From positions 1-60,824 of the IMG/VR virus record IMGVR_UViG_3300045738_001878: 60,824 nt of DNA. One strand, written 5' to 3'. The DNA comes from a virus (Duplodnaviria; Caudoviricetes). The position numbers were made by a program, and so were the translations under genes. Positions 1 through 60,824 of this stretch are shown piece by piece; position 1 is the first letter of the stretch; each line of letters starts with the position of its first letter. The notes under the pieces are model-generated. The model was given only the letters and a program-made list of their open reading frames with translations. It did no database searches and was not told where the DNA came from.

Positions 1-1199
1 AGTTTGGTACTTTTTAGAGTCGAGATATAGCACTTCATATCCGTATCAGGATGTTTCAGTCCCTTGTCGAATTCACCCTTAATTCGGTCAACTCCTCTAA
101 GCCTATTGCCCATATTAAGGAAATGGGGGATTGCTTCTTTGATTTCCTTATCTAGTGCTCCTGGCGATTGCGATGACCCACCACGACAATGAAACCTAAT
201 GGCTCGCAATACACGAAGAGGGTCTTCCTCGAATCTATCTTTTGCTTTTCCAACAGTTCTTACTTTCCAAGCTTCCCCCGGACCACCCAAATCAGCCAGT
301 CCTTTGCCAGTTGGATCGAACAGTGTTTTATTCTCGGCATTAGACTTTGTAAGTTCGATGTACATTGCATTGATCGTTAAATCTCTTCGAGAAGCATCTT
401 CTCTGGGATCGTCAACAAAATCTACCTCAGCAGCACCATCGGTGACCTTGGCATCTTTTCTAAATGTGGCGATTTCGAATAATTCTGCATTATCTCCTCT
501 GCCAACTATAGCGGTGATAACAAATGGTTTCTGTTCCTTGCTGCTATCGTATCCAGTGATCTTCCATCGAAGTTCACTGTCATCATCCCAATCGACCTCC
601 ATTGCTTTGGGTTTTTCTTCTCCAACATATCTAACGAGTGGCTCGAAGCCGCCCCTCGTGGCACCTCCATGCGTGGAATGGTCCCGGCCTCGAATCTGTC
701 TGGCTTCATGGTCAGCTTTGGTTCCACTTAGTCCCAATTCAGATTGGAATGTATCATATTTCATAGCTGTTTGTGAACTATCCGACGCCTTCCCAGGTCC
801 GACATGTTTGAATCCATGACCACCCAAAATTTGACCGACTTGCTGTGGTGTAGCATTCGTTGCCAAATCGAAGTCGTTAATCGTCTTTCCTTTAAGGAAA
901 TCCCGTACTGGGCCACCTACCAAGAAGACGGACTTTTTGGCCATTGTTGTAGGTTTGGTTGTGTCGTCATGTACAATTATTTTGCTACTTTTCAAGAAGG
1001 CTTCAATTACGGGCCGCATGGCTGGGGGAGGGATGAATCCTTTTGGTAGTTTAGTTGAGGCAAGTTCTTTTCTCCAATTTTCTTTCTTGGGTTCGCCTTG
1101 GCCGTCACGCTTGCCGCCCTTATTGGGATCATCACCCTTGCTGGCACCGACAGCTTCTTTGACAAGCATGAAATCTTTGAATGATTTTTTATCAACCAT
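1..1199 (-). CDS. cca: Class II tRNA nucleotidyltransferase (CCA-adding enzyme/poly(A) polymerase family), 3'-truncated by window edge
   Basis: Not in ORF track because it has no stop in the window. Hand translation from ATG at 1199 (GAGGG SD upstream) gives MVDKKSFKDFMLVKEA...VFLVGGPVRDFLKGKTINDFDLATNATP...FEIATFRKD...EDASRRDLTINA...RFEEDPLRVLRAIRF...VDRIKGEFDK, i.e. motifs A (GGxVRD..DxD), B (RRD), D (EDxxR) and E. Confidence 0.92.
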   Translation of the reverse strand, partial: MVDKKSFKDFMLVKEAVGASKGDDPNKGGKRDGQGEPKKENWRKELASTKLPKGFIPPPAMRPVIEAFLKSSKIIVHDDTTKPTTMAKKSVFLVGGPVRDFLKGKTINDFDLATNATPQQVGQILGGHGFKHVGPGKASDSSQTAMKYDTFQSELGLSGTKADHEARQIRGRDHSTHGGATRGGFEPLVRYVGEEKPKAMEVDWDDDSELRWKITGYDSSKEQKPFVITAIVGRGDNAELFEIATFRKDAKVTDGAAEVDFVDDPREDASRRDLTINAMYIELTKSNAENKTLFDPTGKGLADLGGPGEAWKVRTVGKAKDRFEEDPLRVLRAIRFHCRGGSSQSPGALDKEIKEAIPHFLNMGNRLRGVDRIKGEFDKGLKHPDTDMKCYISTLKSTK

Positions 1200-1257
1200 G
1201 TTTTTCCCTCAACCTTATTTATCTTATTGACATGTAGTTTGCAAGTATATTCCTGTT

Positions 1258-1869
1258 TTATGCCGCCGGTGCTTGTTGTGCTTGTTGTGCTTGTTGTGGT
1301 TGTGCTTGGGTTGCGCCCTGGGCCGACTTGTCAATCCACTGCGATGCTCTGCCTGATGACTTTTTCAAACGCAGTTTGACTGTTGAGTTAGTACCATCCG
1401 TCCAGACTGTTTCTAACTGCACATGTGTCGGATCGGTATATCTGGGATCAAGTTTGCCAGATTGTATTAATTCTTGTACTGCGGGGTCTTCCAACATTTG
1501 TTTTTTTAATGCTTCAATGGCTTCTGGATCGCTCACTGATGTTGCTGGCACGTTAGCGGTAGCTTCAAACCACTCTCCTTCGTCCTTAATACTATCCTTT
1601 GGAAAGAATTCAGAAACGGGTGTGGGCTGTGAGGAAGGGTCTTTCCCGTACAGCGCATCTTTAAACACGCTACCAACAGCGCCAACTGTACCACTATACG
1701 CTCTTCGTCCCAACGCTTTTGGATCAAGGGGAGCGTCCTGACCGCTGCCAAACTGGGCGGTTGGTCCCCGTGCAACGTTGGTGGCACGAATAATTCCTTT
1801 ATTCCCTGCAAAAGCAGTCGCAGCCGAAGGGGCAGCTTCTTGAATATTCAACCATTCTCTAAAATTCAT
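1258..1869 (-). CDS. Hypothetical protein with capsid-targeting-like N-terminus (MNFREWLNIQEA) and Q/A-rich tail
   Basis: 203-aa ORF, AAGGA SD, co-oriented with neighbours. Confidence 0.75.
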   Translation of the reverse strand: MNFREWLNIQEAAPSAATAFAGNKGIIRATNVARGPTAQFGSGQDAPLDPKALGRRAYSGTVGAVGSVFKDALYGKDPSSQPTPVSEFFPKDSIKDEGEWFEATANVPATSVSDPEAIEALKKQMLEDPAVQELIQSGKLDPRYTDPTHVQLETVWTDGTNSTVKLRLKKSSGRASQWIDKSAQGATQAQPQQAQQAQQAPAA

Positions 1870-1878
1870 ATTGATCCT

Positions 1879-2265
1879 TTATGGTCCTGGTGTAGGAAGT
1901 CCCATTTGCCACAATAGATATCCAACTAAAATATACAACAATATATTCATTCCAAAGTTTAGGCCAGTTTTCCATCGGCCTTCTTGTCTTTTATTGTCGC
2001 TCTCAATTGTTAGCATTCTCATTTCAAGAGCATGTATCCCTTTAGATATGGCTTCTACATGTGTTGCGATAGCTGCGCCATTTTTTGATTCCAAAACACT
2101 AACCCTAGTTCCTAATTCTCTGTGTTGCTCTATGTTCGTATCAAGCTTGTTTTCGAGGTCTCCCTGCGTTTTCATAATGTGCTGTACTCTCTCATCAACC
2201 CGTGTCGTTAATTCAAATACAGATTTTATTGATTCCGATACTTGCGTATAGTATTCATCAGCCAT
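1879..2265 (-). CDS. Coiled-coil protein with C-terminal transmembrane helix (holin/XhlA-like architecture)
   Basis: Likely start MADEYY at 2265; heptad-like region, then hydrophobic ILLYILVGYLLW; TATATA at 2281 upstream. Confidence 0.6.
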   Translation of the reverse strand: MADEYYTQVSESIKSVFELTTRVDERVQHIMKTQGDLENKLDTNIEQHRELGTRVSVLESKNGAAIATHVEAISKGIHALEMRMLTIESDNKRQEGRWKTGLNFGMNILLYILVGYLLWQMGLPTPGP

Positions 2266-2280
2266 ATGTGGGTACTTTGC

Positions 2281-2324
2281 TATATAGAACTCATATAAAT
2301 AATAACAGGCTTTATCTCTATATA
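2281..2324. promoter_or_regulatory. Divergent promoter region: TATATA (2281-2286), TATAAATA (2294-2301), TATATA (2319-2324)
   Basis: Lies between divergent starts 2265(-) and 2332(+); TATAAATA is the T4 late-promoter consensus. Confidence 0.55.
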
Positions 2325-2331
2325 TCATATC

Positions 2332-2841
2332 ATGGCGAAAGAAAAAAAAGTCCCTACAGAAAAAGACATAGATGACTTGTTGCCCGATAAAATCGGAAGT
2401 GAAACTAATATAATTGATAGCTCCGATCAAAAAGGCGATCTCGTTGATCAAAAATATGAAGAGGGCGATCTAGTTTCTGATTCTATGGTTCTTGGCGTGT
2501 ACGCCGAAATAATGAATAACGTTCGCAAAGATAGAAAAGAGATTGATGAGGTACTTGGTAAATTTGCCGATATGGTGATAAATGAGGGTGATGCCACCAC
2601 ATCTAGTAAAGAAGCGCTTGTTAATTTACTAAAAATGAAAACAGATCAATCTGATAAGATGACAAAAATTGCCGATCTAATGACGAGAGTCAAATTAAAA
2701 GAGAAGGATGCTTCTCGTTTTGTCACCAAACAAGATGGTACGGTGATAAATATTGGCAATACCGGAACTAGCAAAAGAGCTTTGCTAGAACAAATTAATG
2801 AAGCAGCCGAAAAAGCAAGGAAAAACAAAAATGACTCATAG
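2332..2841 (+). CDS. Helical phage protein, possibly terminase small subunit (T4 gp16-like)
   Basis: 169 aa with two long helices, then INIGNTGTSKRALLEQI, loosely like the gp16 C-terminus; the ORF is solid but the function is weak. Confidence 0.35.
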   Translation: MAKEKKVPTEKDIDDLLPDKIGSETNIIDSSDQKGDLVDQKYEEGDLVSDSMVLGVYAEIMNNVRKDRKEIDEVLGKFADMVINEGDATTSSKEALVNLLKMKTDQSDKMTKIADLMTRVKLKEKDASRFVTKQDGTVINIGNTGTSKRALLEQINEAAEKARKNKNDS

Positions 2842-4132
2842 ACACAATGTAGATGCTTGGCTGGCAGAGCAAGATATACCTGCGGCTGGTGGGCAACCTG
2901 ATCCGGCTGGCATGCAAGCTCCCGCTGTTGACCCCAATCAGGGGATGGGTGCCGAGGCTCCTGATGGTGATCCAAATGTTGCAAACATGGATCAGCAAAA
3001 TCAACTGGGTCCGCCAAGTGATGATGTAGAACAAGACCCGGTTGCGCCAGACATGCCTGATGATGAACCAGATATGGATGACTTCGAAGTTTGGAAGAAT
3101 AGCTATCTCAAAGAATCTATTAAAGGTGATACCAATCAACTTATGGATATGTTGTCACAGGTAAGAGATAAGGAAGACCTCCAACCTTATCAACGAAAGT
3201 TTGTAGAAGACAATTGGAATATTCAACTCATTCGCCAAAACGCTAATGTAGAACAGGCTTCAAACGAAATCAGAAAAAACATCAAGGGACAATTAGACAA
3301 GAACAACCCTGCCACATCAGTTGTTAACCACATATCTGCCGTTCTAGAAACAATCCCAACTTTAAACAACATCTATATAAAACTAAATGGGTATGCGGGA
3401 TTAAAAGGAGACCTACATAGAAAATTAATTGCAGCTTTGATTGGTGGAGTACAAGTTGGAAGTGGTGGCAATAATGAGGACGTGATCTTCAACGAACGAG
3501 ATTATTCCATTCAAATTTCTACGAGATTTAACGCCAGATGGGGCGATGTTATGTTGGGAAATTGGAGCCTAAAAGAAGACGACCCAGAACGATATCTCAA
3601 AGAACCAGAATTAAAAAGATTGCGATCTGGCAGCCCAGAGGAAAGAGATGTATTGCGTCGTCGTATAGTTTCGGAATCTATAGCAGAATTATTTGAAACC
3701 AGAGCATTTATCATCAATGTTGTTGGCGAAAATGGAACCATTTATACGATGGGGTGGGATTTGGCTGGTTCTTTGCGATCTGCTTATACCGATGGAAAAT
3801 TAGTAGTAAAAACTAGAGCATCAGATAATTCAGAAGCAATGATCGATGATAATGGAAATATAGTTCCACTTCTAGATTTAAGTATATTGTTTGTAAAAGA
3901 AACTGGTGGTCAAAATGAAGACGGCTTACCAGAGACAGAGGAAATTGAGTTTATGGAGCGACGAGATGGCATGTTATTCTTGACGGCAGACATGCATACC
4001 ATCAATGAAGCTTCAACCGTCTTACAGGGGGCTGTATTCAAGGAAACTCCTTACATGGGCAATCCAAGTGATTTAAAAACTCTAGTTAGATGTGTTTATT
4101 CTGCTCATGACCTTTTGATGAGACAGTGCTAA
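2831..4132 (+). CDS. Hypothetical (probable virion) protein with P/D/Q-rich disordered N-terminus
   Basis: Likely start MTHRHNVDAWLAEQ at 2831 overlapping the upstream gene end; about 433 aa. Confidence 0.75.
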   Translation: MTHRHNVDAWLAEQDIPAAGGQPDPAGMQAPAVDPNQGMGAEAPDGDPNVANMDQQNQLGPPSDDVEQDPVAPDMPDDEPDMDDFEVWKNSYLKESIKGDTNQLMDMLSQVRDKEDLQPYQRKFVEDNWNIQLIRQNANVEQASNEIRKNIKGQLDKNNPATSVVNHISAVLETIPTLNNIYIKLNGYAGLKGDLHRKLIAALIGGVQVGSGGNNEDVIFNERDYSIQISTRFNARWGDVMLGNWSLKEDDPERYLKEPELKRLRSGSPEERDVLRRRIVSESIAELFETRAFIINVVGENGTIYTMGWDLAGSLRSAYTDGKLVVKTRASDNSEAMIDDNGNIVPLLDLSILFVKETGGQNEDGLPETEEIEFMERRDGMLFLTADMHTINEASTVLQGAVFKETPYMGNPSDLKTLVRCVYSAHDLLMRQC

Positions 4133-4215
4133 TGAGCATACAAGGATTTAATAATTGAGCGGGAAAAGAACACCCAGAACTATTCAAAGATACCCAATAT
4201 GAGGCGGTAGCATGA
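4132..4215 (+). pseudogene. 27-codon coupled mini-ORF interrupted by in-frame TGA (MSIQGFNN*AGKEHPELFKDTQYEAVA)
   Basis: Starts at TAATG overlap with the upstream stop, ends at ATGA overlap with the downstream start; TGA at 4156-4158. Confidence 0.35.
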
Positions 4216-4712
4216 GATCATTTGTAGAATTTGTTGATAAGAAAACTAAAGATACTCTAAGACAGCTTGGACTTCTAAAAAGAGTTCTAGAAAAAAATGG
4301 AATGACCGTTGCTAACTTTCTAGAAGATGATGATCCACACATTTTCATTAGAGTAAATAAAAAGAACCTCTCGTTCGATGGAGTGCGCATTTATAAAATT
4401 GGCGGTGGTCTAGCATATCGAGTTCAAAAAGAAGAAAAGACTCACCCTTATGGTAAAGCATATTCAATTGATGTAGAGGGAATGTATGACGATATGATTT
4501 CAGATGAGATGGATGAAGAAAAAGCTGGTAAAGAAGTTATGAAATCGCTTGTTCAAGAAATTAGAAAATTTTTCGACAAGAGTTCTGATGCTGAAAAGGA
4601 ATTAAGATCAATAGAATTTGATAAGTCATCAAATAAAGACCCGATGGGCAACATAGTAGCAAGAACAACGGGCACAGATTATGCCAATCAAGTACATAAT
4701 AAAACTACATAA
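4212..4712 (+). CDS. Hypothetical protein (starts MRSFVEFVDK)
   Basis: 166-aa ORF, GAGG SD. Confidence 0.8.
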   Translation: MRSFVEFVDKKTKDTLRQLGLLKRVLEKNGMTVANFLEDDDPHIFIRVNKKNLSFDGVRIYKIGGGLAYRVQKEEKTHPYGKAYSIDVEGMYDDMISDEMDEEKAGKEVMKSLVQEIRKFFDKSSDAEKELRSIEFDKSSNKDPMGNIVARTTGTDYANQVHNKTT

Positions 4713-4749
4713 TTAGATTCTATGATTAAGCAAAATAAATTAGGAGAAT

Positions 4750-5409
4750 ATGGCTCTCTTACCTCAACAACCTCCTATTACAGGGGGAAGAAATAATATA
4801 GCGGACACTACCGCTTCGAACTTGTTCACAAACATGTTCAAGCCGAACAGTGAAGTAATTGCTAACCCAAATAAAAGTGCCGGGCAAAACCCATTCATCA
4901 AGCAAGGCACGTTGATCTCTTTCAACTATCAATTCTGGGTCAACGACCCTTATCCGGTAGTGATTGTAACTAGAGTTACCCCCGGAAAAAGAGTCAAAGG
5001 AATAAACCTAAATTATCTTACCTTTCCTTTTATAAAGAACCTATTGCGCACCAGTTGCTCTAATCCAACTTTTGCTTGGCAAACTATAAAGGGAGATAGA
5101 TATATAGAGAATGCCTTCCGTAGTTATCGATGGCAAGGCGTCCGACAAGTCAAAACCCTTGACTGTACTTTTCTATTAAATGTAATGGCCACTGTTCGTT
5201 CCAACGATCCAAATGAAATGAGAGCAATAAAAGAATCTGTAAGAGAACAAATTAGAAGAGAAGTAAATCCCAAAGCGGAACCAACACCTGAGCAACCCAT
5301 CGGGATAAGACCACAAACAACACCAACACCAACACAAACACAACCCCCGTCGTCACCACTTAATCAAGGACCGGTGCAACAGCAGCTTCCATTTATGGAT
5401 GAAAGTTAG
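4750..5409 (+). CDS. T4 gp2-like DNA end protector protein
   Basis: GTLISFNY..DPYPVVIV..KGINLNYL..AFRSY resembles the gp2 pattern G.lY.F.Y..D.fPlv..GlNlHYL; AGGAG SD. Confidence 0.55.
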   Translation: MALLPQQPPITGGRNNIADTTASNLFTNMFKPNSEVIANPNKSAGQNPFIKQGTLISFNYQFWVNDPYPVVIVTRVTPGKRVKGINLNYLTFPFIKNLLRTSCSNPTFAWQTIKGDRYIENAFRSYRWQGVRQVKTLDCTFLLNVMATVRSNDPNEMRAIKESVREQIRREVNPKAEPTPEQPIGIRPQTTPTPTQTQPPSSPLNQGPVQQQLPFMDES

Positions 5410-5411
5410 TA

Positions 5412-8400
5412 ATGGCAAATAGTCTCTATGACAGTATGGATCGTCTTATCGGCTCAACCGATAACGTCGTAGATGTTGTGCGCTCAATGCTGCAAAGTGA
5501 TGTTGGTAATGCTCAGGATTATCATAACGCTAATAAAGAATCAGAAAAACGGGACAAAGATCGAGATACAAAATTAGATAAAATAGAGAAACATCTAAAC
5601 GATCTAGTCAAATTAACAGGTGACCAAAAAGATGATGCTAAAGAATATGCCAATAGCATAATAGCCGCCACTAAAGAAGCTGGTCAAAAAACTGGTGGAG
5701 GAACCACCAAGCAAACTAATAAAATTGACTTGGGATCACTAGACCTTTCAAAAATTCAATTGCCTGGAGGCGGCGGCAAAGGATTTGATTCAGCTAGCTT
5801 GACCAAGGCCGTTGAAGGTCTCGGCAACGCTGGTGATGAATTTGATAAGGCATTATCCCCACTTTCCCGTGTGGCTTCATCCGGCCTGGATGCCTCACGG
5901 AGCATGAATAAGCTTCTTTCAGAATCTATGTCTTACCAAAAACAAATGATGGAAGACATCAGAACGCTTACCGATGCAGCAACAACACCGGGAAGCATCT
6001 ACACGAAGGATTTAGCAGCGGAGGCAGCCAATAAATCCGTCTCGGCAGGCGGCGGTGGCGGTGGCGGTCCCACTGTTTCCGCAGGGGACATTGATGTTGA
6101 TGGGAAAGAACTAGGTGAGCAACTGGGTGTCGGAATTGAGGAGGGGGTAGAAAGGTCTACTTCTAAACTAGGTGCAGTTTTAACCGGAACGCTCCTTGGT
6201 TTAGCAGGTGGTGGCGACATATTCCAAGACCTATTCGCCGATGCCATTAAAGGTGAACTAGAGTTCATACGTGGCATGAGGGCAATCGCCTTCCAAACCC
6301 AAATGATTACTGGAGAAACAGAAACCCTACAAAACGAATTCCAAAAAACTGGCAAAATAGTCGCTGAAACTGGTCAGAACCTGACCACGTTCCAAGTTAC
6401 GTATATGAAAAATCTAAAACGTGGCATCAAAAGTCAAAAGGAGATGGTTGGTGTAACGAAGGCTAGTCTTAATCTGGCCACCATGATTGGGTCAGACGTT
6501 GCACAAACGGCTGATACTTTTGCCGATTGGCACATGCACATGGGCCTGACCGATGGACAAATGGCAGACGTTGGTCGTGGCATTAAAGATGTAGCCATGT
6601 GGAGTGGAGTCACTGGAGACAACCTAATGAAGGCTGTTGATGCTTCTTCTAAGTTTGTTGAACAGATGAGGTCTGCCGGTACTCTAACCGCCGTTGCCGC
6701 CAAGAATATCATCATGATTCAGGCTACGGCTCAAAAGTTAGGTGTCGGAGAAAGTATACAAGATTTACTTGGTGGCTTAGGTAGTTCAGTTGGGCTTTTG
6801 AAAGATGCCAGTAAAGAAACTCAGAGCATAATATTTCTTGCAGCATCTAAAGTTGGAAGAGTTCAAGATGCAATGTATGGAACCGTGCTTCAAACCCGTG
6901 CTGGCATAAAAGATATAGCCGAAGGAATGGAGCAAACATTCAAACAGGCAACTGGCTTTGAAATGGGAGAGATCGATCTGATGTCTGCGGAGCAAAAGTT
7001 CAGAGCCAATATGGTTCTAGAAAGTGTAACCGGCAAAGGCATTGAAGAGTTTAAACGGATGACCGACACAATGGGCGAAGCCGGAATGGGCTATGCCGAA
7101 AGAATGGCGACCATTGATGCAGAGTTATTGACAAATATAACACTCGAAGAACAACGAGCATTAATAATAAAAAAGCAAAACATGGCTTTAAGTGCTGGTC
7201 TAGAAATGTCCTCTAAATTATCTGAAGCGGCAAAGGGCGTAGGCACGATTGATGAAGCTGTAGCAAAAATGAGGAAACAAGCGGGAGCAGGATGGCCCGA
7301 TATAAAAGAAGACCTTATTGCTCTAACAAAAGATATCTCTCCAGGGCTTGCTGGTGGTATCGCAGGAGAAGACCCAAATGCCATTGCTTCAGCGATGGCA
7401 ATTGCTGCTGCTGATGCACTAAAAGAAGCTGGGGGTGAAGATTATTCACAACAAATTTTAGCTGCTGTTCAAGCAAACGATCTAACTGGGGTACGTGAGC
7501 TTCAAGAAAAGATGACTTCTGCTCAGCAGAAGTTAGGTGTTGACCAAGCCACGGGTCTAGACCCTCTCTCTGAAGTGGCACAAGGCGTGAGGGAAATTAA
7601 TGAATCAATTAGAGGCGTTACCGGTCCTCTTATAGCAGGGATAATGAACATTTTGGGAGTTGCGGGTGTCATCGCTGGCTATCTAGCAATAATGGTCGTA
7701 GCATCTGCCGTACACGCCGGTAAAGGTGCCTTGGGCTTGGTGGGGATGGGGTTCATTCAAAGCAAAATGGGTGGCGGCGGCGGAGGTGGCGGTGGTGGTG
7801 GTGGCGGCGGTGCTACCGGCGGTGCTCCGAAAGGCCCTGGTAAAGCCTTTGGCTTCCCTAAAGTTGCGAAGATGGATTTCGGTGGAATGATGTCGTCTGG
7901 CGCTCAGCTACTTAAAGGAGCCGTTGCTGTAGCTATTATCACAGCCGGTCTAGTTGCCATCGCAATAGGCATTATTGCATTGTCCAAGGGTCTAATGAAG
8001 ATCACTGGACTATCACCAAAGGAAATTGCCGTCATTGGCGCAACCATCGTTGGGATGGTTGTAGGTATTGGGCTAATAGCTCTGGCAGTGGAGAAGTCTG
8101 CTGCTCCATTAATGGCAATGAATGCCCTCAAATCTTTGGCAAAACCCATGTTAACAGGAGCTTTGGTCCTTCTAGTTATTGGAGCGGGAATTGTTGCATT
8201 AGCGACTGCTCTTATTTGGATTTCCAGCCAGATCATGGGTATTGCAGGAATGGATGCAGGCACAGCAGGTAAAACTGCTCTTAATATAGCTGTAATAATG
8301 ATGGCTGCTGGGTTTATTGCTTGGGCCACATTAAATGCGGCGGCTGGTTTGGCAGTTCTAGGTGCTCTTGCGCCGTATGCCACCTGGGCAGTTCCATTCA

Positions 8401-11400
8401 TGCTAACTGGTGCCGCTGCTATTTTACTTATCGCTCCTGCAATTGTGGCATTAGCTATCGCCATAGTGTGGATGAGTAAAAAAATCATGTCAATTGGCGG
8501 TATAGATGCGGGCGAAGCAGCTAAAGTTGCCGGAAATGTAGCTGTGATAATGCTTACCGCTGGCTTCATTGCTGTCGCAACTATGGGGGCTGCATGGGGC
8601 CTATCGTTACTTGGCGCACAAGCGGGACTTATAGCAGGCTTGGCACCATTAGCTCTTCTGGGAGCCTTAGCCATTATGGTTATTACTCCTGCAATTGTGG
8701 CCTTAGCTGTGGCCATAGTGTGGATGAGTAAAAAAATCATGTCAATTGGCGGTATAAATGCGGGCGAAGCAGCTAAAGTTGCTGGAAATGTAGCTGCTGT
8801 AATGCTTGCCGCTGGCTTCATTGCTGTCGCAACTATGGGGGCTGCATGGGGCCTATCGTTACTTGGCGCACAAGCGGGACTTATAGCAGGCTTGGCACCA
8901 CTAGCTCTTCTGGGAGCCTTAGCCATTATGGTTATTACTCCTGCAATTGTGGCCTTAGCTACAGCCATTGTCTGGATATCTGATGCCATTATGGGTGCTG
9001 CTGGTGTGGATGCAGCAAGTGCGGCAAAAACAATGGAAGATGTGGCTGCTGTAATGAAGGCCGCTGGTTTTATTGCCATAGCAGCGGGGGCAGCATTCTG
9101 GGGGTTGCAACTACTTGGCGCACAAGCACCAATATTCTTTGCGATGGCCCCACTAGCTCTTCTAGGTGCCTTAGCCATTACGGCTATTTCTGCTGGGATT
9201 GTGGCCTTAGCTGTGGCCATTGTTTGGATATCTGATGCCATTATGGGTGCTGCTGGTGTGGATGCAGCAAGTGCGGCAAAAACAATGGAAGATGTGGCTG
9301 GAATAATGAAGGCCGCTGGTGGCATCGCCTTAGTAGCGGGGGCAGCATTCTGGGGATTAGCACTACTTGGCAAGCAAGCACCAATATTCTTTGCGATGGC
9401 CCCAATGGCCCTTCTAGGTGCCTTAGCCATTACGGCTATTTCTGCTGGGATTGTGGCCTTAGCTACAGCCATTGTCTGGATATCTGATGCCATCATGAGT
9501 GCTGCTGGTGTGGATGCAGCAAGTGCGGCAAAAACAATGGAAGATGTGGCTGGAGTAATGAAGGCCGCTGGTGGCATCGCCTTAGTAGCGGGGGCAGCAT
9601 TCTGGGGATTAGCACTACTTGGCGCACAAGCACCATTGTTGTGGGCGATGGCACCACTAGCTCTTCTAGGTGCCGCTGCCATCATAGCCATTTCTGCACC
9701 TATTGTTGCACTAGCAGTAGCAATAGTTTGGCTATCACAATCAATTATGTCTGCTGCGGGAATGGATGCAGAAACAGCAGCAAAAGTTGCTGACGATGTA
9801 TATGGACTAATTAAGGCTGCCGGAAAAATTGCCCTGATGACTATTGCCATGATGCCCATATTAGCGGGCATGTCTGCTGCATGGCTCGTATTGTGGTACA
9901 TGATTCCTCTAATGGTTTCTGGAGCGGCGGCTATTTTAGCAATTGGGGCACCAGTTATGCTATTTGCCGTTTCTATTGTAAAACTGGGGGAAATGCTCGC
10001 TAACTCCGTTGATCCATCGGTAGTAGATAAAGTTGTAGTAGCTCTAGAAGGTGTTGGCAAGATTGTTACCGGCATTGCTGATGCAATGGATGCCATAATA
10101 AACAAGATCATCCCATTACAGGCAGAACCTTGGTTTTGGGGTCAGTCGCCACTAAATGAAATAGGCGAGGCGGCAGAACCATTTGCTAAACAATTCATCG
10201 GTGTTGCCCGTTTTATACAGATCGGTATTATCGCACCAGTTAAAAAGTATCTCAATATTCCTGAAGGAGTAGCAACCAAACTTGGAAGCAGTCTAAAAGC
10301 TGTTGGAAATATTGTCACCGGTATCGCTGACGCAATGGATGCCATAATAAAAAAGATCATCCCATTACAGGCAGAACCTTGGTTTTGGGGTAAATCACCA
10401 TTACAAGAAATAGGCGCTGCGGCAGTACCATTTGCTAGACAATTTATTCACGTTGCACGTTTTATAAAGATCGGCGTTATCGAACCAGTTAAAACACATC
10501 TCAATATTCCTGAAGGAGTGGCAACGGAACTTGGAGATAGTCTAAAAGCTATTGGAAATATTATCACCGGTATCGCTGACGCAATGGAGGCCATAATAAA
10601 CACGATGGTTCCATTAATCAAGGAACCTTGGTTCTGGGGAAAGTCGCCGTTACAAAAAGTAGGCGCTGCGGCAGTACCATTTGCTGCACAATTTGTTCAC
10701 GTTGCGAATTTTATAAAGCACGGTGTTATTGAACCAATTAAAACACATCTTGGCGATGTAGGAAATGTAGAATCTATAGGAGCGACGATTGTTGCTGTCG
10801 GAGAAATGTTATCGGCCCTTGCCCCAATGATGGATGTGTTAATAGATGTGATCGTTCCGCTTACAGAAGGTGGTTGGTTCTCTGATTCTCCTATAGAAAA
10901 CATAGTAGATGCGATTCCTGAATTTTCGGAATTCTTTGGAGCTATTGCTGAATTCCTCCAAGATGGAATCATGGCTCCAATCCAAGATAACATGGGAGAT
11001 GTAGGTGCTGTAAAAGGTGTAGGAGAAACTATAACAGCCTTGGCCTCAATGATCGGTGCAATACCCGGAGTTATGGATGTTTTAATAGACGAGATTGTTC
11101 CGCTTACAGAAGGTGGTTGGTTCTCTGATTCTCCTATAGAAAAAATAGCAGGCATCCAAGACGAATTCAAGGAATTCTTCCAGGGAGTTGCTGAATTCTT
11201 GCGATACGGCATCGTATCACCTATTCAGACATACTTCCCGGACCCAGGTGCAGTAACGGGTGCAGCCACCACGATTGTCGCTCTTGGACAGATGGTCAGC
11301 GTAATTCCAGCCATGATGGATGAGATCATATACGGACTCGTCCCGATTATAAAAGGTGGATGGTTTAGTAAAGCACCGGCAGATCAATTATCCTCTGAGA

Positions 11401-14400
11401 TACGAGACAAGTTTAAAGTGTTCTTTTGGGCTGTGGCTAGGTTCTTAAACGATGGAATCATTGCGCCAATTAGTGACCAATTCCCAGACCCAGGCAAAGT
11501 TAGTTCAACAGCCAATATAATCGTTGCTCTTGGAAAAATGGTCAGTGTAATTCCAGGAATGATGGATGATATTATATATGGGCTTATACCCATTGTAGAA
11601 GGTAGCGGTTGGTGGTTCAGCAAAGCACCGGCAGATAAACTATCCGCTGAAATACGAGACAAATTCAAGGACTTCTTCTTTGCCGTGGCTGAATTCTTGA
11701 GATATGGAATCATCAATCCTGTCCAAGCATTCTTCCCGGACCCAGGTGAAGTTGGCTCAACAGCCGACACAATTGTTGCTCTTGCACGGATGGTTGGCGT
11801 AATTCCAGGAATGATGGATGCTATAGTCTGGAACCTTCTCCCGTTAGTAGGTGGAGGGTGGTGGGGGATGTTCGGCGGAAATCCATCAGAGAAGATTCTT
11901 GAAAACCTGGACAAGTTTAAATCATTCTTCTGGGCTGTGGCTGAATTCTTGAGATATGGAATCATCAATCCTATTCAGGTTTTCTTCCCGAATCCAGAAG
12001 AAGTTACAGCAGCAGCAGCCTCTCTGGCAGGAATGGCATCTGTTGTTGAGATGATACCGCCCTTCTTAGATACCATAACCACTTCAATCTCCTCCTTAAT
12101 AGATGGTTGGTGGTGGTCTTCGCCTATCGAAAATATGGAAGATGACATTGGAACCTTCTCTAAATATTTCAAATCTATTGCAACTATGTTGGGCGAGGGA
12201 ATCATTAACCCAATTAAAGCATACTTCCCGAAGCCAGATGAACTTAAAGAAATTGTGCAGCAATTAGCCGGTATGATGGTGGTAGTTGCTATGCTTCCAA
12301 AATTCCTATCCATGTTGTCTGAAAAAATGACAGAACTATTGGAAGGAGGTTGGTGGAATAGATTCAAAGAAGGCATAAAGGTAGATATGTTTGCTTCCTA
12401 TTTCAGGGGAATTGCCGACACTCTCAATTGGGGAATTATACAACCTATACAATTGTTGCCAGAATCATCAGCAATTCAAGAAGCTGCTGCAAGAATAGTC
12501 GCTCTTGGTGAGTTAGTCAGCATTATGCCAGGATTTATGTCCTTGTTGTCTGAAAAAATGGAAGAACTATGGGATGGCAATTGGTGGGCAACTGAATGGA
12601 AGACAGAACTATTTGGCAATTATTGGGCAGGGCTTGCTAGCGTACTCAATGATGGAATTCTTGAACCGATAAAATTGTTGCCAGAATCAGCAGCAATTCA
12701 AGAAGCTGCTGCAAAAATAGAAGCTCTTGCCGATGTAATGGGCAATCTAGCTAGTATGCTCGAAAAACTTGCTATAGTCATGGATCAAATACAGTCTGGT
12801 AAATTTGATGACATGGGAGGTGTAGCAGATAAAATCAATGCACTTCTGGCAGAACTGGCAAAGATCAACGTAGGTGCAGGTGCGGGTGCAGGTGGAGGTG
12901 GTGCGGGTGCGGCGACTGTTGCTGCTGGAGGCACGTATCAACATGATAGCCGATCACACGGAGAGATACTTGCCGATTTAGAAGCTGGTGCTGGTCCTGG
13001 CGATGTGCAAGCAATGAGCGATGCCAGTCCTGTATCCGGGGCTTTCGGGCAGTCTCTAGAAGCGGGAAATGAAGAGCTTAAAAAGACAATTCAATCACCC
13101 GGATCACCAGTAAGCAAGGCTGTTGATAAATATGTAGGTCTACTTACAGGTAGCGTGGTAGGCATGGGTGATAAAATTGTATACGGCACAGAAGCAGGCA
13201 AGGCAGAAAGAGCAACCGCAAAACAGGCTGTGGAGGCAGAAAGACTAGCCGGTACAATGTCAGCGTCCCTATTCGAAGATGGTGTGGAACAATTTGGCGA
13301 AGACTTTAAAGGAGCTTCCGAAAAAGCTGAAGGTAGCATCGTGGAAGACATGGCAGCGGCCAAGAAGTCTATGCTTGGAATTAAGGAAGCAATAGAAGAC
13401 GCAGCAGGAGTGACAACAAAAGAAGCAGCAAAAGAAGCGGAAGAAAAGGCATTAGAAGGAGTAAAAGCAACAGAAAGTTACAAGGATGCCGAGAAGAGGC
13501 TTTTTGGCTCTCAGTTGAATCCAGACGGATCGGTTGGTCCTCCGCTTCCGGGCACTGATAAGCCTACTTTCTCCGAGGATATAACATCGGCTGCTAAACA
13601 AATGGAAGAAAAAGGCGTAGGCCCATCACAAAAGGCATCACCGAAGATGGAAGAAGCATTGGCGGGCCTGGGCGATGCCGAAAGATTAAGGATACTTGGT
13701 AATAAAAAGGGAGAGGGAGCAAAACTTGATACAACCAATAGAGCGATACTTGATGCCGACCTAGCCCAAGAGGAAGAAAGAAACACAATGGCCGGATTTG
13801 ACCAATTGCCTCGTGGGAAAGGATATGGGGGGAAGCCAAAGCCAGTAAATCCTTGGACCGAACGAAATGACTACATGAGAGGTGGTGGCCCGGAAGTGTG
13901 GACTGATCTGAACGCCAAACTTAGACAAATGTCCGAAGACGGCGCAACCCCGCAGGAGCTTATAGCGTACCAAGAAAAACATGCAGCAGGAATAAGATCA
14001 AGACGAGATGAGGTAGAAAGTGGACAGGGGCCACATGGTGGGCCGACACAGGAGTCGATGAATACGGGAATATCACCGACAAGAACAGTCCGCTCCTTCG
14101 ATCAAGGTGGCGAATTCTTAACTTCTGGCGCAGAACTAATATTGGTTGGAGAAGGAGGAGCAGAAAGAGTTCGTATAGAACCGGCCAACCTCTCAAGTTC
14201 CCTTCTCAACCTGCCCTCCATGCTTCGTGATGCCAGTACCGGTAATGCCGGTGGTGCGGCTTCGACTGAAGTAAATCCGGCACCTCTTGCTGATGTACAC
14301 GAGAGAGTAAAGCAAAAATATGCTACAGAAGGTGGAGCGAACAAGGCTCAAACTGGCGACATGGCCAAGATTGCTGCGGCAGGAGATCGACAATGCCAAT

Positions 14401-14609
14401 TACTCAGTAATTTACACGAAGACAATTTAGAAATGATTAAACTGTTGAAGCCTGCTACTGGTTCGGTTCTAGCAGGCGAATCAACGGGTGGACAAAAACA
14501 ATCTACTAGGTCTAATACCAAGCCAATAGCCTCTCCAAATTATCACCAATGGAAATTTGGCAAGGCTAATGCGAATGCCAGCAAGCAAGTCATTACGACT
14601 GGTAACTAA
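5412..14609 (+). CDS. Tail tape measure protein (3065 aa)
   Basis: Ala/Gly-rich helical giant ORF with hydrophobic and Trp-containing tandem repeats, directly upstream of baseplate genes. Confidence 0.88.
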   Translation: MANSLYDSMDRLIGSTDNVVDVVRSMLQSDVGNAQDYHNANKESEKRDKDRDTKLDKIEKHLNDLVKLTGDQKDDAKEYANSIIAATKEAGQKTGGGTTKQTNKIDLGSLDLSKIQLPGGGGKGFDSASLTKAVEGLGNAGDEFDKALSPLSRVASSGLDASRSMNKLLSESMSYQKQMMEDIRTLTDAATTPGSIYTKDLAAEAANKSVSAGGGGGGGPTVSAGDIDVDGKELGEQLGVGIEEGVERSTSKLGAVLTGTLLGLAGGGDIFQDLFADAIKGELEFIRGMRAIAFQTQMITGETETLQNEFQKTGKIVAETGQNLTTFQVTYMKNLKRGIKSQKEMVGVTKASLNLATMIGSDVAQTADTFADWHMHMGLTDGQMADVGRGIKDVAMWSGVTGDNLMKAVDASSKFVEQMRSAGTLTAVAAKNIIMIQATAQKLGVGESIQDLLGGLGSSVGLLKDASKETQSIIFLAASKVGRVQDAMYGTVLQTRAGIKDIAEGMEQTFKQATGFEMGEIDLMSAEQKFRANMVLESVTGKGIEEFKRMTDTMGEAGMGYAERMATIDAELLTNITLEEQRALIIKKQNMALSAGLEMSSKLSEAAKGVGTIDEAVAKMRKQAGAGWPDIKEDLIALTKDISPGLAGGIAGEDPNAIASAMAIAAADALKEAGGEDYSQQILAAVQANDLTGVRELQEKMTSAQQKLGVDQATGLDPLSEVAQGVREINESIRGVTGPLIAGIMNILGVAGVIAGYLAIMVVASAVHAGKGALGLVGMGFIQSKMGGGGGGGGGGGGGGATGGAPKGPGKAFGFPKVAKMDFGGMMSSGAQLLKGAVAVAIITAGLVAIAIGIIALSKGLMKITGLSPKEIAVIGATIVGMVVGIGLIALAVEKSAAPLMAMNALKSLAKPMLTGALVLLVIGAGIVALATALIWISSQIMGIAGMDAGTAGKTALNIAVIMMAAGFIAWATLNAAAGLAVLGALAPYATWAVPFMLTGAAAILLIAPAIVALAIAIVWMSKKIMSIGGIDAGEAAKVAGNVAVIMLTAGFIAVATMGAAWGLSLLGAQAGLIAGLAPLALLGALAIMVITPAIVALAVAIVWMSKKIMSIGGINAGEAAKVAGNVAAVMLAAGFIAVATMGAAWGLSLLGAQAGLIAGLAPLALLGALAIMVITPAIVALATAIVWISDAIMGAAGVDAASAAKTMEDVAAVMKAAGFIAIAAGAAFWGLQLLGAQAPIFFAMAPLALLGALAITAISAGIVALAVAIVWISDAIMGAAGVDAASAAKTMEDVAGIMKAAGGIALVAGAAFWGLALLGKQAPIFFAMAPMALLGALAITAISAGIVALATAIVWISDAIMSAAGVDAASAAKTMEDVAGVMKAAGGIALVAGAAFWGLALLGAQAPLLWAMAPLALLGAAAIIAISAPIVALAVAIVWLSQSIMSAAGMDAETAAKVADDVYGLIKAAGKIALMTIAMMPILAGMSAAWLVLWYMIPLMVSGAAAILAIGAPVMLFAVSIVKLGEMLANSVDPSVVDKVVVALEGVGKIVTGIADAMDAIINKIIPLQAEPWFWGQSPLNEIGEAAEPFAKQFIGVARFIQIGIIAPVKKYLNIPEGVATKLGSSLKAVGNIVTGIADAMDAIIKKIIPLQAEPWFWGKSPLQEIGAAAVPFARQFIHVARFIKIGVIEPVKTHLNIPEGVATELGDSLKAIGNIITGIADAMEAIINTMVPLIKEPWFWGKSPLQKVGAAAVPFAAQFVHVANFIKHGVIEPIKTHLGDVGNVESIGATIVAVGEMLSALAPMMDVLIDVIVPLTEGGWFSDSPIENIVDAIPEFSEFFGAIAEFLQDGIMAPIQDNMGDVGAVKGVGETITALASMIGAIPGVMDVLIDEIVPLTEGGWFSDSPIEKIAGIQDEFKEFFQGVAEFLRYGIVSPIQTYFPDPGAVTGAATTIVALGQMVSVIPAMMDEIIYGLVPIIKGGWFSKAPADQLSSEIRDKFKVFFWAVARFLNDGIIAPISDQFPDPGKVSSTANIIVALGKMVSVIPGMMDDIIYGLIPIVEGSGWWFSKAPADKLSAEIRDKFKDFFFAVAEFLRYGIINPVQAFFPDPGEVGSTADTIVALARMVGVIPGMMDAIVWNLLPLVGGGWWGMFGGNPSEKILENLDKFKSFFWAVAEFLRYGIINPIQVFFPNPEEVTAAAASLAGMASVVEMIPPFLDTITTSISSLIDGWWWSSPIENMEDDIGTFSKYFKSIATMLGEGIINPIKAYFPKPDELKEIVQQLAGMMVVVAMLPKFLSMLSEKMTELLEGGWWNRFKEGIKVDMFASYFRGIADTLNWGIIQPIQLLPESSAIQEAAARIVALGELVSIMPGFMSLLSEKMEELWDGNWWATEWKTELFGNYWAGLASVLNDGILEPIKLLPESAAIQEAAAKIEALADVMGNLASMLEKLAIVMDQIQSGKFDDMGGVADKINALLAELAKINVGAGAGAGGGGAGAATVAAGGTYQHDSRSHGEILADLEAGAGPGDVQAMSDASPVSGAFGQSLEAGNEELKKTIQSPGSPVSKAVDKYVGLLTGSVVGMGDKIVYGTEAGKAERATAKQAVEAERLAGTMSASLFEDGVEQFGEDFKGASEKAEGSIVEDMAAAKKSMLGIKEAIEDAAGVTTKEAAKEAEEKALEGVKATESYKDAEKRLFGSQLNPDGSVGPPLPGTDKPTFSEDITSAAKQMEEKGVGPSQKASPKMEEALAGLGDAERLRILGNKKGEGAKLDTTNRAILDADLAQEEERNTMAGFDQLPRGKGYGGKPKPVNPWTERNDYMRGGGPEVWTDLNAKLRQMSEDGATPQELIAYQEKHAAGIRSRRDEVESGQGPHGGPTQESMNTGISPTRTVRSFDQGGEFLTSGAELILVGEGGAERVRIEPANLSSSLLNLPSMLRDASTGNAGGAASTEVNPAPLADVHERVKQKYATEGGANKAQTGDMAKIAAAGDRQCQLLSNLHEDNLEMIKLLKPATGSVLAGESTGGQKQSTRSNTKPIASPNYHQWKFGKANANASKQVITTGN
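8430..9780 (+). repeat. About 252-nt (84-aa) tandem hydrophobic repeats in the tape measure gene
   Basis: ctcctgcaattgtggc recurs near 8434, 8686 and 8938; the PAIVALA.AIVW.S..IM unit is repeated about 5-6 times. Confidence 0.85.
10050..12720 (+). repeat. About 80-83-aa Trp-loop repeats (IIPL...W[F/W]..SP/AP...GII.PI) in the tape measure gene
   Basis: QAEPWFWG x2, KEPWFWG, EGGWFSDSP x2, GGWFSKAP, GWWFSKAP, GGWWGMFG, DGWWWSSP, GGWWN, GNWWA. Confidence 0.85.
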
Positions 14610-14667
14610 TAAAAATCACTTTCTACCATAAATACAAAGTCTATTCTATTTTAAATACAGGGTAATT

Positions 14668-15210
14668 ATGCCAAGAGGAACAATCCCCGGCGGTGGGCTG
14701 ATAAACATATCGGATTGCTACATTTTCATTCCGAATTTTGGAAGAATCAGACTGAATAACTTGCCGGAAATATCAGATAGTAAAAGCGCATCATATAACG
14801 ATGAGCCAATTATTGGAAGATCATTTCCACTAAAGACATATTCGCACTCTGAAAATCGTGTGATTGCCATGCAATTGCATTTCTTTGTAATTAATAGGAA
14901 TGACATAGCTCTTAATCTTCGCTATTTGCGGGCATTGGAGAGTGCAGTTTATCCAAGGGATCAACAAAGTGGAGCTAATGCACCTTTTGTACCGCCACCA
15001 GTTTGCAGGCTTAAATGTGGCAATCTTTTGGCAGATAAAGAAGAAGTATGTTGTGTGTTAAAATCATACTCAGTTAAATTTCCGACTGACGTTGCTTGGG
15101 ATGAAGATGACTATCTTCCACATAAGTTTGACGTAGACACCAATTGGGAAGTTGTCTACAGAAGTAGCGATTTACCAGGACAAGGCAGAATTATAAGAAC
15201 AGGTAGATAA
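14668..15210 (+). CDS. Baseplate tail-tube initiator / CIS tube-like protein
   Basis: ISDSKSASY..IIGRS.P...YS.S..R.I...L.F...PPP.C.L..G...L.S.SV.F pattern; position after tape measure. Confidence 0.7.
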   Translation: MPRGTIPGGGLINISDCYIFIPNFGRIRLNNLPEISDSKSASYNDEPIIGRSFPLKTYSHSENRVIAMQLHFFVINRNDIALNLRYLRALESAVYPRDQQSGANAPFVPPPVCRLKCGNLLADKEEVCCVLKSYSVKFPTDVAWDEDDYLPHKFDVDTNWEVVYRSSDLPGQGRIIRTGR

Positions 15211-15536
15211 TGGCAGTACCAGTACAAAAGACTAATTTAAATTCAAGCAAGTTCGTTTCTGGACTTAGTAGATACAAAAATTATCCTATCATATATTGGA
15301 GTGAAAAAAATTACCTGACATTTCCAACATATAAGAAAACAGACAACTCCCCCAATGCAGGAGATATGTTTACAGTCATATCACCTGGGCAAGAATACCG
15401 ACCAGATAAAGTTTCCCAAGAAATGTATGGCACGCCAGACTTGTGGTGGAGAATATTAGAAGCCAATAACATCAAAGATATATTTGAATTCAAGTCTGGA
15501 TTATCAATAAGACTACCAGGAAATGTGTTCGCATAG
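15210..15536 (+). CDS. Baseplate wedge protein, T4 gp53/LysM-like
   Basis: YRPDKVSQEMYGTPDLWWRILEANNI.D...G..IRLP. Confidence 0.85.
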   Translation: MAVPVQKTNLNSSKFVSGLSRYKNYPIIYWSEKNYLTFPTYKKTDNSPNAGDMFTVISPGQEYRPDKVSQEMYGTPDLWWRILEANNIKDIFEFKSGLSIRLPGNVFA

Positions 15537-15545
15537 GAGTATAAC

Positions 15546-17126
15546 ATGGGCAGTGTAGGCGGTTGTTTAGTAGGTTGCGTTAAAGATTATACATGTGGGC
15601 AAATCCAGAATGGACAAGATGCTGATGTTCTATCTCCCTTTGTAAGAATATCTTTTGGTAAAGACCCCTCAGACCCGGATATTACTGTTGGAAACCAATC
15701 AGCACCAAGATTCGAGCATCATGCTATCATTAAATCATTTGAATCTGGACAATCTACTGGGAATGGAGTGAAAGTAGAGATACTAGATGAAGAAGGAGGA
15801 ATGTTTCATCTGTTCGCAGATAAAATGTGGAAGTGTATGGATTCAGCCTCGCTCGATTTGAATATGCGATATCAATGGGGATGGGTGTCATCCAATTGCA
15901 CGGGTGGTAGCGGAATCATAGGAGGTGTTGTGGCTGGTCCCAAGGGTGGTGGATCAGTCAATACGGGAAGGAACCTCGGTACAGCCGATAAACAAGCTCC
16001 AGCATTATCCCCCATACTTACATGTATGATGGTGGGAATGAACGTAACTTTTGCCGAAGGAAAAGTCAAGTTCATAATCGACGGCACAGATATGTTGACG
16101 CCTGTATTCGTTTCTAGATTTGATGATATTGAAGGAGATGATTCTCAAAAAATGCCTCTCAAACAGGCAATTAGGAATTTGCTCATTAATAAAGAACCTA
16201 AAATTAAAGTTAGATTTGTCCGAGTTAACCCCGATGGAACAGAATCAGAATGGCCTTTTAAAGATTTTGGAATGCAAGGACCAGAAGCGGTATGGGATTG
16301 TGACGGGCAAAATAAATTAGCAACTATTATGAAATGGTTAGAGCCATTTATGACAGATAGGGATAAGGGGATTACTGCGGTATGGGATGCCGTCTCTAGT
16401 GAACTTGTTTTACTAGAAGACCCAGGAGTAGGATGTAATGAATCAGTAGGCTGTGGCAAATCAATTGGAACTTGGATAGTAAATGGTGGAAAATGTAGTC
16501 CTGTAATAGATTTTACACCTACCATAAATTGGACAATTGCGATGACTAACACAAGTAGTGAAGGAACCGGTAATGCTGGAGCAGCGGCAACGGGAGCAAC
16601 TAAAGAAAAAACAAAGAAATGTGATGTTCAGACTAGAGAAACCGGCATAGTCGAAAATATTGCCGTTTCCAGATATGGATGGGAAGCTCATGGTCCAAAA
16701 GAGGTTATAAATAAAACAGACGAATCTCAAAATGCTCACGCTCTAGCAGCCGTCAATTCTACCATACAAAGCAAGGAAGCAATAGACGCCGAATTAAGAA
16801 TTCAAGGTGATCCTAGAAAAGAATTTGCTGTAGCGATGGATCACAAGGCCAAGTTTCTATCTCTTGTTGTAATCAATCCATTTCATCTTTACGGGAAAGT
16901 AGGAGGTTATGGTGGTAAATGTGGGGATTGGCTTGCAATACCAGGATGTAACGAAATATTAAGCAACAAGGAATGGTTAATGACGGGGGTAAGTCACCAA
17001 ATTAAAGAAGGTTCATATACAACAACTATAAAACTAACACTTAAGACACCAGGAGTCACTATCGATGCCGGTCAGCCAATGGGCGGTCCTGGTTCGGGTG
17101 GTTATGTACCTCCCAACACATGTTAA
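15546..17126 (+). CDS. Baseplate hub protein (gp27/late control D-like)
   Basis: Position between gp53-like and gp5-like genes; C-terminal AELRIQGDP...W.MTGVSHQI.EGSYTTTIKL. Confidence 0.65.
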   Translation: MGSVGGCLVGCVKDYTCGQIQNGQDADVLSPFVRISFGKDPSDPDITVGNQSAPRFEHHAIIKSFESGQSTGNGVKVEILDEEGGMFHLFADKMWKCMDSASLDLNMRYQWGWVSSNCTGGSGIIGGVVAGPKGGGSVNTGRNLGTADKQAPALSPILTCMMVGMNVTFAEGKVKFIIDGTDMLTPVFVSRFDDIEGDDSQKMPLKQAIRNLLINKEPKIKVRFVRVNPDGTESEWPFKDFGMQGPEAVWDCDGQNKLATIMKWLEPFMTDRDKGITAVWDAVSSELVLLEDPGVGCNESVGCGKSIGTWIVNGGKCSPVIDFTPTINWTIAMTNTSSEGTGNAGAAATGATKEKTKKCDVQTRETGIVENIAVSRYGWEAHGPKEVINKTDESQNAHALAAVNSTIQSKEAIDAELRIQGDPRKEFAVAMDHKAKFLSLVVINPFHLYGKVGGYGGKCGDWLAIPGCNEILSNKEWLMTGVSHQIKEGSYTTTIKLTLKTPGVTIDAGQPMGGPGSGGYVPPNTC

Positions 17127-17144
17127 ACGAGGATAATAAATAAT

Positions 17145-19238
17145 ATGCCAACAGATCCATTATTTGAAGCCACCACATGGCCGGGCAAAGTAGAAGTAAT
17201 AGATTCTAGATTAAAAGCTCTAGAAAACAGATTCTACGAATTAGGCTATGATATGAAGGGAATTGTACAATCTGAAGTAAAACAAAGTTTTGACATAACG
17301 CCACAAGCTGAAACACAATTTGGTTTGTTTACCGCACTGGTCATTGACACCATTGATCCTTGGAAACAAAACAGAGTCAGGTTTTTTAGCCCACTTTTTC
17401 ACAATCCAGATACGCCGGTTAAATCTTTACCTTTTGCATATCCCATTTCCTCAATGGGCGGCATGGATGACTGTGGGCTTAATTGGGTTCCTCCAGCATC
17501 CTCTACACTTTGTATTATATTTGAAAACGGGAACAAACAAACACCATTCTATATTGGCACTACTTGGCATAGAGATCGTGGCCCAACTGGCGGGCATAAT
17601 TGGGGATTTAATATTGACGAGTATTTCAACATTCACGAAGGTCACCGTAGAGGATATTTGGCTGGGCCGAATGATGATTCGCAAGTATTCCCACAGTGGA
17701 ACACCGAAAACTACAATGGTTTTGATATAGATTCAATAGCAGATTTCGACGACGATCCAGAGGCTCAAAGAAAAATCACCTACCCGAACATATACGGATT
17801 TAAAACGCCACAAAAGCACATGTATAAGATGGTAGATGGTGATTACAAGTGTAATCATAAGTGGAAGAGAATAGAAATGCTATCGGCTTGTGGGAACTGG
17901 ATGTTGATGAAAGACGATCATCTTCATTCTTGTGCAACTTGGGCACATCCAAGTTGTCCATCAGGTGGTTCAGAACATGACTGCCTCGATGAAGATGGAA
18001 AACCAATTGAGATGACAGAATGCGAAGGAGAGGTAAGTAATTCCAGCATTCTCGGCGGTCACCCAAGTGACAGTATTAGACATGGGGGCACAACCAACTA
18101 CAAGAACACTAATACAGGTGGCAACCCCTTCTTTAAACACCAAAATGAATGTAGGCCATATAAAGGGCCAGGAACTCCACAAAACAATAAGTGCGAAGTT
18201 CCACAGACTGGAATTCAATTTCTTTCTATCTCCGGTCACTCATTCGTAATGGATGATTCTGTAGAAGAACCAAGTGGCATTCCCGAATGGGAAAGAAGCA
18301 CTAAAGATTTCGATTTTGGTTGCAATAACAAATATACTGGCAAAACATTCTGGGTATCGTCTACCGGACACAGTATTACAATGAGTGACGTAGAAGAGAA
18401 ATCGCAACTGCGTGGGGACCAAAACTATATCAAGTTACTAACCGCAACCGGCAATCGGATTGAGTTGAACGATCATACCGTGGGCAAGAAGGATTGCCCA
18501 GGATGTCCACCAAACTTAGCAGGACAAAAACGTGGGATCACAATGGAAACCACTAGTCGCCATCACATTATGATGATCGACGAAGACAACGAACAATGCG
18601 GCCCATGTCGAATGGAAGGTGGCCAGCCAAAGAACAAGGCAAAAAAAGCATTCATTCGTGTGCGAACGGGTTATGGTTTAGAAATATTGATGAAAGATCA
18701 AGACAGTCAAGAAGACACAGTTGCTCAGCATATACAAATATTTTGCCCGCAATATGATAATGAAGAACGTGGGCCACATATCATGAGATTTCAAGAAAGA
18801 CCTTCTGGGCCTGGATTGGTGTTCTTGAGGGTTGGTGGAGACTATGTGTGTTCAACTTACGACAATCACATTACTATCGTAGGCGATATAGAAGAAAACC
18901 CATCTAACAAGATTGTATTGGTAACAGATAACTATATAGAATTAACCGAAAAACTATACATGAACGCTGCTGACTTACACTTTTTCTGTGCCAATAAAGT
19001 AATTATTCTTGGTGCAGGTTTAGATTTACCACCCAAATGTGCGAGCAAAAGTGATTGCAATATGTGTTTGTGGCCTGTACTCGTCATGGCTGGTGGGGTT
19101 ATTAGAGCTAGTGACCGTGTGTTTGCATCTGCATCCCCGGACGCACCTTGTCTTTCGATATTCCAGTTAATGCCATTCCACAAATGTCCGTCAATTCCGT
19201 CTTGTTCTGGTGGTCAAAAACATACTTTGAAACAATAG
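17145..19238 (+). CDS. Baseplate central spike, gp5/VgrG/gpV-like (OB-fold plus beta-repeats), Cys-rich
   Basis: VIDTIDPWKQNRVRFFSP..GLNWVPP..CIIFENGN..PFYIG OB-fold; repeated SGHSFVMDD/TGHSITMSD/TGNRIELND. Confidence 0.85.
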   Translation: MPTDPLFEATTWPGKVEVIDSRLKALENRFYELGYDMKGIVQSEVKQSFDITPQAETQFGLFTALVIDTIDPWKQNRVRFFSPLFHNPDTPVKSLPFAYPISSMGGMDDCGLNWVPPASSTLCIIFENGNKQTPFYIGTTWHRDRGPTGGHNWGFNIDEYFNIHEGHRRGYLAGPNDDSQVFPQWNTENYNGFDIDSIADFDDDPEAQRKITYPNIYGFKTPQKHMYKMVDGDYKCNHKWKRIEMLSACGNWMLMKDDHLHSCATWAHPSCPSGGSEHDCLDEDGKPIEMTECEGEVSNSSILGGHPSDSIRHGGTTNYKNTNTGGNPFFKHQNECRPYKGPGTPQNNKCEVPQTGIQFLSISGHSFVMDDSVEEPSGIPEWERSTKDFDFGCNNKYTGKTFWVSSTGHSITMSDVEEKSQLRGDQNYIKLLTATGNRIELNDHTVGKKDCPGCPPNLAGQKRGITMETTSRHHIMMIDEDNEQCGPCRMEGGQPKNKAKKAFIRVRTGYGLEILMKDQDSQEDTVAQHIQIFCPQYDNEERGPHIMRFQERPSGPGLVFLRVGGDYVCSTYDNHITIVGDIEENPSNKIVLVTDNYIELTEKLYMNAADLHFFCANKVIILGAGLDLPPKCASKSDCNMCLWPVLVMAGGVIRASDRVFASASPDAPCLSIFQLMPFHKCPSIPSCSGGQKHTLKQ

Positions 19239-19245
19239 GAGATAA

Positions 19246-19680
19246 ATGGTTGATTTTTTCGGGGCACCATACCCAATAGTTAAAACTGCACGAGGTTTAC
19301 TCGCCACGCAAACGGGAATAGAGCAAGTTAAAGCTGACTTGCTTCAATTGCTTCTGACCAATCCAGGTGAGAGAGTAATGTTATTGGAGTATGGCACACC
19401 TTTACGAGAACTAATATTTGAACCAAATGACACAATTTTAGCTAATCAGGCAAGAGAGATGATAGCCAACTCTATTGCTACATGGGAACCTAGAATAACA
19501 ATTGAACAGATTGAGGTTTTGGCAGAGGTAGATGAGTCGTCTCTAGATAAATACGATCTACCACAAGATAACCGTGAACACATACTAATGATAAGAATAC
19601 TATTTTTTGATCCAGAAAATATAGGCGATTTACAAGAACTTAAATTAGAAGTACCACTAGCTGGAACAGCAGGAGCATAA
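19246..19680 (+). CDS. Baseplate wedge protein gp25/GPW family
   Basis: LLLTNPGERVM..YGT.L..LIFEPND...I..WEPRI. Confidence 0.92.
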   Translation: MVDFFGAPYPIVKTARGLLATQTGIEQVKADLLQLLLTNPGERVMLLEYGTPLRELIFEPNDTILANQAREMIANSIATWEPRITIEQIEVLAEVDESSLDKYDLPQDNREHILMIRILFFDPENIGDLQELKLEVPLAGTAGA

Positions 19681-19681
19681 A

Positions 19682-21256
19682 ATGGCAACAAATTGTCCAA
19701 TTGAAGTATCCCCCTACGATCAATCGGGAATAGTAAAAAACCCCAACATATTCAATCTTAATTACACCAATCAAGATTTCTATTCAATGAAAACCAGATT
19801 GGTAGATTTCATTAATGAAAGATTTGGACCTGATGGTACAGTTATACCTAATACATTCAACGATTTTGTGGAGTCTGATTTAGCAATCATGCTGATTGAA
19901 AATTGGGCATTCTTAGCAGATACTTTGTCCTTCAAGATGGATCAAATTGTCAATGAGTTATTTATTGATACGGTTACCGAAGTTGAAAATGCTTTCCGAT
20001 TGTCAAAATTGGTCGGCTTCAAACCACAACCACCCATAGCTGCTCGATCATTATGGAGTGCGACTATTAACAATCCTATATTAACAGACATAACCATTGA
20101 AACACCATTGATTGTAGATGTAGTTTCAGGTGGCGACTCAATCACAATAGAGCTATTTCAGGCAGACTCGAATAATATACCAAAATTTGAACAAGATATA
20201 CTTCTACCTGCGGGATCGATTGTTAATCAAAGTATTGTTGGCTTAGAAGGACGAACATATGAAAGTCTATTCACTGGTACTGGAGAACCTGCACAAAATA
20301 TTGAGTTGGGTTTCTTCCCAGTAATAGATGGCTCTATCAAGATAGAGGTAGATGGATTCACCTGGACTAAAGTTGATTTTTTCACAGATTCTAAACCCCG
20401 TAGAGAATACCGAGTAGAATTTGATTCTGAATATCACGCATATGCTATTTTTGGCAACAATAGAGCCGGTTTAATACCTTCACAAGGTTCTCAAATTCAA
20501 GCTACATTTAGAGTGGGCGGCGGTACGGCAGGTAATATTATTACTGGATTTGTAGAAAAACAAAGTCAGATAGTAGTGCCTGGATTATCTTTTAATGTTC
20601 CAGTAACGTTTAGAAACTATACAAAAGGAGAGTTTGGGTATAATGGTGATGGCATCGAAGATATTAGAAGAAAATTGCCACTTTGGCTGAGCACCCAAAA
20701 TAGAGCCGTATCGGGAGAAGACTATAAAATCCTTGCAGACCAATTTACTACACTATATCATGGTCAAATCGGCAAATCTACAGCCATTTTAAGAAACCAC
20801 GGATGTGCTGCTAACATTATTGATTTATACGTATTGGCCAAAGATGGAGATGATGATCTAGAAGAAGCAGGGAATGAATTAAAAGTTGACCTTAACGACG
20901 AACTCAATATTAAAAAAATGCTCACAGATTTTGTGTGTATAAGAAATGGAGAGGTTATTTATGTTGATGTATCCATTGATGTAAATATGGATAAATTTTA
21001 CAGAAAGTTCGAACCAGAATATACAATTAACATACAAAGAAAAGTGAATGAGTTTTTCTCTCTAAATAATTGGGACTATGGAAAGACTTTAAGAGATACA
21101 GACATCATTAAAGAATTATCGGATATCAAGGAAGTAAATGGATATGATATAACATTTGTCACCGATGATGCAGACAATTCTGGCAATATCGTGTCAACTA
21201 AATTCTTTGAGATAATTAGACCGGATGACATAGTAATTTCATTCGTATTTGAATAA
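19682..21256 (+). CDS. Baseplate wedge protein gp6/gpJ-like
   Basis: YTNQDF..MK..L..F..NDF.ESD...LIE..A...D.LSF; FG....G..P; YRVGGG-like FRVGGG..GN; QNRAVS.EDY. Confidence 0.92.
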   Translation: MATNCPIEVSPYDQSGIVKNPNIFNLNYTNQDFYSMKTRLVDFINERFGPDGTVIPNTFNDFVESDLAIMLIENWAFLADTLSFKMDQIVNELFIDTVTEVENAFRLSKLVGFKPQPPIAARSLWSATINNPILTDITIETPLIVDVVSGGDSITIELFQADSNNIPKFEQDILLPAGSIVNQSIVGLEGRTYESLFTGTGEPAQNIELGFFPVIDGSIKIEVDGFTWTKVDFFTDSKPRREYRVEFDSEYHAYAIFGNNRAGLIPSQGSQIQATFRVGGGTAGNIITGFVEKQSQIVVPGLSFNVPVTFRNYTKGEFGYNGDGIEDIRRKLPLWLSTQNRAVSGEDYKILADQFTTLYHGQIGKSTAILRNHGCAANIIDLYVLAKDGDDDLEEAGNELKVDLNDELNIKKMLTDFVCIRNGEVIYVDVSIDVNMDKFYRKFEPEYTINIQRKVNEFFSLNNWDYGKTLRDTDIIKELSDIKEVNGYDITFVTDDADNSGNIVSTKFFEIIRPDDIVISFVFE

Positions 21257-21264
21257 GGAACCAA

Positions 21265-24200
21265 GTGGCCACAAAGAATCTTAACGAACATCCCACAATA
21301 GCGGATCAAATCATTATTCAGATACTCACGCCAAGTGAGATTATCAGTGGTATCGCATTAGACCCAGATAACTCCATCCAGCCTGAGTGCTTCGATGCTG
21401 ATCCTTTTAAGGTAGATAGCGTAACCATTTACTACGTAGAAAGAGATTTTGTTGGTCGCAATTCTGGGGAAACGGAAATCACTATCCCCGATTTAAAATT
21501 ACAGTCTGAACTTGAAGAGGCAAAAGTTGTTGCTTGCAATAGCCCTACAGACAAAAATCTACTTGAAATCCAGAAATTGCATAACGAATTAGAAGCAGCA
21601 TCAAGTAAAGAAACAATTAAATACAAAGAAGCTAAAGCGGCGGCTATTTTTGGAGATGGCGACACATTCCCAGCTTGGCTATCCACTGATTTAGACAATG
21701 CCATTCTTGAACATGTTGCTTTGGATGATGATGGCGCTACTCAGTATGGTCACTTTAATCTAGAGTGGAATCCGGTTGGCATGAGAGAGGGCGATTACTT
21801 TGTATGCTGGACTTGGACACCACTTCCAGCAGGAAGTAAATTCTCTGCTCATCAATTTTTCCGTCTCGGTGGAGCCACACAATTAACAACTAGTATACCA
21901 ACACATTTCACCACGCCAGGAAAATATGACATCTTAATGGATCGTTATCTTCCTGAGATGTATAAGTACGCAATTTCTGATAGCGATTTAACTAAGGAAG
22001 TGTTGCACGAGTTTAACAGTTCTATTGGTGATGGATTCGTTGTTTTAGAAGACTTGGCCAATCAAATGGTCGATATAATTGATCCTAACGCAACACATGA
22101 ATCTCTATTGCAATTATTGGGCAATTTGTTCAACCTAAAACTTAGAACAGATGATCCAACATTGTGGCGGCGACAAATTAAGCGGGCAATGCCTCTTTTC
22201 AAACAAAAGGGCACCTTCCCAGGATTAGAATCAGCCATGAATCAAGCCGATATTAAATTGTCTAAATATACAGACTTGTGGCAAGTAATTTCTCCGTACA
22301 CATATCAAGAACACTTCGATGTAGGAAATGCAGACGATATAGATTTCGTTCTAACCAAGGCAGCACTCCTTCCAGTGGACGTATCTAACTTTGAACTATA
22401 TCACCGTGGGCCATTGCTAACTAACAATTGGGAGAAATTAGTTGGGCCAACCAATTATATTACACTCAATAATTCTAGTGGCGTAACAACAATGACATGG
22501 ATAGGCGACCAACTTTCCATAGGTGCCATCACTCTAGAGGAAGACGACTCCATTCGAGTGGTTTATAAAGTGGTTAATGTACCAGGGTCTTCTGAGCAAA
22601 CCTTGGAAGACTACATCCGCACATTGCCTATTTCAGATCAAAGAGACGAAAGAGATCAATTGTACCCAACAAAAAATTGGAACGTTCGTCTCATAGAAAG
22701 TGATGATGCTCTATTTGATTTAATCATTCCCTCTAGACATCCATTTGTTGATAATTTGGTATTCGGGAAGGTTAGGACTGAGTTCCCATATTCTGAGAAT
22801 GTTTACAATATGGAAGAATACAATGGGAGTAAAAGAGATTCTCTTGATCCTTGCGATATAGACAAAGGTTTCTTAGACCCATGTATGTCTTGTCAAAGTA
22901 GCAAGTACAATGTAGATTTAGAAATAGAAGATTTATCTAATTACAGATTAATAGAAGCTCAAGAAATACTTAATGAATTTACTCCATTTCATGCCGTATT
23001 ACATTCTATTAATATAACAGGAACTCAAACAGATTTCATTCAATCACCCGTAGAATTAATTGAAGCATTGATAGGCATCAATGGAGAAGAAACAACACTC
23101 GTTGATCCGCCGCAAACTATATTCAGTAGAACCATGACAAATACCTCGCAAATCAAAAGAGACGAGCTTGCTAATCTGACAACAGTGGTCAGCAGTGCTT
23201 CTGGCACGGGGAAGAACAAAATGGTCACATTGCTCTCGCCAGATTTTCACATGGACAGAATTCCCTTAGAGGATGACCCGACCTTAACTTACTTAGAGGT
23301 ATTGGCCCCCCACACGCACGCAGGGACATATACAATTCAAAATCCATTAAAGAATCACGCAGAAGTTCTTGGTGCAACAGAGCCAATTACACAATCTGAG
23401 TTTACATTTAGATTGTCTAATGAGGCCCTCAAGAAAACATCTTCCGATATCTATCAAGATGATTTCTTCGCCTTTGCTGATGACACATTGATTTATAGTA
23501 ATCTAAATGTTAAAAGTCAGTGGGACGTAGATAATGATCCTACTTATTCTGATGGTCCTTGGCAAGTATCTATATCTGCTTATTCTGACGCATATGACAT
23601 ACTCAAAGTGCTTCCAGATGGAACCTTGATATTAAATGATCCTAGCAAAACACTACCCACCGTGGCAACAACTGGAATTTCTTATGAGTTGTTAGATGAT
23701 TCTGCTACGGTTATAGAATCAAGCACGGTTGGTGCCTTGGCTGTTAAGAGACGTGGCCGAGTTGACATGGGAACTGCGGGAAGCATACTGGTGAGAGGTA
23801 CATCGACATCATCCACAGTTGATCTAAGGAATTTAATAAAGTCAGGATATACTTCAGGAGAAACCGGTTCAGATTGGTACGCACTATATAATGGAACTCA
23901 ATATTTTGTTAATGAATTTGTAGATGGAGAAACACATGAGTTTTACATTGATAACTACACAGTCGGGGACGTAACTGGAGTTACTGTAACTGTATATCAA
24001 AGAATTGCAAACAATGAATTAGGATTTTTCCATTTAAAAGGAATACAGCTTATCACGGGAAGCAATCATGAGACTGGATTAGGTATTCTAAATGGTGAAA
24101 ACGCACCAGCCGATGAAAACGACATTCTAGAAAATGATCTGTTCAAAGAGAATTTTCTTGTTTTAATAGACTCAGAATACTTTGCTATTTCAGATATAGA

Positions 24201-24555
24201 TGGCACAACAATAACTCTAGCAGGACCGCATAATGATTGGAACACCACTGGTACAGCAGTTGATTACGATATCTTCAAATATTCAAAATTCACTGGAACC
24301 ACAGTTGATCCGCCCACTGGATATAGGTTTGATCCGGTAGCTGACATTCCTGAAAGGATTTATCCACCAATGCCCGGTTATAAATTCGAATTTTTAGATC
24401 GGCGAGGAAATGAAGTGATTAAAATAGATACTGAAACAGGTATGTCTATGATGGCTATGGCTAGCCTACTTAATGCAGGAAGCAAAGATCAGATACTAGA
24501 AACAGTCGGCCAAGAAGAAAGCATAACATTTTCCGTCGATTGGAAGGATGAATAA
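21265..24555 (+). CDS. Large baseplate protein with P2 gpI/gp7-like domain
   Basis: IDP......LL.LLG..F.......WRRQIK.A..LFK.KGT..GL; follows gp6-like gene; GTG start with AAGGA SD. Confidence 0.7.
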   Translation: MATKNLNEHPTIADQIIIQILTPSEIISGIALDPDNSIQPECFDADPFKVDSVTIYYVERDFVGRNSGETEITIPDLKLQSELEEAKVVACNSPTDKNLLEIQKLHNELEAASSKETIKYKEAKAAAIFGDGDTFPAWLSTDLDNAILEHVALDDDGATQYGHFNLEWNPVGMREGDYFVCWTWTPLPAGSKFSAHQFFRLGGATQLTTSIPTHFTTPGKYDILMDRYLPEMYKYAISDSDLTKEVLHEFNSSIGDGFVVLEDLANQMVDIIDPNATHESLLQLLGNLFNLKLRTDDPTLWRRQIKRAMPLFKQKGTFPGLESAMNQADIKLSKYTDLWQVISPYTYQEHFDVGNADDIDFVLTKAALLPVDVSNFELYHRGPLLTNNWEKLVGPTNYITLNNSSGVTTMTWIGDQLSIGAITLEEDDSIRVVYKVVNVPGSSEQTLEDYIRTLPISDQRDERDQLYPTKNWNVRLIESDDALFDLIIPSRHPFVDNLVFGKVRTEFPYSENVYNMEEYNGSKRDSLDPCDIDKGFLDPCMSCQSSKYNVDLEIEDLSNYRLIEAQEILNEFTPFHAVLHSINITGTQTDFIQSPVELIEALIGINGEETTLVDPPQTIFSRTMTNTSQIKRDELANLTTVVSSASGTGKNKMVTLLSPDFHMDRIPLEDDPTLTYLEVLAPHTHAGTYTIQNPLKNHAEVLGATEPITQSEFTFRLSNEALKKTSSDIYQDDFFAFADDTLIYSNLNVKSQWDVDNDPTYSDGPWQVSISAYSDAYDILKVLPDGTLILNDPSKTLPTVATTGISYELLDDSATVIESSTVGALAVKRRGRVDMGTAGSILVRGTSTSSTVDLRNLIKSGYTSGETGSDWYALYNGTQYFVNEFVDGETHEFYIDNYTVGDVTGVTVTVYQRIANNELGFFHLKGIQLITGSNHETGLGILNGENAPADENDILENDLFKENFLVLIDSEYFAISDIDGTTITLAGPHNDWNTTGTAVDYDIFKYSKFTGTTVDPPTGYRFDPVADIPERIYPPMPGYKFEFLDRRGNEVIKIDTETGMSMMAMASLLNAGSKDQILETVGQEESITFSVDWKDE

Positions 24556-25035
24556 ATGACCAGCATGAATGAAAACATACAATTAAAAGGCCAAATCGAG
24601 GCAGTTATTGAATACAGAGATGGTCGAAAAGAGTATCGATCAACCTGTAATACGGTACTTCGCAATGGTCGAGAAGCGCTTGCTAGTAGTTTGGCCAATG
24701 AAATTGGCGATTCTTTTGACTTTTACATTAGCAAGATGCTATTTGGTGATGGTGGCACAAACAGCGGAGTGCCTAAATTCGTTAATTCAGGAAGAAATGG
24801 ACTCTTTGGCGTTACACGTTCTACCAAGTCCATAATCGCCACTATTGATCCAGCCATACCTTCCCAAGTCATATTTACATCTATACTGGGTTACGATGAT
24901 GCCAATGGATATTCATTAAACGAAATGGCTCTTCAGATGAACAATGGTGATTTATACAGTATGGCAACATTCGCTGATCTTAACAAAACATCTACAATGC
25001 AGATTACATGGAATTGGCGATATTCCTTTGTTTAA
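24556..25035 (+). CDS. Baseplate/tail-fibre attachment protein
   Basis: NTVL.NGR..LA..L...ISKM.FGDGG; ANG.SLNEMAL...G.L.S..TF....KT...I...W. Confidence 0.6.
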   Translation: MTSMNENIQLKGQIEAVIEYRDGRKEYRSTCNTVLRNGREALASSLANEIGDSFDFYISKMLFGDGGTNSGVPKFVNSGRNGLFGVTRSTKSIIATIDPAIPSQVIFTSILGYDDANGYSLNEMALQMNNGDLYSMATFADLNKTSTMQITWNWRYSFV

Positions 25036-25058
25036 TCTTCATAACGTACTTATATACA

Positions 25059-25197
25059 GGCAGAAGGTATCACAGGTGGTCGAGGTTTTCTCCTACCTTT
25101 GATAAACACAAAAGGGGCAGGCACCCCAAATTTAATACACAATGAGGAAGATTGGGAATGGTAAATCCCCAAACGAAACAACAACAACCCTTCTGCC
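25059..25197 (+). ncRNA. Candidate structured RNA (about 140 nt): 9-bp closing stem and three internal hairpins
   Basis: GGCAGAAGG 25059-67 pairs with CCTTCTGCC 25189-97; TATCA-AGGTGG-GAG pairs with CTC-CTACCT-TGATA (25068-25104); GGGG/CCCC and TTGGG/CCCAA hairpins; TATATA at 25051. Confidence 0.5.
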
Positions 25198-25209
25198 AGA
25201 GGCACCCTA

Positions 25210-25500
25210 ATGAAAAAGTCTTTTATTGTAACTCGGTATTACGACCCTGATACAAAAACATCACAGAAAGTAATTTTTGTAGATGATGAATTATTTGATT
25301 GGGGGATAGAAGAAGAAGCCCTGGAGCAAGCTCGAAAGTTCTCCAAGAACGATGAGGGCATTCAAACCGCTATTCACGGTGACATTCAAAAATACTTCCT
25401 CGACAGCCTGTCCGAATTTTTAGGACACACAATTACATTAAAGGAAGTTAATGAAGCCATTGAAAATGGCTTTATAGAATGCAAAAATGATACTAATTGA
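25210..25500 (+). CDS. Hypothetical protein
   Basis: 96-aa ORF, GAGG SD, overlaps next gene. Confidence 0.7.
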   Translation: MKKSFIVTRYYDPDTKTSQKVIFVDDELFDWGIEEEALEQARKFSKNDEGIQTAIHGDIQKYFLDSLSEFLGHTITLKEVNEAIENGFIECKNDTN

Positions 25501-26014
25501 AGAAACCGATAATAGATTCTATTTAAAAAAATCTGGTTTGAAGGACGCTGGAACAGGCGTTTTCGCAAAAGGATCAATCAAAGCAGGTGAATATTTGGAG
25601 GTTATAGGGGTGGCGGTTAAAATCGGATCGCCAGCCGCCAAATGTACCACATGGGCGCAACATTACAAATTTGCCGCCAAAGATAAAAATTTTGATCGAC
25701 ACATCATCCCTCTGGGATATGCGGCAATCATTAACCATACAAGCGACCAAACCCTACAGAATGTAGAGATTAGGTGCTTAAAGAGCATATCTAAGCGCAA
25801 CACTGCTGCTGGCAACATGGTTTATTATTTTATTCGGGATGTTGAAAAAGATGAAGAAATTCTAGGGAACTATGGAGAGGTGGTGCAGAGCAAGATTGAT
25901 TGGGTCGAAGAGAATGTGGGTTTCAATCACGAAGAATGGAAAACCTTTTTGTCTCATGACCTATATAACTTAGGAGTGTTGTCCAAACAAATGAACATCT
26001 ACAAGGAGTCGTAA
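25487..26014 (+). CDS. SET-domain protein-lysine methyltransferase
   Basis: S.L..AG.GVFA...I.AGE; GYAAIINH; RDV...EEI..NYG. Confidence 0.85.
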   Translation: MILIEETDNRFYLKKSGLKDAGTGVFAKGSIKAGEYLEVIGVAVKIGSPAAKCTTWAQHYKFAAKDKNFDRHIIPLGYAAIINHTSDQTLQNVEIRCLKSISKRNTAAGNMVYYFIRDVEKDEEILGNYGEVVQSKIDWVEENVGFNHEEWKTFLSHDLYNLGVLSKQMNIYKES

Positions 26015-26015
26015 G

Positions 26016-26837
26016 ATGCCCCAAATAGAACTAATACCAGAAGTCTTGCATCAGGCTATGGACCCGTATCATCACGAATTCGATAACTTGCCACTACGGA
26101 ACATTTTAACTCGCCAGAGTCTCTTGAACTCTGCTGTCGATATAAATTCCGACATTTTACGGGATTCTGTAGGTACACAAGGAACTCTTTCTAACCGACT
26201 CACCCAATCTATCGAAGACAACGGAGACTTAAAACTAATCGCCGTTGACGATGTGATGCACAACATCGCCTATCACACTGATGGTACTATATTGATTAGT
26301 AGCATCCCAGTATCTTTCGTTAGAATGAAAGAAGGAGAAAGAGACAAATTAGCTCTAATTGATGATGAAGCAACATCTATAAAGATTCAAGTAGAAACTA
26401 TTTCTACAACCGTATTATTTGATGATGAAACCGTAAGAGTAGTAGATTCTGATACAGTTACTTGGAGTGTTACTTCTCCCAATATTGTCAAAGCCAATTT
26501 AGCGTTCCCCGCAGGTGCGGCACACAAGCATTATTATGATCAAATACCAGTGCATGTAGATATAGGCAGTCCAGACTATACTAATTATAAGGTCACATCC
26601 TGGGCAACAGCATTTGTAGATGGCTCTCTACGAGTTACCATAAATGGAATTAGGATAACCAAAACGGAATCTCTGCTCCCCTCGGCTGTATACGTCCCAG
26701 GTTCAACCGGACCAAGTAGTACGTGGACCTTAACAGAAATTGACACCAGCGTTCCCGCCAGTGGTACTTTTGCATTAAATAGGGCAATTACCGACGATGA
26801 TGTAATTCGTATCGATTTTGATACTGATTTTAGCTAA
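26016..26837 (+). CDS. Hypothetical structural (tail/baseplate-associated) protein
   Basis: 273 aa; C-terminal SLRVTINGIR...D.IRIDF typical of phage Ig-like tail modules; AGGAG SD. Confidence 0.55.
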   Translation: MPQIELIPEVLHQAMDPYHHEFDNLPLRNILTRQSLLNSAVDINSDILRDSVGTQGTLSNRLTQSIEDNGDLKLIAVDDVMHNIAYHTDGTILISSIPVSFVRMKEGERDKLALIDDEATSIKIQVETISTTVLFDDETVRVVDSDTVTWSVTSPNIVKANLAFPAGAAHKHYYDQIPVHVDIGSPDYTNYKVTSWATAFVDGSLRVTINGIRITKTESLLPSAVYVPGSTGPSSTWTLTEIDTSVPASGTFALNRAITDDDVIRIDFDTDFS

Positions 26838-26847
26838 GGCCAAATAA

Positions 26848-27408
26848 GTGAGAGATAGATACCATATAAATTTTGGGTTTGTCATACTTTCACCGGAACA
26901 CAATGTTGGATTAGTGCAATCAACAGTGCGATCTATTAGAAATCACTATAATGATTTGCCATATTGTTGTGTAACGGGTAAAGATGCAACCGTCAGCAAT
27001 ATTCGTGAATTAAAGAAAGTCTGTCCTGCCGTATACAAAGGCAAGGAAACAATCACTTCTTTAATAAATCAAGGGATAAAAAAAGGCTGCAAAGAATGGA
27101 ATTATATCATCATGGAAGGCACCACCATGCGCAGGGACATCGATAAGAGATATAGCACTTTCCTAAAAAACGAAAAAGACATCTTTTTCCCCATAGTCGT
27201 TGATTACGACCATCAAATGAGGCCAGTAAATCTACATACTGAATTTACAGACTCAACTTTAAACGGGTTATTCATACATCAGAAAACATTCAAAGAGGTA
27301 GGAGACTTTTCTGACAACCCACTGGATGTTTCGAGATTATTTTGGATGATAGAAGCAGTTGAAAAAGGATGTAATTTCAAAGCAATTTTAGGAGCGAAAG
27401 TATGCTAG
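26848..27408 (+). CDS. Divergent GT-A (GT2-like) glycosyltransferase-fold protein
   Basis: FGFVIL...L..TV.SI; SLIN.GIK....W..I..EG; FIH.KTFKEVGDF; canonical DxD not evident. Confidence 0.45.
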   Translation: MRDRYHINFGFVILSPEHNVGLVQSTVRSIRNHYNDLPYCCVTGKDATVSNIRELKKVCPAVYKGKETITSLINQGIKKGCKEWNYIIMEGTTMRRDIDKRYSTFLKNEKDIFFPIVVDYDHQMRPVNLHTEFTDSTLNGLFIHQKTFKEVGDFSDNPLDVSRLFWMIEAVEKGCNFKAILGAKVC

Positions 27409-27417
27409 AACGGGACT

Positions 27418-27957
27418 CTAAAGCAAATCATAAACATACGACCAGCGGTCATCATCTTTGTGTTGATAATTTTCTACCTCACGAAGATACTTGAATAGAC
27501 CATCCCAACTTCCAAAACGCTTGGTATTAAATCCCCAATACCAAAATGGAACATTATATCTGCCTTCTGGACAAACTAATAAAGTAGGGTTTTTATTATC
27601 TACACTATCGATAATCTCGTGATGAGTTCCCGTAGTTGCTATTCCTTTGGGCAAATAAGCTATTAGAAAGTCACTATGACTCACCCATGTCAAGTCTTTC
27701 CTGACAAATTTATGAGCAATTCCCTCTAGAGTTTTATCAACTTCAGGTATGATGGCGTCCAAACCACCCGCAATTCCTTCTTCTCTTGCAGCATTTAGAA
27801 TTTCAGCCCATTGCTGTTTAGGGTCTGAAAACGGGTCTAATAAGTCTACCCCAAATTCCTCGACTAATACCTTTATAGGTATGTCTCTCCAATCATCGTT
27901 GGTGCTATGCTCAATAGGGCCACTCAAGTAACATCTTTTTCCCTGTAGAACAGACAT
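27418..27957 (-). CDS. Nucleoside 2-deoxyribosyltransferase-like protein
   Basis: CYLSGPI...WR; DP; FVRKDL..V..SDFLIAYL...T.GT.HEI. Confidence 0.8.
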   Translation of the reverse strand: MSVLQGKRCYLSGPIEHSTNDDWRDIPIKVLVEEFGVDLLDPFSDPKQQWAEILNAAREEGIAGGLDAIIPEVDKTLEGIAHKFVRKDLTWVSHSDFLIAYLPKGIATTGTHHEIIDSVDNKNPTLLVCPEGRYNVPFWYWGFNTKRFGSWDGLFKYLREVENYQHKDDDRWSYVYDLL

Positions 27958-28013
27958 ATATTACACCTCTCACTCTAATATCTAATAATGAATTGTCTCA
28001 GAAAGGAACCAAT

Positions 28014-28709
28014 ATGTCAAGTGAATTGTATGCAGAAATAGAAAAACTCCTGACCACTGATGTAGTTGATCGTCACAGTTTTTTCCAATTGAAGTATTTC
28101 ATTGTGGGTAAAGAACCTACATCGCAATCTAAAATGTGGAGATGCCTGTCAGAATTGAAGTCTAGAAAGTCTGACCTAAACGGCATAAATCTAGAAATAG
28201 AGGAAACAAAGGATGTGCTGGAACTTCTAGATATAGAAGAAGGCAGACTAAAGAACTGGAAAAAGAATGATGATGAGTTTTCAGATAAAGAAGCAGAAAT
28301 CAAAAAAAGACAAATTGCTAGAAAAAGGATTTCTATACAAAAATCGTTGTCTGATTTAGAAAGAAAACTCAAATTCACGGAAGAGGAAGCTTCTTTTTTT
28401 CTACAGGCTTTCCATTCTATATCGAAGAAAGAACCACTCAAACCATATGACGACCTAGAATCTCAAAAAGAATATTGGAATGAGAAGTTGTCTCAAGAAT
28501 TTAATTTGAAGATATTATTACAACATGCGCCAGATACAGAATTAGTTAAGACAATTTTGGCATTAAACGACGACTCAGAGATCAAGAAACAAACCGTACA
28601 TATACTTAATACCACACAGAAAAAGTTAATACAAAAAAACGATGATGAAATGAAAATGATGATGAATCGGGACAAAGAAATTGGCCCAGAAAACACACAG
28701 GAGCAATAA
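28014..28709 (+). CDS. Coiled-coil hypothetical protein
   Basis: K/E-rich helical ORF, likely start MSSELY, AAGGA SD. Confidence 0.7.
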   Translation: MSSELYAEIEKLLTTDVVDRHSFFQLKYFIVGKEPTSQSKMWRCLSELKSRKSDLNGINLEIEETKDVLELLDIEEGRLKNWKKNDDEFSDKEAEIKKRQIARKRISIQKSLSDLERKLKFTEEEASFFLQAFHSISKKEPLKPYDDLESQKEYWNEKLSQEFNLKILLQHAPDTELVKTILALNDDSEIKKQTVHILNTTQKKLIQKNDDEMKMMMNRDKEIGPENTQEQ

Positions 28710-29761
28710 TGACAACAAGAGTATCAAGTTTGGATGAGGGCTACGAAGCAGGCGATCTTTCTGTATATCCGCTGGCAATTGATACCAAGAATACCCTCTA
28801 CAAGGCAACAAACAACGCTGAAACTAAGTTGAAACAGAGTCTTGCTTATAATGGAAAACATATAATTATAGAAGACGCCTCAAATTTTCCATCCGATGGA
28901 TTGTTGCGAATAGGCCCCGAACCTGGAGAAAGAGAACCAGGACAACATGAATTGATTTATTATGGTAAATGGAACTCTTGGGGATTAACCGATCTGATTA
29001 GAGGATTTGCTGGCTCTAAACAAAACTTTTGGCCTGCTGGGAGTCACGCATCTAATGCTGTGTTCGCCGAGCATCATAATGCTGTCAAAGATTCAATTAT
29101 AAATATAGAAGAACATCTGGGATTAAAAGACTTTCCAGATGAAAATTCTCTAAATGGCATATTGAAGAATATAGAAAACAAGTATCTATCACCAAAGCCA
29201 AGTTGGCGATCCTACCCAAGATCAGGACCACCACCATTATCTGTACGATTCCAAAATTTTTCAGGGGGTGATGCAATCAGGTTTCTTTGGGACTTTGGCG
29301 ACGGTAGTACCTCCATTGAGAAAAATCCTGACCACACCTACATGCAAGAAGGCATTTATACAGTTAAGCTAAATATCATTACTTCTTCAGGTGCTCAGGG
29401 GTTTGCTATCAAAAGCAACTATATAACCGTGAATGAAGATGAAAAGATTCCTTTCTTCTATGTTACGCCCGACGATCCTGCGTTACCAAATTATTCCATA
29501 GAAACTGCTGCTGCCCAAACAGCGTTGGGCAACCCTAGTAACGTTCAAACTTTCAATTTTGTTGACCAAACCGATGGCGATATAGTTCAAAGATTTTGGA
29601 TTTTTGATGATGGAACTAATGTCGGGATAACTGATCCAGATATCCACTCCTTCACCCATGATTATGAAAAACCCGGTAATTATGAGCCTTCTTTGCTTAT
29701 TGTTTTTTCTAGTCAAAAATTAAAGCGTATATTCATGAGAGATGAAATTACTATATTGTAG
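28709..29761 (+). CDS. PKD-domain virion protein (paralog 1)
   Basis: WDFGDGSTSIEKNPDHTY..EGIYTVKL plus a second PKD-like unit; shared N-terminal domain with AEHHN. Confidence 0.85.
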   Translation: MTTRVSSLDEGYEAGDLSVYPLAIDTKNTLYKATNNAETKLKQSLAYNGKHIIIEDASNFPSDGLLRIGPEPGEREPGQHELIYYGKWNSWGLTDLIRGFAGSKQNFWPAGSHASNAVFAEHHNAVKDSIINIEEHLGLKDFPDENSLNGILKNIENKYLSPKPSWRSYPRSGPPPLSVRFQNFSGGDAIRFLWDFGDGSTSIEKNPDHTYMQEGIYTVKLNIITSSGAQGFAIKSNYITVNEDEKIPFFYVTPDDPALPNYSIETAAAQTALGNPSNVQTFNFVDQTDGDIVQRFWIFDDGTNVGITDPDIHSFTHDYEKPGNYEPSLLIVFSSQKLKRIFMRDEITIL

Positions 29762-29769
29762 GGAATATT

Positions 29770-32034
29770 ATGACCATACCGACTTCTAGTAACTACCCCG
29801 CATCTTTTGATACTAATACAAATCTGTACGAAGTACACGATTCTCTACGGGTTCGATTGGTAGAAGACTATGATCCCGATGACAAATCTATAACAATTGC
29901 AGGAGATACAAGTGATTTCCCCCCTACAGGTCTGATTACACTAACAGAGCAATGTAGCGATATTGACCTACGAGCCATTAGCTTTTTTTATGGATCAAAA
30001 ACAGAAACCACATTTGACAAACTAGAAAAACTTCCTGAGTTTACGGATGTCATTAAGCCAAAAAGCATAACCAATGTTACTCAAAATGTGATGGCCTTTC
30101 ATCACAATAGTCTAAAAGATGCTCTTATCGCCATCCAGGAATTTATTGGTGTAGAGGGGACAGTAGACCTTTCTCCTTTAGGTGACACATTAGTTGGCCG
30201 AATTGGATTTCTTAGAAAGTTAGTTCTTACTCCCAAAGCATGGTTCACACAAGACAAACGAATTGGATTAACTCCTCTTACGATTGTTTTTACAGATCAG
30301 AGTTTTACTCTAGGTGACAATACAGTAACATTCATTTGGGATTTCGGGGATCAGACCACATCCAATATTTCTTTTATTTCTACCATTTCTGCAACGAGTG
30401 TTGTGCCAGTAGATGCGGTTAATGTGATTGTAGATGACCTTAATGGTGGCACAATAGAAAAAACATACAACACCCCTGGATTTTTTGATGTTAAGCTAAC
30501 GGTTAAGAATGAATTTGGAGAGGATACAGTTACCTTTAAAAATCTCATCAATAGTAGAATGGAAGCACCTAATGAGGCCGTCGTCAACTTTATTCCCAGA
30601 GCGGGGCAAACAACCACAGCAGGCGATCCAACTGGTGGCCCATTTACTACACCGCCAACAATCCGCTCAACCATAAACACATTCATTGACATGGAAGTTC
30701 CAAGTGGTGAAAATCTCACTACTCCAGGTATTTCATATGGCGGTGAAGAGTTAGATGGTAGTGGATCACCACTAGACCCAATTGCCGCATATACATGGTC
30801 GCTGGGTGACGATCTCAGTCATAGCAATTCTGCATCTGCTAGAGCTTCGTATAGCGTCGGTGGTATTTATGATTTAAAACTACGTGTTGACTCGCAATTC
30901 GGTTCATACAGAATCACGACGTATGAAGATTCCATCAATATTATTGAAAGACACAATCTATTTTTATGGACGACATCTGGAACTTCTGCTACTGCTCATG
31001 AATTTGGATTGGTTAGTGAAACATTTCAGACCGTAGGCAATAACACATACACAATTTCTAAAGATAATAGTTTTCTTGATGGCACCAATGGTGAAACAAG
31101 AGCCAAAACAGAATTTAACAAAAATACAGGATTCGCCAAAAGAGGAACAACACCTTCCGGTGACCGGGGAACAGCTTTATTGTTCTATGCTGGTGGCGGC
31201 ACCACTTTAAGCGCAATTGGCGATCAAGAAGCCAAGATGTTTGAATATAATGGATTTGACGACACCTACACAACGGATAGTACAATCACTATTACCCGTC
31301 CCTGGAACTGGATATTCCTCGCCTCTTCATCTAATGTGCATTTATTGCTTGGACCCGATCCTGGTTTATTGGCAAACGACAATGCTTCTTACCAACTTTT
31401 GCATACTTTGGACATGATTCCAAGTTTGTCACTTTCAAGTAGCACATTAGATGGCAGTAATTATGCCAGTGGTGCAAATGATTTATTACAAAATGTAACG
31501 GCTGGGTTTGACGGCGATGGTGAGCCAAATGATGGAAGATATTCCGTTTATCGCACCACTTGGAAGGATTCAACTGGTTATATTGTACGAAACGATGGAG
31601 TGGGGTCGTTCTTTAGAATCAAAAGCTTCTACAGAACAGAAGGAACATTAACGGACCAATTACAGTCAATCAAAAAATTACCAGATATAGTAGGTACTAC
31701 CAAATTAGAAGGAGAACTAGTTACATTAACCAATGGAGTGTTTTTCTTTAGCAACTCAGGAAATATATCGGCATATAATGATACGAGCGGCACTTGGGAG
31801 ACAGGTGGCCCAAGTGCAAGCTCTGCTACATTTAGATCGGTTCAAGATACAACTACATCGGGATTTGACGATCAAACAAACACACTATTGGCCACTTCTG
31901 ATGAAGATCGTATCGCTTATCTTAGCTATGACTATAGTAGCAATGCTCTTATTAAATACAACGGAACCGATTCATCATTTACAAATGTTGGCACAAGGCC
32001 AAGCGGGAGCCAATGGATTATGGGTATCTACTAA
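29770..32034 (+). CDS. PKD-domain virion protein (paralog 2) with large Thr/Ser-rich C-terminal domain
   Basis: WDFGDQ...YNTPG.FDVKLTV; YTWSLGDD; shared N-terminal domain with AFHHN. Confidence 0.85.
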   Translation: MTIPTSSNYPASFDTNTNLYEVHDSLRVRLVEDYDPDDKSITIAGDTSDFPPTGLITLTEQCSDIDLRAISFFYGSKTETTFDKLEKLPEFTDVIKPKSITNVTQNVMAFHHNSLKDALIAIQEFIGVEGTVDLSPLGDTLVGRIGFLRKLVLTPKAWFTQDKRIGLTPLTIVFTDQSFTLGDNTVTFIWDFGDQTTSNISFISTISATSVVPVDAVNVIVDDLNGGTIEKTYNTPGFFDVKLTVKNEFGEDTVTFKNLINSRMEAPNEAVVNFIPRAGQTTTAGDPTGGPFTTPPTIRSTINTFIDMEVPSGENLTTPGISYGGEELDGSGSPLDPIAAYTWSLGDDLSHSNSASARASYSVGGIYDLKLRVDSQFGSYRITTYEDSINIIERHNLFLWTTSGTSATAHEFGLVSETFQTVGNNTYTISKDNSFLDGTNGETRAKTEFNKNTGFAKRGTTPSGDRGTALLFYAGGGTTLSAIGDQEAKMFEYNGFDDTYTTDSTITITRPWNWIFLASSSNVHLLLGPDPGLLANDNASYQLLHTLDMIPSLSLSSSTLDGSNYASGANDLLQNVTAGFDGDGEPNDGRYSVYRTTWKDSTGYIVRNDGVGSFFRIKSFYRTEGTLTDQLQSIKKLPDIVGTTKLEGELVTLTNGVFFFSNSGNISAYNDTSGTWETGGPSASSATFRSVQDTTTSGFDDQTNTLLATSDEDRIAYLSYDYSSNALIKYNGTDSSFTNVGTRPSGSQWIMGIY

Positions 32035-32100
32035 TGAAGCCGCAGGATCGGCTTTACATTGACCGTGGCTTCCAAACAATGAATGCTTGTGAGTCACGGA
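32033..32100 (+). other. Two adjacent intergenic hairpins
   Basis: AATG-AAGCCG pairs with CGGCTT-CATT (32033-32060); CCGTGGCT pairs with AGTCACGG (32063-32099). Confidence 0.4.
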
Positions 32101-32164
32101 TGATTATAACGGAGACTTCAAAGAAAAGGGCTAAATAAGGAGAGGAAACTATTTAGGAAAAAAT

Positions 32165-35100
32165 ATGGCAGTTGGATTCCCACCAGTTCCGGTATACCCG
32201 AAAGCTACAGACTCGGATTATACACTTTTTTTAGTGCATAATACATCTGAGGCAAAGCTAGCGTCTATAAACTATCCTTGGGCAGAAGAAATAGAAATTG
32301 AGCCTGTTGATGATAGCGACACTGAACAATGGGGCGAAAATGGATTTGCAAATATCGCTGGAGAATTATTTTACTACGATGCTGTAGAGAAGGATTCTAA
32401 TGGAAAAATATTTAAGTTAAAAAGATGCGCTAGAAACCTGGGCGGGAGCAAGACCAAATATAACGAAGTTGGGACTATGGTTCGTGGCTTCGTTATTGCC
32501 GAACATCATGACCAATTGGTAGATGTTGTCATACAAATTGAACAATTTGTAGGAGCTATTTGTGATGTGGTCAATATCGGGGAAGTCGGCGTTATTAAAG
32601 ACAGTTTAGATTGCAAAATCAGGCTTCTTGACCTAGAACCAGATTGTGTTGATGATTACTGCCCGGATGTAGAGTTTAGATTTGATATTGATGAAGAAGC
32701 AACCAATAATTGTGAGGGCACGGTTACCTTTTTTGCAGTTACTATTGCTGGTCAATTCGATGGATTTAGAATTGACTTTGGCGATGGAACTTTTACCACC
32801 TCAGATCAAACTGGAACAAAAACATTTCCGCCAAATGCAACTATCGATCCCGTTGTAACCGTCAACAGCAGTGAGTGCCAGATTGTTCAAACACCAATTG
32901 AAAGAACGAATCCAGAAGAACCACCGCCCACGCCCGAAGATGTGCCATTTGAAATACCAATTCCAGAAATTCCAGATTTTCCGAATATTGTGATTCCTTC
33001 ATTTGAACCACCGGATAATGAGCTTACATTGCCTCCAATTGTGTTTCCGTGTTTAGATGTTGGGCCATTGGGTCCTATAAATATACCCTCAATAATTATT
33101 ATTGAACCACCAATTGATTTACCAAGTGTAATAATTATTACTGAAGTAAATATACCGAGCTTGATTTCGATTACTCCAATAAATATACCGAGCGTAATTT
33201 CGATTATCGGCTTCAACGTACCATCAATTTCGCCGATTGCATTTGGGCCTGCCCCTTCGTTCTCGCCGATTTCATTTGGGCCTGCCCCTTCGTTCTCGCC
33301 GATTGCATTTGGGCCTGCCCCTTCGTTCTCGCCGATTGCATTTGGGCCTGCCCCTTCGTTCTCGCCAATTAGTTTTGATGTCGGCGTTAGCGTCACCATT
33401 GACATTCCATCGAACATAATTACTGAAATTCCATCTATCATCATTGTGATAGATGAAATTCCATCTATCATCATAGTGGAAGATGACATCCCATCTATCA
33501 TCACTGTGGAAGCCGACATTCCATCTGTCATCACTGTGGAAGTTGACATTCCATCTGTCATTAACGTGGTCGATGACATCCCATCTATCATCATTGTGCA
33601 AGCCGACATTCCATCTGTCATTAACGTGGACGTTGACATTCCAACGATCATTGTCGTGACAGATGACATCCCAACGATCATCACGGTATACGATGACATT
33701 CCAACGACCATTTACGTGTACGATGACATTCCAACTGTCATTTACGTGTACGATGACATTCCAACTGTCATCTCGGTATACGATGACATCCCAACGACCA
33801 TTTACGTGTCCGATGACATTCCAACGACCATCTCGGTGACAGATGACATCCCAACGACCATCTCGGTGGTAGGTGAAATTCCATCGACCATCACGATAGA
33901 AGGTGAAATTCCATCGACCATCACGCTAGAAGGTGACATTCCATCGACCATCTCAATTGATGGCAGCATTCCATCGACCATCACTGTACAGGATGACATC
34001 CCACCGGTCATCGTTGTGACTGACTCCATTCCATCGACCATCATTGTAACTGGCGATGTTTCCGTTCCATCTATCATTAACGTGCTCGATGACATCCCAA
34101 CGACCATCACGGTGTACGATGACATTCCAACGTCCATCTCGGTGTCCGATGACATTCCACCGATCATCAGTGTACAGGATGACATTCCAACTGTCATCTC
34201 AGTTGAGGGATGTGACTTTCCATCGATCATCACGGTTTCTGGAGATGCCACTTGCCCATCGATCATCGAGGTAACCGATGATATCCCAACGATCATCAAT
34301 GTAAACGATTCCATCCCATCGGAAATTAATATAATATGTGACAGTGATTGTCTTCCATCAACCATCGAGGTTAATTTTAATGGAGTGTGCTGCTCGGAGA
34401 TTTATGTGCTCGATGACATCCCATCTATCATCACTGTGACAGATGACATCCCAACGATCATCACGGTGATAGATACCATCCCAACGACCATCACGGTGTA
34501 CGATGACATTCCATCGGCCATCAACGTGTACGATAATATACCGACCACGATTAGCGTGACCGACAATCTACCGACCACGATTAGCGTGACCGATGATCTG
34601 CCAACCACCATCAGCGTGACTTGGGACAGTCCGCCATCATTAGTCGTAACCTGGGACTCGCCCCCAACGGTTTCATGTGTAGTGACAGTTGAGTGCCCAG
34701 GTTCAAGTTCAACACCATTGATGGCATTAAGGAATGGCTCGCCATTTGATGACAATTTTGCAGATTCTTTTGGTGATGAAATGATAGCGGTTGAGACGGG
34801 AGACATAGGAATCCCATCTGAAATCAAGGTCATTGCACCAAAAATACCGGATATAAAAGTAATACACGACATCCCAGTAAGCATCAATTTAGAAGTTCCA
34901 TATATTCCAGATGTAAAGTTGGTTGGCGATAACATCCCCACCGAGATCACAGTAATTAGTGATAATGTTATCCCAGAAATCATTTCTTTGGTACATGATT
35001 TACCAGAGGTTATTAAATTAGAATCCAACCTGCCAGAAGCGATTCGACTTATCGTACCGGAAACAATGCCTTCTAGTATTGTTCTAGATGGCTCGGAAAT

Positions 35101-35308
35101 TCCATCTACAATTCAAGTGATTGGCATCCCTGAATCCATCGAGCTAAAGGGTTCGTTACCTAGTGAAATCATAATTAAAGCTCCAGAAAATTTAGAGGTT
35201 CCACTCGTCTACAAGGGCGGACCCGTACCTATAGAATTTACAACACAAAATATCACAAGTGCCGACGATGGAAAAGGGCCTTGTTTCCGTTTTGTACCTT
35301 GCGACTAA
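32165..35308 (+). CDS. PKD-domain fibre protein (paralog 3) with a long 10-aa DDIP[S/T]xIxV repeat shaft
   Basis: AEHHD N-terminal domain; IDFGDG PKD; dozens of IP[S/T]xI units. Confidence 0.85.
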   Translation: MAVGFPPVPVYPKATDSDYTLFLVHNTSEAKLASINYPWAEEIEIEPVDDSDTEQWGENGFANIAGELFYYDAVEKDSNGKIFKLKRCARNLGGSKTKYNEVGTMVRGFVIAEHHDQLVDVVIQIEQFVGAICDVVNIGEVGVIKDSLDCKIRLLDLEPDCVDDYCPDVEFRFDIDEEATNNCEGTVTFFAVTIAGQFDGFRIDFGDGTFTTSDQTGTKTFPPNATIDPVVTVNSSECQIVQTPIERTNPEEPPPTPEDVPFEIPIPEIPDFPNIVIPSFEPPDNELTLPPIVFPCLDVGPLGPINIPSIIIIEPPIDLPSVIIITEVNIPSLISITPINIPSVISIIGFNVPSISPIAFGPAPSFSPISFGPAPSFSPIAFGPAPSFSPIAFGPAPSFSPISFDVGVSVTIDIPSNIITEIPSIIIVIDEIPSIIIVEDDIPSIITVEADIPSVITVEVDIPSVINVVDDIPSIIIVQADIPSVINVDVDIPTIIVVTDDIPTIITVYDDIPTTIYVYDDIPTVIYVYDDIPTVISVYDDIPTTIYVSDDIPTTISVTDDIPTTISVVGEIPSTITIEGEIPSTITLEGDIPSTISIDGSIPSTITVQDDIPPVIVVTDSIPSTIIVTGDVSVPSIINVLDDIPTTITVYDDIPTSISVSDDIPPIISVQDDIPTVISVEGCDFPSIITVSGDATCPSIIEVTDDIPTIINVNDSIPSEINIICDSDCLPSTIEVNFNGVCCSEIYVLDDIPSIITVTDDIPTIITVIDTIPTTITVYDDIPSAINVYDNIPTTISVTDNLPTTISVTDDLPTTISVTWDSPPSLVVTWDSPPTVSCVVTVECPGSSSTPLMALRNGSPFDDNFADSFGDEMIAVETGDIGIPSEIKVIAPKIPDIKVIHDIPVSINLEVPYIPDVKLVGDNIPTEITVISDNVIPEIISLVHDLPEVIKLESNLPEAIRLIVPETMPSSIVLDGSEIPSTIQVIGIPESIELKGSLPSEIIIKAPENLEVPLVYKGGPVPIEFTTQNITSADDGKGPCFRFVPCD
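33230..33366 (+). repeat. 33-nt tandem repeat x4 (SPIAFGPAPSF)
   Basis: tcgccgattgcatttgggcctgccccttcgttc in near-identical copies. Confidence 0.95.
33400..34660 (+). repeat. 30-nt degenerate tandem repeat (about 40 copies, DDIPTTITVY-type)
   Basis: gatgacattccaacgaccatc-like units every 30 nt, in frame. Confidence 0.92.
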
Positions 35309-36165
35309 TGAGAATAAAAAAACACTCTAATAAAAACGAGTATATCCTCACAGAAGATAATATCTGGGTGAGGAATCTGTACAACAGACATGCGCCCATA
35401 TTTGACATAAATCAATTAGGTAAGAAGGATTACCAATTGCTTTTGTCCAATGAGTTATTAAACAAGAATGAAAGATACCAAAATATAGACACCGAAGAAG
35501 TACATCACCCATACGCAGTAATTGTATCGGATGGATATGATTTCAATAATAAGCAAGAAATGTTAGCCAAGTTGCCAAAGAATGTATCCATCATTGCAAC
35601 TAATGGAGCACTAGCAGGGTGGCGTCTTGTGGGGGACAATTGCCCCAATGACTTATTGAGAAGAATAGACTATTTTGTTGTAAACAATCCATATGAAGAA
35701 TGCATGATTTACCTACCAAGAAGTCATCAATATTTCCCAGGATGCATTGCTTCTACTAGGACAAACCCACAATTTTTAGAAGAATATCGTGGTAGCAAAT
35801 TTATTTATATTCCGGCTATGGGAGAAAACTACTCTGGTCCAAAATTAGATTGCAACTACAAAATAGATGATTATCGAAACCCAATCTGTGCTTCCATTGG
35901 GCTAGCTTGCAGATTCGGAATTCAGAAACTTTTAATGTTTTGCTGTGATGATTCATTTGCCGATGAAAGGCCATCAGCCATTCATTTGGAAAATAATTTA
36001 TGGGCTTATGAACAGCAATTGTTATCGCACAACATTATTGACGGATATTTATACTGGCTCAAAAAAGCAAAAGTTAAACTAGGAGACCATTCCAGTGGTC
36101 CAAAGTTAAAAAATGCTACATATATAGAGACAGTAGAAGATATGCTAGAGTTTTTTGAGGAATAA
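35308..36165 (+). CDS. DUF115/Maf-like (MptE-like) glycosyltransferase-family protein
   Basis: AVIVSDG; IIATNGAL; IDYFVV; SIGLA..FG..KL.M.CCD.SF; start MRIKK by TAATG coupling. Confidence 0.55.
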   Translation: MRIKKHSNKNEYILTEDNIWVRNLYNRHAPIFDINQLGKKDYQLLLSNELLNKNERYQNIDTEEVHHPYAVIVSDGYDFNNKQEMLAKLPKNVSIIATNGALAGWRLVGDNCPNDLLRRIDYFVVNNPYEECMIYLPRSHQYFPGCIASTRTNPQFLEEYRGSKFIYIPAMGENYSGPKLDCNYKIDDYRNPICASIGLACRFGIQKLLMFCCDDSFADERPSAIHLENNLWAYEQQLLSHNIIDGYLYWLKKAKVKLGDHSSGPKLKNATYIETVEDMLEFFEE

Positions 36166-36166
36166 G

Positions 36167-36469
36167 ATGAGCAGTAAACCAACATTCTCTTTTGATGATT
36201 TTAGGAAGTGGATGAAAGATCAAGACGACCAAGGCGGCCCACATATTGATCGCCCAAAAAAAAGCCTTATCGGAACAGTTATAGAGTGTAAAGTTAGTCT
36301 CAAAAATCTAATCAGCAAAATGGACCTAGATGAAGGAGACTCACATGAGGTTGCCTACGATTTCCATGAAAATGGAGGAACCATTACCCAAGTTGACGGC
36401 AAGAATTTCTTGGTGGAAGTAGATTCTGGGTCATTTTACATTCGACGAGTCTATGTTCGTAGAAGTTAA
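36167..36469 (+). CDS. Hypothetical protein (FDDFRKWMKD N-terminus)
   Basis: GAGG SD, TATATA at 36121. Confidence 0.7.
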   Translation: MSSKPTFSFDDFRKWMKDQDDQGGPHIDRPKKSLIGTVIECKVSLKNLISKMDLDEGDSHEVAYDFHENGGTITQVDGKNFLVEVDSGSFYIRRVYVRRS

Positions 36470-36867
36470 CTCTTCTTTCTTAACATCGAGTAGATATCTT
36501 TTATCTTTTTAACATTAGCTTCTTGCGGGCCATTTTCTTCGTCTGCTTCAAAATAAACTTTCAGAGAATCATGATCTCGATGAGCAGGCATAGAGTGAGT
36601 AGGCAAATTAGTATAGCCTCTATCTCTCAATGCGGCCTTTAGAGATTTGAAATTATCAGCACCCTCCAGCCAAGGCTCCCATAACATTCTATTGTCATAT
36701 ATGGTTTTAGATATACTTGCTTCAATTACAGGGGACAAACTGAGATCGGATATGTCTTGTATTCTGGTGGCTGGGATATTTTTGTCCTTGCCAGGGAAAA
36801 TACTAATTACTCTGATCCCCTTCTTGTCCCTCTTCCCCAGATATAGATACAGGCTCTTGTGCGCCAT
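36466..36867 (-). CDS. Hypothetical protein
   Basis: 133 aa, AAGGAG SD. Confidence 0.7.
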   Translation of the reverse strand: MAHKSLYLYLGKRDKKGIRVISIFPGKDKNIPATRIQDISDLSLSPVIEASISKTIYDNRMLWEPWLEGADNFKSLKAALRDRGYTNLPTHSMPAHRDHDSLKVYFEADEENGPQEANVKKIKDIYSMLRKKS

Positions 36868-36989
36868 ATAGCTCCTTAAAGAATTCTTCCAATACTATCA
36901 TAGTGTAGATGTCCCTAGAGCCAAATTGGTCCACAAAGGAATTAAATGTTTTGTATCCTTGAATAGTTTTTTCTTTAGATGGTTGTTTC

Positions 36990-37328
36990 ATGACAGTACC
37001 TTTCCCAGAATACGCAAAGATCAAAAACAAGTATTGCTTGTGTTATTTCGGCCCAAATAGGGATTATGTAAAACAACTAAAGTATGTACGTCCCTTAATG
37101 GAAAAAGAATTACCTGGAACTCTGATTTACCTCTGTTGCCGGGATGACTTATTTAACATTTTTGAGGGCGAGGATTACACCTTGCCAATGTCGGAAATTC
37201 AGGAACGAAAAAAAGAATTTGCTTATATACGGGAACTAACATACAACATGGAAGACCATCCAATTTTGGCTTTTCTGGAGGAATCTAAAATAAACTTGCC
37301 CAACAGCTATATGAAGTTTTTCCAATAG
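36990..37328 (+). CDS. Hypothetical protein, weak resemblance to the GT9 N-terminal domain
   Basis: G...D......RP.M.KE.PG..I..CC..D..NIF pattern. Confidence 0.5.
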   Translation: MTVPFPEYAKIKNKYCLCYFGPNRDYVKQLKYVRPLMEKELPGTLIYLCCRDDLFNIFEGEDYTLPMSEIQERKKEFAYIRELTYNMEDHPILAFLEESKINLPNSYMKFFQ

Positions 37329-37406
37329 ATGACCAAAATCAAATGATTAATTCTATATATCCTTGAAGACAAAGGCCAAATAGACACGTCCTCAAGGAGA
37401 AACATA

Positions 37407-37988
37407 ATGAGCGTATTTCAAGTAAATCTAAACAACGTAGAGCAAGGGCTTCTAGACAAGCACCCTACAACTGGTGTTCAAAATGCCATATCGTCGCAGC
37501 GAAATGTGTATGTCATGGGTCCGAATCATATCAATCGTCTACTGAGCGACGGCGAACAATTCACAGACTGCAACTATTGGAAGCGATTTGCATATCCACA
37601 AGTTTCACTAGCAGAAGCTATTGTAAATGTCATAACTGATGACGGTAGCGTATACAGCGATGTTGAGTCGGAAAATACGTATCCGAAGGTATACGACATC
37701 ACTGCTACTGCTGGGACCACATATGCAGCCAACCAAGCAGACATTCTTGGTGACACTAGTGGACACGCTGTGTTCGCACAAATTACCAATACTACTGCTT
37801 CTGGTTCTCTGAAGGTAAAACTAAACGGAATAGCAGATGGTATCTTCGACCTAGGATTTGGCGAGACTCAGGTATTTAACTCTGGCGATCTTTCGATTAG
37901 CATGATCGAAATCGACAACAGTACATCGGGCAACCCGACAAGCACTGTTCAAATCATCGTTTCTGTTCGCTCTATATGCAACAGTTAA
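37407..37988 (+). CDS. Beta-rich hypothetical (probable abundant virion) protein, copy A
   Basis: MSVFQVNLNN..QGLLD..DGEQFTDCNYWKRFAYPQVSL; AAGGAG SD; own promoter motif and terminator. Confidence 0.85.
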   Translation: MSVFQVNLNNVEQGLLDKHPTTGVQNAISSQRNVYVMGPNHINRLLSDGEQFTDCNYWKRFAYPQVSLAEAIVNVITDDGSVYSDVESENTYPKVYDITATAGTTYAANQADILGDTSGHAVFAQITNTTASGSLKVKLNGIADGIFDLGFGETQVFNSGDLSISMIEIDNSTSGNPTSTVQIIVSVRSICNS

Positions 37989-38007
37989 GTTGTTTCTGAC
38001 GAAATAA

Positions 38008-38039
38008 AAAAAACCCCGCCCTCACGGGCGGGGTTTTTT
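38008..38039 (+). terminator. Rho-independent terminator
   Basis: AAAAAACCCCGCCC-TCAC-GGGCGGGGTTTTTT. Confidence 0.92.
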
Positions 38040-38105
38040 GTTTCTACAGTTCTATATATTATTGAAGACAAAGGCCAGAGAGATATATCCCTCAAGGAGA
38101 ACATA

Positions 38106-38681
38106 ATGAGCGTATTTCAAGTAAATCTAAACAACACGGGGCAGGGGCTTCTTGACCAAGTTCATCAGACCACATCAGTACAGAGAACTATCTATGCTAT
38201 GGGTCCGGGTGGCGTAAGTCGCAAGCTAACAGACGGAGAACAATTCACAGATTGCAACTATTGGAAGCGATTTGCATATCCACAAGTTTCACTAGAAGAT
38301 GCTATTGTAGATGTGGTAACTGATGATGGCAGCGTATACAGCGATCTTGCTGTGGAAAATACATTTCCTAAAGTATACGATGTTACCGTAGACGCCAGTA
38401 GTACATATACATTGGCGACCAACATAGTAGATATTCTTGGTGACACTGGTGGACACGCTGTGTTCGCACAAATTACCAATACTACTGTCGCCGCTTCCGA
38501 CAAGAACGTAAAAGTTAAATTAAACGGATTGGCAGATAGTATTTTCGATCTAGCCAGTGGTGACACCCAGGTATTCAATGCTGGTGAACTAGCGATCACT
38601 CTAATTGAATTCGCAGATAATGGGTCCGAAGAACAAACCATTCAGATCGTTCTTTCAGTTCGCTCTTTGTGCGCTAGCTAA
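38106..38681 (+). CDS. Beta-rich hypothetical protein, copy B (tandem paralog)
   Basis: Long identical blocks with copy A (TDCNYWKRFAYPQVSL, GHAVFAQITNTT). Confidence 0.85.
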   Translation: MSVFQVNLNNTGQGLLDQVHQTTSVQRTIYAMGPGGVSRKLTDGEQFTDCNYWKRFAYPQVSLEDAIVDVVTDDGSVYSDLAVENTFPKVYDVTVDASSTYTLATNIVDILGDTGGHAVFAQITNTTVAASDKNVKVKLNGLADSIFDLASGDTQVFNAGELAITLIEFADNGSEEQTIQIVLSVRSLCAS

Positions 38682-38709
38682 CCCAAGTTTGTTTATAATG
38701 ACATAAATG

Positions 38710-38735
38710 AACCCCGCCCTCACGGGCGGGGTTTT
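38710..38735 (+). terminator. Rho-independent terminator with the same stem-loop as the 38008 copy; abuts the convergent fadA stop
   Basis: AACCCCGCCC-TCAC-GGGCGGGGTTTT. Confidence 0.9.
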
Positions 38736-38737
38736 AT

Positions 38738-39916
38738 TTATTCGCACTTCTTTAAAAGGGTGGCTAACCCCTGTCCCATTCCTACGCACATTGTAGAAAT
38801 CCCTAAACTTTTTTCTTCTTCATGCATTAAATGAAATAAAGTGGTAGTTATTCTTGCCCCAGAGCATCCTAATGGGTGGCCTAACGCTATCGCTCCTCCC
38901 TTAAGATTAACCTTAGTATCAATTTCATTTATCAAATCTAAACCATCTAAACAAGCTAATACCTGTATTGAAAAAGCTTCATTTAATTCTATCAATTCTA
39001 TATCTTCAAGATTATAATTTTCTCCGCTAATATCAGGCACAGATTTTGATAAAAGCTCTGTGACGGCTGAAATGGGAGCTAAACCCATCACAGATGGGGA
39101 TACTCCTGTTTTAGAAAAACCTTTTATTTCTATTAATCTGTCCTTAGAAAAACCTTTTTCTAAAGCAAGTTCTTTTTCCATAATCAATAAGGCAGCAGCC
39201 CCATCTGAAATTGCTGACGAATTTCCTGCTGTCACTGTTCCTTGGGGGTTGAAAACAGGATTAAGATTGCCTAATTGGTCTATACTTGTATTATTTCTTA
39301 CTGGTTCGTCTACCTCAGCGTTGATATAAGCCCCTGAGACGCTGTGTGCGGGCGTCGGGACGGTTTCGCTGCTCCAATTAGCTTGTGAGGCCAATACGTG
39401 CGATCTAAGGGCAAATTCATCTTGTTCCCTTCTGCTTATTCCGGTGACAACAGACAGATACTCCGCAGTATATCCCATTACTTGAGATGCCCTTGATGAT
39501 GTCAAACAATATTCAGGATTTTCGTCATATTCGCAATCCATAGGGATATGTCCCATATGTTCAATTCCACCACACACATAACAATTACCCTCTCCAATCA
39601 TTATTTGTCGAGCGGCGTCATTTATTGCTTCTAAAGAAGAACCACATAACAAATTAATTGTCTTTGCGGTTGTTTCAACAGGCAGTTCTGCCCCTAAAGA
39701 AGCAAATCTGGCTATATTAAATCCTTGTTCCTTTTGTTGATTTACACAACCAAAAATAACTTCATTAACATCGCTTTTAGATATGTTTTCGTTTCTTTCA
39801 AAAATTGAATTGATTACATGTGTGCTAAGTTTTTCAGCACGTATATTTCTATAAATTCCATTTTTAGATTTGCCCATAGGGGTTCTAACGGCATCTACAA
39901 TTACTGGTATTTTCAT
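38738..39916 (-). CDS. fadA: 3-ketoacyl-CoA thiolase
   Basis: VIVDAVRTPMGKSK; NLLCGSS (catalytic Cys); NEAF; GHPLGCSG; MCVGMGQG. Confidence 0.95.
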   Translation of the reverse strand: MKIPVIVDAVRTPMGKSKNGIYRNIRAEKLSTHVINSIFERNENISKSDVNEVIFGCVNQQKEQGFNIARFASLGAELPVETTAKTINLLCGSSLEAINDAARQIMIGEGNCYVCGGIEHMGHIPMDCEYDENPEYCLTSSRASQVMGYTAEYLSVVTGISRREQDEFALRSHVLASQANWSSETVPTPAHSVSGAYINAEVDEPVRNNTSIDQLGNLNPVFNPQGTVTAGNSSAISDGAAALLIMEKELALEKGFSKDRLIEIKGFSKTGVSPSVMGLAPISAVTELLSKSVPDISGENYNLEDIELIELNEAFSIQVLACLDGLDLINEIDTKVNLKGGAIALGHPLGCSGARITTTLFHLMHEEEKSLGISTMCVGMGQGLATLLKKCE

Positions 39917-41874
39917 TAAACAAGTCCCTCTTTATAAGGTGGATATCCGGTTCCAAATATCATTGCCATGTTTATCTCATAAGGCTCGTCAACTATTTTT
40001 TCGTCTAATATCATCTTCGCTTCTTTTTTCATGACCGACATTAATCTTTCTTCCACATCTACAGGAGCCGGGCGGACCTGCCCAGAGTCAGAAAATTTTC
40101 CTTTTCTTTTTGTACCTTTCCAACTATAAAATCCCGCACCTGTTTTTTGTCCTAGGGTGTTGTTTTCATAAAGTTGTTTGCAAAAACTGTCTTCTGGGCT
40201 TTTGATATAATCGTATTCTTCAACCATGCTATTAGAGGCATGTACCATTACATCAATTCCAACGAGGTCGGACAATTCCGCCGGACCCATTGGCCATCCA
40301 AAATCTTTCATTACTTTGTCTATATGTTCAAAGTCTATCCCCGAAGAGATCATATGATCGAATTCAACTAGGTAAGGCATTAGCACTCTATTCACAACAA
40401 ATCCTGCACAGTCGTTGCATACTAGAGGGGTCTTGCCCATTGCTATCGCCAGAGAACATAATATTCCCACTGTCCCGTCGCTGGTATCTTTCCCTTTTAC
40501 AATTTCTACAAGTGGCATTTTTGAAACAGGGTTAAAGAAATGCATGCCGCCAACCCTAGTTGCATTAAGTCCTTCTTTCAAATCATCTATTTTAAATGTA
40601 GAAGTATTTGTTGCAAAAACAGTTTCTTCCGTTGCGTAAGAAGCGGATTCACGAAGAACTCTTTTCTTTAGATTTATATCTTCGGGGACTGCTTCAATAA
40701 CCACATCGGCATTGCGGACAGCTTCTTCCAAATTGGTAGTTTCTTCAATTAAGTCCATTACTCTGCTGCATTCATTTATTGTGATATACCCCTTGCTAAC
40801 TTTGCTCATTAAGTAATCACGATTAGACTTTGTGGATTTTTCAATTTGACTGTCGTCTGGATCGTAAAGAGAAACTTTGATATTTGCTTTATTGGCGATT
40901 CCAAAAGCAATTCCACCTCCCATTACACCTGCCCCCAACACGGCTACTTTATTAATAGAAGAAGCCGATCTTGCATATGAAGCAGCCTTGGATTTTAGTT
41001 TTCTTTCACCAAAGAATATGTTGATGAGATTTCTAGAAACATCTGTTTTTGATAATTCGACAAAGGCTGTTTGTTCGTAAGTTAAAGCTTCATCTCTTTC
41101 CATTTTTCTACAAGTTTCTATTACTTCTAATGCTTTAATAGGTGCGGGGTAATTGCTCCCCGCCTTTTTAGAAACTGTTACTTTGGCAAATTTAAAAGTC
41201 ATCATCGCTTCAATCATGCCAAGTTTGATTGGGCTGGTTTTTTTATTTCTTCTTTTTTCTATTTCATTTCTTAACCCCTCAATTGTTTCAATAGCCACTT
41301 CTTCAAAGTTTGCATCTTTTTCTGCAATTGCATCAACAAGTCCCATTTTCAAAGCTTCTTTTGCTCTTAAAGTTCTTCCTGAACAAATAAGATCAATTGC
41401 ATTATCTGCACCAATGAGTCTTGGAAGTCTAGTAGTTCCTCCCCACGCCGGGAGTATTCCTAATTTGACTTCAGGGAGAGCAACCTGTGCTTGAGGTTCA
41501 GCCATTCGTCCCGAACATGCTAAGGCTATTTCAAGTCCTCCTCCCATTGCTGTTCCATTTATCCAAGCCAAAGTGGGGATCGGCATGTCTTCAATTTTAT
41601 TGAATACTTCTTGTCCTGACTTCACCACCTCTATTATTGCATCGTCGCTTTCTTGGCTCACAGCGACTAATTCTTTTACATCTGCTCCAGCGATGAATGA
41701 AGTTTTTCTACTTGCAAATACAATCCCTTTGTGATCTGCGTTTATGTTTCCCAATATATCATTGAGTTCGTCCATAGAACTTCGATCAAACGTATTAACG
41801 CTTTTTCCTGGTGAGTTAAAATATACAAATAAGATTCCATCTTTGATCTCAGTTTCAAAATTTTTATAACCCAT
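39916..41874 (-). CDS. fadB: Fatty-acid oxidation multifunctional enzyme (enoyl-CoA hydratase plus 3-hydroxyacyl-CoA dehydrogenase)
   Basis: FIAGAD; GGGLE; PEVKLG; GAGVMGGGIA; EAVPE; TNTS; HFFNP; GFVVNR; PMGP. Confidence 0.93.
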   Translation of the reverse strand: MGYKNFETEIKDGILFVYFNSPGKSVNTFDRSSMDELNDILGNINADHKGIVFASRKTSFIAGADVKELVAVSQESDDAIIEVVKSGQEVFNKIEDMPIPTLAWINGTAMGGGLEIALACSGRMAEPQAQVALPEVKLGILPAWGGTTRLPRLIGADNAIDLICSGRTLRAKEALKMGLVDAIAEKDANFEEVAIETIEGLRNEIEKRRNKKTSPIKLGMIEAMMTFKFAKVTVSKKAGSNYPAPIKALEVIETCRKMERDEALTYEQTAFVELSKTDVSRNLINIFFGERKLKSKAASYARSASSINKVAVLGAGVMGGGIAFGIANKANIKVSLYDPDDSQIEKSTKSNRDYLMSKVSKGYITINECSRVMDLIEETTNLEEAVRNADVVIEAVPEDINLKKRVLRESASYATEETVFATNTSTFKIDDLKEGLNATRVGGMHFFNPVSKMPLVEIVKGKDTSDGTVGILCSLAIAMGKTPLVCNDCAGFVVNRVLMPYLVEFDHMISSGIDFEHIDKVMKDFGWPMGPAELSDLVGIDVMVHASNSMVEEYDYIKSPEDSFCKQLYENNTLGQKTGAGFYSWKGTKRKGKFSDSGQVRPAPVDVEERLMSVMKKEAKMILDEKIVDEPYEINMAMIFGTGYPPYKEGLV

Positions 41875-41883
41875 TTTTTGTCC

Positions 41884-43803
41884 TTATTGTTTGTAGTTCA
41901 TTAATATTGTGCCTAAAGTTGATTTTGGTCCCAAGTTGGAACAAACAAAGTCTTCATCGCTAAGCTTCTCGCCAAGTTTGACTGATTTTCTTATTTGATG
42001 GTCATTAGGATGCTTTCCGAGTATCTCATTTTTTAAATTGTCACAAGCAACATCAGCGATTTGCTCAGTGATTTCATCATAATGTGTTGCTGTGTATCCT
42101 AATGTTGCCAACATGGTAATTAAATTTTGTATCTTATTAGACAAGAGCGACATCCTACATTGTTTATCCGCTAAACGAAGTTGGTATCTTCTCATTAATG
42201 AGCTTATTTCAGATGCAACCTTTTGTAGATTCTTAATTGCAAAGTCGGCATGGTTTTTAAGTTGTGGCGGGAAAGATTGATCATCAAATAATGTGGCAGA
42301 TTTAGGGTATAACTTTTCTTTAAAAAGCCACTTAGCATAAGGCAAAAACACTTTGTAATTTTTAATCACATCAATAGGAGACGGCTTCTTAATGCCAGCT
42401 TCCATCATTGCTTTGCCAATAGGTTCAAAATATTTAACTCCATGCTCTTTCACCAGCGATTTGAAAAATGCCATGTTTAGCATATCGCCCTCGCCCTCAT
42501 AAATCAATGGAGCTAAAAACTCATGAATATTATCTCCTATTAAGTGTCCATGTAAAAATGAACGGCCACCATGTGTTTTCATGCACAGATCAATTGCTGA
42601 TTCTTTTTGTTTCTCTGATCCAAACGTTTTAGCAACAATGCATTCCAACTCGCCTCTGTACCCTTGGTCTATAAGAGAAGAACACCAGTTTACAAGAGAA
42701 TTAGAAGATAAAATATATCCGGCTAATTTGGCGATCCTATTTTGAACTAGTTCTCTTTTAGCGATAGGTTGTCCATAGGTGATTCGGAAATTGGACCAAG
42801 GCAACATAGACCACAACATTACGTTCATACATCCGGCTGCATTTGCGCATAGTGCAATCCGCCCCAGGTTCAATCCGTGATAGGCAATGGTAAGCCCATT
42901 GCCTTTATTCGGTTTGATTAAATTTTCCTTTGGAACTTTGAAATTTTTAAAGACAAGACCATTATTGTTCAATCTAGACAAAGCATAAAGACCATACGTT
43001 TTTAATTGAAAATGGGCGCTTTCTTTTTCAGGCAAGTCTACTATTAGCACTTGTGGTTCATTGTCTATAAGACAAACAAGAGAAATCAATCTTCCACATA
43101 TGGCATTTGTTATAAATAGTTTTTCTCCATTTACGACATAATGATCTCCCTCAAGAGTTGCTGTAGTTTTTAGAGCCGTCATATCAGAACCGGCCCAAGG
43201 TTCTGTGAGAGCAAAAGCCGATAGCTTTTCCCCTGAAGCGAGAAGAGGAAGCCATTTTTCTTTTTGATCTTTGTCCCCAAAAGTTTTAATCGGATCGACT
43301 GCGCCAATGCACCCATGCACAGAAGCTAGTCCAGCCACACTTGGTTCCAACATTGCCATTTTAGATAAAAATGGAGCAAATCTAGAAAAGGAAATAGCTG
43401 GTTTTTCAACTATCCCCTTGATAGATCGTGTTGCCTGAACTGGAGCAATAGGAACTAAAAGGCCAAAATATCCTGCTTTAGATAAATCATTCAATAAATC
43501 TTTGCTTAATTTACCAGTTTCAGAATCATAAAGTGTGTCATTAATTTTATGATCGTTAAGTACCTCGTAACAATCTTTTGTAATTTGTAATTCTTCTTGA
43601 AAAGAGAAATTGAAAAACTCTTTGATGGGAAACTCTCTGTCCCACACTGCACGGTGTACTGGGCTGTGAGAGGTTTTGTACTTTTCCTTAAACAAGTTGT
43701 CTACTTGATCATCCGCTGTATCAACTTTGCCTATGCTTTTAGACTCTTCTTTAGTTTTTCCGCTTAACTCCATTGCGGTTTCAGCAAAAGATTTATTACT
43801 CAT
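41884..43803 (-). CDS. Acyl-CoA dehydrogenase
   Basis: AFALTEPWAGSD; NGEKLFITN; LN.GRI; R.TYG.PI; HGG; IYEG catalytic Glu. Confidence 0.93.
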   Translation of the reverse strand: MSNKSFAETAMELSGKTKEESKSIGKVDTADDQVDNLFKEKYKTSHSPVHRAVWDREFPIKEFFNFSFQEELQITKDCYEVLNDHKINDTLYDSETGKLSKDLLNDLSKAGYFGLLVPIAPVQATRSIKGIVEKPAISFSRFAPFLSKMAMLEPSVAGLASVHGCIGAVDPIKTFGDKDQKEKWLPLLASGEKLSAFALTEPWAGSDMTALKTTATLEGDHYVVNGEKLFITNAICGRLISLVCLIDNEPQVLIVDLPEKESAHFQLKTYGLYALSRLNNNGLVFKNFKVPKENLIKPNKGNGLTIAYHGLNLGRIALCANAAGCMNVMLWSMLPWSNFRITYGQPIAKRELVQNRIAKLAGYILSSNSLVNWCSSLIDQGYRGELECIVAKTFGSEKQKESAIDLCMKTHGGRSFLHGHLIGDNIHEFLAPLIYEGEGDMLNMAFFKSLVKEHGVKYFEPIGKAMMEAGIKKPSPIDVIKNYKVFLPYAKWLFKEKLYPKSATLFDDQSFPPQLKNHADFAIKNLQKVASEISSLMRRYQLRLADKQCRMSLLSNKIQNLITMLATLGYTATHYDEITEQIADVACDNLKNEILGKHPNDHQIRKSVKLGEKLSDEDFVCSNLGPKSTLGTILMNYKQ

Positions 43804-43930
43804 GAATTAAGGCCCTCTTAAAGAAACTAACAAATATAAGATAGTTTTATGTCGTTATCAATTTGATAAATTTTTTGTCAACATGGAACTAAATGGGATA
43901 TTTTCTTTTATTATGATTCTATCTTATAAC

Positions 43931-44902
43931 ATGGCACGCATTATACGCAAACGTGACCCAATAAAAAAGCCTCTTTCTGTAAGAGAATTTCACGAGAAGA
44001 AGAACAAAATTCTAATCTTGCGTGAAACAGGAGGGCTGGGGGATATCTTACTGCATCGGCATATATTCGAAGACTTCAAGCGGGTCATGCCAGATGTAGA
44101 GGTGGTATTCGCTTGTCCAACCAAATACCACGAGGCCGTTGCAGATCATCCTTACGTCAATGAGGTAGTTGATTCCCGAACCGTGAAATATCACGACTAC
44201 ATTGCACATTACAATACCACTAGTGCATGTACTCGACACGAGATGAGACATGTTCCGATGTCGAACAAAAACCGAAGCGACATTTGGGCAAATCACTGTG
44301 GCGTTCTGCTTACTAGACACAACATGCATATCACTCTTGATGAAGAGACTATAAAATTTGGGAAAAAGAAGCTACAGGAGGCTGGACATCGTGGCGATAG
44401 GCCATCTGTGATAATTAACCCCATATCAGCTATGTTGACAAAAGACCTTCAGGATTGGCAAATAGAAGGATTAATTGACGGCTTGCGAGAAAGGGGGATG
44501 TTTGTTATGGCCCTACACTTGTCCCCCATTGATGGCCTGCCATCTAATGTCCCTCAATTATATGGAATTAGAATAAAAGAATGGATGGGGGTATTAAATG
44601 CAGCAGATTATATCATTAGTGTTGATTCTGCTGCCTTTCACTTTGCGGGTGGAATTGGCAAGCCTTTGACGGGCATTTTCACTTTCGCAGACGGTAAGGT
44701 ATACGGTCGTCATTATGATTTCGTTCTAGTACAAAAACATAGAGATGATGGCAATTGGGAATGTGGGCCTTGTTATAACTGGCCAATGTGTCCGAAAGAA
44801 ACCAAGAGTCCAATAAAACCCTGCTGTACAGAAATAACAATTCAAATGATGCTGGATGGCGTAGATAAAATGATAGAGAAGTGGCCGTGGAAAACCAGTT
44901 AA
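43931..44902 (+). CDS. GT9 (ADP-heptose:LPS heptosyltransferase-like) glycosyltransferase
   Basis: GGLGDIL; HPYV.EV; ADYIISVDSAAFHFAG..GKP; C.PC..C..C tail; likely start MARII. Confidence 0.85.
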   Translation: MARIIRKRDPIKKPLSVREFHEKKNKILILRETGGLGDILLHRHIFEDFKRVMPDVEVVFACPTKYHEAVADHPYVNEVVDSRTVKYHDYIAHYNTTSACTRHEMRHVPMSNKNRSDIWANHCGVLLTRHNMHITLDEETIKFGKKKLQEAGHRGDRPSVIINPISAMLTKDLQDWQIEGLIDGLRERGMFVMALHLSPIDGLPSNVPQLYGIRIKEWMGVLNAADYIISVDSAAFHFAGGIGKPLTGIFTFADGKVYGRHYDFVLVQKHRDDGNWECGPCYNWPMCPKETKSPIKPCCTEITIQMMLDGVDKMIEKWPWKTS

Positions 44903-45118
44903 TCACAATGAACCGCATGGATCATATTGGGGCATACCTCTCAGACAGTCTGTCGTCCTTCAGGGACACGTAATTGGTTCACCAGAGGAGAATAGCCAGA
45001 TTATGATTAAACGTCTCTAGAATGGCTCTCAGGGCTTTGCGGGTACAATAACTAATACACTAATGTCTTCATTTTTACCATTAGGATAACTCTATATAAG
45101 AAGAAGGAAAAATTCAAT

Positions 45119-45364
45119 ATGCCAAATCTAATTAGACCAGGATCAACAAAAGTTATTACCAGGAACGGCGAAGTTGAACTTTACGTCGTCTTGGATTTGA
45201 ATGTTAATCTTAACACAGATGGCTTGCAATTATCTACTACTGCTGCAAAGGCACGCCAGGAGCAAGAAGAAGAGGATGAGGATAATGATAAGGTGAATTG
45301 GGCTATTCCTGAATTCGCTTCTGGAAAAGATAAAGTCAAATTTGGAAAGAATATAGAGGAGTAA
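45119..45364 (+). CDS. Small protein upstream of the actin-like ATPase
   Basis: 81 aa, AAGGA SD, TATATA at 45093; acidic stretch then WAIPEF. Confidence 0.7.
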   Translation: MPNLIRPGSTKVITRNGEVELYVVLDLNVNLNTDGLQLSTTAAKARQEQEEEDEDNDKVNWAIPEFASGKDKVKFGKNIEE

Positions 45365-45365
45365 T

Positions 45366-46382
45366 ATGGCCATTGGATTTGATGCTGGTACATATAATTT
45401 AGTTTGTTGTCGTAGGGACGGAAAAAAGAAAGGCTTCACTCACAAGCGTGAAGTCAACGCATTCATTGAAATGCCAATAGAAAACCGATTCGTCTTCAAT
45501 ATGATGAAAAATGCAGGTGTGCCTCTGATCGAAAGAAAAGAAGCTGGAGTGGCATATGCACTTGGAGAGGCTGCTGTAAATATTGCCTACACAATGAATA
45601 ATGTAGAACTCAAGCGACCTATGAAAGATGGGTGTTTGAACCCAAGAGAAAAATATGCCCAGCAAGTTATGAGCATCATGATGCATAGTTTGCTGGATGA
45701 TCTCGACCATGAAAAAGAACTTCTATATTACTCTGTACCCGCAAACGCAATCAATCAAGAGACAGACGCCGATTATCACGCCAAGATACTTGAAGCTGTT
45801 TTCAATGCATTTGAAGACGAGAATGGGAAAAAAGTAGAAGCTCATCCAATTAATGAAGCTCTAGCTCTTGTGTATGCAGAACTCGAAAGCAAGTCATACA
45901 CAGGCATAGGAATTTCTTTTGGAGCCGGTATGGTAAATCTTTGCTTCTCTATTTTTGGTGCTCCTGCTTTTGAATTTTCTCTAGTAAACAGTGGTGATTG
46001 GATCGATAAGATGGCGGCAAAAGCTACGGGAGAATCTCCCACCTTCATCAATAAGGAAAAGATGAAGTTAGACCTAACCGTTGATTCTGATTCTCTAGTT
46101 CAAAGAGCAATTAAGTCTCAATATGAAATCATGATTCAGAAAACCATTACTGGCATCAAAAAGGGTGTAGAAAAAGCTGGAAACAAGGCTCGTGGTGACA
46201 ACGCAATCGATATTGTTATCGCTGGTGGTACTAGCTCTCCTCCTGGTTTCGAAAAACTCTTTTCCGATGTAATCAAAGAAGCAAATGTCCCAATTGAAAT
46301 TGGAGAGATTATCCAACCTTCTGATCCACTGTATTCGGTGGCCAGAGGATGTTTAGTAGCAGCGGAAGCTGCCGCTCAGTAA
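45366..46382 (+). CDS. Actin-like ATPase (MreB/MamK/ParM superfamily)
   Basis: Phosphate-1 IGFDAGT; connect-1 NEALA; phosphate-2 GISFGAGMVN; adenosine IAGGTS; connect-2 VARG; GAGGAG SD. Confidence 0.9.
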   Translation: MAIGFDAGTYNLVCCRRDGKKKGFTHKREVNAFIEMPIENRFVFNMMKNAGVPLIERKEAGVAYALGEAAVNIAYTMNNVELKRPMKDGCLNPREKYAQQVMSIMMHSLLDDLDHEKELLYYSVPANAINQETDADYHAKILEAVFNAFEDENGKKVEAHPINEALALVYAELESKSYTGIGISFGAGMVNLCFSIFGAPAFEFSLVNSGDWIDKMAAKATGESPTFINKEKMKLDLTVDSDSLVQRAIKSQYEIMIQKTITGIKKGVEKAGNKARGDNAIDIVIAGGTSSPPGFEKLFSDVIKEANVPIEIGEIIQPSDPLYSVARGCLVAAEAAAQ

Positions 46383-46542
46383 AGTGTGTTATTCTGCAAT
46401 TTTTGCAAAAGTCACGCTAAATTATTGCGACAAGGAACGTATTGAAATAGAATAAGCTAAAAAGTAGAAAATACTCTAACTTTAAAGCTAAGTAAAGAAT
46501 ATAAAATCCTCTAATAGTGGATTTTTGAAAGGATCGAAGCAG

Positions 46543-46779
46543 ATGGAAAGCATAACAAAAAGAGTTAGTGACTTGGGAGCAGCAGCCTATCTCATGATGC
46601 ATGGGTACAAGGTTATAGGCCGACAAGGAAAAGCTATATCATTTGAAGTAGAAGAGTCTGGCTCTAGAGGATTCGATGAAAGACAATTAGAATACCTGTC
46701 TAGTGAATTTCATCGATTTGATTCATGCATTATGTCATTGAAAAAGATTGGTGATTGGATGCCACCAGATAGAAACTAA
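46543..46779 (+). CDS. Small DUF5659-like protein
   Basis: SDLGAAAYLMMHG...F......F...I..LK. Confidence 0.6.
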   Translation: MESITKRVSDLGAAAYLMMHGYKVIGRQGKAISFEVEESGSRGFDERQLEYLSSEFHRFDSCIMSLKKIGDWMPPDRN

Positions 46780-46833
46780 ACATTTTCTACAATAAGCGAT
46801 ATATACTATGGAATCGGTTATTTGGAGAAAATT

Positions 46834-48225
46834 ATGGCTAGCGCAGAAATGGACAAATTATTTAATGACATGTTCAAGGATGTTGATAATGAAATCAACC
46901 AATTCAGGGACAAAATAAACGCTGCGCTCAAGAAAAATGCTGACAGCCTGAATCAGGCAGCTATGCAAGCTATACAGCAAACCATGCAGCAAGCTGGAAT
47001 GGCAGGACAGCCCGGTATGCAAACCGCACCAGGGCAACCCAGCAGACCACAATCTTTACCTTGGCTCAAGCACGGTTTACGTGGATTCCTTCGCAAAATA
47101 TGGCATGGCAATCATCCCGACAATCCTAGTTGGCAAGGATATACAGGGGAACACGTATTGACATTAGAGGAAAATAATTTCCTCATGAATCAGCTTAATG
47201 AAGCCGCTGACATCATAATTAGCGAAGTAGTTCCAGCCGATGTTATTGGGGCATCATTGTCAGGGCAAATTGGCGATATTGAAAAAATCACAATAGATTT
47301 TAGAAATAATTTGAAAACCATCATTAGGACTGCTCTTACACAAGCGGATATTAAAGGACGAAGAGGCTCAGCTACAACAACGCCCTCGCCCTCGCCCACA
47401 TCCACACCTGCCGCCGCAGTTAGTGCTGGGGATATAGACTCAGCAGCAGCAGAAGAAGATGATGACGATGTTGGCCAATTCGAACCTGCGACTGATGTTG
47501 TCCCCGGCGAAGGGGGTGGTGATGATGCAGATGTGCCGGTCTCAACTATCAACAAGGATGTTGTTCAGCAGATAGATTCATCGGAAAACCAAGAAATTGA
47601 TGCGAAAATTGATGCAATGGGTGAAGAATTAAGGGAATTAGTAGATCAGAAAACTGGCAAGATCAAAGTGAAGTCTCGTGGCTTGGCCAGGGCGGCACTA
47701 AAAGGTCTAGGTTTAGAAAATAATGATAAAAATGCTAAAAGGGTATTTGAACGATATGGCTATATCAAGCCAGACGGCCAAGAAGAGGATGGGATACCAG
47801 CAAGAACAGGTGGACGAACGAAACATGTTCCCAAAAAACGCAAAAGTGCTGCAACTACAACAACTACTACTGCTACATCGCCAAAGATAACCAAAGATAA
47901 AGATAAAGAAAAAGATAAAGTAAAGAAAAAGAAAACCGTTATTCAAGGTTCATCTGAACTACACTCTGTGGAGGGAGATGAGAAATTTATTTCCAACACA
48001 CTCGACGGCGATCATGACGATAACTACGAGTTAGAAAGTCGTCGTGCATATGAAGACTTTGTTGCTCGAAATATAATTGAAGGTCTACCACCGAAGTATA
48101 AGTTAAACTTCTTTAGGGAGACTTTGAGTAAGGGCGCTAGAGGCTCGTATGTTCTTCGCCACAAAGTAAGAAACATGCCTATTGAAGAACGCACGAAATA
48201 CTTCAAAGAATTATTGAATTCTTAA
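46834..48225 (+). CDS. Low-complexity hypothetical protein
   Basis: About 463 aa with Q-, T/P-, D- and K-rich tracts; GGAG SD; TATATA at 46800. Confidence 0.75.
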   Translation: MASAEMDKLFNDMFKDVDNEINQFRDKINAALKKNADSLNQAAMQAIQQTMQQAGMAGQPGMQTAPGQPSRPQSLPWLKHGLRGFLRKIWHGNHPDNPSWQGYTGEHVLTLEENNFLMNQLNEAADIIISEVVPADVIGASLSGQIGDIEKITIDFRNNLKTIIRTALTQADIKGRRGSATTTPSPSPTSTPAAAVSAGDIDSAAAEEDDDDVGQFEPATDVVPGEGGGDDADVPVSTINKDVVQQIDSSENQEIDAKIDAMGEELRELVDQKTGKIKVKSRGLARAALKGLGLENNDKNAKRVFERYGYIKPDGQEEDGIPARTGGRTKHVPKKRKSAATTTTTTATSPKITKDKDKEKDKVKKKKTVIQGSSELHSVEGDEKFISNTLDGDHDDNYELESRRAYEDFVARNIIEGLPPKYKLNFFRETLSKGARGSYVLRHKVRNMPIEERTKYFKELLNS

Positions 48226-49142
48226 TCACCATGTTCTGTGAATAGATTTCTTACTGTACCACTACCAGATCGCATTGTAATTGAATTGGTAACTGGCCCA
48301 CGCTCTGTAAATCGCACGCCTTTCAATAACTTACCATTTGTAATCCCCGTGCCAGCAAACATCACTTCTCCTGCTGCCAAATCTTCTATCGAAAGAATGC
48401 GGTCATTGGCCGGAGCATAACTTTCTTTATCCACTTCCTGGCACTGTAGAAAACCACCCATGCATTTCATCGCACAAGCCGCTATTACAGCTTCAGGTGC
48501 GCCACCAATACTCCAATACATGTCTACGCCCGAATCTGGCACACAAGCAGCGATACAGGCAGTTACGTCACAATCCGATATAAATTTAATGCGACAACCA
48601 ATCTTTCGCAATTCTTTTACAAGATTCGCAGTACGAGGACGATCTAGCACACAGACAGTGACATGTTGAGGGTCTTTTCCAAGAGCGGCAGCCACCATTC
48701 CAACGTTTGCACTAGCTGGATTTCTAAGGTCAATTTGTGATTTTGATGCTACTACAGGACCAACCGCAATCTTATCCATGTAGAAATATTTTGTTTTGTA
48801 GAGTGCATCCTTCCCAGCAAGCGTGATAACACTCATTGCTTCATATCCTCCCTTTACGGTAGGAGTGGTCCCTTCAATTGGATCAATTGCAATGGAGTAA
48901 CTAGGTGAATCAGTATGACAAAACGCCCCCACTTTCTCGCCCTCGTAAAGGCCAAATGATTCATCTTTTATACCTTCCCCAATGGCTATCTCGGCGGAAA
49001 AGTTTATCTGATCTAGACGTTTGCGCATGGCGTCAGTGGCCGATTTGTCTGCTTCTTCTTTATTGCCACGGCCTACCCATTCGGCTGCGGAAATAGCTCC
49101 CGCTTCTGTTACTCTAACTAAATCAAGATGGTGATTTTTCAT
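48222..49142 (-). CDS. glpX: Fructose-1,6-bisphosphatase class II
   Basis: RVTEA.A; GRG.K..AD; IGEG..D; DPIEGT; YMDK; LDRPR; DCDV; GGAPEAVIAA.A. Confidence 0.93.
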   Translation of the reverse strand: MKNHHLDLVRVTEAGAISAAEWVGRGNKEEADKSATDAMRKRLDQINFSAEIAIGEGIKDESFGLYEGEKVGAFCHTDSPSYSIAIDPIEGTTPTVKGGYEAMSVITLAGKDALYKTKYFYMDKIAVGPVVASKSQIDLRNPASANVGMVAAALGKDPQHVTVCVLDRPRTANLVKELRKIGCRIKFISDCDVTACIAACVPDSGVDMYWSIGGAPEAVIAACAMKCMGGFLQCQEVDKESYAPANDRILSIEDLAAGEVMFAGTGITNGKLLKGVRFTERGPVTNSITMRSGSGTVRNLFTEHGD

Positions 49143-49563
49143 TGTCCTCCATATCGTCTTCCAGTTGTTTGGATAGATTACTCATGGCTTCTACATCCAC
49201 ATAGGGGCTATCGGTAGCTGGCTGTTGGTATTTCTGCTCATATTCCTTCTGAATGTCTTCTGCTTCTGTCTTATATCTTTCAATTATCTCAGCATCATGT
49301 GGATTATTAGGATCAAGAGTTTCTTCCTCTGAGATGCTGACTACATTTTGAAGAAAAATATAACTATTCAGCCCTGTTGTAGTCTGCTGAAGCATTATTC
49401 CATGTTCATCAATAGACTCTACAGCACCCATAAAGTAGACATACAGAGGCTTGGGATAAGTTTCAGGGTTTTCTTGCTTAAAGTCTCGATTGATGGGCAA
49501 TGTGAATACGGTACAAACCTTTCCCACAAATCTTTGCAAATCAGATATATACTTTACAGCCAT
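49123..49563 (-). CDS. Hypothetical protein, possible Sm/Lsm-like fold
   Basis: LQRFVGKVCTVFT...G.VESIDEHGI.L....YIFL.NVVSI. Confidence 0.5.
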   Translation of the reverse strand: MAVKYISDLQRFVGKVCTVFTLPINRDFKQENPETYPKPLYVYFMGAVESIDEHGIMLQQTTTGLNSYIFLQNVVSISEEETLDPNNPHDAEIIERYKTEAEDIQKEYEQKYQQPATDSPYVDVEAMSNLSKQLEDDMEDNEKSPS

Positions 49564-49592
49564 AATATAAAATAGTATGACCTAGGAATAAA

Positions 49593-49877
49593 ATGCCATT
49601 TAAGAACAAACGACAAATGAGAGCTTGCTTCGCCAAAGATAAAAAAAATTGGGACTGCAAAAAATGGGCACATGACACGCCTGATCTAAAAGACCTGCCA
49701 GAAGAGGCCGGTTTTAAACAATGGCTCGATCACGCAGAGTATGCAGATATCAATTTCGAAAGTTGTGGTTGCCCAGTGTGCGAAAAGAAAAAAAAGAAAA
49801 TCATTCTAATGATAAAAAAATCACCCGTTAGTCATGGCCTGCGAATACACAATCATGGCTTAATGAAAAAACACTGA
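49593..49877 (+). CDS. Small basic phage protein (MPFK.K.Q.R..FA...W...TP...LPE) with CxCxxC
   Basis: 94 aa, AGGA SD. Confidence 0.65.
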   Translation: MPFKNKRQMRACFAKDKKNWDCKKWAHDTPDLKDLPEEAGFKQWLDHAEYADINFESCGCPVCEKKKKKIILMIKKSPVSHGLRIHNHGLMKKH

Positions 49878-49914
49878 GACAAAGAATAAAAACCGCAAGT
49901 TTGCGGTAGTAATT

Positions 49915-50445
49915 ATGAAGACTTTCAAGCAATATTTAGAAGCAAAAGATGATGAGCGGCTTGATAGCCCAATTCATCGGTATCGGTTAGCGAGACAAGA
50001 CATTCCCGATAAACATAAAAGTAAGATTCCGGCGTTCGACTATTGGAACCGGAATAAATACTTGCAGCAGGACGCAGAGACCGACCGCCACTTGGCGAGG
50101 TTGAGCCTAAAGGGTTCTGAAGATACAGCGGCAAGAGCCTGGAAGGACATGGGCCACATGGCGGATCGGAGCAAGGGACTCCGGGGCGGGAGTGCGATGT
50201 TGAAGAAGGCGAAAGAAATGCGGCGGAAGACTCATGATCCCCTCGAATCATCCCCCACTAAGCATCTAAAAATAACGGGTGACAGTCCGAGGAGCAAAGC
50301 GTTGTTGAAAGCGTATAAATATATTTATAGCGATCCCGATCTATCGCAATCAGAGAAAGACAAAGCCTTCGACGACATAGAGAAAAATATCAACAACAAA
50401 TATGGATATCAGAGTGACGATCCGGGGTTTAGGTACGAACGCTAA
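49915..50445 (+). CDS. Basic hypothetical protein with capsid-targeting-like N-terminus (MKTFKQYLEA)
   Basis: 176 aa; N-terminus close to T4 internal-protein leaders. Confidence 0.7.
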   Translation: MKTFKQYLEAKDDERLDSPIHRYRLARQDIPDKHKSKIPAFDYWNRNKYLQQDAETDRHLARLSLKGSEDTAARAWKDMGHMADRSKGLRGGSAMLKKAKEMRRKTHDPLESSPTKHLKITGDSPRSKALLKAYKYIYSDPDLSQSEKDKAFDDIEKNINNKYGYQSDDPGFRYER

Positions 50446-50480
50446 TCAAGATGGTGAATTACAACCCGCATTAAACTTTT

Positions 50481-51542
50481 CTAATCATCTGGCAAAAAAT
50501 TCTTAGCGACAACCCCACTCCGAATCTCCCACTCTAGAACGTCTAGAGGTTTCTCCTGATTTTTTATGTAAGCTGCGATGATTCTAGGCCCCAATTTCTG
50601 CAACATGGCGTTCCAATCCTTATATTCTCCAGGTGGGCGCACATAGCGAACTGGTGAGATGCCGCCTCTCATCATTGCCGCACCAATTTCGGGCAATGAA
50701 TTCTTCCCCGCACGATCATTATCAAGGCACAAGACCGGCTGGAGATTTCTAAGAATCTCAACTTGCTTCTCGGATATTTCTTTACCACCAAAGGCTGCTG
50801 ACCACAAACCGGTCAATTGTAAAGTTAAGGCGTCAAATTCTCCTTCAGCTAAATAAATCTTCACGCCTAATGGTGGCCATGATGGGAAATAAATCACATC
50901 CCCTTTACCAACTCCTAGATTTTTCGGTGGTCCTAAGTATTTGGGAATTTTTTTTGATGTACCCAAGTATCTTCCATTGAAGTAAATCAAATCACCATAT
51001 CGGTCATAGTACGGAATGATAATTCTATTTTTGTAATCAATATCCCCCAATTTGCCACCTGTGCAAACCATTAACCCTTTAGGACTGAGTTTGCGACTAA
51101 ACATGTAGACTTCCGCCCCTACCCGATAGAAATTGCTAGGTTCGAGATCGGTAAGCAGATAGGTATTTGGCGGCAATCGCAACTCAACAGATTCGACAAC
51201 CTCTACTGTTGCATCTGCCGTTCCATCAAACATAGCGGCCAATTGAGCTTCTGCATCGACAAGGAAAGTGTCCTCGCCACCCAGAATTTCTAAAGCTTCC
51301 TCATACACACAACCATCTTGAAACATAACCAGCGAGATGAGACTGCCACGCTCTTCTGTTTTCCAGCAATGGAATACACCGTTAGGACGATCTTTCTTTC
51401 CGCCAGCTACATTGCACCAAAGATGGTGTTTGTAATCCTCACAAAAGGGAGAATTAAGTTTAATTTCATCGCCCTTAACGACTACATCACCATGCCATCG
51501 GGATTCTGCCCAACTTAAGAATTTATCATAATCTATAGCCAC
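50481..51542 (-). CDS. DnaG-type (T4 gp61-like) DNA primase
   Basis: SPFC..H...FHCWK Zn-binding region; RIIIP..F.GR..KY; TOPRIM EGEFDA and DNDRAG; KDWN; GGAGGA SD with GTG start. Confidence 0.9.
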   Translation of the reverse strand: MAIDYDKFLSWAESRWHGDVVVKGDEIKLNSPFCEDYKHHLWCNVAGGKKDRPNGVFHCWKTEERGSLISLVMFQDGCVYEEALEILGGEDTFLVDAEAQLAAMFDGTADATVEVVESVELRLPPNTYLLTDLEPSNFYRVGAEVYMFSRKLSPKGLMVCTGGKLGDIDYKNRIIIPYYDRYGDLIYFNGRYLGTSKKIPKYLGPPKNLGVGKGDVIYFPSWPPLGVKIYLAEGEFDALTLQLTGLWSAAFGGKEISEKQVEILRNLQPVLCLDNDRAGKNSLPEIGAAMMRGGISPVRYVRPPGEYKDWNAMLQKLGPRIIAAYIKNQEKPLDVLEWEIRSGVVAKNFLPDD

Positions 51543-51607
51543 GTTATCCTCCGTTGATATCGTTTGAGAATTACACTACAATATCTACATCAATTGGTCA
51601 ATATTGA

Positions 51608-52408
51608 ATGGAATCCAACATGGATATTAGACATATTAGTGTTTCTAGAAAGAGTGTCTGGAACACATGCCAACAACAGTACAAGTACAAATATCATTTG
51701 AAAATTGACACTGGAGTAATTGAGCCTTTCTATTTCACGTATGGCTCCATTGTCCACAAAATCGCCGAATTGTACGTAAAGGGTAAGGGAAAAACTCTTC
51801 TCGGCAAAGTTGCTCAAGATATTTTAGACGGCAAGATCGCTTTCGACACGGACAAAAATGGGAATGAATTATTTGCACCACCACTACCAAAGGAGTTCAA
51901 AAGGAGATTTCCAAAACATCTCGAATCTATACAGTACCTAACTGACCAAATTGGCTTTGACGGTGAAGTCGAGTACGATTTCAATTTTGACTTAGACCCT
52001 CCCAATAACAAAATGATTCGAGGATTCATGGATAGGGTTATCAAAAAAACCGGGCCGAATGGTGATGAATACTTTATTATCGACTACAAAACGACTAAAA
52101 AAGGCCGCTACCGCAAGACGCTGGGAACTATTGTAAGCGATTTACAACTTCGGGCCTACTCTAGAGTGATACAAATCGAAAAAAACGTCCCGGCAAAAAA
52201 CATAAAAGCAGCTTTGTATTATTTGGAAGACAAGAAATTGATTGGTTGTAAATTTTCCGAAGAATCTCTAGCCTCTGCGCAAGAAGAGCTTATCTATGCC
52301 CACAATCAAATCGAAAACACACCGGAAGATAAAGCCTGGGGCAATGTAGGTGATTGGTGCAAGCGTTGCGACTATCGCACAATTTGCCCATTCTACCGGC
52401 TTACCTAA
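51608..52408 (+). CDS. PD-(D/E)XK nuclease, RecB/Cas4-like with 4-Cys cluster
   Basis: S.S....C...Y; G...H; E; G.MDR; IIDYKT; QL..Y; CKRCDY...C. Confidence 0.9.
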   Translation: MESNMDIRHISVSRKSVWNTCQQQYKYKYHLKIDTGVIEPFYFTYGSIVHKIAELYVKGKGKTLLGKVAQDILDGKIAFDTDKNGNELFAPPLPKEFKRRFPKHLESIQYLTDQIGFDGEVEYDFNFDLDPPNNKMIRGFMDRVIKKTGPNGDEYFIIDYKTTKKGRYRKTLGTIVSDLQLRAYSRVIQIEKNVPAKNIKAALYYLEDKKLIGCKFSEESLASAQEELIYAHNQIENTPEDKAWGNVGDWCKRCDYRTICPFYRLT

Positions 52409-53357
52409 TCGATAGTGGTATCTTATTGTATCCTGGAATCGGGATATAGTCTTCAGAAAATTCTCTAGGAAATCTACTCCAATCTCGGATTGGAATTCTT
52501 CTGGCTAATCCGAATGGGTCTATTGTCAACAACCAGTTATATCCATTGTTTTTATAAACCTTGTGAATAGAACTTAGAGGGGTAAAATAACCTATTCCGC
52601 TTCCATCAAAATCAGATGTACCCCAGCAAGTGCCAATATAGTAACCTTCGTCATCTATCAACCCTCCTCCTGATCTCCCCGGTCTTGGGCTATTATATTT
52701 GGTTATCAGATCACTCCCTCGTATGCCTTCTATTTGCACATCATAGTGGGCCACCTCATCACCATCGTCGCAACCCATAGAATGTCTTCTGCTTCCGACA
52801 GGTATTTCATGGTTTAATGGAGCGAATGGAAAATATTTTGGAATCCAATCTGGTTTAAATTTAAGTAGACTAATATCATACCCCCTTTTGTTGCTCCAAA
52901 ACAAAACCTGGGCATTGTATTTTTTTGGACTATTTAACTTCTCTCCATTGTGATACCATACTATAACTTTGCAATTAACGGTACGCCGCTTAGTTTCCTC
53001 GGCAGAACGTGTGCCGTTCCATAAATGTCCACAAGATGTTACATAAGCTTCGCCTGTGTTTTCGTCATAGTAAACGATAGTGCCGGAACCACTGGCTCCA
53101 CTGACGCTAATTTTTACAGAGGCCGCTAAAAAGTGTCTAAATTCTATCCCTCTTTGCTCTTGTGGTGCTCTAGTTTTTGTAAAAACTGTAAGAGGATTGG
53201 TGTCCTGCACCAAGGGCATTGGAACAACATTGTCAGATTGCGTGCCCCACATAATAATTGAATCACCAACAGATTGGGAATTTATTAAGTGAAGTCCACA
53301 AAATGTCGCTATGGAAACTGCGGTCATGACGAAGAAGGTTTTTACTATTTCCCCCAT
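52401..53357 (-). CDS. Trypsin-like serine protease with N-terminal membrane anchor/signal
   Basis: GSGTIV; TSCGH (His); DISLL (Asp); PGRSGGGL (Ser). Confidence 0.88.
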   Translation of the reverse strand: MGEIVKTFFVMTAVSIATFCGLHLINSQSVGDSIIMWGTQSDNVVPMPLVQDTNPLTVFTKTRAPQEQRGIEFRHFLAASVKISVSGASGSGTIVYYDENTGEAYVTSCGHLWNGTRSAEETKRRTVNCKVIVWYHNGEKLNSPKKYNAQVLFWSNKRGYDISLLKFKPDWIPKYFPFAPLNHEIPVGSRRHSMGCDDGDEVAHYDVQIEGIRGSDLITKYNSPRPGRSGGGLIDDEGYYIGTCWGTSDFDGSGIGYFTPLSSIHKVYKNNGYNWLLTIDPFGLARRIPIRDWSRFPREFSEDYIPIPGYNKIPLSIR

Positions 53358-53405
53358 TACACTCCTTTGAATTAAAATCTATCCATTTTATATAGGGGAT
53401 ATATC

Positions 53406-53894
53406 GTGCTAACTTTAGCGATAGCTCATAATCTATTTCTTACTCAAGAGGAGAGAAAAACTCTTGCAAGCGGCAAAACCATAGAGTCAATTGGCGTGAG
53501 TGTGCCAGTGTGGTTCTACAAGGGTGATACGTCAGAGCCAGCAGTTGAAGTTTTTAGTAAGTATTTACTTACAAATGCAAAACAAGATTATCCCATTTCA
53601 ACAACTGGCTCTGGTTACAAAATCAATATGCCTCAACTACCAGAGGATTATAAAGAGCCACCAAAACTATCGAATGAAAAATGGAGAAAAATGAATAAAG
53701 AGGATATGAGAAAATGGTATGAAGATACCGCAAAACCACCAACGGGAGAAAACTTATTAGACATTAAAGATGGAGGTGCAGAATTCCTAAAGTTCAAACG
53801 ACACAACAAGGTTAAGAAACAAGGAAAAATGATTGACATCATTCATTTCATAGAAATAAAAACTGTAAAAGAGTTGGAGCTAACATTGGCTTAG
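53406..53894 (+). CDS. Hypothetical protein
   Basis: 162 aa, GGGG SD, TATATA at 53389. Confidence 0.7.
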   Translation: MLTLAIAHNLFLTQEERKTLASGKTIESIGVSVPVWFYKGDTSEPAVEVFSKYLLTNAKQDYPISTTGSGYKINMPQLPEDYKEPPKLSNEKWRKMNKEDMRKWYEDTAKPPTGENLLDIKDGGAEFLKFKRHNKVKKQGKMIDIIHFIEIKTVKELELTLA

Positions 53895-54409
53895 GGGCAA
53901 TCTCGCAAGGAAAGGCCCATTCGCATATTTACAGATTCTCCATCATCTACAGTAAGGGAAGAAGAAAGAGCCACAGTTGCTAATAAGGAACCACTGTCGT
54001 CTGACTTATTTGTAAGGAATAATTGTGAAACTGGCCCCCAAGAACCACCTGCGGCGGTAAACTGAAGAATTGGGCCATTAGCTTGGTTAATGCCATCAAC
54101 CAGTGTTACTGTGAATTGAGCAGTGGAGCTTGCAGAAGATCGAAAATATCCATTAGTGGCTGGCTCGTTCGATACATCGCTCATTGTGTCAGCAGCAGTT
54201 GGCAGCGTTCTGTTATCCAGACCAAAATAAAACAAATCCGGTATGATTGTGTTTGGGTTGTTCCCGCCTGCAAAAACTGCATTTAAGACAAATGCTTCTC
54301 CCTCAGTGTGGAATACATTCTTGAGATCAAAGTCTTCCCACAGCACCTCCCCTCCTTTAGAAAGGTGTTGTATATGCAAAATTTTGACTAGTCCGTTCCA
54401 ATTGCTCAT
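53891..54409 (-). CDS. Small phage tail-fibre/baseplate-type structural protein
   Basis: N.....GE...L...F..YFGL..E...GY.R...F.A.G.SWG.V...FL...G.L...L...TV.DG.S. Confidence 0.6.
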   Translation of the reverse strand: MSNWNGLVKILHIQHLSKGGEVLWEDFDLKNVFHTEGEAFVLNAVFAGGNNPNTIIPDLFYFGLDNRTLPTAADTMSDVSNEPATNGYFRSSASSTAQFTVTLVDGINQANGPILQFTAAGGSWGPVSQLFLTNKSDDSGSLLATVALSSSLTVDDGESVNMRMGLSLRDCP

Positions 54410-54427
54410 GATATTAATATATAGAGT

Positions 54428-54631
54428 GTGGATGCTTTATCTTTTAGAAAATGGCTGGAACAAACGCTTGGAGAAAGTTTTGGGGGGATACACCCACCAA
54501 AACAGAGTGCTATTGATCCAGACCCATCGCCAGGACAGACGAATGCCTTTATGGACTATACTCCTTCAGAGGAGCCGCCTACCCGTACCAAGCGCATGAA
54601 GAAAAAGATGAAGAAAAAGATGAAGAAATAA
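54428..54631 (+). CDS. Small protein with SFRKWLE N-terminus and (MKKK)n basic tail
   Basis: 67 aa, GTG start, TATATA at 54418. Confidence 0.6.
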   Translation: MDALSFRKWLEQTLGESFGGIHPPKQSAIDPDPSPGQTNAFMDYTPSEEPPTRTKRMKKKMKKKMKK

Positions 54632-54635
54632 TCAT

Positions 54636-55253
54636 CTAGTAAAGATGGCTAAAAATCAATTCTCCCGGAATGTTATCACATTCTAATAAATGACGTTTCC
54701 ACATCGGCCAATACTTCCAGGTGCGTTGACAGTTATCCATAATGTGATGCATTTGCATTGTATATATGAGCGACCGGTTGCGGTATTTATCAAAACTGCC
54801 GTGGGATGAGAAGGACGTTTGGGCCAACTCCGGTTCATAAACTTTAACAAAGGTGTTCCACAGCCAAAACTCACGGGCCGTTATGTGCTTGCTTGAGCAG
54901 AGAAAGTTATCGTAATAGCTTTCGTAATCTGTCTTGCTCATGGGAAATCGCCAATTGTTTCTACCAGTGGGGATAGGTTGTTCTTGATATTTAAACAACC
55001 GATAATGTGGAACTACTACCTTATTGCTATAGAAAGGATTGTTTACTATAAATTCTTCCATCGGCGGCAAAGCACTATTTTTATCACATTGGGATAACTG
55101 CCAATGTTTCGCAACATAGTTGCCGTTTGAGCCATTTAATGTAATAACCAACTTGCTTTTGTTCATTCTGGAAATTAGAAAAAAAGAACAAGGCAATTCA
55201 AGTAATTTCTCTCCTAATTTTGATCGAACAAGATATTCAATTCCTAAATTCAT
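54636..55253 (-). CDS. Hypothetical aromatic-rich protein
   Basis: 205 aa, ATGA-coupled to the acidic gene. Confidence 0.7.
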   Translation of the reverse strand: MNLGIEYLVRSKLGEKLLELPCSFFLISRMNKSKLVITLNGSNGNYVAKHWQLSQCDKNSALPPMEEFIVNNPFYSNKVVVPHYRLFKYQEQPIPTGRNNWRFPMSKTDYESYYDNFLCSSKHITAREFWLWNTFVKVYEPELAQTSFSSHGSFDKYRNRSLIYTMQMHHIMDNCQRTWKYWPMWKRHLLECDNIPGELIFSHLY

Positions 55254-55507
55254 TCTTCATCTTCTTCATCGTTATCGTCTTCGTCGTCTTCTTCTTCGTC
55301 ATCATCTTCGTCATCATCTTCTTCATCATCTTCTTCCCAATCATCTTCTTCTTCCCAACCATCCTGATCTTCAACTTCCTCATCTTCTTCACGATCATTG
55401 TCATCTTCGTTTTCATCTTCTGGCTCGTACCAGCCATCATCATCGTCATCTACCCAAATTTGATAGAGGTATGAGTCCTTATAACTGTAATCGCTTTTAG
55501 CCGCCAT
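55250..55507 (-). CDS. Extremely acidic 85-aa protein
   Basis: Start MAAKSDY with GGAG SD; the last ~65 residues are almost all D/E with spaced Trp. Confidence 0.7.
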   Translation of the reverse strand: MAAKSDYSYKDSYLYQIWVDDDDDGWYEPEDENEDDNDREEDEEVEDQDGWEEEDDWEEDDEEDDDEDDDEEEDDEDDNDEEDEE

Positions 55508-55559
55508 TTGCAATGCTCCAGATTTATGTCTAATTTCAATAGATATAGTAGGAGGCAAC

Positions 55560-55988
55560 ATGAAAAAAATAATTACCATATTTGCTCTATTTATTTCTAG
55601 TTTTGGATTAGTAGGGTGTGCAGGCCCAGAACTATTTATCGCTCCAATAATTAACGGCATAATTATGTGGAAAGAGGGCGAGGCGCACAAATACTATGAA
55701 TATAATTCTGATATAATTTATCGAGCAGCCAAGCACGCTCTAGACGATATGGATTTAGACATTTCTCGCAATGATCCTATAACGGCTAACCGTGAATATT
55801 ATATGATTGCAGGCAAGAATGACAGATTCAAAATAAACATTATCCCCCATGAATTAAACATTTGTAGACTAAGTGTAAGAATAAACTTCATGGGAGACAA
55901 GCCTTATGCTGAATTATTCTACAAAAAAATAGATGAATTGTTATCAAATATAGAGTTTGACCAAGATGGTAGGCCAGTACACCAATAA
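55560..55988 (+). CDS. Lipoprotein, DUF3568-like
   Basis: MKK plus hydrophobic stretch plus LVGC lipobox; GE...Y...A...L.D..L; LSVRI.F.GD; AGGAGG SD. Confidence 0.65.
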   Translation: MKKIITIFALFISSFGLVGCAGPELFIAPIINGIIMWKEGEAHKYYEYNSDIIYRAAKHALDDMDLDISRNDPITANREYYMIAGKNDRFKINIIPHELNICRLSVRINFMGDKPYAELFYKKIDELLSNIEFDQDGRPVHQ

Positions 55989-56018
55989 CTATAGAAAATA
56001 TAATCCCAAATATCATGT

Positions 56019-56052
56019 AAAAAAAGCCCGCCTTTCGGCGGGCTTTCTTTTT
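56019..56052. terminator. Bidirectional rho-independent terminator
   Basis: AAAAAAAGCCCGCC-TTTC-GGCGGGCTTTCTTTTT between convergent genes. Confidence 0.9.
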
Positions 56053-56340
56053 CTATCTAGTTACATGACAAGCCAAATAAACGGGTTCTCCCCAATCAAA
56101 GGCCCAGCTTAATGCGGTTTTTGTGATTTCTTCATCATCATCAAACTGCATAGAAAACTCTTCATTACTTGGTATGATTCTCCATTGCCCATCCCCCTCA
56201 ACAGCTATTCTTTCAACTTGGGTTAGGGGTGGGAGATACCCATAAAAATCGGCAGTTATTGATCTAGCTTGTCGTCTATGTGTAGCAATTACATAATCAA
56301 CACCATTAGTCCATACATCTAAAAGCCAAATATTACTCAT
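56053..56340 (-). CDS. Hypothetical protein
   Basis: 95 aa, ATGA-coupled to the protease. Confidence 0.65.
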   Translation of the reverse strand: MSNIWLLDVWTNGVDYVIATHRRQARSITADFYGYLPPLTQVERIAVEGDGQWRIIPSNEEFSMQFDDDEEITKTALSWAFDWGEPVYLACHVTR

Positions 56341-57812
56341 TGTATAAATGTCCTTTTGAGTTTACCGTCAATTATCTCCCACATAGTATTTGGAGAATTG
56401 CTGACCGCATTGTTTTCATGAATCAAATTAGCACAAATGATAGCGTCATCTAAAGCCTCTTCTTCATTTGAGATGACTTCTTCGATTAGAATCCCAGATT
56501 CGTTAAATTCATAGTAATTGTCCGCAGGTACTTCCATCTCGACATTAAACAAAGGATTTGCCTGTTCAGACAAACCAGAGGTTAGATGTTCGGACAATTT
56601 AATTTTCTTGGACACGGACTTCTTGACTACAAATCCAGATTGGTGTCTAACCACTTCGTCATCAATCTGTAGTTGCATTCTGATATCATTCCAACTTGTG
56701 CTGGACAACATCATGATTTCTCTCTTAATTATATTCCTATCAGTAAAAACTCTTCTAAGTATCCTCCCATAAGGAGAACCTTTAGATTTATCAACAGCCA
56801 TCATCGACTTAGCTGCGGCCTCAAAGTATCGAGGTGTACGAGGGGTTTGAGGTATTGCTCTAATCAAGTAAAAGCCAGCTATATTTTTTGCCTTCGTAAG
56901 AGCATCCAATTTGCAATCACCTTGTTTTACCATCTGGTTGTATATATCAACCATAATCTCATACCAAGCTCCCAGGAATATGCGCCCAAAGCTATGGCAC
57001 TCCGCTGCTAGTTCGTTGGCCGGTGCTTCTTTGGGAAGGTTCTTTGGATTGATATACTTGAAGTTATTGTTTGCTTCTCGCAAGGCACCATAAGTATATC
57101 CACTCTTGCCTGCGGTGAGGTGATAGACAGCATTTCCCATTTCCTCGGCGAGACGATTAATGACATTTGATTTCATCATATCCCCATTAGTTTCATCCAA
57201 TGCGTGTTGCATTACTTCTTTTGACTCCATCAAAGTCAACATGGCAGTTATGTCAGCAAACGCTTCGTGGAATGACCAAATCTCTAGTGCGGCAACACTC
57301 CAAAAGTCTGGTCGCATTGCGTCTAAAATAGCATGGCCAGCTTCATGGGCAATTACGTCAGCCGAATCTACAGCATAAACCATCTTTTTTGTTTTGGGAT
57401 CAGGCGAAAAAAAGAAAACCAATTTTTTCCTATTGTAATAGGCATTAAAATCTTTTCCGGCCCTTGGCACAATAATTAGATTATTTGTAACGGCCCATTT
57501 TTTAAGTGGCCCCCTAAATTGAGCAACATGTTTTTGAGTCATTTCAATGGTGCGACATAAAGTCTGCATACTAGAAGCAGCTTGATGTTTTGGAGTACCA
57601 TTCTTTACCGCTCCACCAGCATACCCTTTTACACTAAAATTCATATGCTTAGGTGGCGACGAAATTACAACATTCGATTTCAAATTTGGGGTTGTGGGAT
57701 CGTTAAGCAAATATTCCATTTTTGCAGGAGCACTTAACGCTTCTGCATACAAATCTGGATCACCCATATTTGAGAAAACATTATCAAAGAATTTTTTTAG
57801 CAAGTTGAACAT
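56337..57812 (-). CDS. Zinc metalloprotease (thermolysin clan, M4/M36-like)
   Basis: NAYY; DVIAHEAGH; SFHEAFAD; ECH. Confidence 0.9.
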   Translation of the reverse strand: MFNLLKKFFDNVFSNMGDPDLYAEALSAPAKMEYLLNDPTTPNLKSNVVISSPPKHMNFSVKGYAGGAVKNGTPKHQAASSMQTLCRTIEMTQKHVAQFRGPLKKWAVTNNLIIVPRAGKDFNAYYNRKKLVFFFSPDPKTKKMVYAVDSADVIAHEAGHAILDAMRPDFWSVAALEIWSFHEAFADITAMLTLMESKEVMQHALDETNGDMMKSNVINRLAEEMGNAVYHLTAGKSGYTYGALREANNNFKYINPKNLPKEAPANELAAECHSFGRIFLGAWYEIMVDIYNQMVKQGDCKLDALTKAKNIAGFYLIRAIPQTPRTPRYFEAAAKSMMAVDKSKGSPYGRILRRVFTDRNIIKREIMMLSSTSWNDIRMQLQIDDEVVRHQSGFVVKKSVSKKIKLSEHLTSGLSEQANPLFNVEMEVPADNYYEFNESGILIEEVISNEEEALDDAIICANLIHENNAVSNSPNTMWEIIDGKLKRTFIQ

Positions 57813-57827
57813 AAGGCTTCCTTAGAA

Positions 57828-57846
57828 TATATACTTTTAGTATATA
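57828..57846. promoter_or_regulatory. Paired TATATA elements between divergent genes
   Basis: TATATA at 57828-33 and 57841-46 between starts 57812(-) and 57858(+). Confidence 0.5.
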
Positions 57847-57857
57847 TCAGAGGTATC

Positions 57858-58358
57858 ATGCATAAAAGAAAATTCATCAAAAGGGAACATATAAAACAAG
57901 GCCGAGAAGAAATTCGAGAAGGAATAGAATATGTTGTCGGCGAGGAAGAATACTCAGCCTGGAAAAAGTTTGCATTCAAAGGCCGCATGGTAGAGATGGC
58001 AATTGCCTTTATGCTAGGAGCGGCTTTCAAAAACGTGGTGGGATCAATTTCAGAAAATCTCATCATGCCTGTTATGACTTTCATTCTTAATAAAACAGGT
58101 ACAAACTGGCGTGAACTTACTGTGACGCCAATTGAAGGAATCGCATTAGAGATAGGGCAATTTTTAGGAGCTTTTGTAGACTTTATTTTAATCTCGATTA
58201 TACTTTATATCCTATACAGGAAAATTTTAGCACCCATATTAGAAGATGATAAGAAAATCAAATGTATTGAAACGGTTCAATGCCCGAATTGCTGTAAGCA
58301 AATTTACTATAAGTGTAAAAGATGTCCTAACTGTACTTCTTGGCTAAATGATGAATAA
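57858..58358 (+). CDS. mscL: Large-conductance mechanosensitive channel with C-terminal Cys4 ribbon
   Basis: WKKFAFKG.MVEMAIAF.LGAAF..VV.S....IMP; GQFL.A.VDF.LI; CPNC...CPNCTS. Confidence 0.88.
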   Translation: MHKRKFIKREHIKQGREEIREGIEYVVGEEEYSAWKKFAFKGRMVEMAIAFMLGAAFKNVVGSISENLIMPVMTFILNKTGTNWRELTVTPIEGIALEIGQFLGAFVDFILISIILYILYRKILAPILEDDKKIKCIETVQCPNCCKQIYYKCKRCPNCTSWLNDE

Positions 58359-58370
58359 AAAGGATGTTGG

Positions 58371-59306
58371 ATGATTTACTCCTTCAAAAAATGGCTCAAT
58401 AATAAGGATGTTTTAACAGAAGCGTTCGATACCGTTTCGGATTTTATGCTAAACCCAGAACATCGTGACAAAACTTGGGATCAATTAATGGGAGAATTTG
58501 AGGCAAGCGGCGGCAAATACGTTGGTAGCGGAAAATACGCCTCTGTTTTTGACCATCCTAGTTGGCCATATGTGCTCAAATTATTTTCACAAGATGACCA
58601 ATACATTCCCTTCGTCAGATTTGCTTATAGAAATCCTCATCCCTCTTTTCCAAAATTCTTTGGACCTCCTCAACGAATTGTGCCATTTTACAAACGAACT
58701 GCCGCTAACGCTAAACAATATTTGGTTCGCATAGAAAAATTGAAACCATTATCTAAAGAGATTGGAGAATGGCTTGGAAAATTCATTCGTGATGGCGCTC
58801 ATTATATTAAAGGGAAGAAAGAAGGAGTGAACTTTGTAGACCGGCGCAGAAATACAGTCTGGGATTGGTCCGACACGAAAAGTGCTTCGACAAAGTATCG
58901 TATTAGACAAGGAGAGCCTGAGTATGTAGAACGCAATATGTACCAACATGTAGAAGACATGTTAGATCGTTTCCCCAAGTTGCATGAAACTTTTGAAGGT
59001 TGGAATATTATCATAAATAGCGGTCTAAAAGGAGCACTGGACGAACACGCTACCAATTTCATGCAAAGGTCTAATGGAGATATTGTTATTACTGATCCAT
59101 TGTGGGCAGGAAGTAATCCATATGCAGATCATCAAGCTATGATGGATTTAGAAACAGATCGCTGGGGTGATGAGGAGCCACCTGAGCCGACGCTTATGGG
59201 TGGAGAACTACCAAAGAAGAAACGAAAAATAAAACTACCGAGCATCGCTGACGAATTGCGTGCGACCTACGGCAGTGTCCCCGACTTTGACGAAGTACCT
59301 TTTTAA
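58371..59306 (+). CDS. Protein kinase-like (T7 gp0.7-type) with capsid-targeting-like N-terminus
   Basis: GSGKYASVF Gly-loop; VLK; catalytic DEHATNFM; ITDP; starts MIYSFKKWLN...VLTEA. Confidence 0.75.
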   Translation: MIYSFKKWLNNKDVLTEAFDTVSDFMLNPEHRDKTWDQLMGEFEASGGKYVGSGKYASVFDHPSWPYVLKLFSQDDQYIPFVRFAYRNPHPSFPKFFGPPQRIVPFYKRTAANAKQYLVRIEKLKPLSKEIGEWLGKFIRDGAHYIKGKKEGVNFVDRRRNTVWDWSDTKSASTKYRIRQGEPEYVERNMYQHVEDMLDRFPKLHETFEGWNIIINSGLKGALDEHATNFMQRSNGDIVITDPLWAGSNPYADHQAMMDLETDRWGDEEPPEPTLMGGELPKKKRKIKLPSIADELRATYGSVPDFDEVPF

Positions 59307-59307
59307 T

Positions 59308-59946
59308 ATGAACGAAAAAGAAAAACGCATACAAGAGCAACGGACGATAGAAGCCACCAAGAAAAACTTGATGGGGCTGACAGGCAAGATCGGAACTATC
59401 GTTAGAAATCTTGGACAACCAATGATTGCCCAATGCGAAGGTGGCACCTTTCTAGACACCAGTTACCTAGATGATCCTTGGGCACTACCAGAAGAAAACA
59501 CGTTTGGCGAGCTAGATGCAGGAACTCCTGAACAGATTCAAAACCAAATTCCTTACATGGAGGTTAATCCAACAGGCACAGTCGAGCCATTAGATGGAGC
59601 CTTTCGTAGTGAAAGAGATTATGAAATGCCCCATACAGATGTGAATCAAGTTGGTTGGCATTTTGAAGGATTGAGTAATGGATTGCACATGGAAATTATG
59701 TATAACGACTATTCAAAACAACTAACCTTGACATGGAAAGGATATCTCATGTATAAAGAAATTGCTAGCGAGCTTGCCACATACGTGCCACATCAAGATT
59801 GGGAAGATAAAGTAGACTACATTTTCGAGCAAGCTCTAAATAAAGAAAAAGCAACTCGTAAGGAAGAAAGAAAAGAAGATATTCAGGAAGCCAAAGCCAT
59901 CAAACAATCTTGGTTAAATAGGATGAGACAAAAATGGGGAATATAG
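59308..59946 (+). CDS. Hypothetical protein
   Basis: Start MNEKE 1 nt after the upstream stop; about 212 aa. Confidence 0.75.
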   Translation: MNEKEKRIQEQRTIEATKKNLMGLTGKIGTIVRNLGQPMIAQCEGGTFLDTSYLDDPWALPEENTFGELDAGTPEQIQNQIPYMEVNPTGTVEPLDGAFRSERDYEMPHTDVNQVGWHFEGLSNGLHMEIMYNDYSKQLTLTWKGYLMYKEIASELATYVPHQDWEDKVDYIFEQALNKEKATRKEERKEDIQEAKAIKQSWLNRMRQKWGI

Positions 59947-60041
59947 TCACGGATCAGGAAGACATAGACAAGATGTGTGAGGAACTCGCTGATATCTGGA
60001 AGCATATGTGGCCTCTAGAAGAGGAGAACACAGATGGATGA
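59934..60041 (+). CDS. 35-aa small ORF (MGNIVTDQEDIDKMCEELADIWKHMWPLEEENTDG)
   Basis: Hand-translated; fills the gap and overlaps both neighbours; below the ORF-track cutoff. Confidence 0.45.
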   Translation: MGNIVTDQEDIDKMCEELADIWKHMWPLEEENTDG

Positions 60042-60492
60042 ACTATTGAAAGAACTCATGAGCAAAGGATTTATGCTCTGGGAAGTTCCATTCGATAAAA
60101 TGGAAATAGAAGGAAGTTATTGGACGCTGGTGAAGGAGTCAACCCCAATGGATTCATCAAACTCTATACCAGATGCACCAGCACCATTTACTAACAAAAG
60201 AAGCTTTGCAACCTACGATGAAGCATTAAATGTGGCAAAGAAAATGATTGGCTATGGAGAGCCAACCGATGTGCCTCCTCCACCGAACAAACGAATGCAA
60301 TGGCGTGTGTCCGCTAAGTATGATCGTGGGCTAGGATCGGAGTATCAGAACATCACAATGACCGCCACAAGTCATAAGATTGCGCTCTCAGAAGGTAAAA
60401 AGAATATAGAAGCGGTACTTTCTAAACATGGCGTTGAGCCAGATGCAATTGGTGAGGTTACGGCAAGACCCGTTCATTCCGAAGACTCTTAA
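60034..60492 (+). CDS. Hypothetical protein
   Basis: 152 aa, GAGGAG SD. Confidence 0.75.
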   Translation: MDELLKELMSKGFMLWEVPFDKMEIEGSYWTLVKESTPMDSSNSIPDAPAPFTNKRSFATYDEALNVAKKMIGYGEPTDVPPPPNKRMQWRVSAKYDRGLGSEYQNITMTATSHKIALSEGKKNIEAVLSKHGVEPDAIGEVTARPVHSEDS

Positions 60493-60496
60493 ACTC

Positions 60497-60530
60497 AAAA
60501 AGCCCGCTATCTCGTGAGAGTTAACGGGCT
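60497..60530 (-). terminator. Rho-independent terminator (minus strand)
   Basis: Minus strand AGCCCGTTA...TAGCGGGCT followed by TTTT. Confidence 0.7.
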
Positions 60531-60558
60531 GAATTGATTTGATTTGATGTCTATATTC

Positions 60559-60824
60559 TTACATCATAAAAACGATATAAGCAAGAGCCGTAATCTGTGC
60601 TACGATAATCCCCCACAATAGCAGGTTAGTAGAGTTAATTTTTTTAGGCTCAACACGGTCAGCTACTATAGTTTGCATTGCAGATACTTTCCCACAACTA
60701 TCATGGGGCTGCATTGCTTTAACTGCGGATAAGATAGCTTCCTGAAGTTCTTCTCTAGTAACCGGGCTGTCGCCACCTGCGCTCTGCTCATCAATAGCGT
60801 CATCAATAGCGTCATTCCCATCAT
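60559..60824 (-). CDS. Partial CDS (3' end) with C-terminal transmembrane anchor
   Basis: Open frame from the window edge: ...VTREELQEAILSAV...NLLLWGIIVAQITALAYIVFMM-stop. Confidence 0.65.
   Translation of the reverse strand, partial: DGNDAIDDAIDEQSAGGDSPVTREELQEAILSAVKAMQPHDSCGKVSAMQTIVADRVEPKKINSTNLLLWGIIVAQITALAYIVFMM

Follow-up and report, generated by a model that had tools for sequence, protein, structure and literature searches.

A predicted beta-oxidation operon inserted into the conserved backbone of a huge tailed marine phage

Three adjacent genes, encoding an acyl-CoA dehydrogenase (ACAD), a FadB-like enoyl-CoA hydratase with 3-hydroxyacyl-CoA dehydrogenase, and a FadA-like 3-ketoacyl-CoA thiolase, are carried by a phage and lie there between two conserved backbone genes (Table 1). 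They are likely to form a true auxiliary metabolic cassette in the genome of a huge tailed marine phage. The cassette would begin at a promoter of its own, end at the FadA stop codon, use the hairpin of a neighbouring gene as terminator and be expressed as one unit for lipid catabolism. CheckV rates the whole stretch of DNA analysed (60.8 kb, hereafter the window), a virus record of IMG/VR, as 12% complete, and the size of the source genome is put at about 0.5 Mb.

Table 1. Features of the operon and its immediate surroundings (positions in the window)
Feature	Position	Strand	Remarks
Left flank: tandem pair of paralogous phage ORFs, function unassigned	37407-37988, 38106-38681	+	unit of about 695 nt, copies 73-89% identical
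Putative bidirectional terminator hairpin	38709-38734	.	G+C-rich, T-runs on both sides, 4 nt from FadA stop
Cassette extent shared with another genomic context	38736-43864	-	from contigs of run X8
FadA-like 3-ketoacyl-CoA thiolase	38738-39916	-	392 aa; start overlaps FadB stop by 1 nt
FadB-like enoyl-CoA hydratase + 3-hydroxyacyl-CoA dehydrogenase	39916-41874	-	652 aa
ACAD (acyl-CoA dehydrogenase)	41884-43803	-	639 aa, N- and C-terminal extensions; first gene of the operon
Putative ribosome-binding site AAGAGGG	43813-43819		before the ACAD gene
Promoter-like site TTGATA-17-TATATT	43833-43861	-	consensus match upstream of ACAD, in a 79-nt divergent intergenic region
Right flank: conserved phage gene, weak glycosyltransferase-9 (GT9) likeness	43883-44902	+	Pfam E 5.6e-4, below cut-off

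An earlier note on this DNA had described a tightly coupled three-gene operon at 38738-43803, placed on the opposite strand amid phage genes and free of transposase or integrase neighbours, and all of this holds. The three ORFs have exactly these coordinates, with a 9-nt gap containing AAGGA between the ACAD and FadB genes and a 1-nt overlap, TAATG, with AAGAGGGA, between FadB and FadA. The neighbours on both sides lie on the + strand and are phage genes, in agreement with the description: gp25, baseplate J, Tail_P2_I and Phage_base_V lie upstream of the operon, and an actin-like gene, a primase and a PD-(D/E)XK nuclease downstream. No integrase or transposase family was found in a Pfam scan of 51 of the 52 called ORFs, four short ORFs being left out. 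A gene for GlpX (fructose-1,6-bisphosphatase), scoring above the NCBIfam equivalog cut-off, is located 4.4 kb from the operon. A search of the window for tRNAs found none, and in its 60.8 kb, about 12% of the genome, we detected no acyl-CoA synthetase, electron-transfer flavoprotein or lipase. The promoter-like site matches 10 of 12 consensus positions and has the top score among 17 such sites; as the number of sites is not above that in shuffled sequences (mean 18.1), it is only the position of this one that favours a promoter. The hairpin, of a kind present in none of 100 shuffles, ends both the operon and the second, converging ORF of the left flank, and the tandem duplication of the ORF unit has given it a second copy at 38008-38039.

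The window belongs with the huge phages (genomes above 200 kb) related to LR756511.1, an uncultured phage of 595,163 bp with which its backbone is collinear: 32 of the 52 ORFs have matches there, in the same order and with 26-63% identity, and related IMG/VR contigs reach 458,813 bp. In LR756511.1 the left-flank homologue is present in a single copy directly preceding the GT9-like gene (40% identity to that of the window), the two being 53 nt apart with no operon between them, and FadB, FadA and ACAD have no match anywhere in that record. Among 74 related IMG/VR loci the left-flank homologue was found in 73 and the right-flank one in 60, and none of the 74 contains any of the three operon genes. 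In 50 of the 58 loci with both flanks the gap between the flank genes is at most 122 nt, versus 5201 nt in the window, and other insertions, of 332-1157 nt, occupy the same site in eight of these 58. Since the flanks adjoin in relatives without the operon, the latter has been inserted, as a 5.1-kb piece, into a huge-phage backbone that is otherwise conserved. A prophage or host island was ruled out by the synteny of the backbone on both sides, and a giant virus of eukaryotes by the tail and baseplate genes and by terminase-bearing relatives.

Searches among described phages gave little. Megablast of the 36-47 kb region against GenBank phages produced no match, and the matches of FadB and ACAD in tblastn against the same phages were mostly bacterial contigs filed as phage, the single true jumbo phage being Microcystis phage MaAM05, whose distant ACAD is 30% identical across 38% of the query. 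PHROGs contained no match for 17 of 19 window proteins; a search for the Gp23 capsid family had no match anywhere and was uninformative, because the controls were unmatched too.

Given its opposite strand and its absence from each of the 75 relatives examined, the operon could be thought a bacterial beta-oxidation fragment mis-joined into a phage contig by the assembler or by host contamination, all the more so as contigs from runs X2 and X8 diverge from the window near 43864-43909 and 38250/38736. This explanation is extremely improbable. In run X2 a 4065-bp contig spans 40865-44929 with 10 differences and a 931-bp contig spans 38509-39439, and contigs of run X7 cover 38670-39223 and 43255-43917 with 0 differences, so both junctions are bridged in two other studies (X2, X7 and X8 belong to studies other than that of run X1, which may be the source of the window). 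Together with the synteny to the 595-kb phage, this bears out the earlier claim of a phage-borne operon: in independent assemblies the cellular-type genes are flanked left and right by those of the phage. Relatives of ACAD, exact or at least 90% identical, share one 4065-bp contig with relatives of the GT9-like neighbour and one 8270-bp contig with those of GlpX. Furthermore, no ACAD closer than 57% occurs in the best 80 GTDB loci, apart from a 4.4-kb contig near-identical to the gene of G003, an IMG/VR phage described below. The composition of the operon also fits the phage, planctomycete ACAD loci having a median GC of 0.587. The operon genes have a GC of 0.371-0.384 versus 0.407 +/- 0.034 in 40 other window ORFs, a GC3 of 0.27-0.31 versus 0.357 +/- 0.052, and a codon-usage distance of 0.082-0.115 versus 0.095 +/- 0.029. 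The impression that the operon is AT-richer is thus weakly true, GC and GC3 being somewhat lower, while its codon use is typical of the window.

The contigs of run X8 match the window only within the extent given in Table 1, beyond which they continue with 249 and 255 unlike letters. The depth in X8 is 27.7-76.6 over the operon and 4.3-19.8 over the flank bins except one; in that exception, the bin 47742-48308, it is 58, and this bin stands high in each of the three DNA runs. The break points fall exactly at the promoter and at the stop codon, where a mobile cassette would be expected to end.

The catalytic residues of all three enzymes appear intact, judged by alignment to solved structures and by their invariance in clade alignments, where they are conserved down to 58% identity. 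ACAD contains the Pfam domains Acyl-CoA_dh_N, M and 1, all above curated cut-offs, and its Glu436 (IYEGEG), which we take to be the catalytic Glu of the YEG motif, aligns with IYEGT of 5lnx and 4u83 and is invariant in 20 sequences. It scores far below the NCBIfam FadE models (57.7 versus 1300 for NF038187, 137 versus 600 for NF058590) and should therefore not be called FadE; it reaches no other NCBIfam equivalog cut-off. The FadB-like protein comprises ECH_1 (9-206), 3HCDH_N (309-489) and 3HCDH (491-585) in a single chain, above the curated Pfam cut-offs, and aligns to residues 11-670 of the 715-aa 1wdk_A (E 9e-139). Its C-terminus is about 45-65 aa shorter than that of cellular FadB, profile positions of about 672-717 being unmatched. 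Residues E115, E135, H445 and E457, and G314, G316 and G319 of the GxGxxG motif, align with 1wdk_A and are invariant in 23 sequences; Glu115 and Glu135 are presumably the hydratase glutamates and His445-Glu457 the dehydrogenase pair. It falls short of the equivalog cut-offs of NF008727, its best match (642 bits versus 870), and of TIGR02437 (583 versus 933.55). The FadA-like thiolase matches Thiolase_N (223.8 bits, cut-off 26.4) and Thiolase_C (125.2, cut-off 27) over its full length as well as 3goa_A (E 5e-111), and exceeds the threshold of the NCBIfam subfamily TIGR01930 (370 versus 240.55); the equivalog scores are below the cut-offs of NF006510 (477.4 versus 519) and TIGR02445 (439 versus 591). 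Three of its residues have counterparts in 3goa_A and do not vary among 16 clade members: Cys91, presumably the nucleophile, and His347 and the second cysteine, Cys377, presumably catalytic as well.

Because the FadA and FadB scores are below the cut-offs and ACAD has no named equivalog, the substrates of all three are predicted. The earlier statement that the three proteins perform all four steps of the beta-oxidation spiral is borne out in part: since ACAD reaches no FadE equivalog cut-off, its fatty-acid substrate, and with it the running of all four steps on fatty acids, is presumed.

In per-gene phylogenies ACAD, FadB and FadA each fall in clades composed only of metagenome-derived sequences that include bona fide phage genes. 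The ACAD clade of phage and metagenome sequences (28 rows, SH-aLRT 98) branches among enzymes of Planctomycetota, in agreement with the planctomycete-like dehydrogenase proposed earlier: 78 of the best 80 GTDB loci, with 53-57% identity, carry labels of Planctomycetota lineages, and of those other than L109 only L136 is labelled differently, just as 'bacterium'. Above 57% identity these best 80 loci contain only the 4.4-kb G003-like contig. FadA-like ORFs lie within 6 kb upstream of ACAD in 30 of the 80 and FadB-like ones in 27, and on such sequence grounds the ACAD subfamily is tied to beta-oxidation in cells. The FadB clade (20 rows, support 100) takes in split ECH and HADH genes of IMG/VR phages and groups with SAR324 and gammaproteobacterial types; a common clade of the phage and planctomycete proteins was rejected (AU p 0.0145, the group having been defined after inspection of the tree). 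A single-protein scan of IMG/VR viral contigs with FadB found no relative, but alignment-based scans did; a scan of metagenome contigs with FadB gave, among the matches listed, cellular-type FadB only (31-41% identity). FadA belongs to a well-supported clade of unnamed metagenome proteins and IMG/VR phage genes, for which a common clade with planctomycete FadA was not rejected (AU p 0.289), so no claim of a non-planctomycete origin is made for FadA. Of the mosaic origin suggested in the earlier note, the part concerning FadB is therefore retained, and for FadA the test does not decide.

The nearest phage counterparts are IMG/VR phages of about 150-160 kb, typified by G003 (161 kb, 100% complete, with a terminase), which carries ACAD and split ECH and HADH genes of the same enzyme clades, the proteins of this group being 59-64% (ACAD), 48-49% (HADH) and 40-41% (ECH) identical to those of the window. 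Unlike in the window, the two parts of FadB are encoded in G003 by separate genes several kb from each other, a thiolase was not found there, and the backbone is unrelated, only one other window ORF being shared. The window baseplate protein had no match in five ACAD-bearing IMG/VR records, which indicates that those phages are unrelated to that of the window. Relatives at least 90% identical to all three proteins occur together on contigs of 89756, 36412, 28231 and 10531 bp, further 90% relatives lie on contigs of 82,516 and 60,413 bp, and relatives at about 56-68% occur on contigs of 66,171, 149,445 and 151,647 bp, co-occurrence in the latter case being deduced from equal contig sizes. A tentative reading, to which we give somewhat less than even credence, is that of a mobile cassette, bounded by promoter and stop codon and assembled by viruses, in which a planctomycete-type ACAD and a proteobacterial-type FadBA were joined in the virosphere, diversified in phages with FadB fused or split, and moved between unrelated lineages of marine phages, those of about 150-160 kb and the actin-encoding ones of about 0.5 Mb.

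It could also be supposed that the cassette is a recent passenger without benefit, neutral or decaying, since among the actin-encoding huge phages examined the operon is present only in the lineage of the window and its site of insertion is also used by the other short insertions mentioned above. We regard this as very unlikely: the 90%-identity protein clusters of ACAD, FadB and FadA have 21, 22 and 19 members, with all three frames open and full length in many of them, the invariance of the catalytic residues extends to distant clade members, and the sequence is present in 20 of 24 listed runs from 15 studies.

The burning of host lipid, the substrate, the timing of expression and the benefit are what we infer for the cassette, as follows. 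ACAD, FadB and FadA would be transcribed during infection as one translationally coupled unit; ACAD would form enoyl-CoA and pass electrons to the host electron-transfer flavoprotein, FadB would hydrate and oxidise the product with formation of NADH, and FadA would split off acetyl-CoA, the activation of fatty acids to acyl-CoA and the re-oxidation of the flavoprotein being left to the host. Lipid of the membrane, of stores or taken up from outside would thereby provide ATP, reducing power and acetyl-CoA, which may help to fund the copying of so large a genome in deep water, where carbon is scarce, and the cassette together with the nearby GlpX could feed gluconeogenesis. In the RNA run X20 six contigs of 151-171 nt matched, one of them within the operon, in the ACAD gene (42685-42822, 138 nt), most of the operon being uncovered and DNA carry-over being possible. 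An active cassette may also have a role other than the bulk supply of energy, such as the clearing of free fatty acids or acyl-CoAs that accumulate during envelope remodelling, the use of special substrates (branched, hydroxy or PHA-derived acyl-CoAs), or the channelling of acetyl-CoA, with GlpX, into gluconeogenesis and the supply of nucleotide sugars. The unassigned specificity of the ACAD subfamily and the proximity of GlpX are in keeping with this, as are the class-I aldolase located between HADH and ACAD of phage G003, in an island of other metabolic genes, and the several phages with ACAD alone or with ACAD, ECH and HADH without thiolase. Yet the coupled, full ACAD-FadB-FadA order is what a complete spiral needs, and the cellular relatives of ACAD adjoin fadB-fadA, so such a role seems unlikely. 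Returning to lipid catabolism for energy, the intact set in a conserved phage backbone suggests that in deep water some phages probably step up the burning of lipid in infected cells.

Most often, an auxiliary metabolic gene of a phage accounts for one step of a pathway. Supplementary tables apart, no published phage with a full beta-oxidation set was found in the literature, in line with the earlier remark that a full operon is not known as a standard auxiliary module of bacteriophages. Among cellular systems, the FadBA complex (Pseudomonas fragi 1wdk; Salmonella FadA 3goa) has the same FadB domain order, thiolase fold, catalytic positions and succession of fadB and fadA; the phage FadB is at most 42% and FadA about 50% identical to the cellular proteins, both below the NCBIfam equivalog cut-offs, and the phage operon differs in its shorter FadB, in the dehydrogenase at its head and in its carrier. 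The fadB-fadA-x-ACAD cluster of Planctomycetota (Pirellulales and Planctomycetales MAGs and isolates) shares the long ACAD subfamily, 53-57% identical and linked to fadB/fadA, but its gene order is reversed, ACAD being first in the phage, its GC is 0.59 versus 0.38, and its FadB (31-36%) and FadA (43-46%) are less similar to those of the phage than are the SAR324 and gammaproteobacterial types. Giant viruses of eukaryotes, such as Prymnesium kappa virus RF01, also encode lipid catabolism including an acyl-CoA dehydrogenase, according to the text available of a 2022 review (PMC9270025), which there reports that neither a hydratase nor a thiolase had been found in giant viruses; in contrast, the tailed phage has both, in one operon. 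For Pacific Ocean viromes, Hurwitz et al. (2013, PMC4053976) interpreted fadB and fadL signals as a means of supplying energy while infection proceeds, a result that, in the available text of that paper, concerns read and gene-family abundance, with no operon placed on a phage genome.

A complete catabolic spiral with its own promoter, if real, would mean that deep-water phages bring a whole energy pathway with them, and would extend viral beta-oxidation beyond the partial sets of giant viruses. Should the mobile-cassette reading be true, its carriers would be the first among all described viruses to have each core beta-oxidation enzyme, and the cassette and GlpX would turn host lipid into energy and sugar phosphates. 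The phage-specific enzyme clades occur in many marine and hydrothermal-vent metagenomes, so models of carbon flow in the dark ocean may mis-assign them, as may annotation pipelines that attribute such genes to bacteria. The contrast of presence in the window and absence from 75 relatives offers a clean natural experiment on the role of the cassette. One gene of these phage-type clades was found within a Dehalococcoidia MAG.

The three-gene beta-oxidation operon is confirmed. Its tightly coupled minus-strand ORFs were found exactly as the earlier note had claimed, with 9 nt between the acyl-CoA dehydrogenase (ACAD) and FadB genes and a 1-nt overlap of FadB and FadA, and the Pfam scores of all three proteins exceed the curated cut-offs. 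The catalytic residues, said to be intact, occupy the expected positions in alignments to solved structures: the YEG glutamate of ACAD, the two hydratase glutamates, His-Glu pair, and GxGxxG motif of FadB, and the Cys-His-Cys of the thiolase FadA, all of which we take to be those with catalytic roles. They are invariant in alignments of 20 (ACAD), 23 (FadB), and 16 (FadA) relatives, down to 46–58% identity. The nearest NCBIfam models of FadA and FadB are the FadA and FadB equivalogs, with scores below their cut-offs, and no named NCBIfam equivalog, FadE included, fitted ACAD. By these comparisons the operon enzymes are divergent, and the substrate of ACAD is predicted only from its family. A purine-rich ribosome-binding site precedes each gene (AAGAGGG for ACAD, AAGGA for FadB, AAGAGGGA for FadA). 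A candidate promoter, TTGATA-17-TATATT, the top-scoring promoter-like site of 38–44.5 kb, is situated within the 79 nt that separate ACAD from the divergent right-flank gene, and a strong bidirectional hairpin adjoins the FadA stop codon.

Features of the operon, its surroundings, and the remainder of the window
Feature	Position	Strand	Description
3065-aa ORF	5412–14609	+	between tail-tube-side and baseplate genes; no Pfam or PHROG match
SET-domain protein	25487–26014	+	
Nucleoside 2-deoxyribosyltransferase-like protein	27418–27957	-	weak likeness
Tandem duplication	37351–38754		unit of ~695 nt: conserved phage ORF, its upstream region, terminator hairpin
Left-flank ORFs	37407–37988; 38106–38681	+	paralogous
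FadA-like ORF	38738–39916	-	Pfam thiolases
FadB-like ORF	39916–41874	-	Pfam fused enoyl-CoA hydratase/3-hydroxyacyl-CoA dehydrogenases
ACAD ORF	41884–43803	-	Pfam acyl-CoA dehydrogenases
Right-flank gene	43883–44902	+	weakly GT9-like
Actin-like protein	45366–46382	+	Pfam Volactin, E 1.9e-70, full profile covered
Indel-rich stretch	47392–48055		inside 467-aa ORF
GlpX	48222–49142	-	class II fructose-1,6-bisphosphatase
MscL-type mechanosensitive channel	57858–58358	+	

A chimeric assembly would have joined a host operon to phage genes artificially. The region of 36.5–46 kb is present, whole or in part, in 20 of the 24 listed runs, from 15 studies; 13 runs, one of which may be the source, contain 50% or more of the words sampled from it. 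Contigs of three DNA runs from other studies (X2, X7, and X8) were compared with the window over 33–50 kb. In X2 a 4065-bp contig covers 40865–44929 with 10 differences and a 931-bp contig covers 38509–39439; the contigs of X7 cover 38670–39223 and 43255–43917 with no differences. Both operon junctions are thus independently bridged, and the operon is upheld as phage-borne. Additionally, clusters of at least 90% identity to ACAD, FadB, and FadA were all found on contigs of 89,756, 36,412, 28,231, and 10,531 bp, and contig sizes of the ACAD cluster recur for the right-flank gene, at 4065 bp, and for GlpX, at 8270 bp. The impression that the operon is AT-richer than the tail genes was borne out only weakly. 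The GC content of the operon is 0.378, and its codon-usage distance is ordinary for the window contig. In tetranucleotide composition it correlates with the window at 0.926, the other 5-kb pieces giving 0.64–0.961, mostly 0.92–0.96; the median GC of planctomycete ACAD loci is 0.587 (best 80 GTDB matches). An assembly chimera is refuted by the junctions bridged in other studies and by composition and codon use that match the window.

A less simple picture comes from X2 and X8, which also have contigs departing from the window sequence near 38250, 43875, 43909, and 44084, and contigs of X8 match the window just from 38736 to 43864, continuing into 249 and 255 unlike letters. Depth in X8 is 27.7–76.6 over the operon and 4.3–19.8 in the flank bins, except for bin 47742–48308 (58), which is deep in all three DNA runs, with peaks of 56–176. 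The X8 pattern may be read as the same operon, at 90% nucleotide identity or more, in a second context; the operon would then end at its promoter on one side and its stop codon on the other, the behaviour of a cassette. The indel-rich stretch, with many small indels and contig breaks in the three DNA runs, is repeated or hypervariable.

The window is an entire, linear IMG/VR virus record with a CheckV completeness of 12%, hence a carrier genome of about 0.5 Mb. Upstream of the operon, profile matches identify gp25, baseplate J, Tail_P2_I, and Phage_base_V proteins, accompanied by the unmatched 3065-aa ORF, probably a very long tape measure; downstream they identify the actin-like protein, GlpX, a primase, and a PD-(D/E)XK nuclease. 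The baseplate J protein shares 45.5% identity with its counterpart in the 595,163-bp uncultured phage LR756511.1, and 32 of the 52 window ORFs match a 41.5-kb stretch of that record in conserved order at 26–63% identity. LR756511.1 is labelled just 'uncultured phage'; its accession series is presumably that of a 2020 survey of huge phages, a paper with no mention of fatty acids or actin in its main text. The actin-like protein is 63% identical in LR756511.1, and a scan with it gathered 74 related contigs from IMG/VR (the longest 458,813 bp; GC 0.27–0.59) at 59–82% identity; its gene looks like a hallmark of a large huge-phage clade. Among the volactin papers covered, the subject is Haloferax and in none phages.

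The operon has been inserted into this conserved backbone. In LR756511.1, 53 nt separate the left-flank homologue from the right-flank one, and no match to FadB, FadA, or ACAD occurs anywhere in the 595-kb record. The proposed IMG/VR search for syntenic operons found the flank genes conserved and ACAD, FadB, and FadA in none of the 74 related contigs, within the fetched flanks. Where both flank genes are co-oriented (58 loci), they lie no more than 122 nt apart in 50 and 332–1157 nt apart in 8, against 5201 nt in the window. Loci L200–L202, the closest relatives (flank genes 71% and GlpX 73% identical), lack the operon and have a terminator hairpin of their own at this place; in the window, tandem duplication has doubled the left-flank ORF along with the hairpin. 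GlpX, a second metabolic insertion, lies 4.4 kb from the operon and scores above its NCBIfam equivalog cut-off; it occurs in 14 of the 74 related contigs and is absent from the collinear LR756511.1 stretch.

The nearest relatives of all three enzymes are metagenome proteins. Those of FadB, of ~650 aa, are 44–92% identical, and cellular FadB of ~715 aa reaches at most 42%; for FadA the values are 57–93% and about 50% (cellular labels SAR324, Lambdaproteobacteria, Bdellovibrionia, and Acidobacteriota), and for ACAD 57–94% and 53–57% (Planctomycetota). The dehydrogenase, whose N-terminus was described earlier as planctomycete-like, proved to be of that type: 78 of its best 80 GTDB loci bear planctomycete labels, one is an unclassified 'bacterium', and one is L109, a 4398-bp contig (GC 0.40) binned in a Dehalococcoidia MAG. 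The L109 ACAD, 61% identical to that of the window, differs very little from the ACAD of the 161-kb phage G003, and L109 is probably phage DNA misassigned to that MAG. Ten IMG/VR contigs carry ACAD at 51–68% identity. In quick maximum-likelihood trees, 28 ACAD rows (the window, 19 metagenome, 7 IMG/VR, and L109) form one clade (support 98) among planctomycete sequences, beside Fuerstiella (86); two metagenome proteins and the 51% IMG/VR sequence are not part of it. The window FadB, 12 metagenome proteins, and all seven split phage enoyl-CoA hydratase (ECH)/3-hydroxyacyl-CoA dehydrogenase (HADH) rows form one clade (100), which together with a 44–47% group is sister to SAR324/gammaproteobacterial FadB (98), planctomycete FadB lying outside (95); the FadA tree has an analogous pattern. 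Joining phage-type and planctomycete sequences was rejected by the AU test for FadB (p 0.0145, the group having been picked after the tree was seen) and not for FadA (p 0.289), so that the suggested mosaic is backed by FadB and left undecided by FadA. The gene order also differs, being fadB-fadA-x-ACAD in the Planctomycetota cluster and ACAD-FadB-FadA in the phage operon. The planctomycete-type ACAD, the FadB results, and this difference make a mosaic origin likely; the joining may have taken place in a phage or in some unsampled cell.

No phage genome with the ACAD-FadB-FadA set was found in the open-access literature, whose supplementary tables might list one. In the available parts of the sources, fadB and fadL are reported as viral gene families in viromes (Hurwitz et al. 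2013, PMC4053976), a 2023 digester study reports acyl-CoA synthetase as the only such gene on viral contigs, and a 2024 ocean catalogue calls fatty-acid biosynthesis AMG-complete, at the community level. The cassette can be considered a variety of auxiliary metabolic gene comprising a whole catabolic spiral of predicted function, its enzymes belonging to phage-specific clades and forming a discrete inserted unit of a huge phage. Its working is proposed from the textbook roles of the enzyme families. The phage would transcribe the cassette from its own candidate promoter, and the three enzymes would take acyl-CoAs, provided by a host acyl-CoA synthetase, through all four steps of every beta-oxidation turn; electrons would exit through the host electron-transfer flavoprotein and NADH, and acetyl-CoA and reducing power would sustain replication of the very large genome. 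The nearby GlpX suggests a link to gluconeogenesis. Evidence of expression is confined to one metatranscriptome library, which may carry DNA, with six contigs 100% identical to the window, four on the duplicated flank ORFs, one in ACAD (42685–42822), and one in the actin-like gene.

Fatty-acid genes also occur in G003 (161,265 bp, 100% complete, 95% coding density), one of the ten ACAD-bearing IMG/VR contigs, which encodes terminase, an endosialidase-chaperone tail fibre, ribonucleotide reductase, and a DnaE-type polymerase, and has ACAD with separate ECH and HADH genes; a thiolase was not found in it. These genes are surrounded by a metabolic island (L195–L196, 128–156 kb) with UDP-glucose dehydrogenase, class-III aminotransferase, DDAH-like, aldehyde dehydrogenase, GlmS-like, class-I aldolase, IMPDH/GMP-reductase-like, 2OG-Fe dioxygenase, and ThyX genes. 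Homologues of the nucleoside 2-deoxyribosyltransferase-like protein adjoin ACAD in locus L019 and in G003. In the GenBank phage collection many 'phage' records with fad hits (H1–H20, H33–H57) are evidently bacterial contigs with chromosomal fad genes, such as Acinetobacter phage MD-2021a contigs, Salmonella WGS contigs, and 'S.Kent 1-2-1' fragments, and would yield false 'phage FadB' matches. Finally, the IMG/VR loci L003, L008–L014, L016, and L018 constitute a separate low-GC viral group (GC 0.31–0.37), in which a thiolase-like gene (432–437 aa) directly precedes a FadB/FadJ-like gene (~660 aa) whose product is 34–36% identical to the window FadB. A Terminase_6N gene is present in one member, G006 (96,760 bp, 54% complete), and the group may represent a third phage lineage with fatty-acid oxidation genes.
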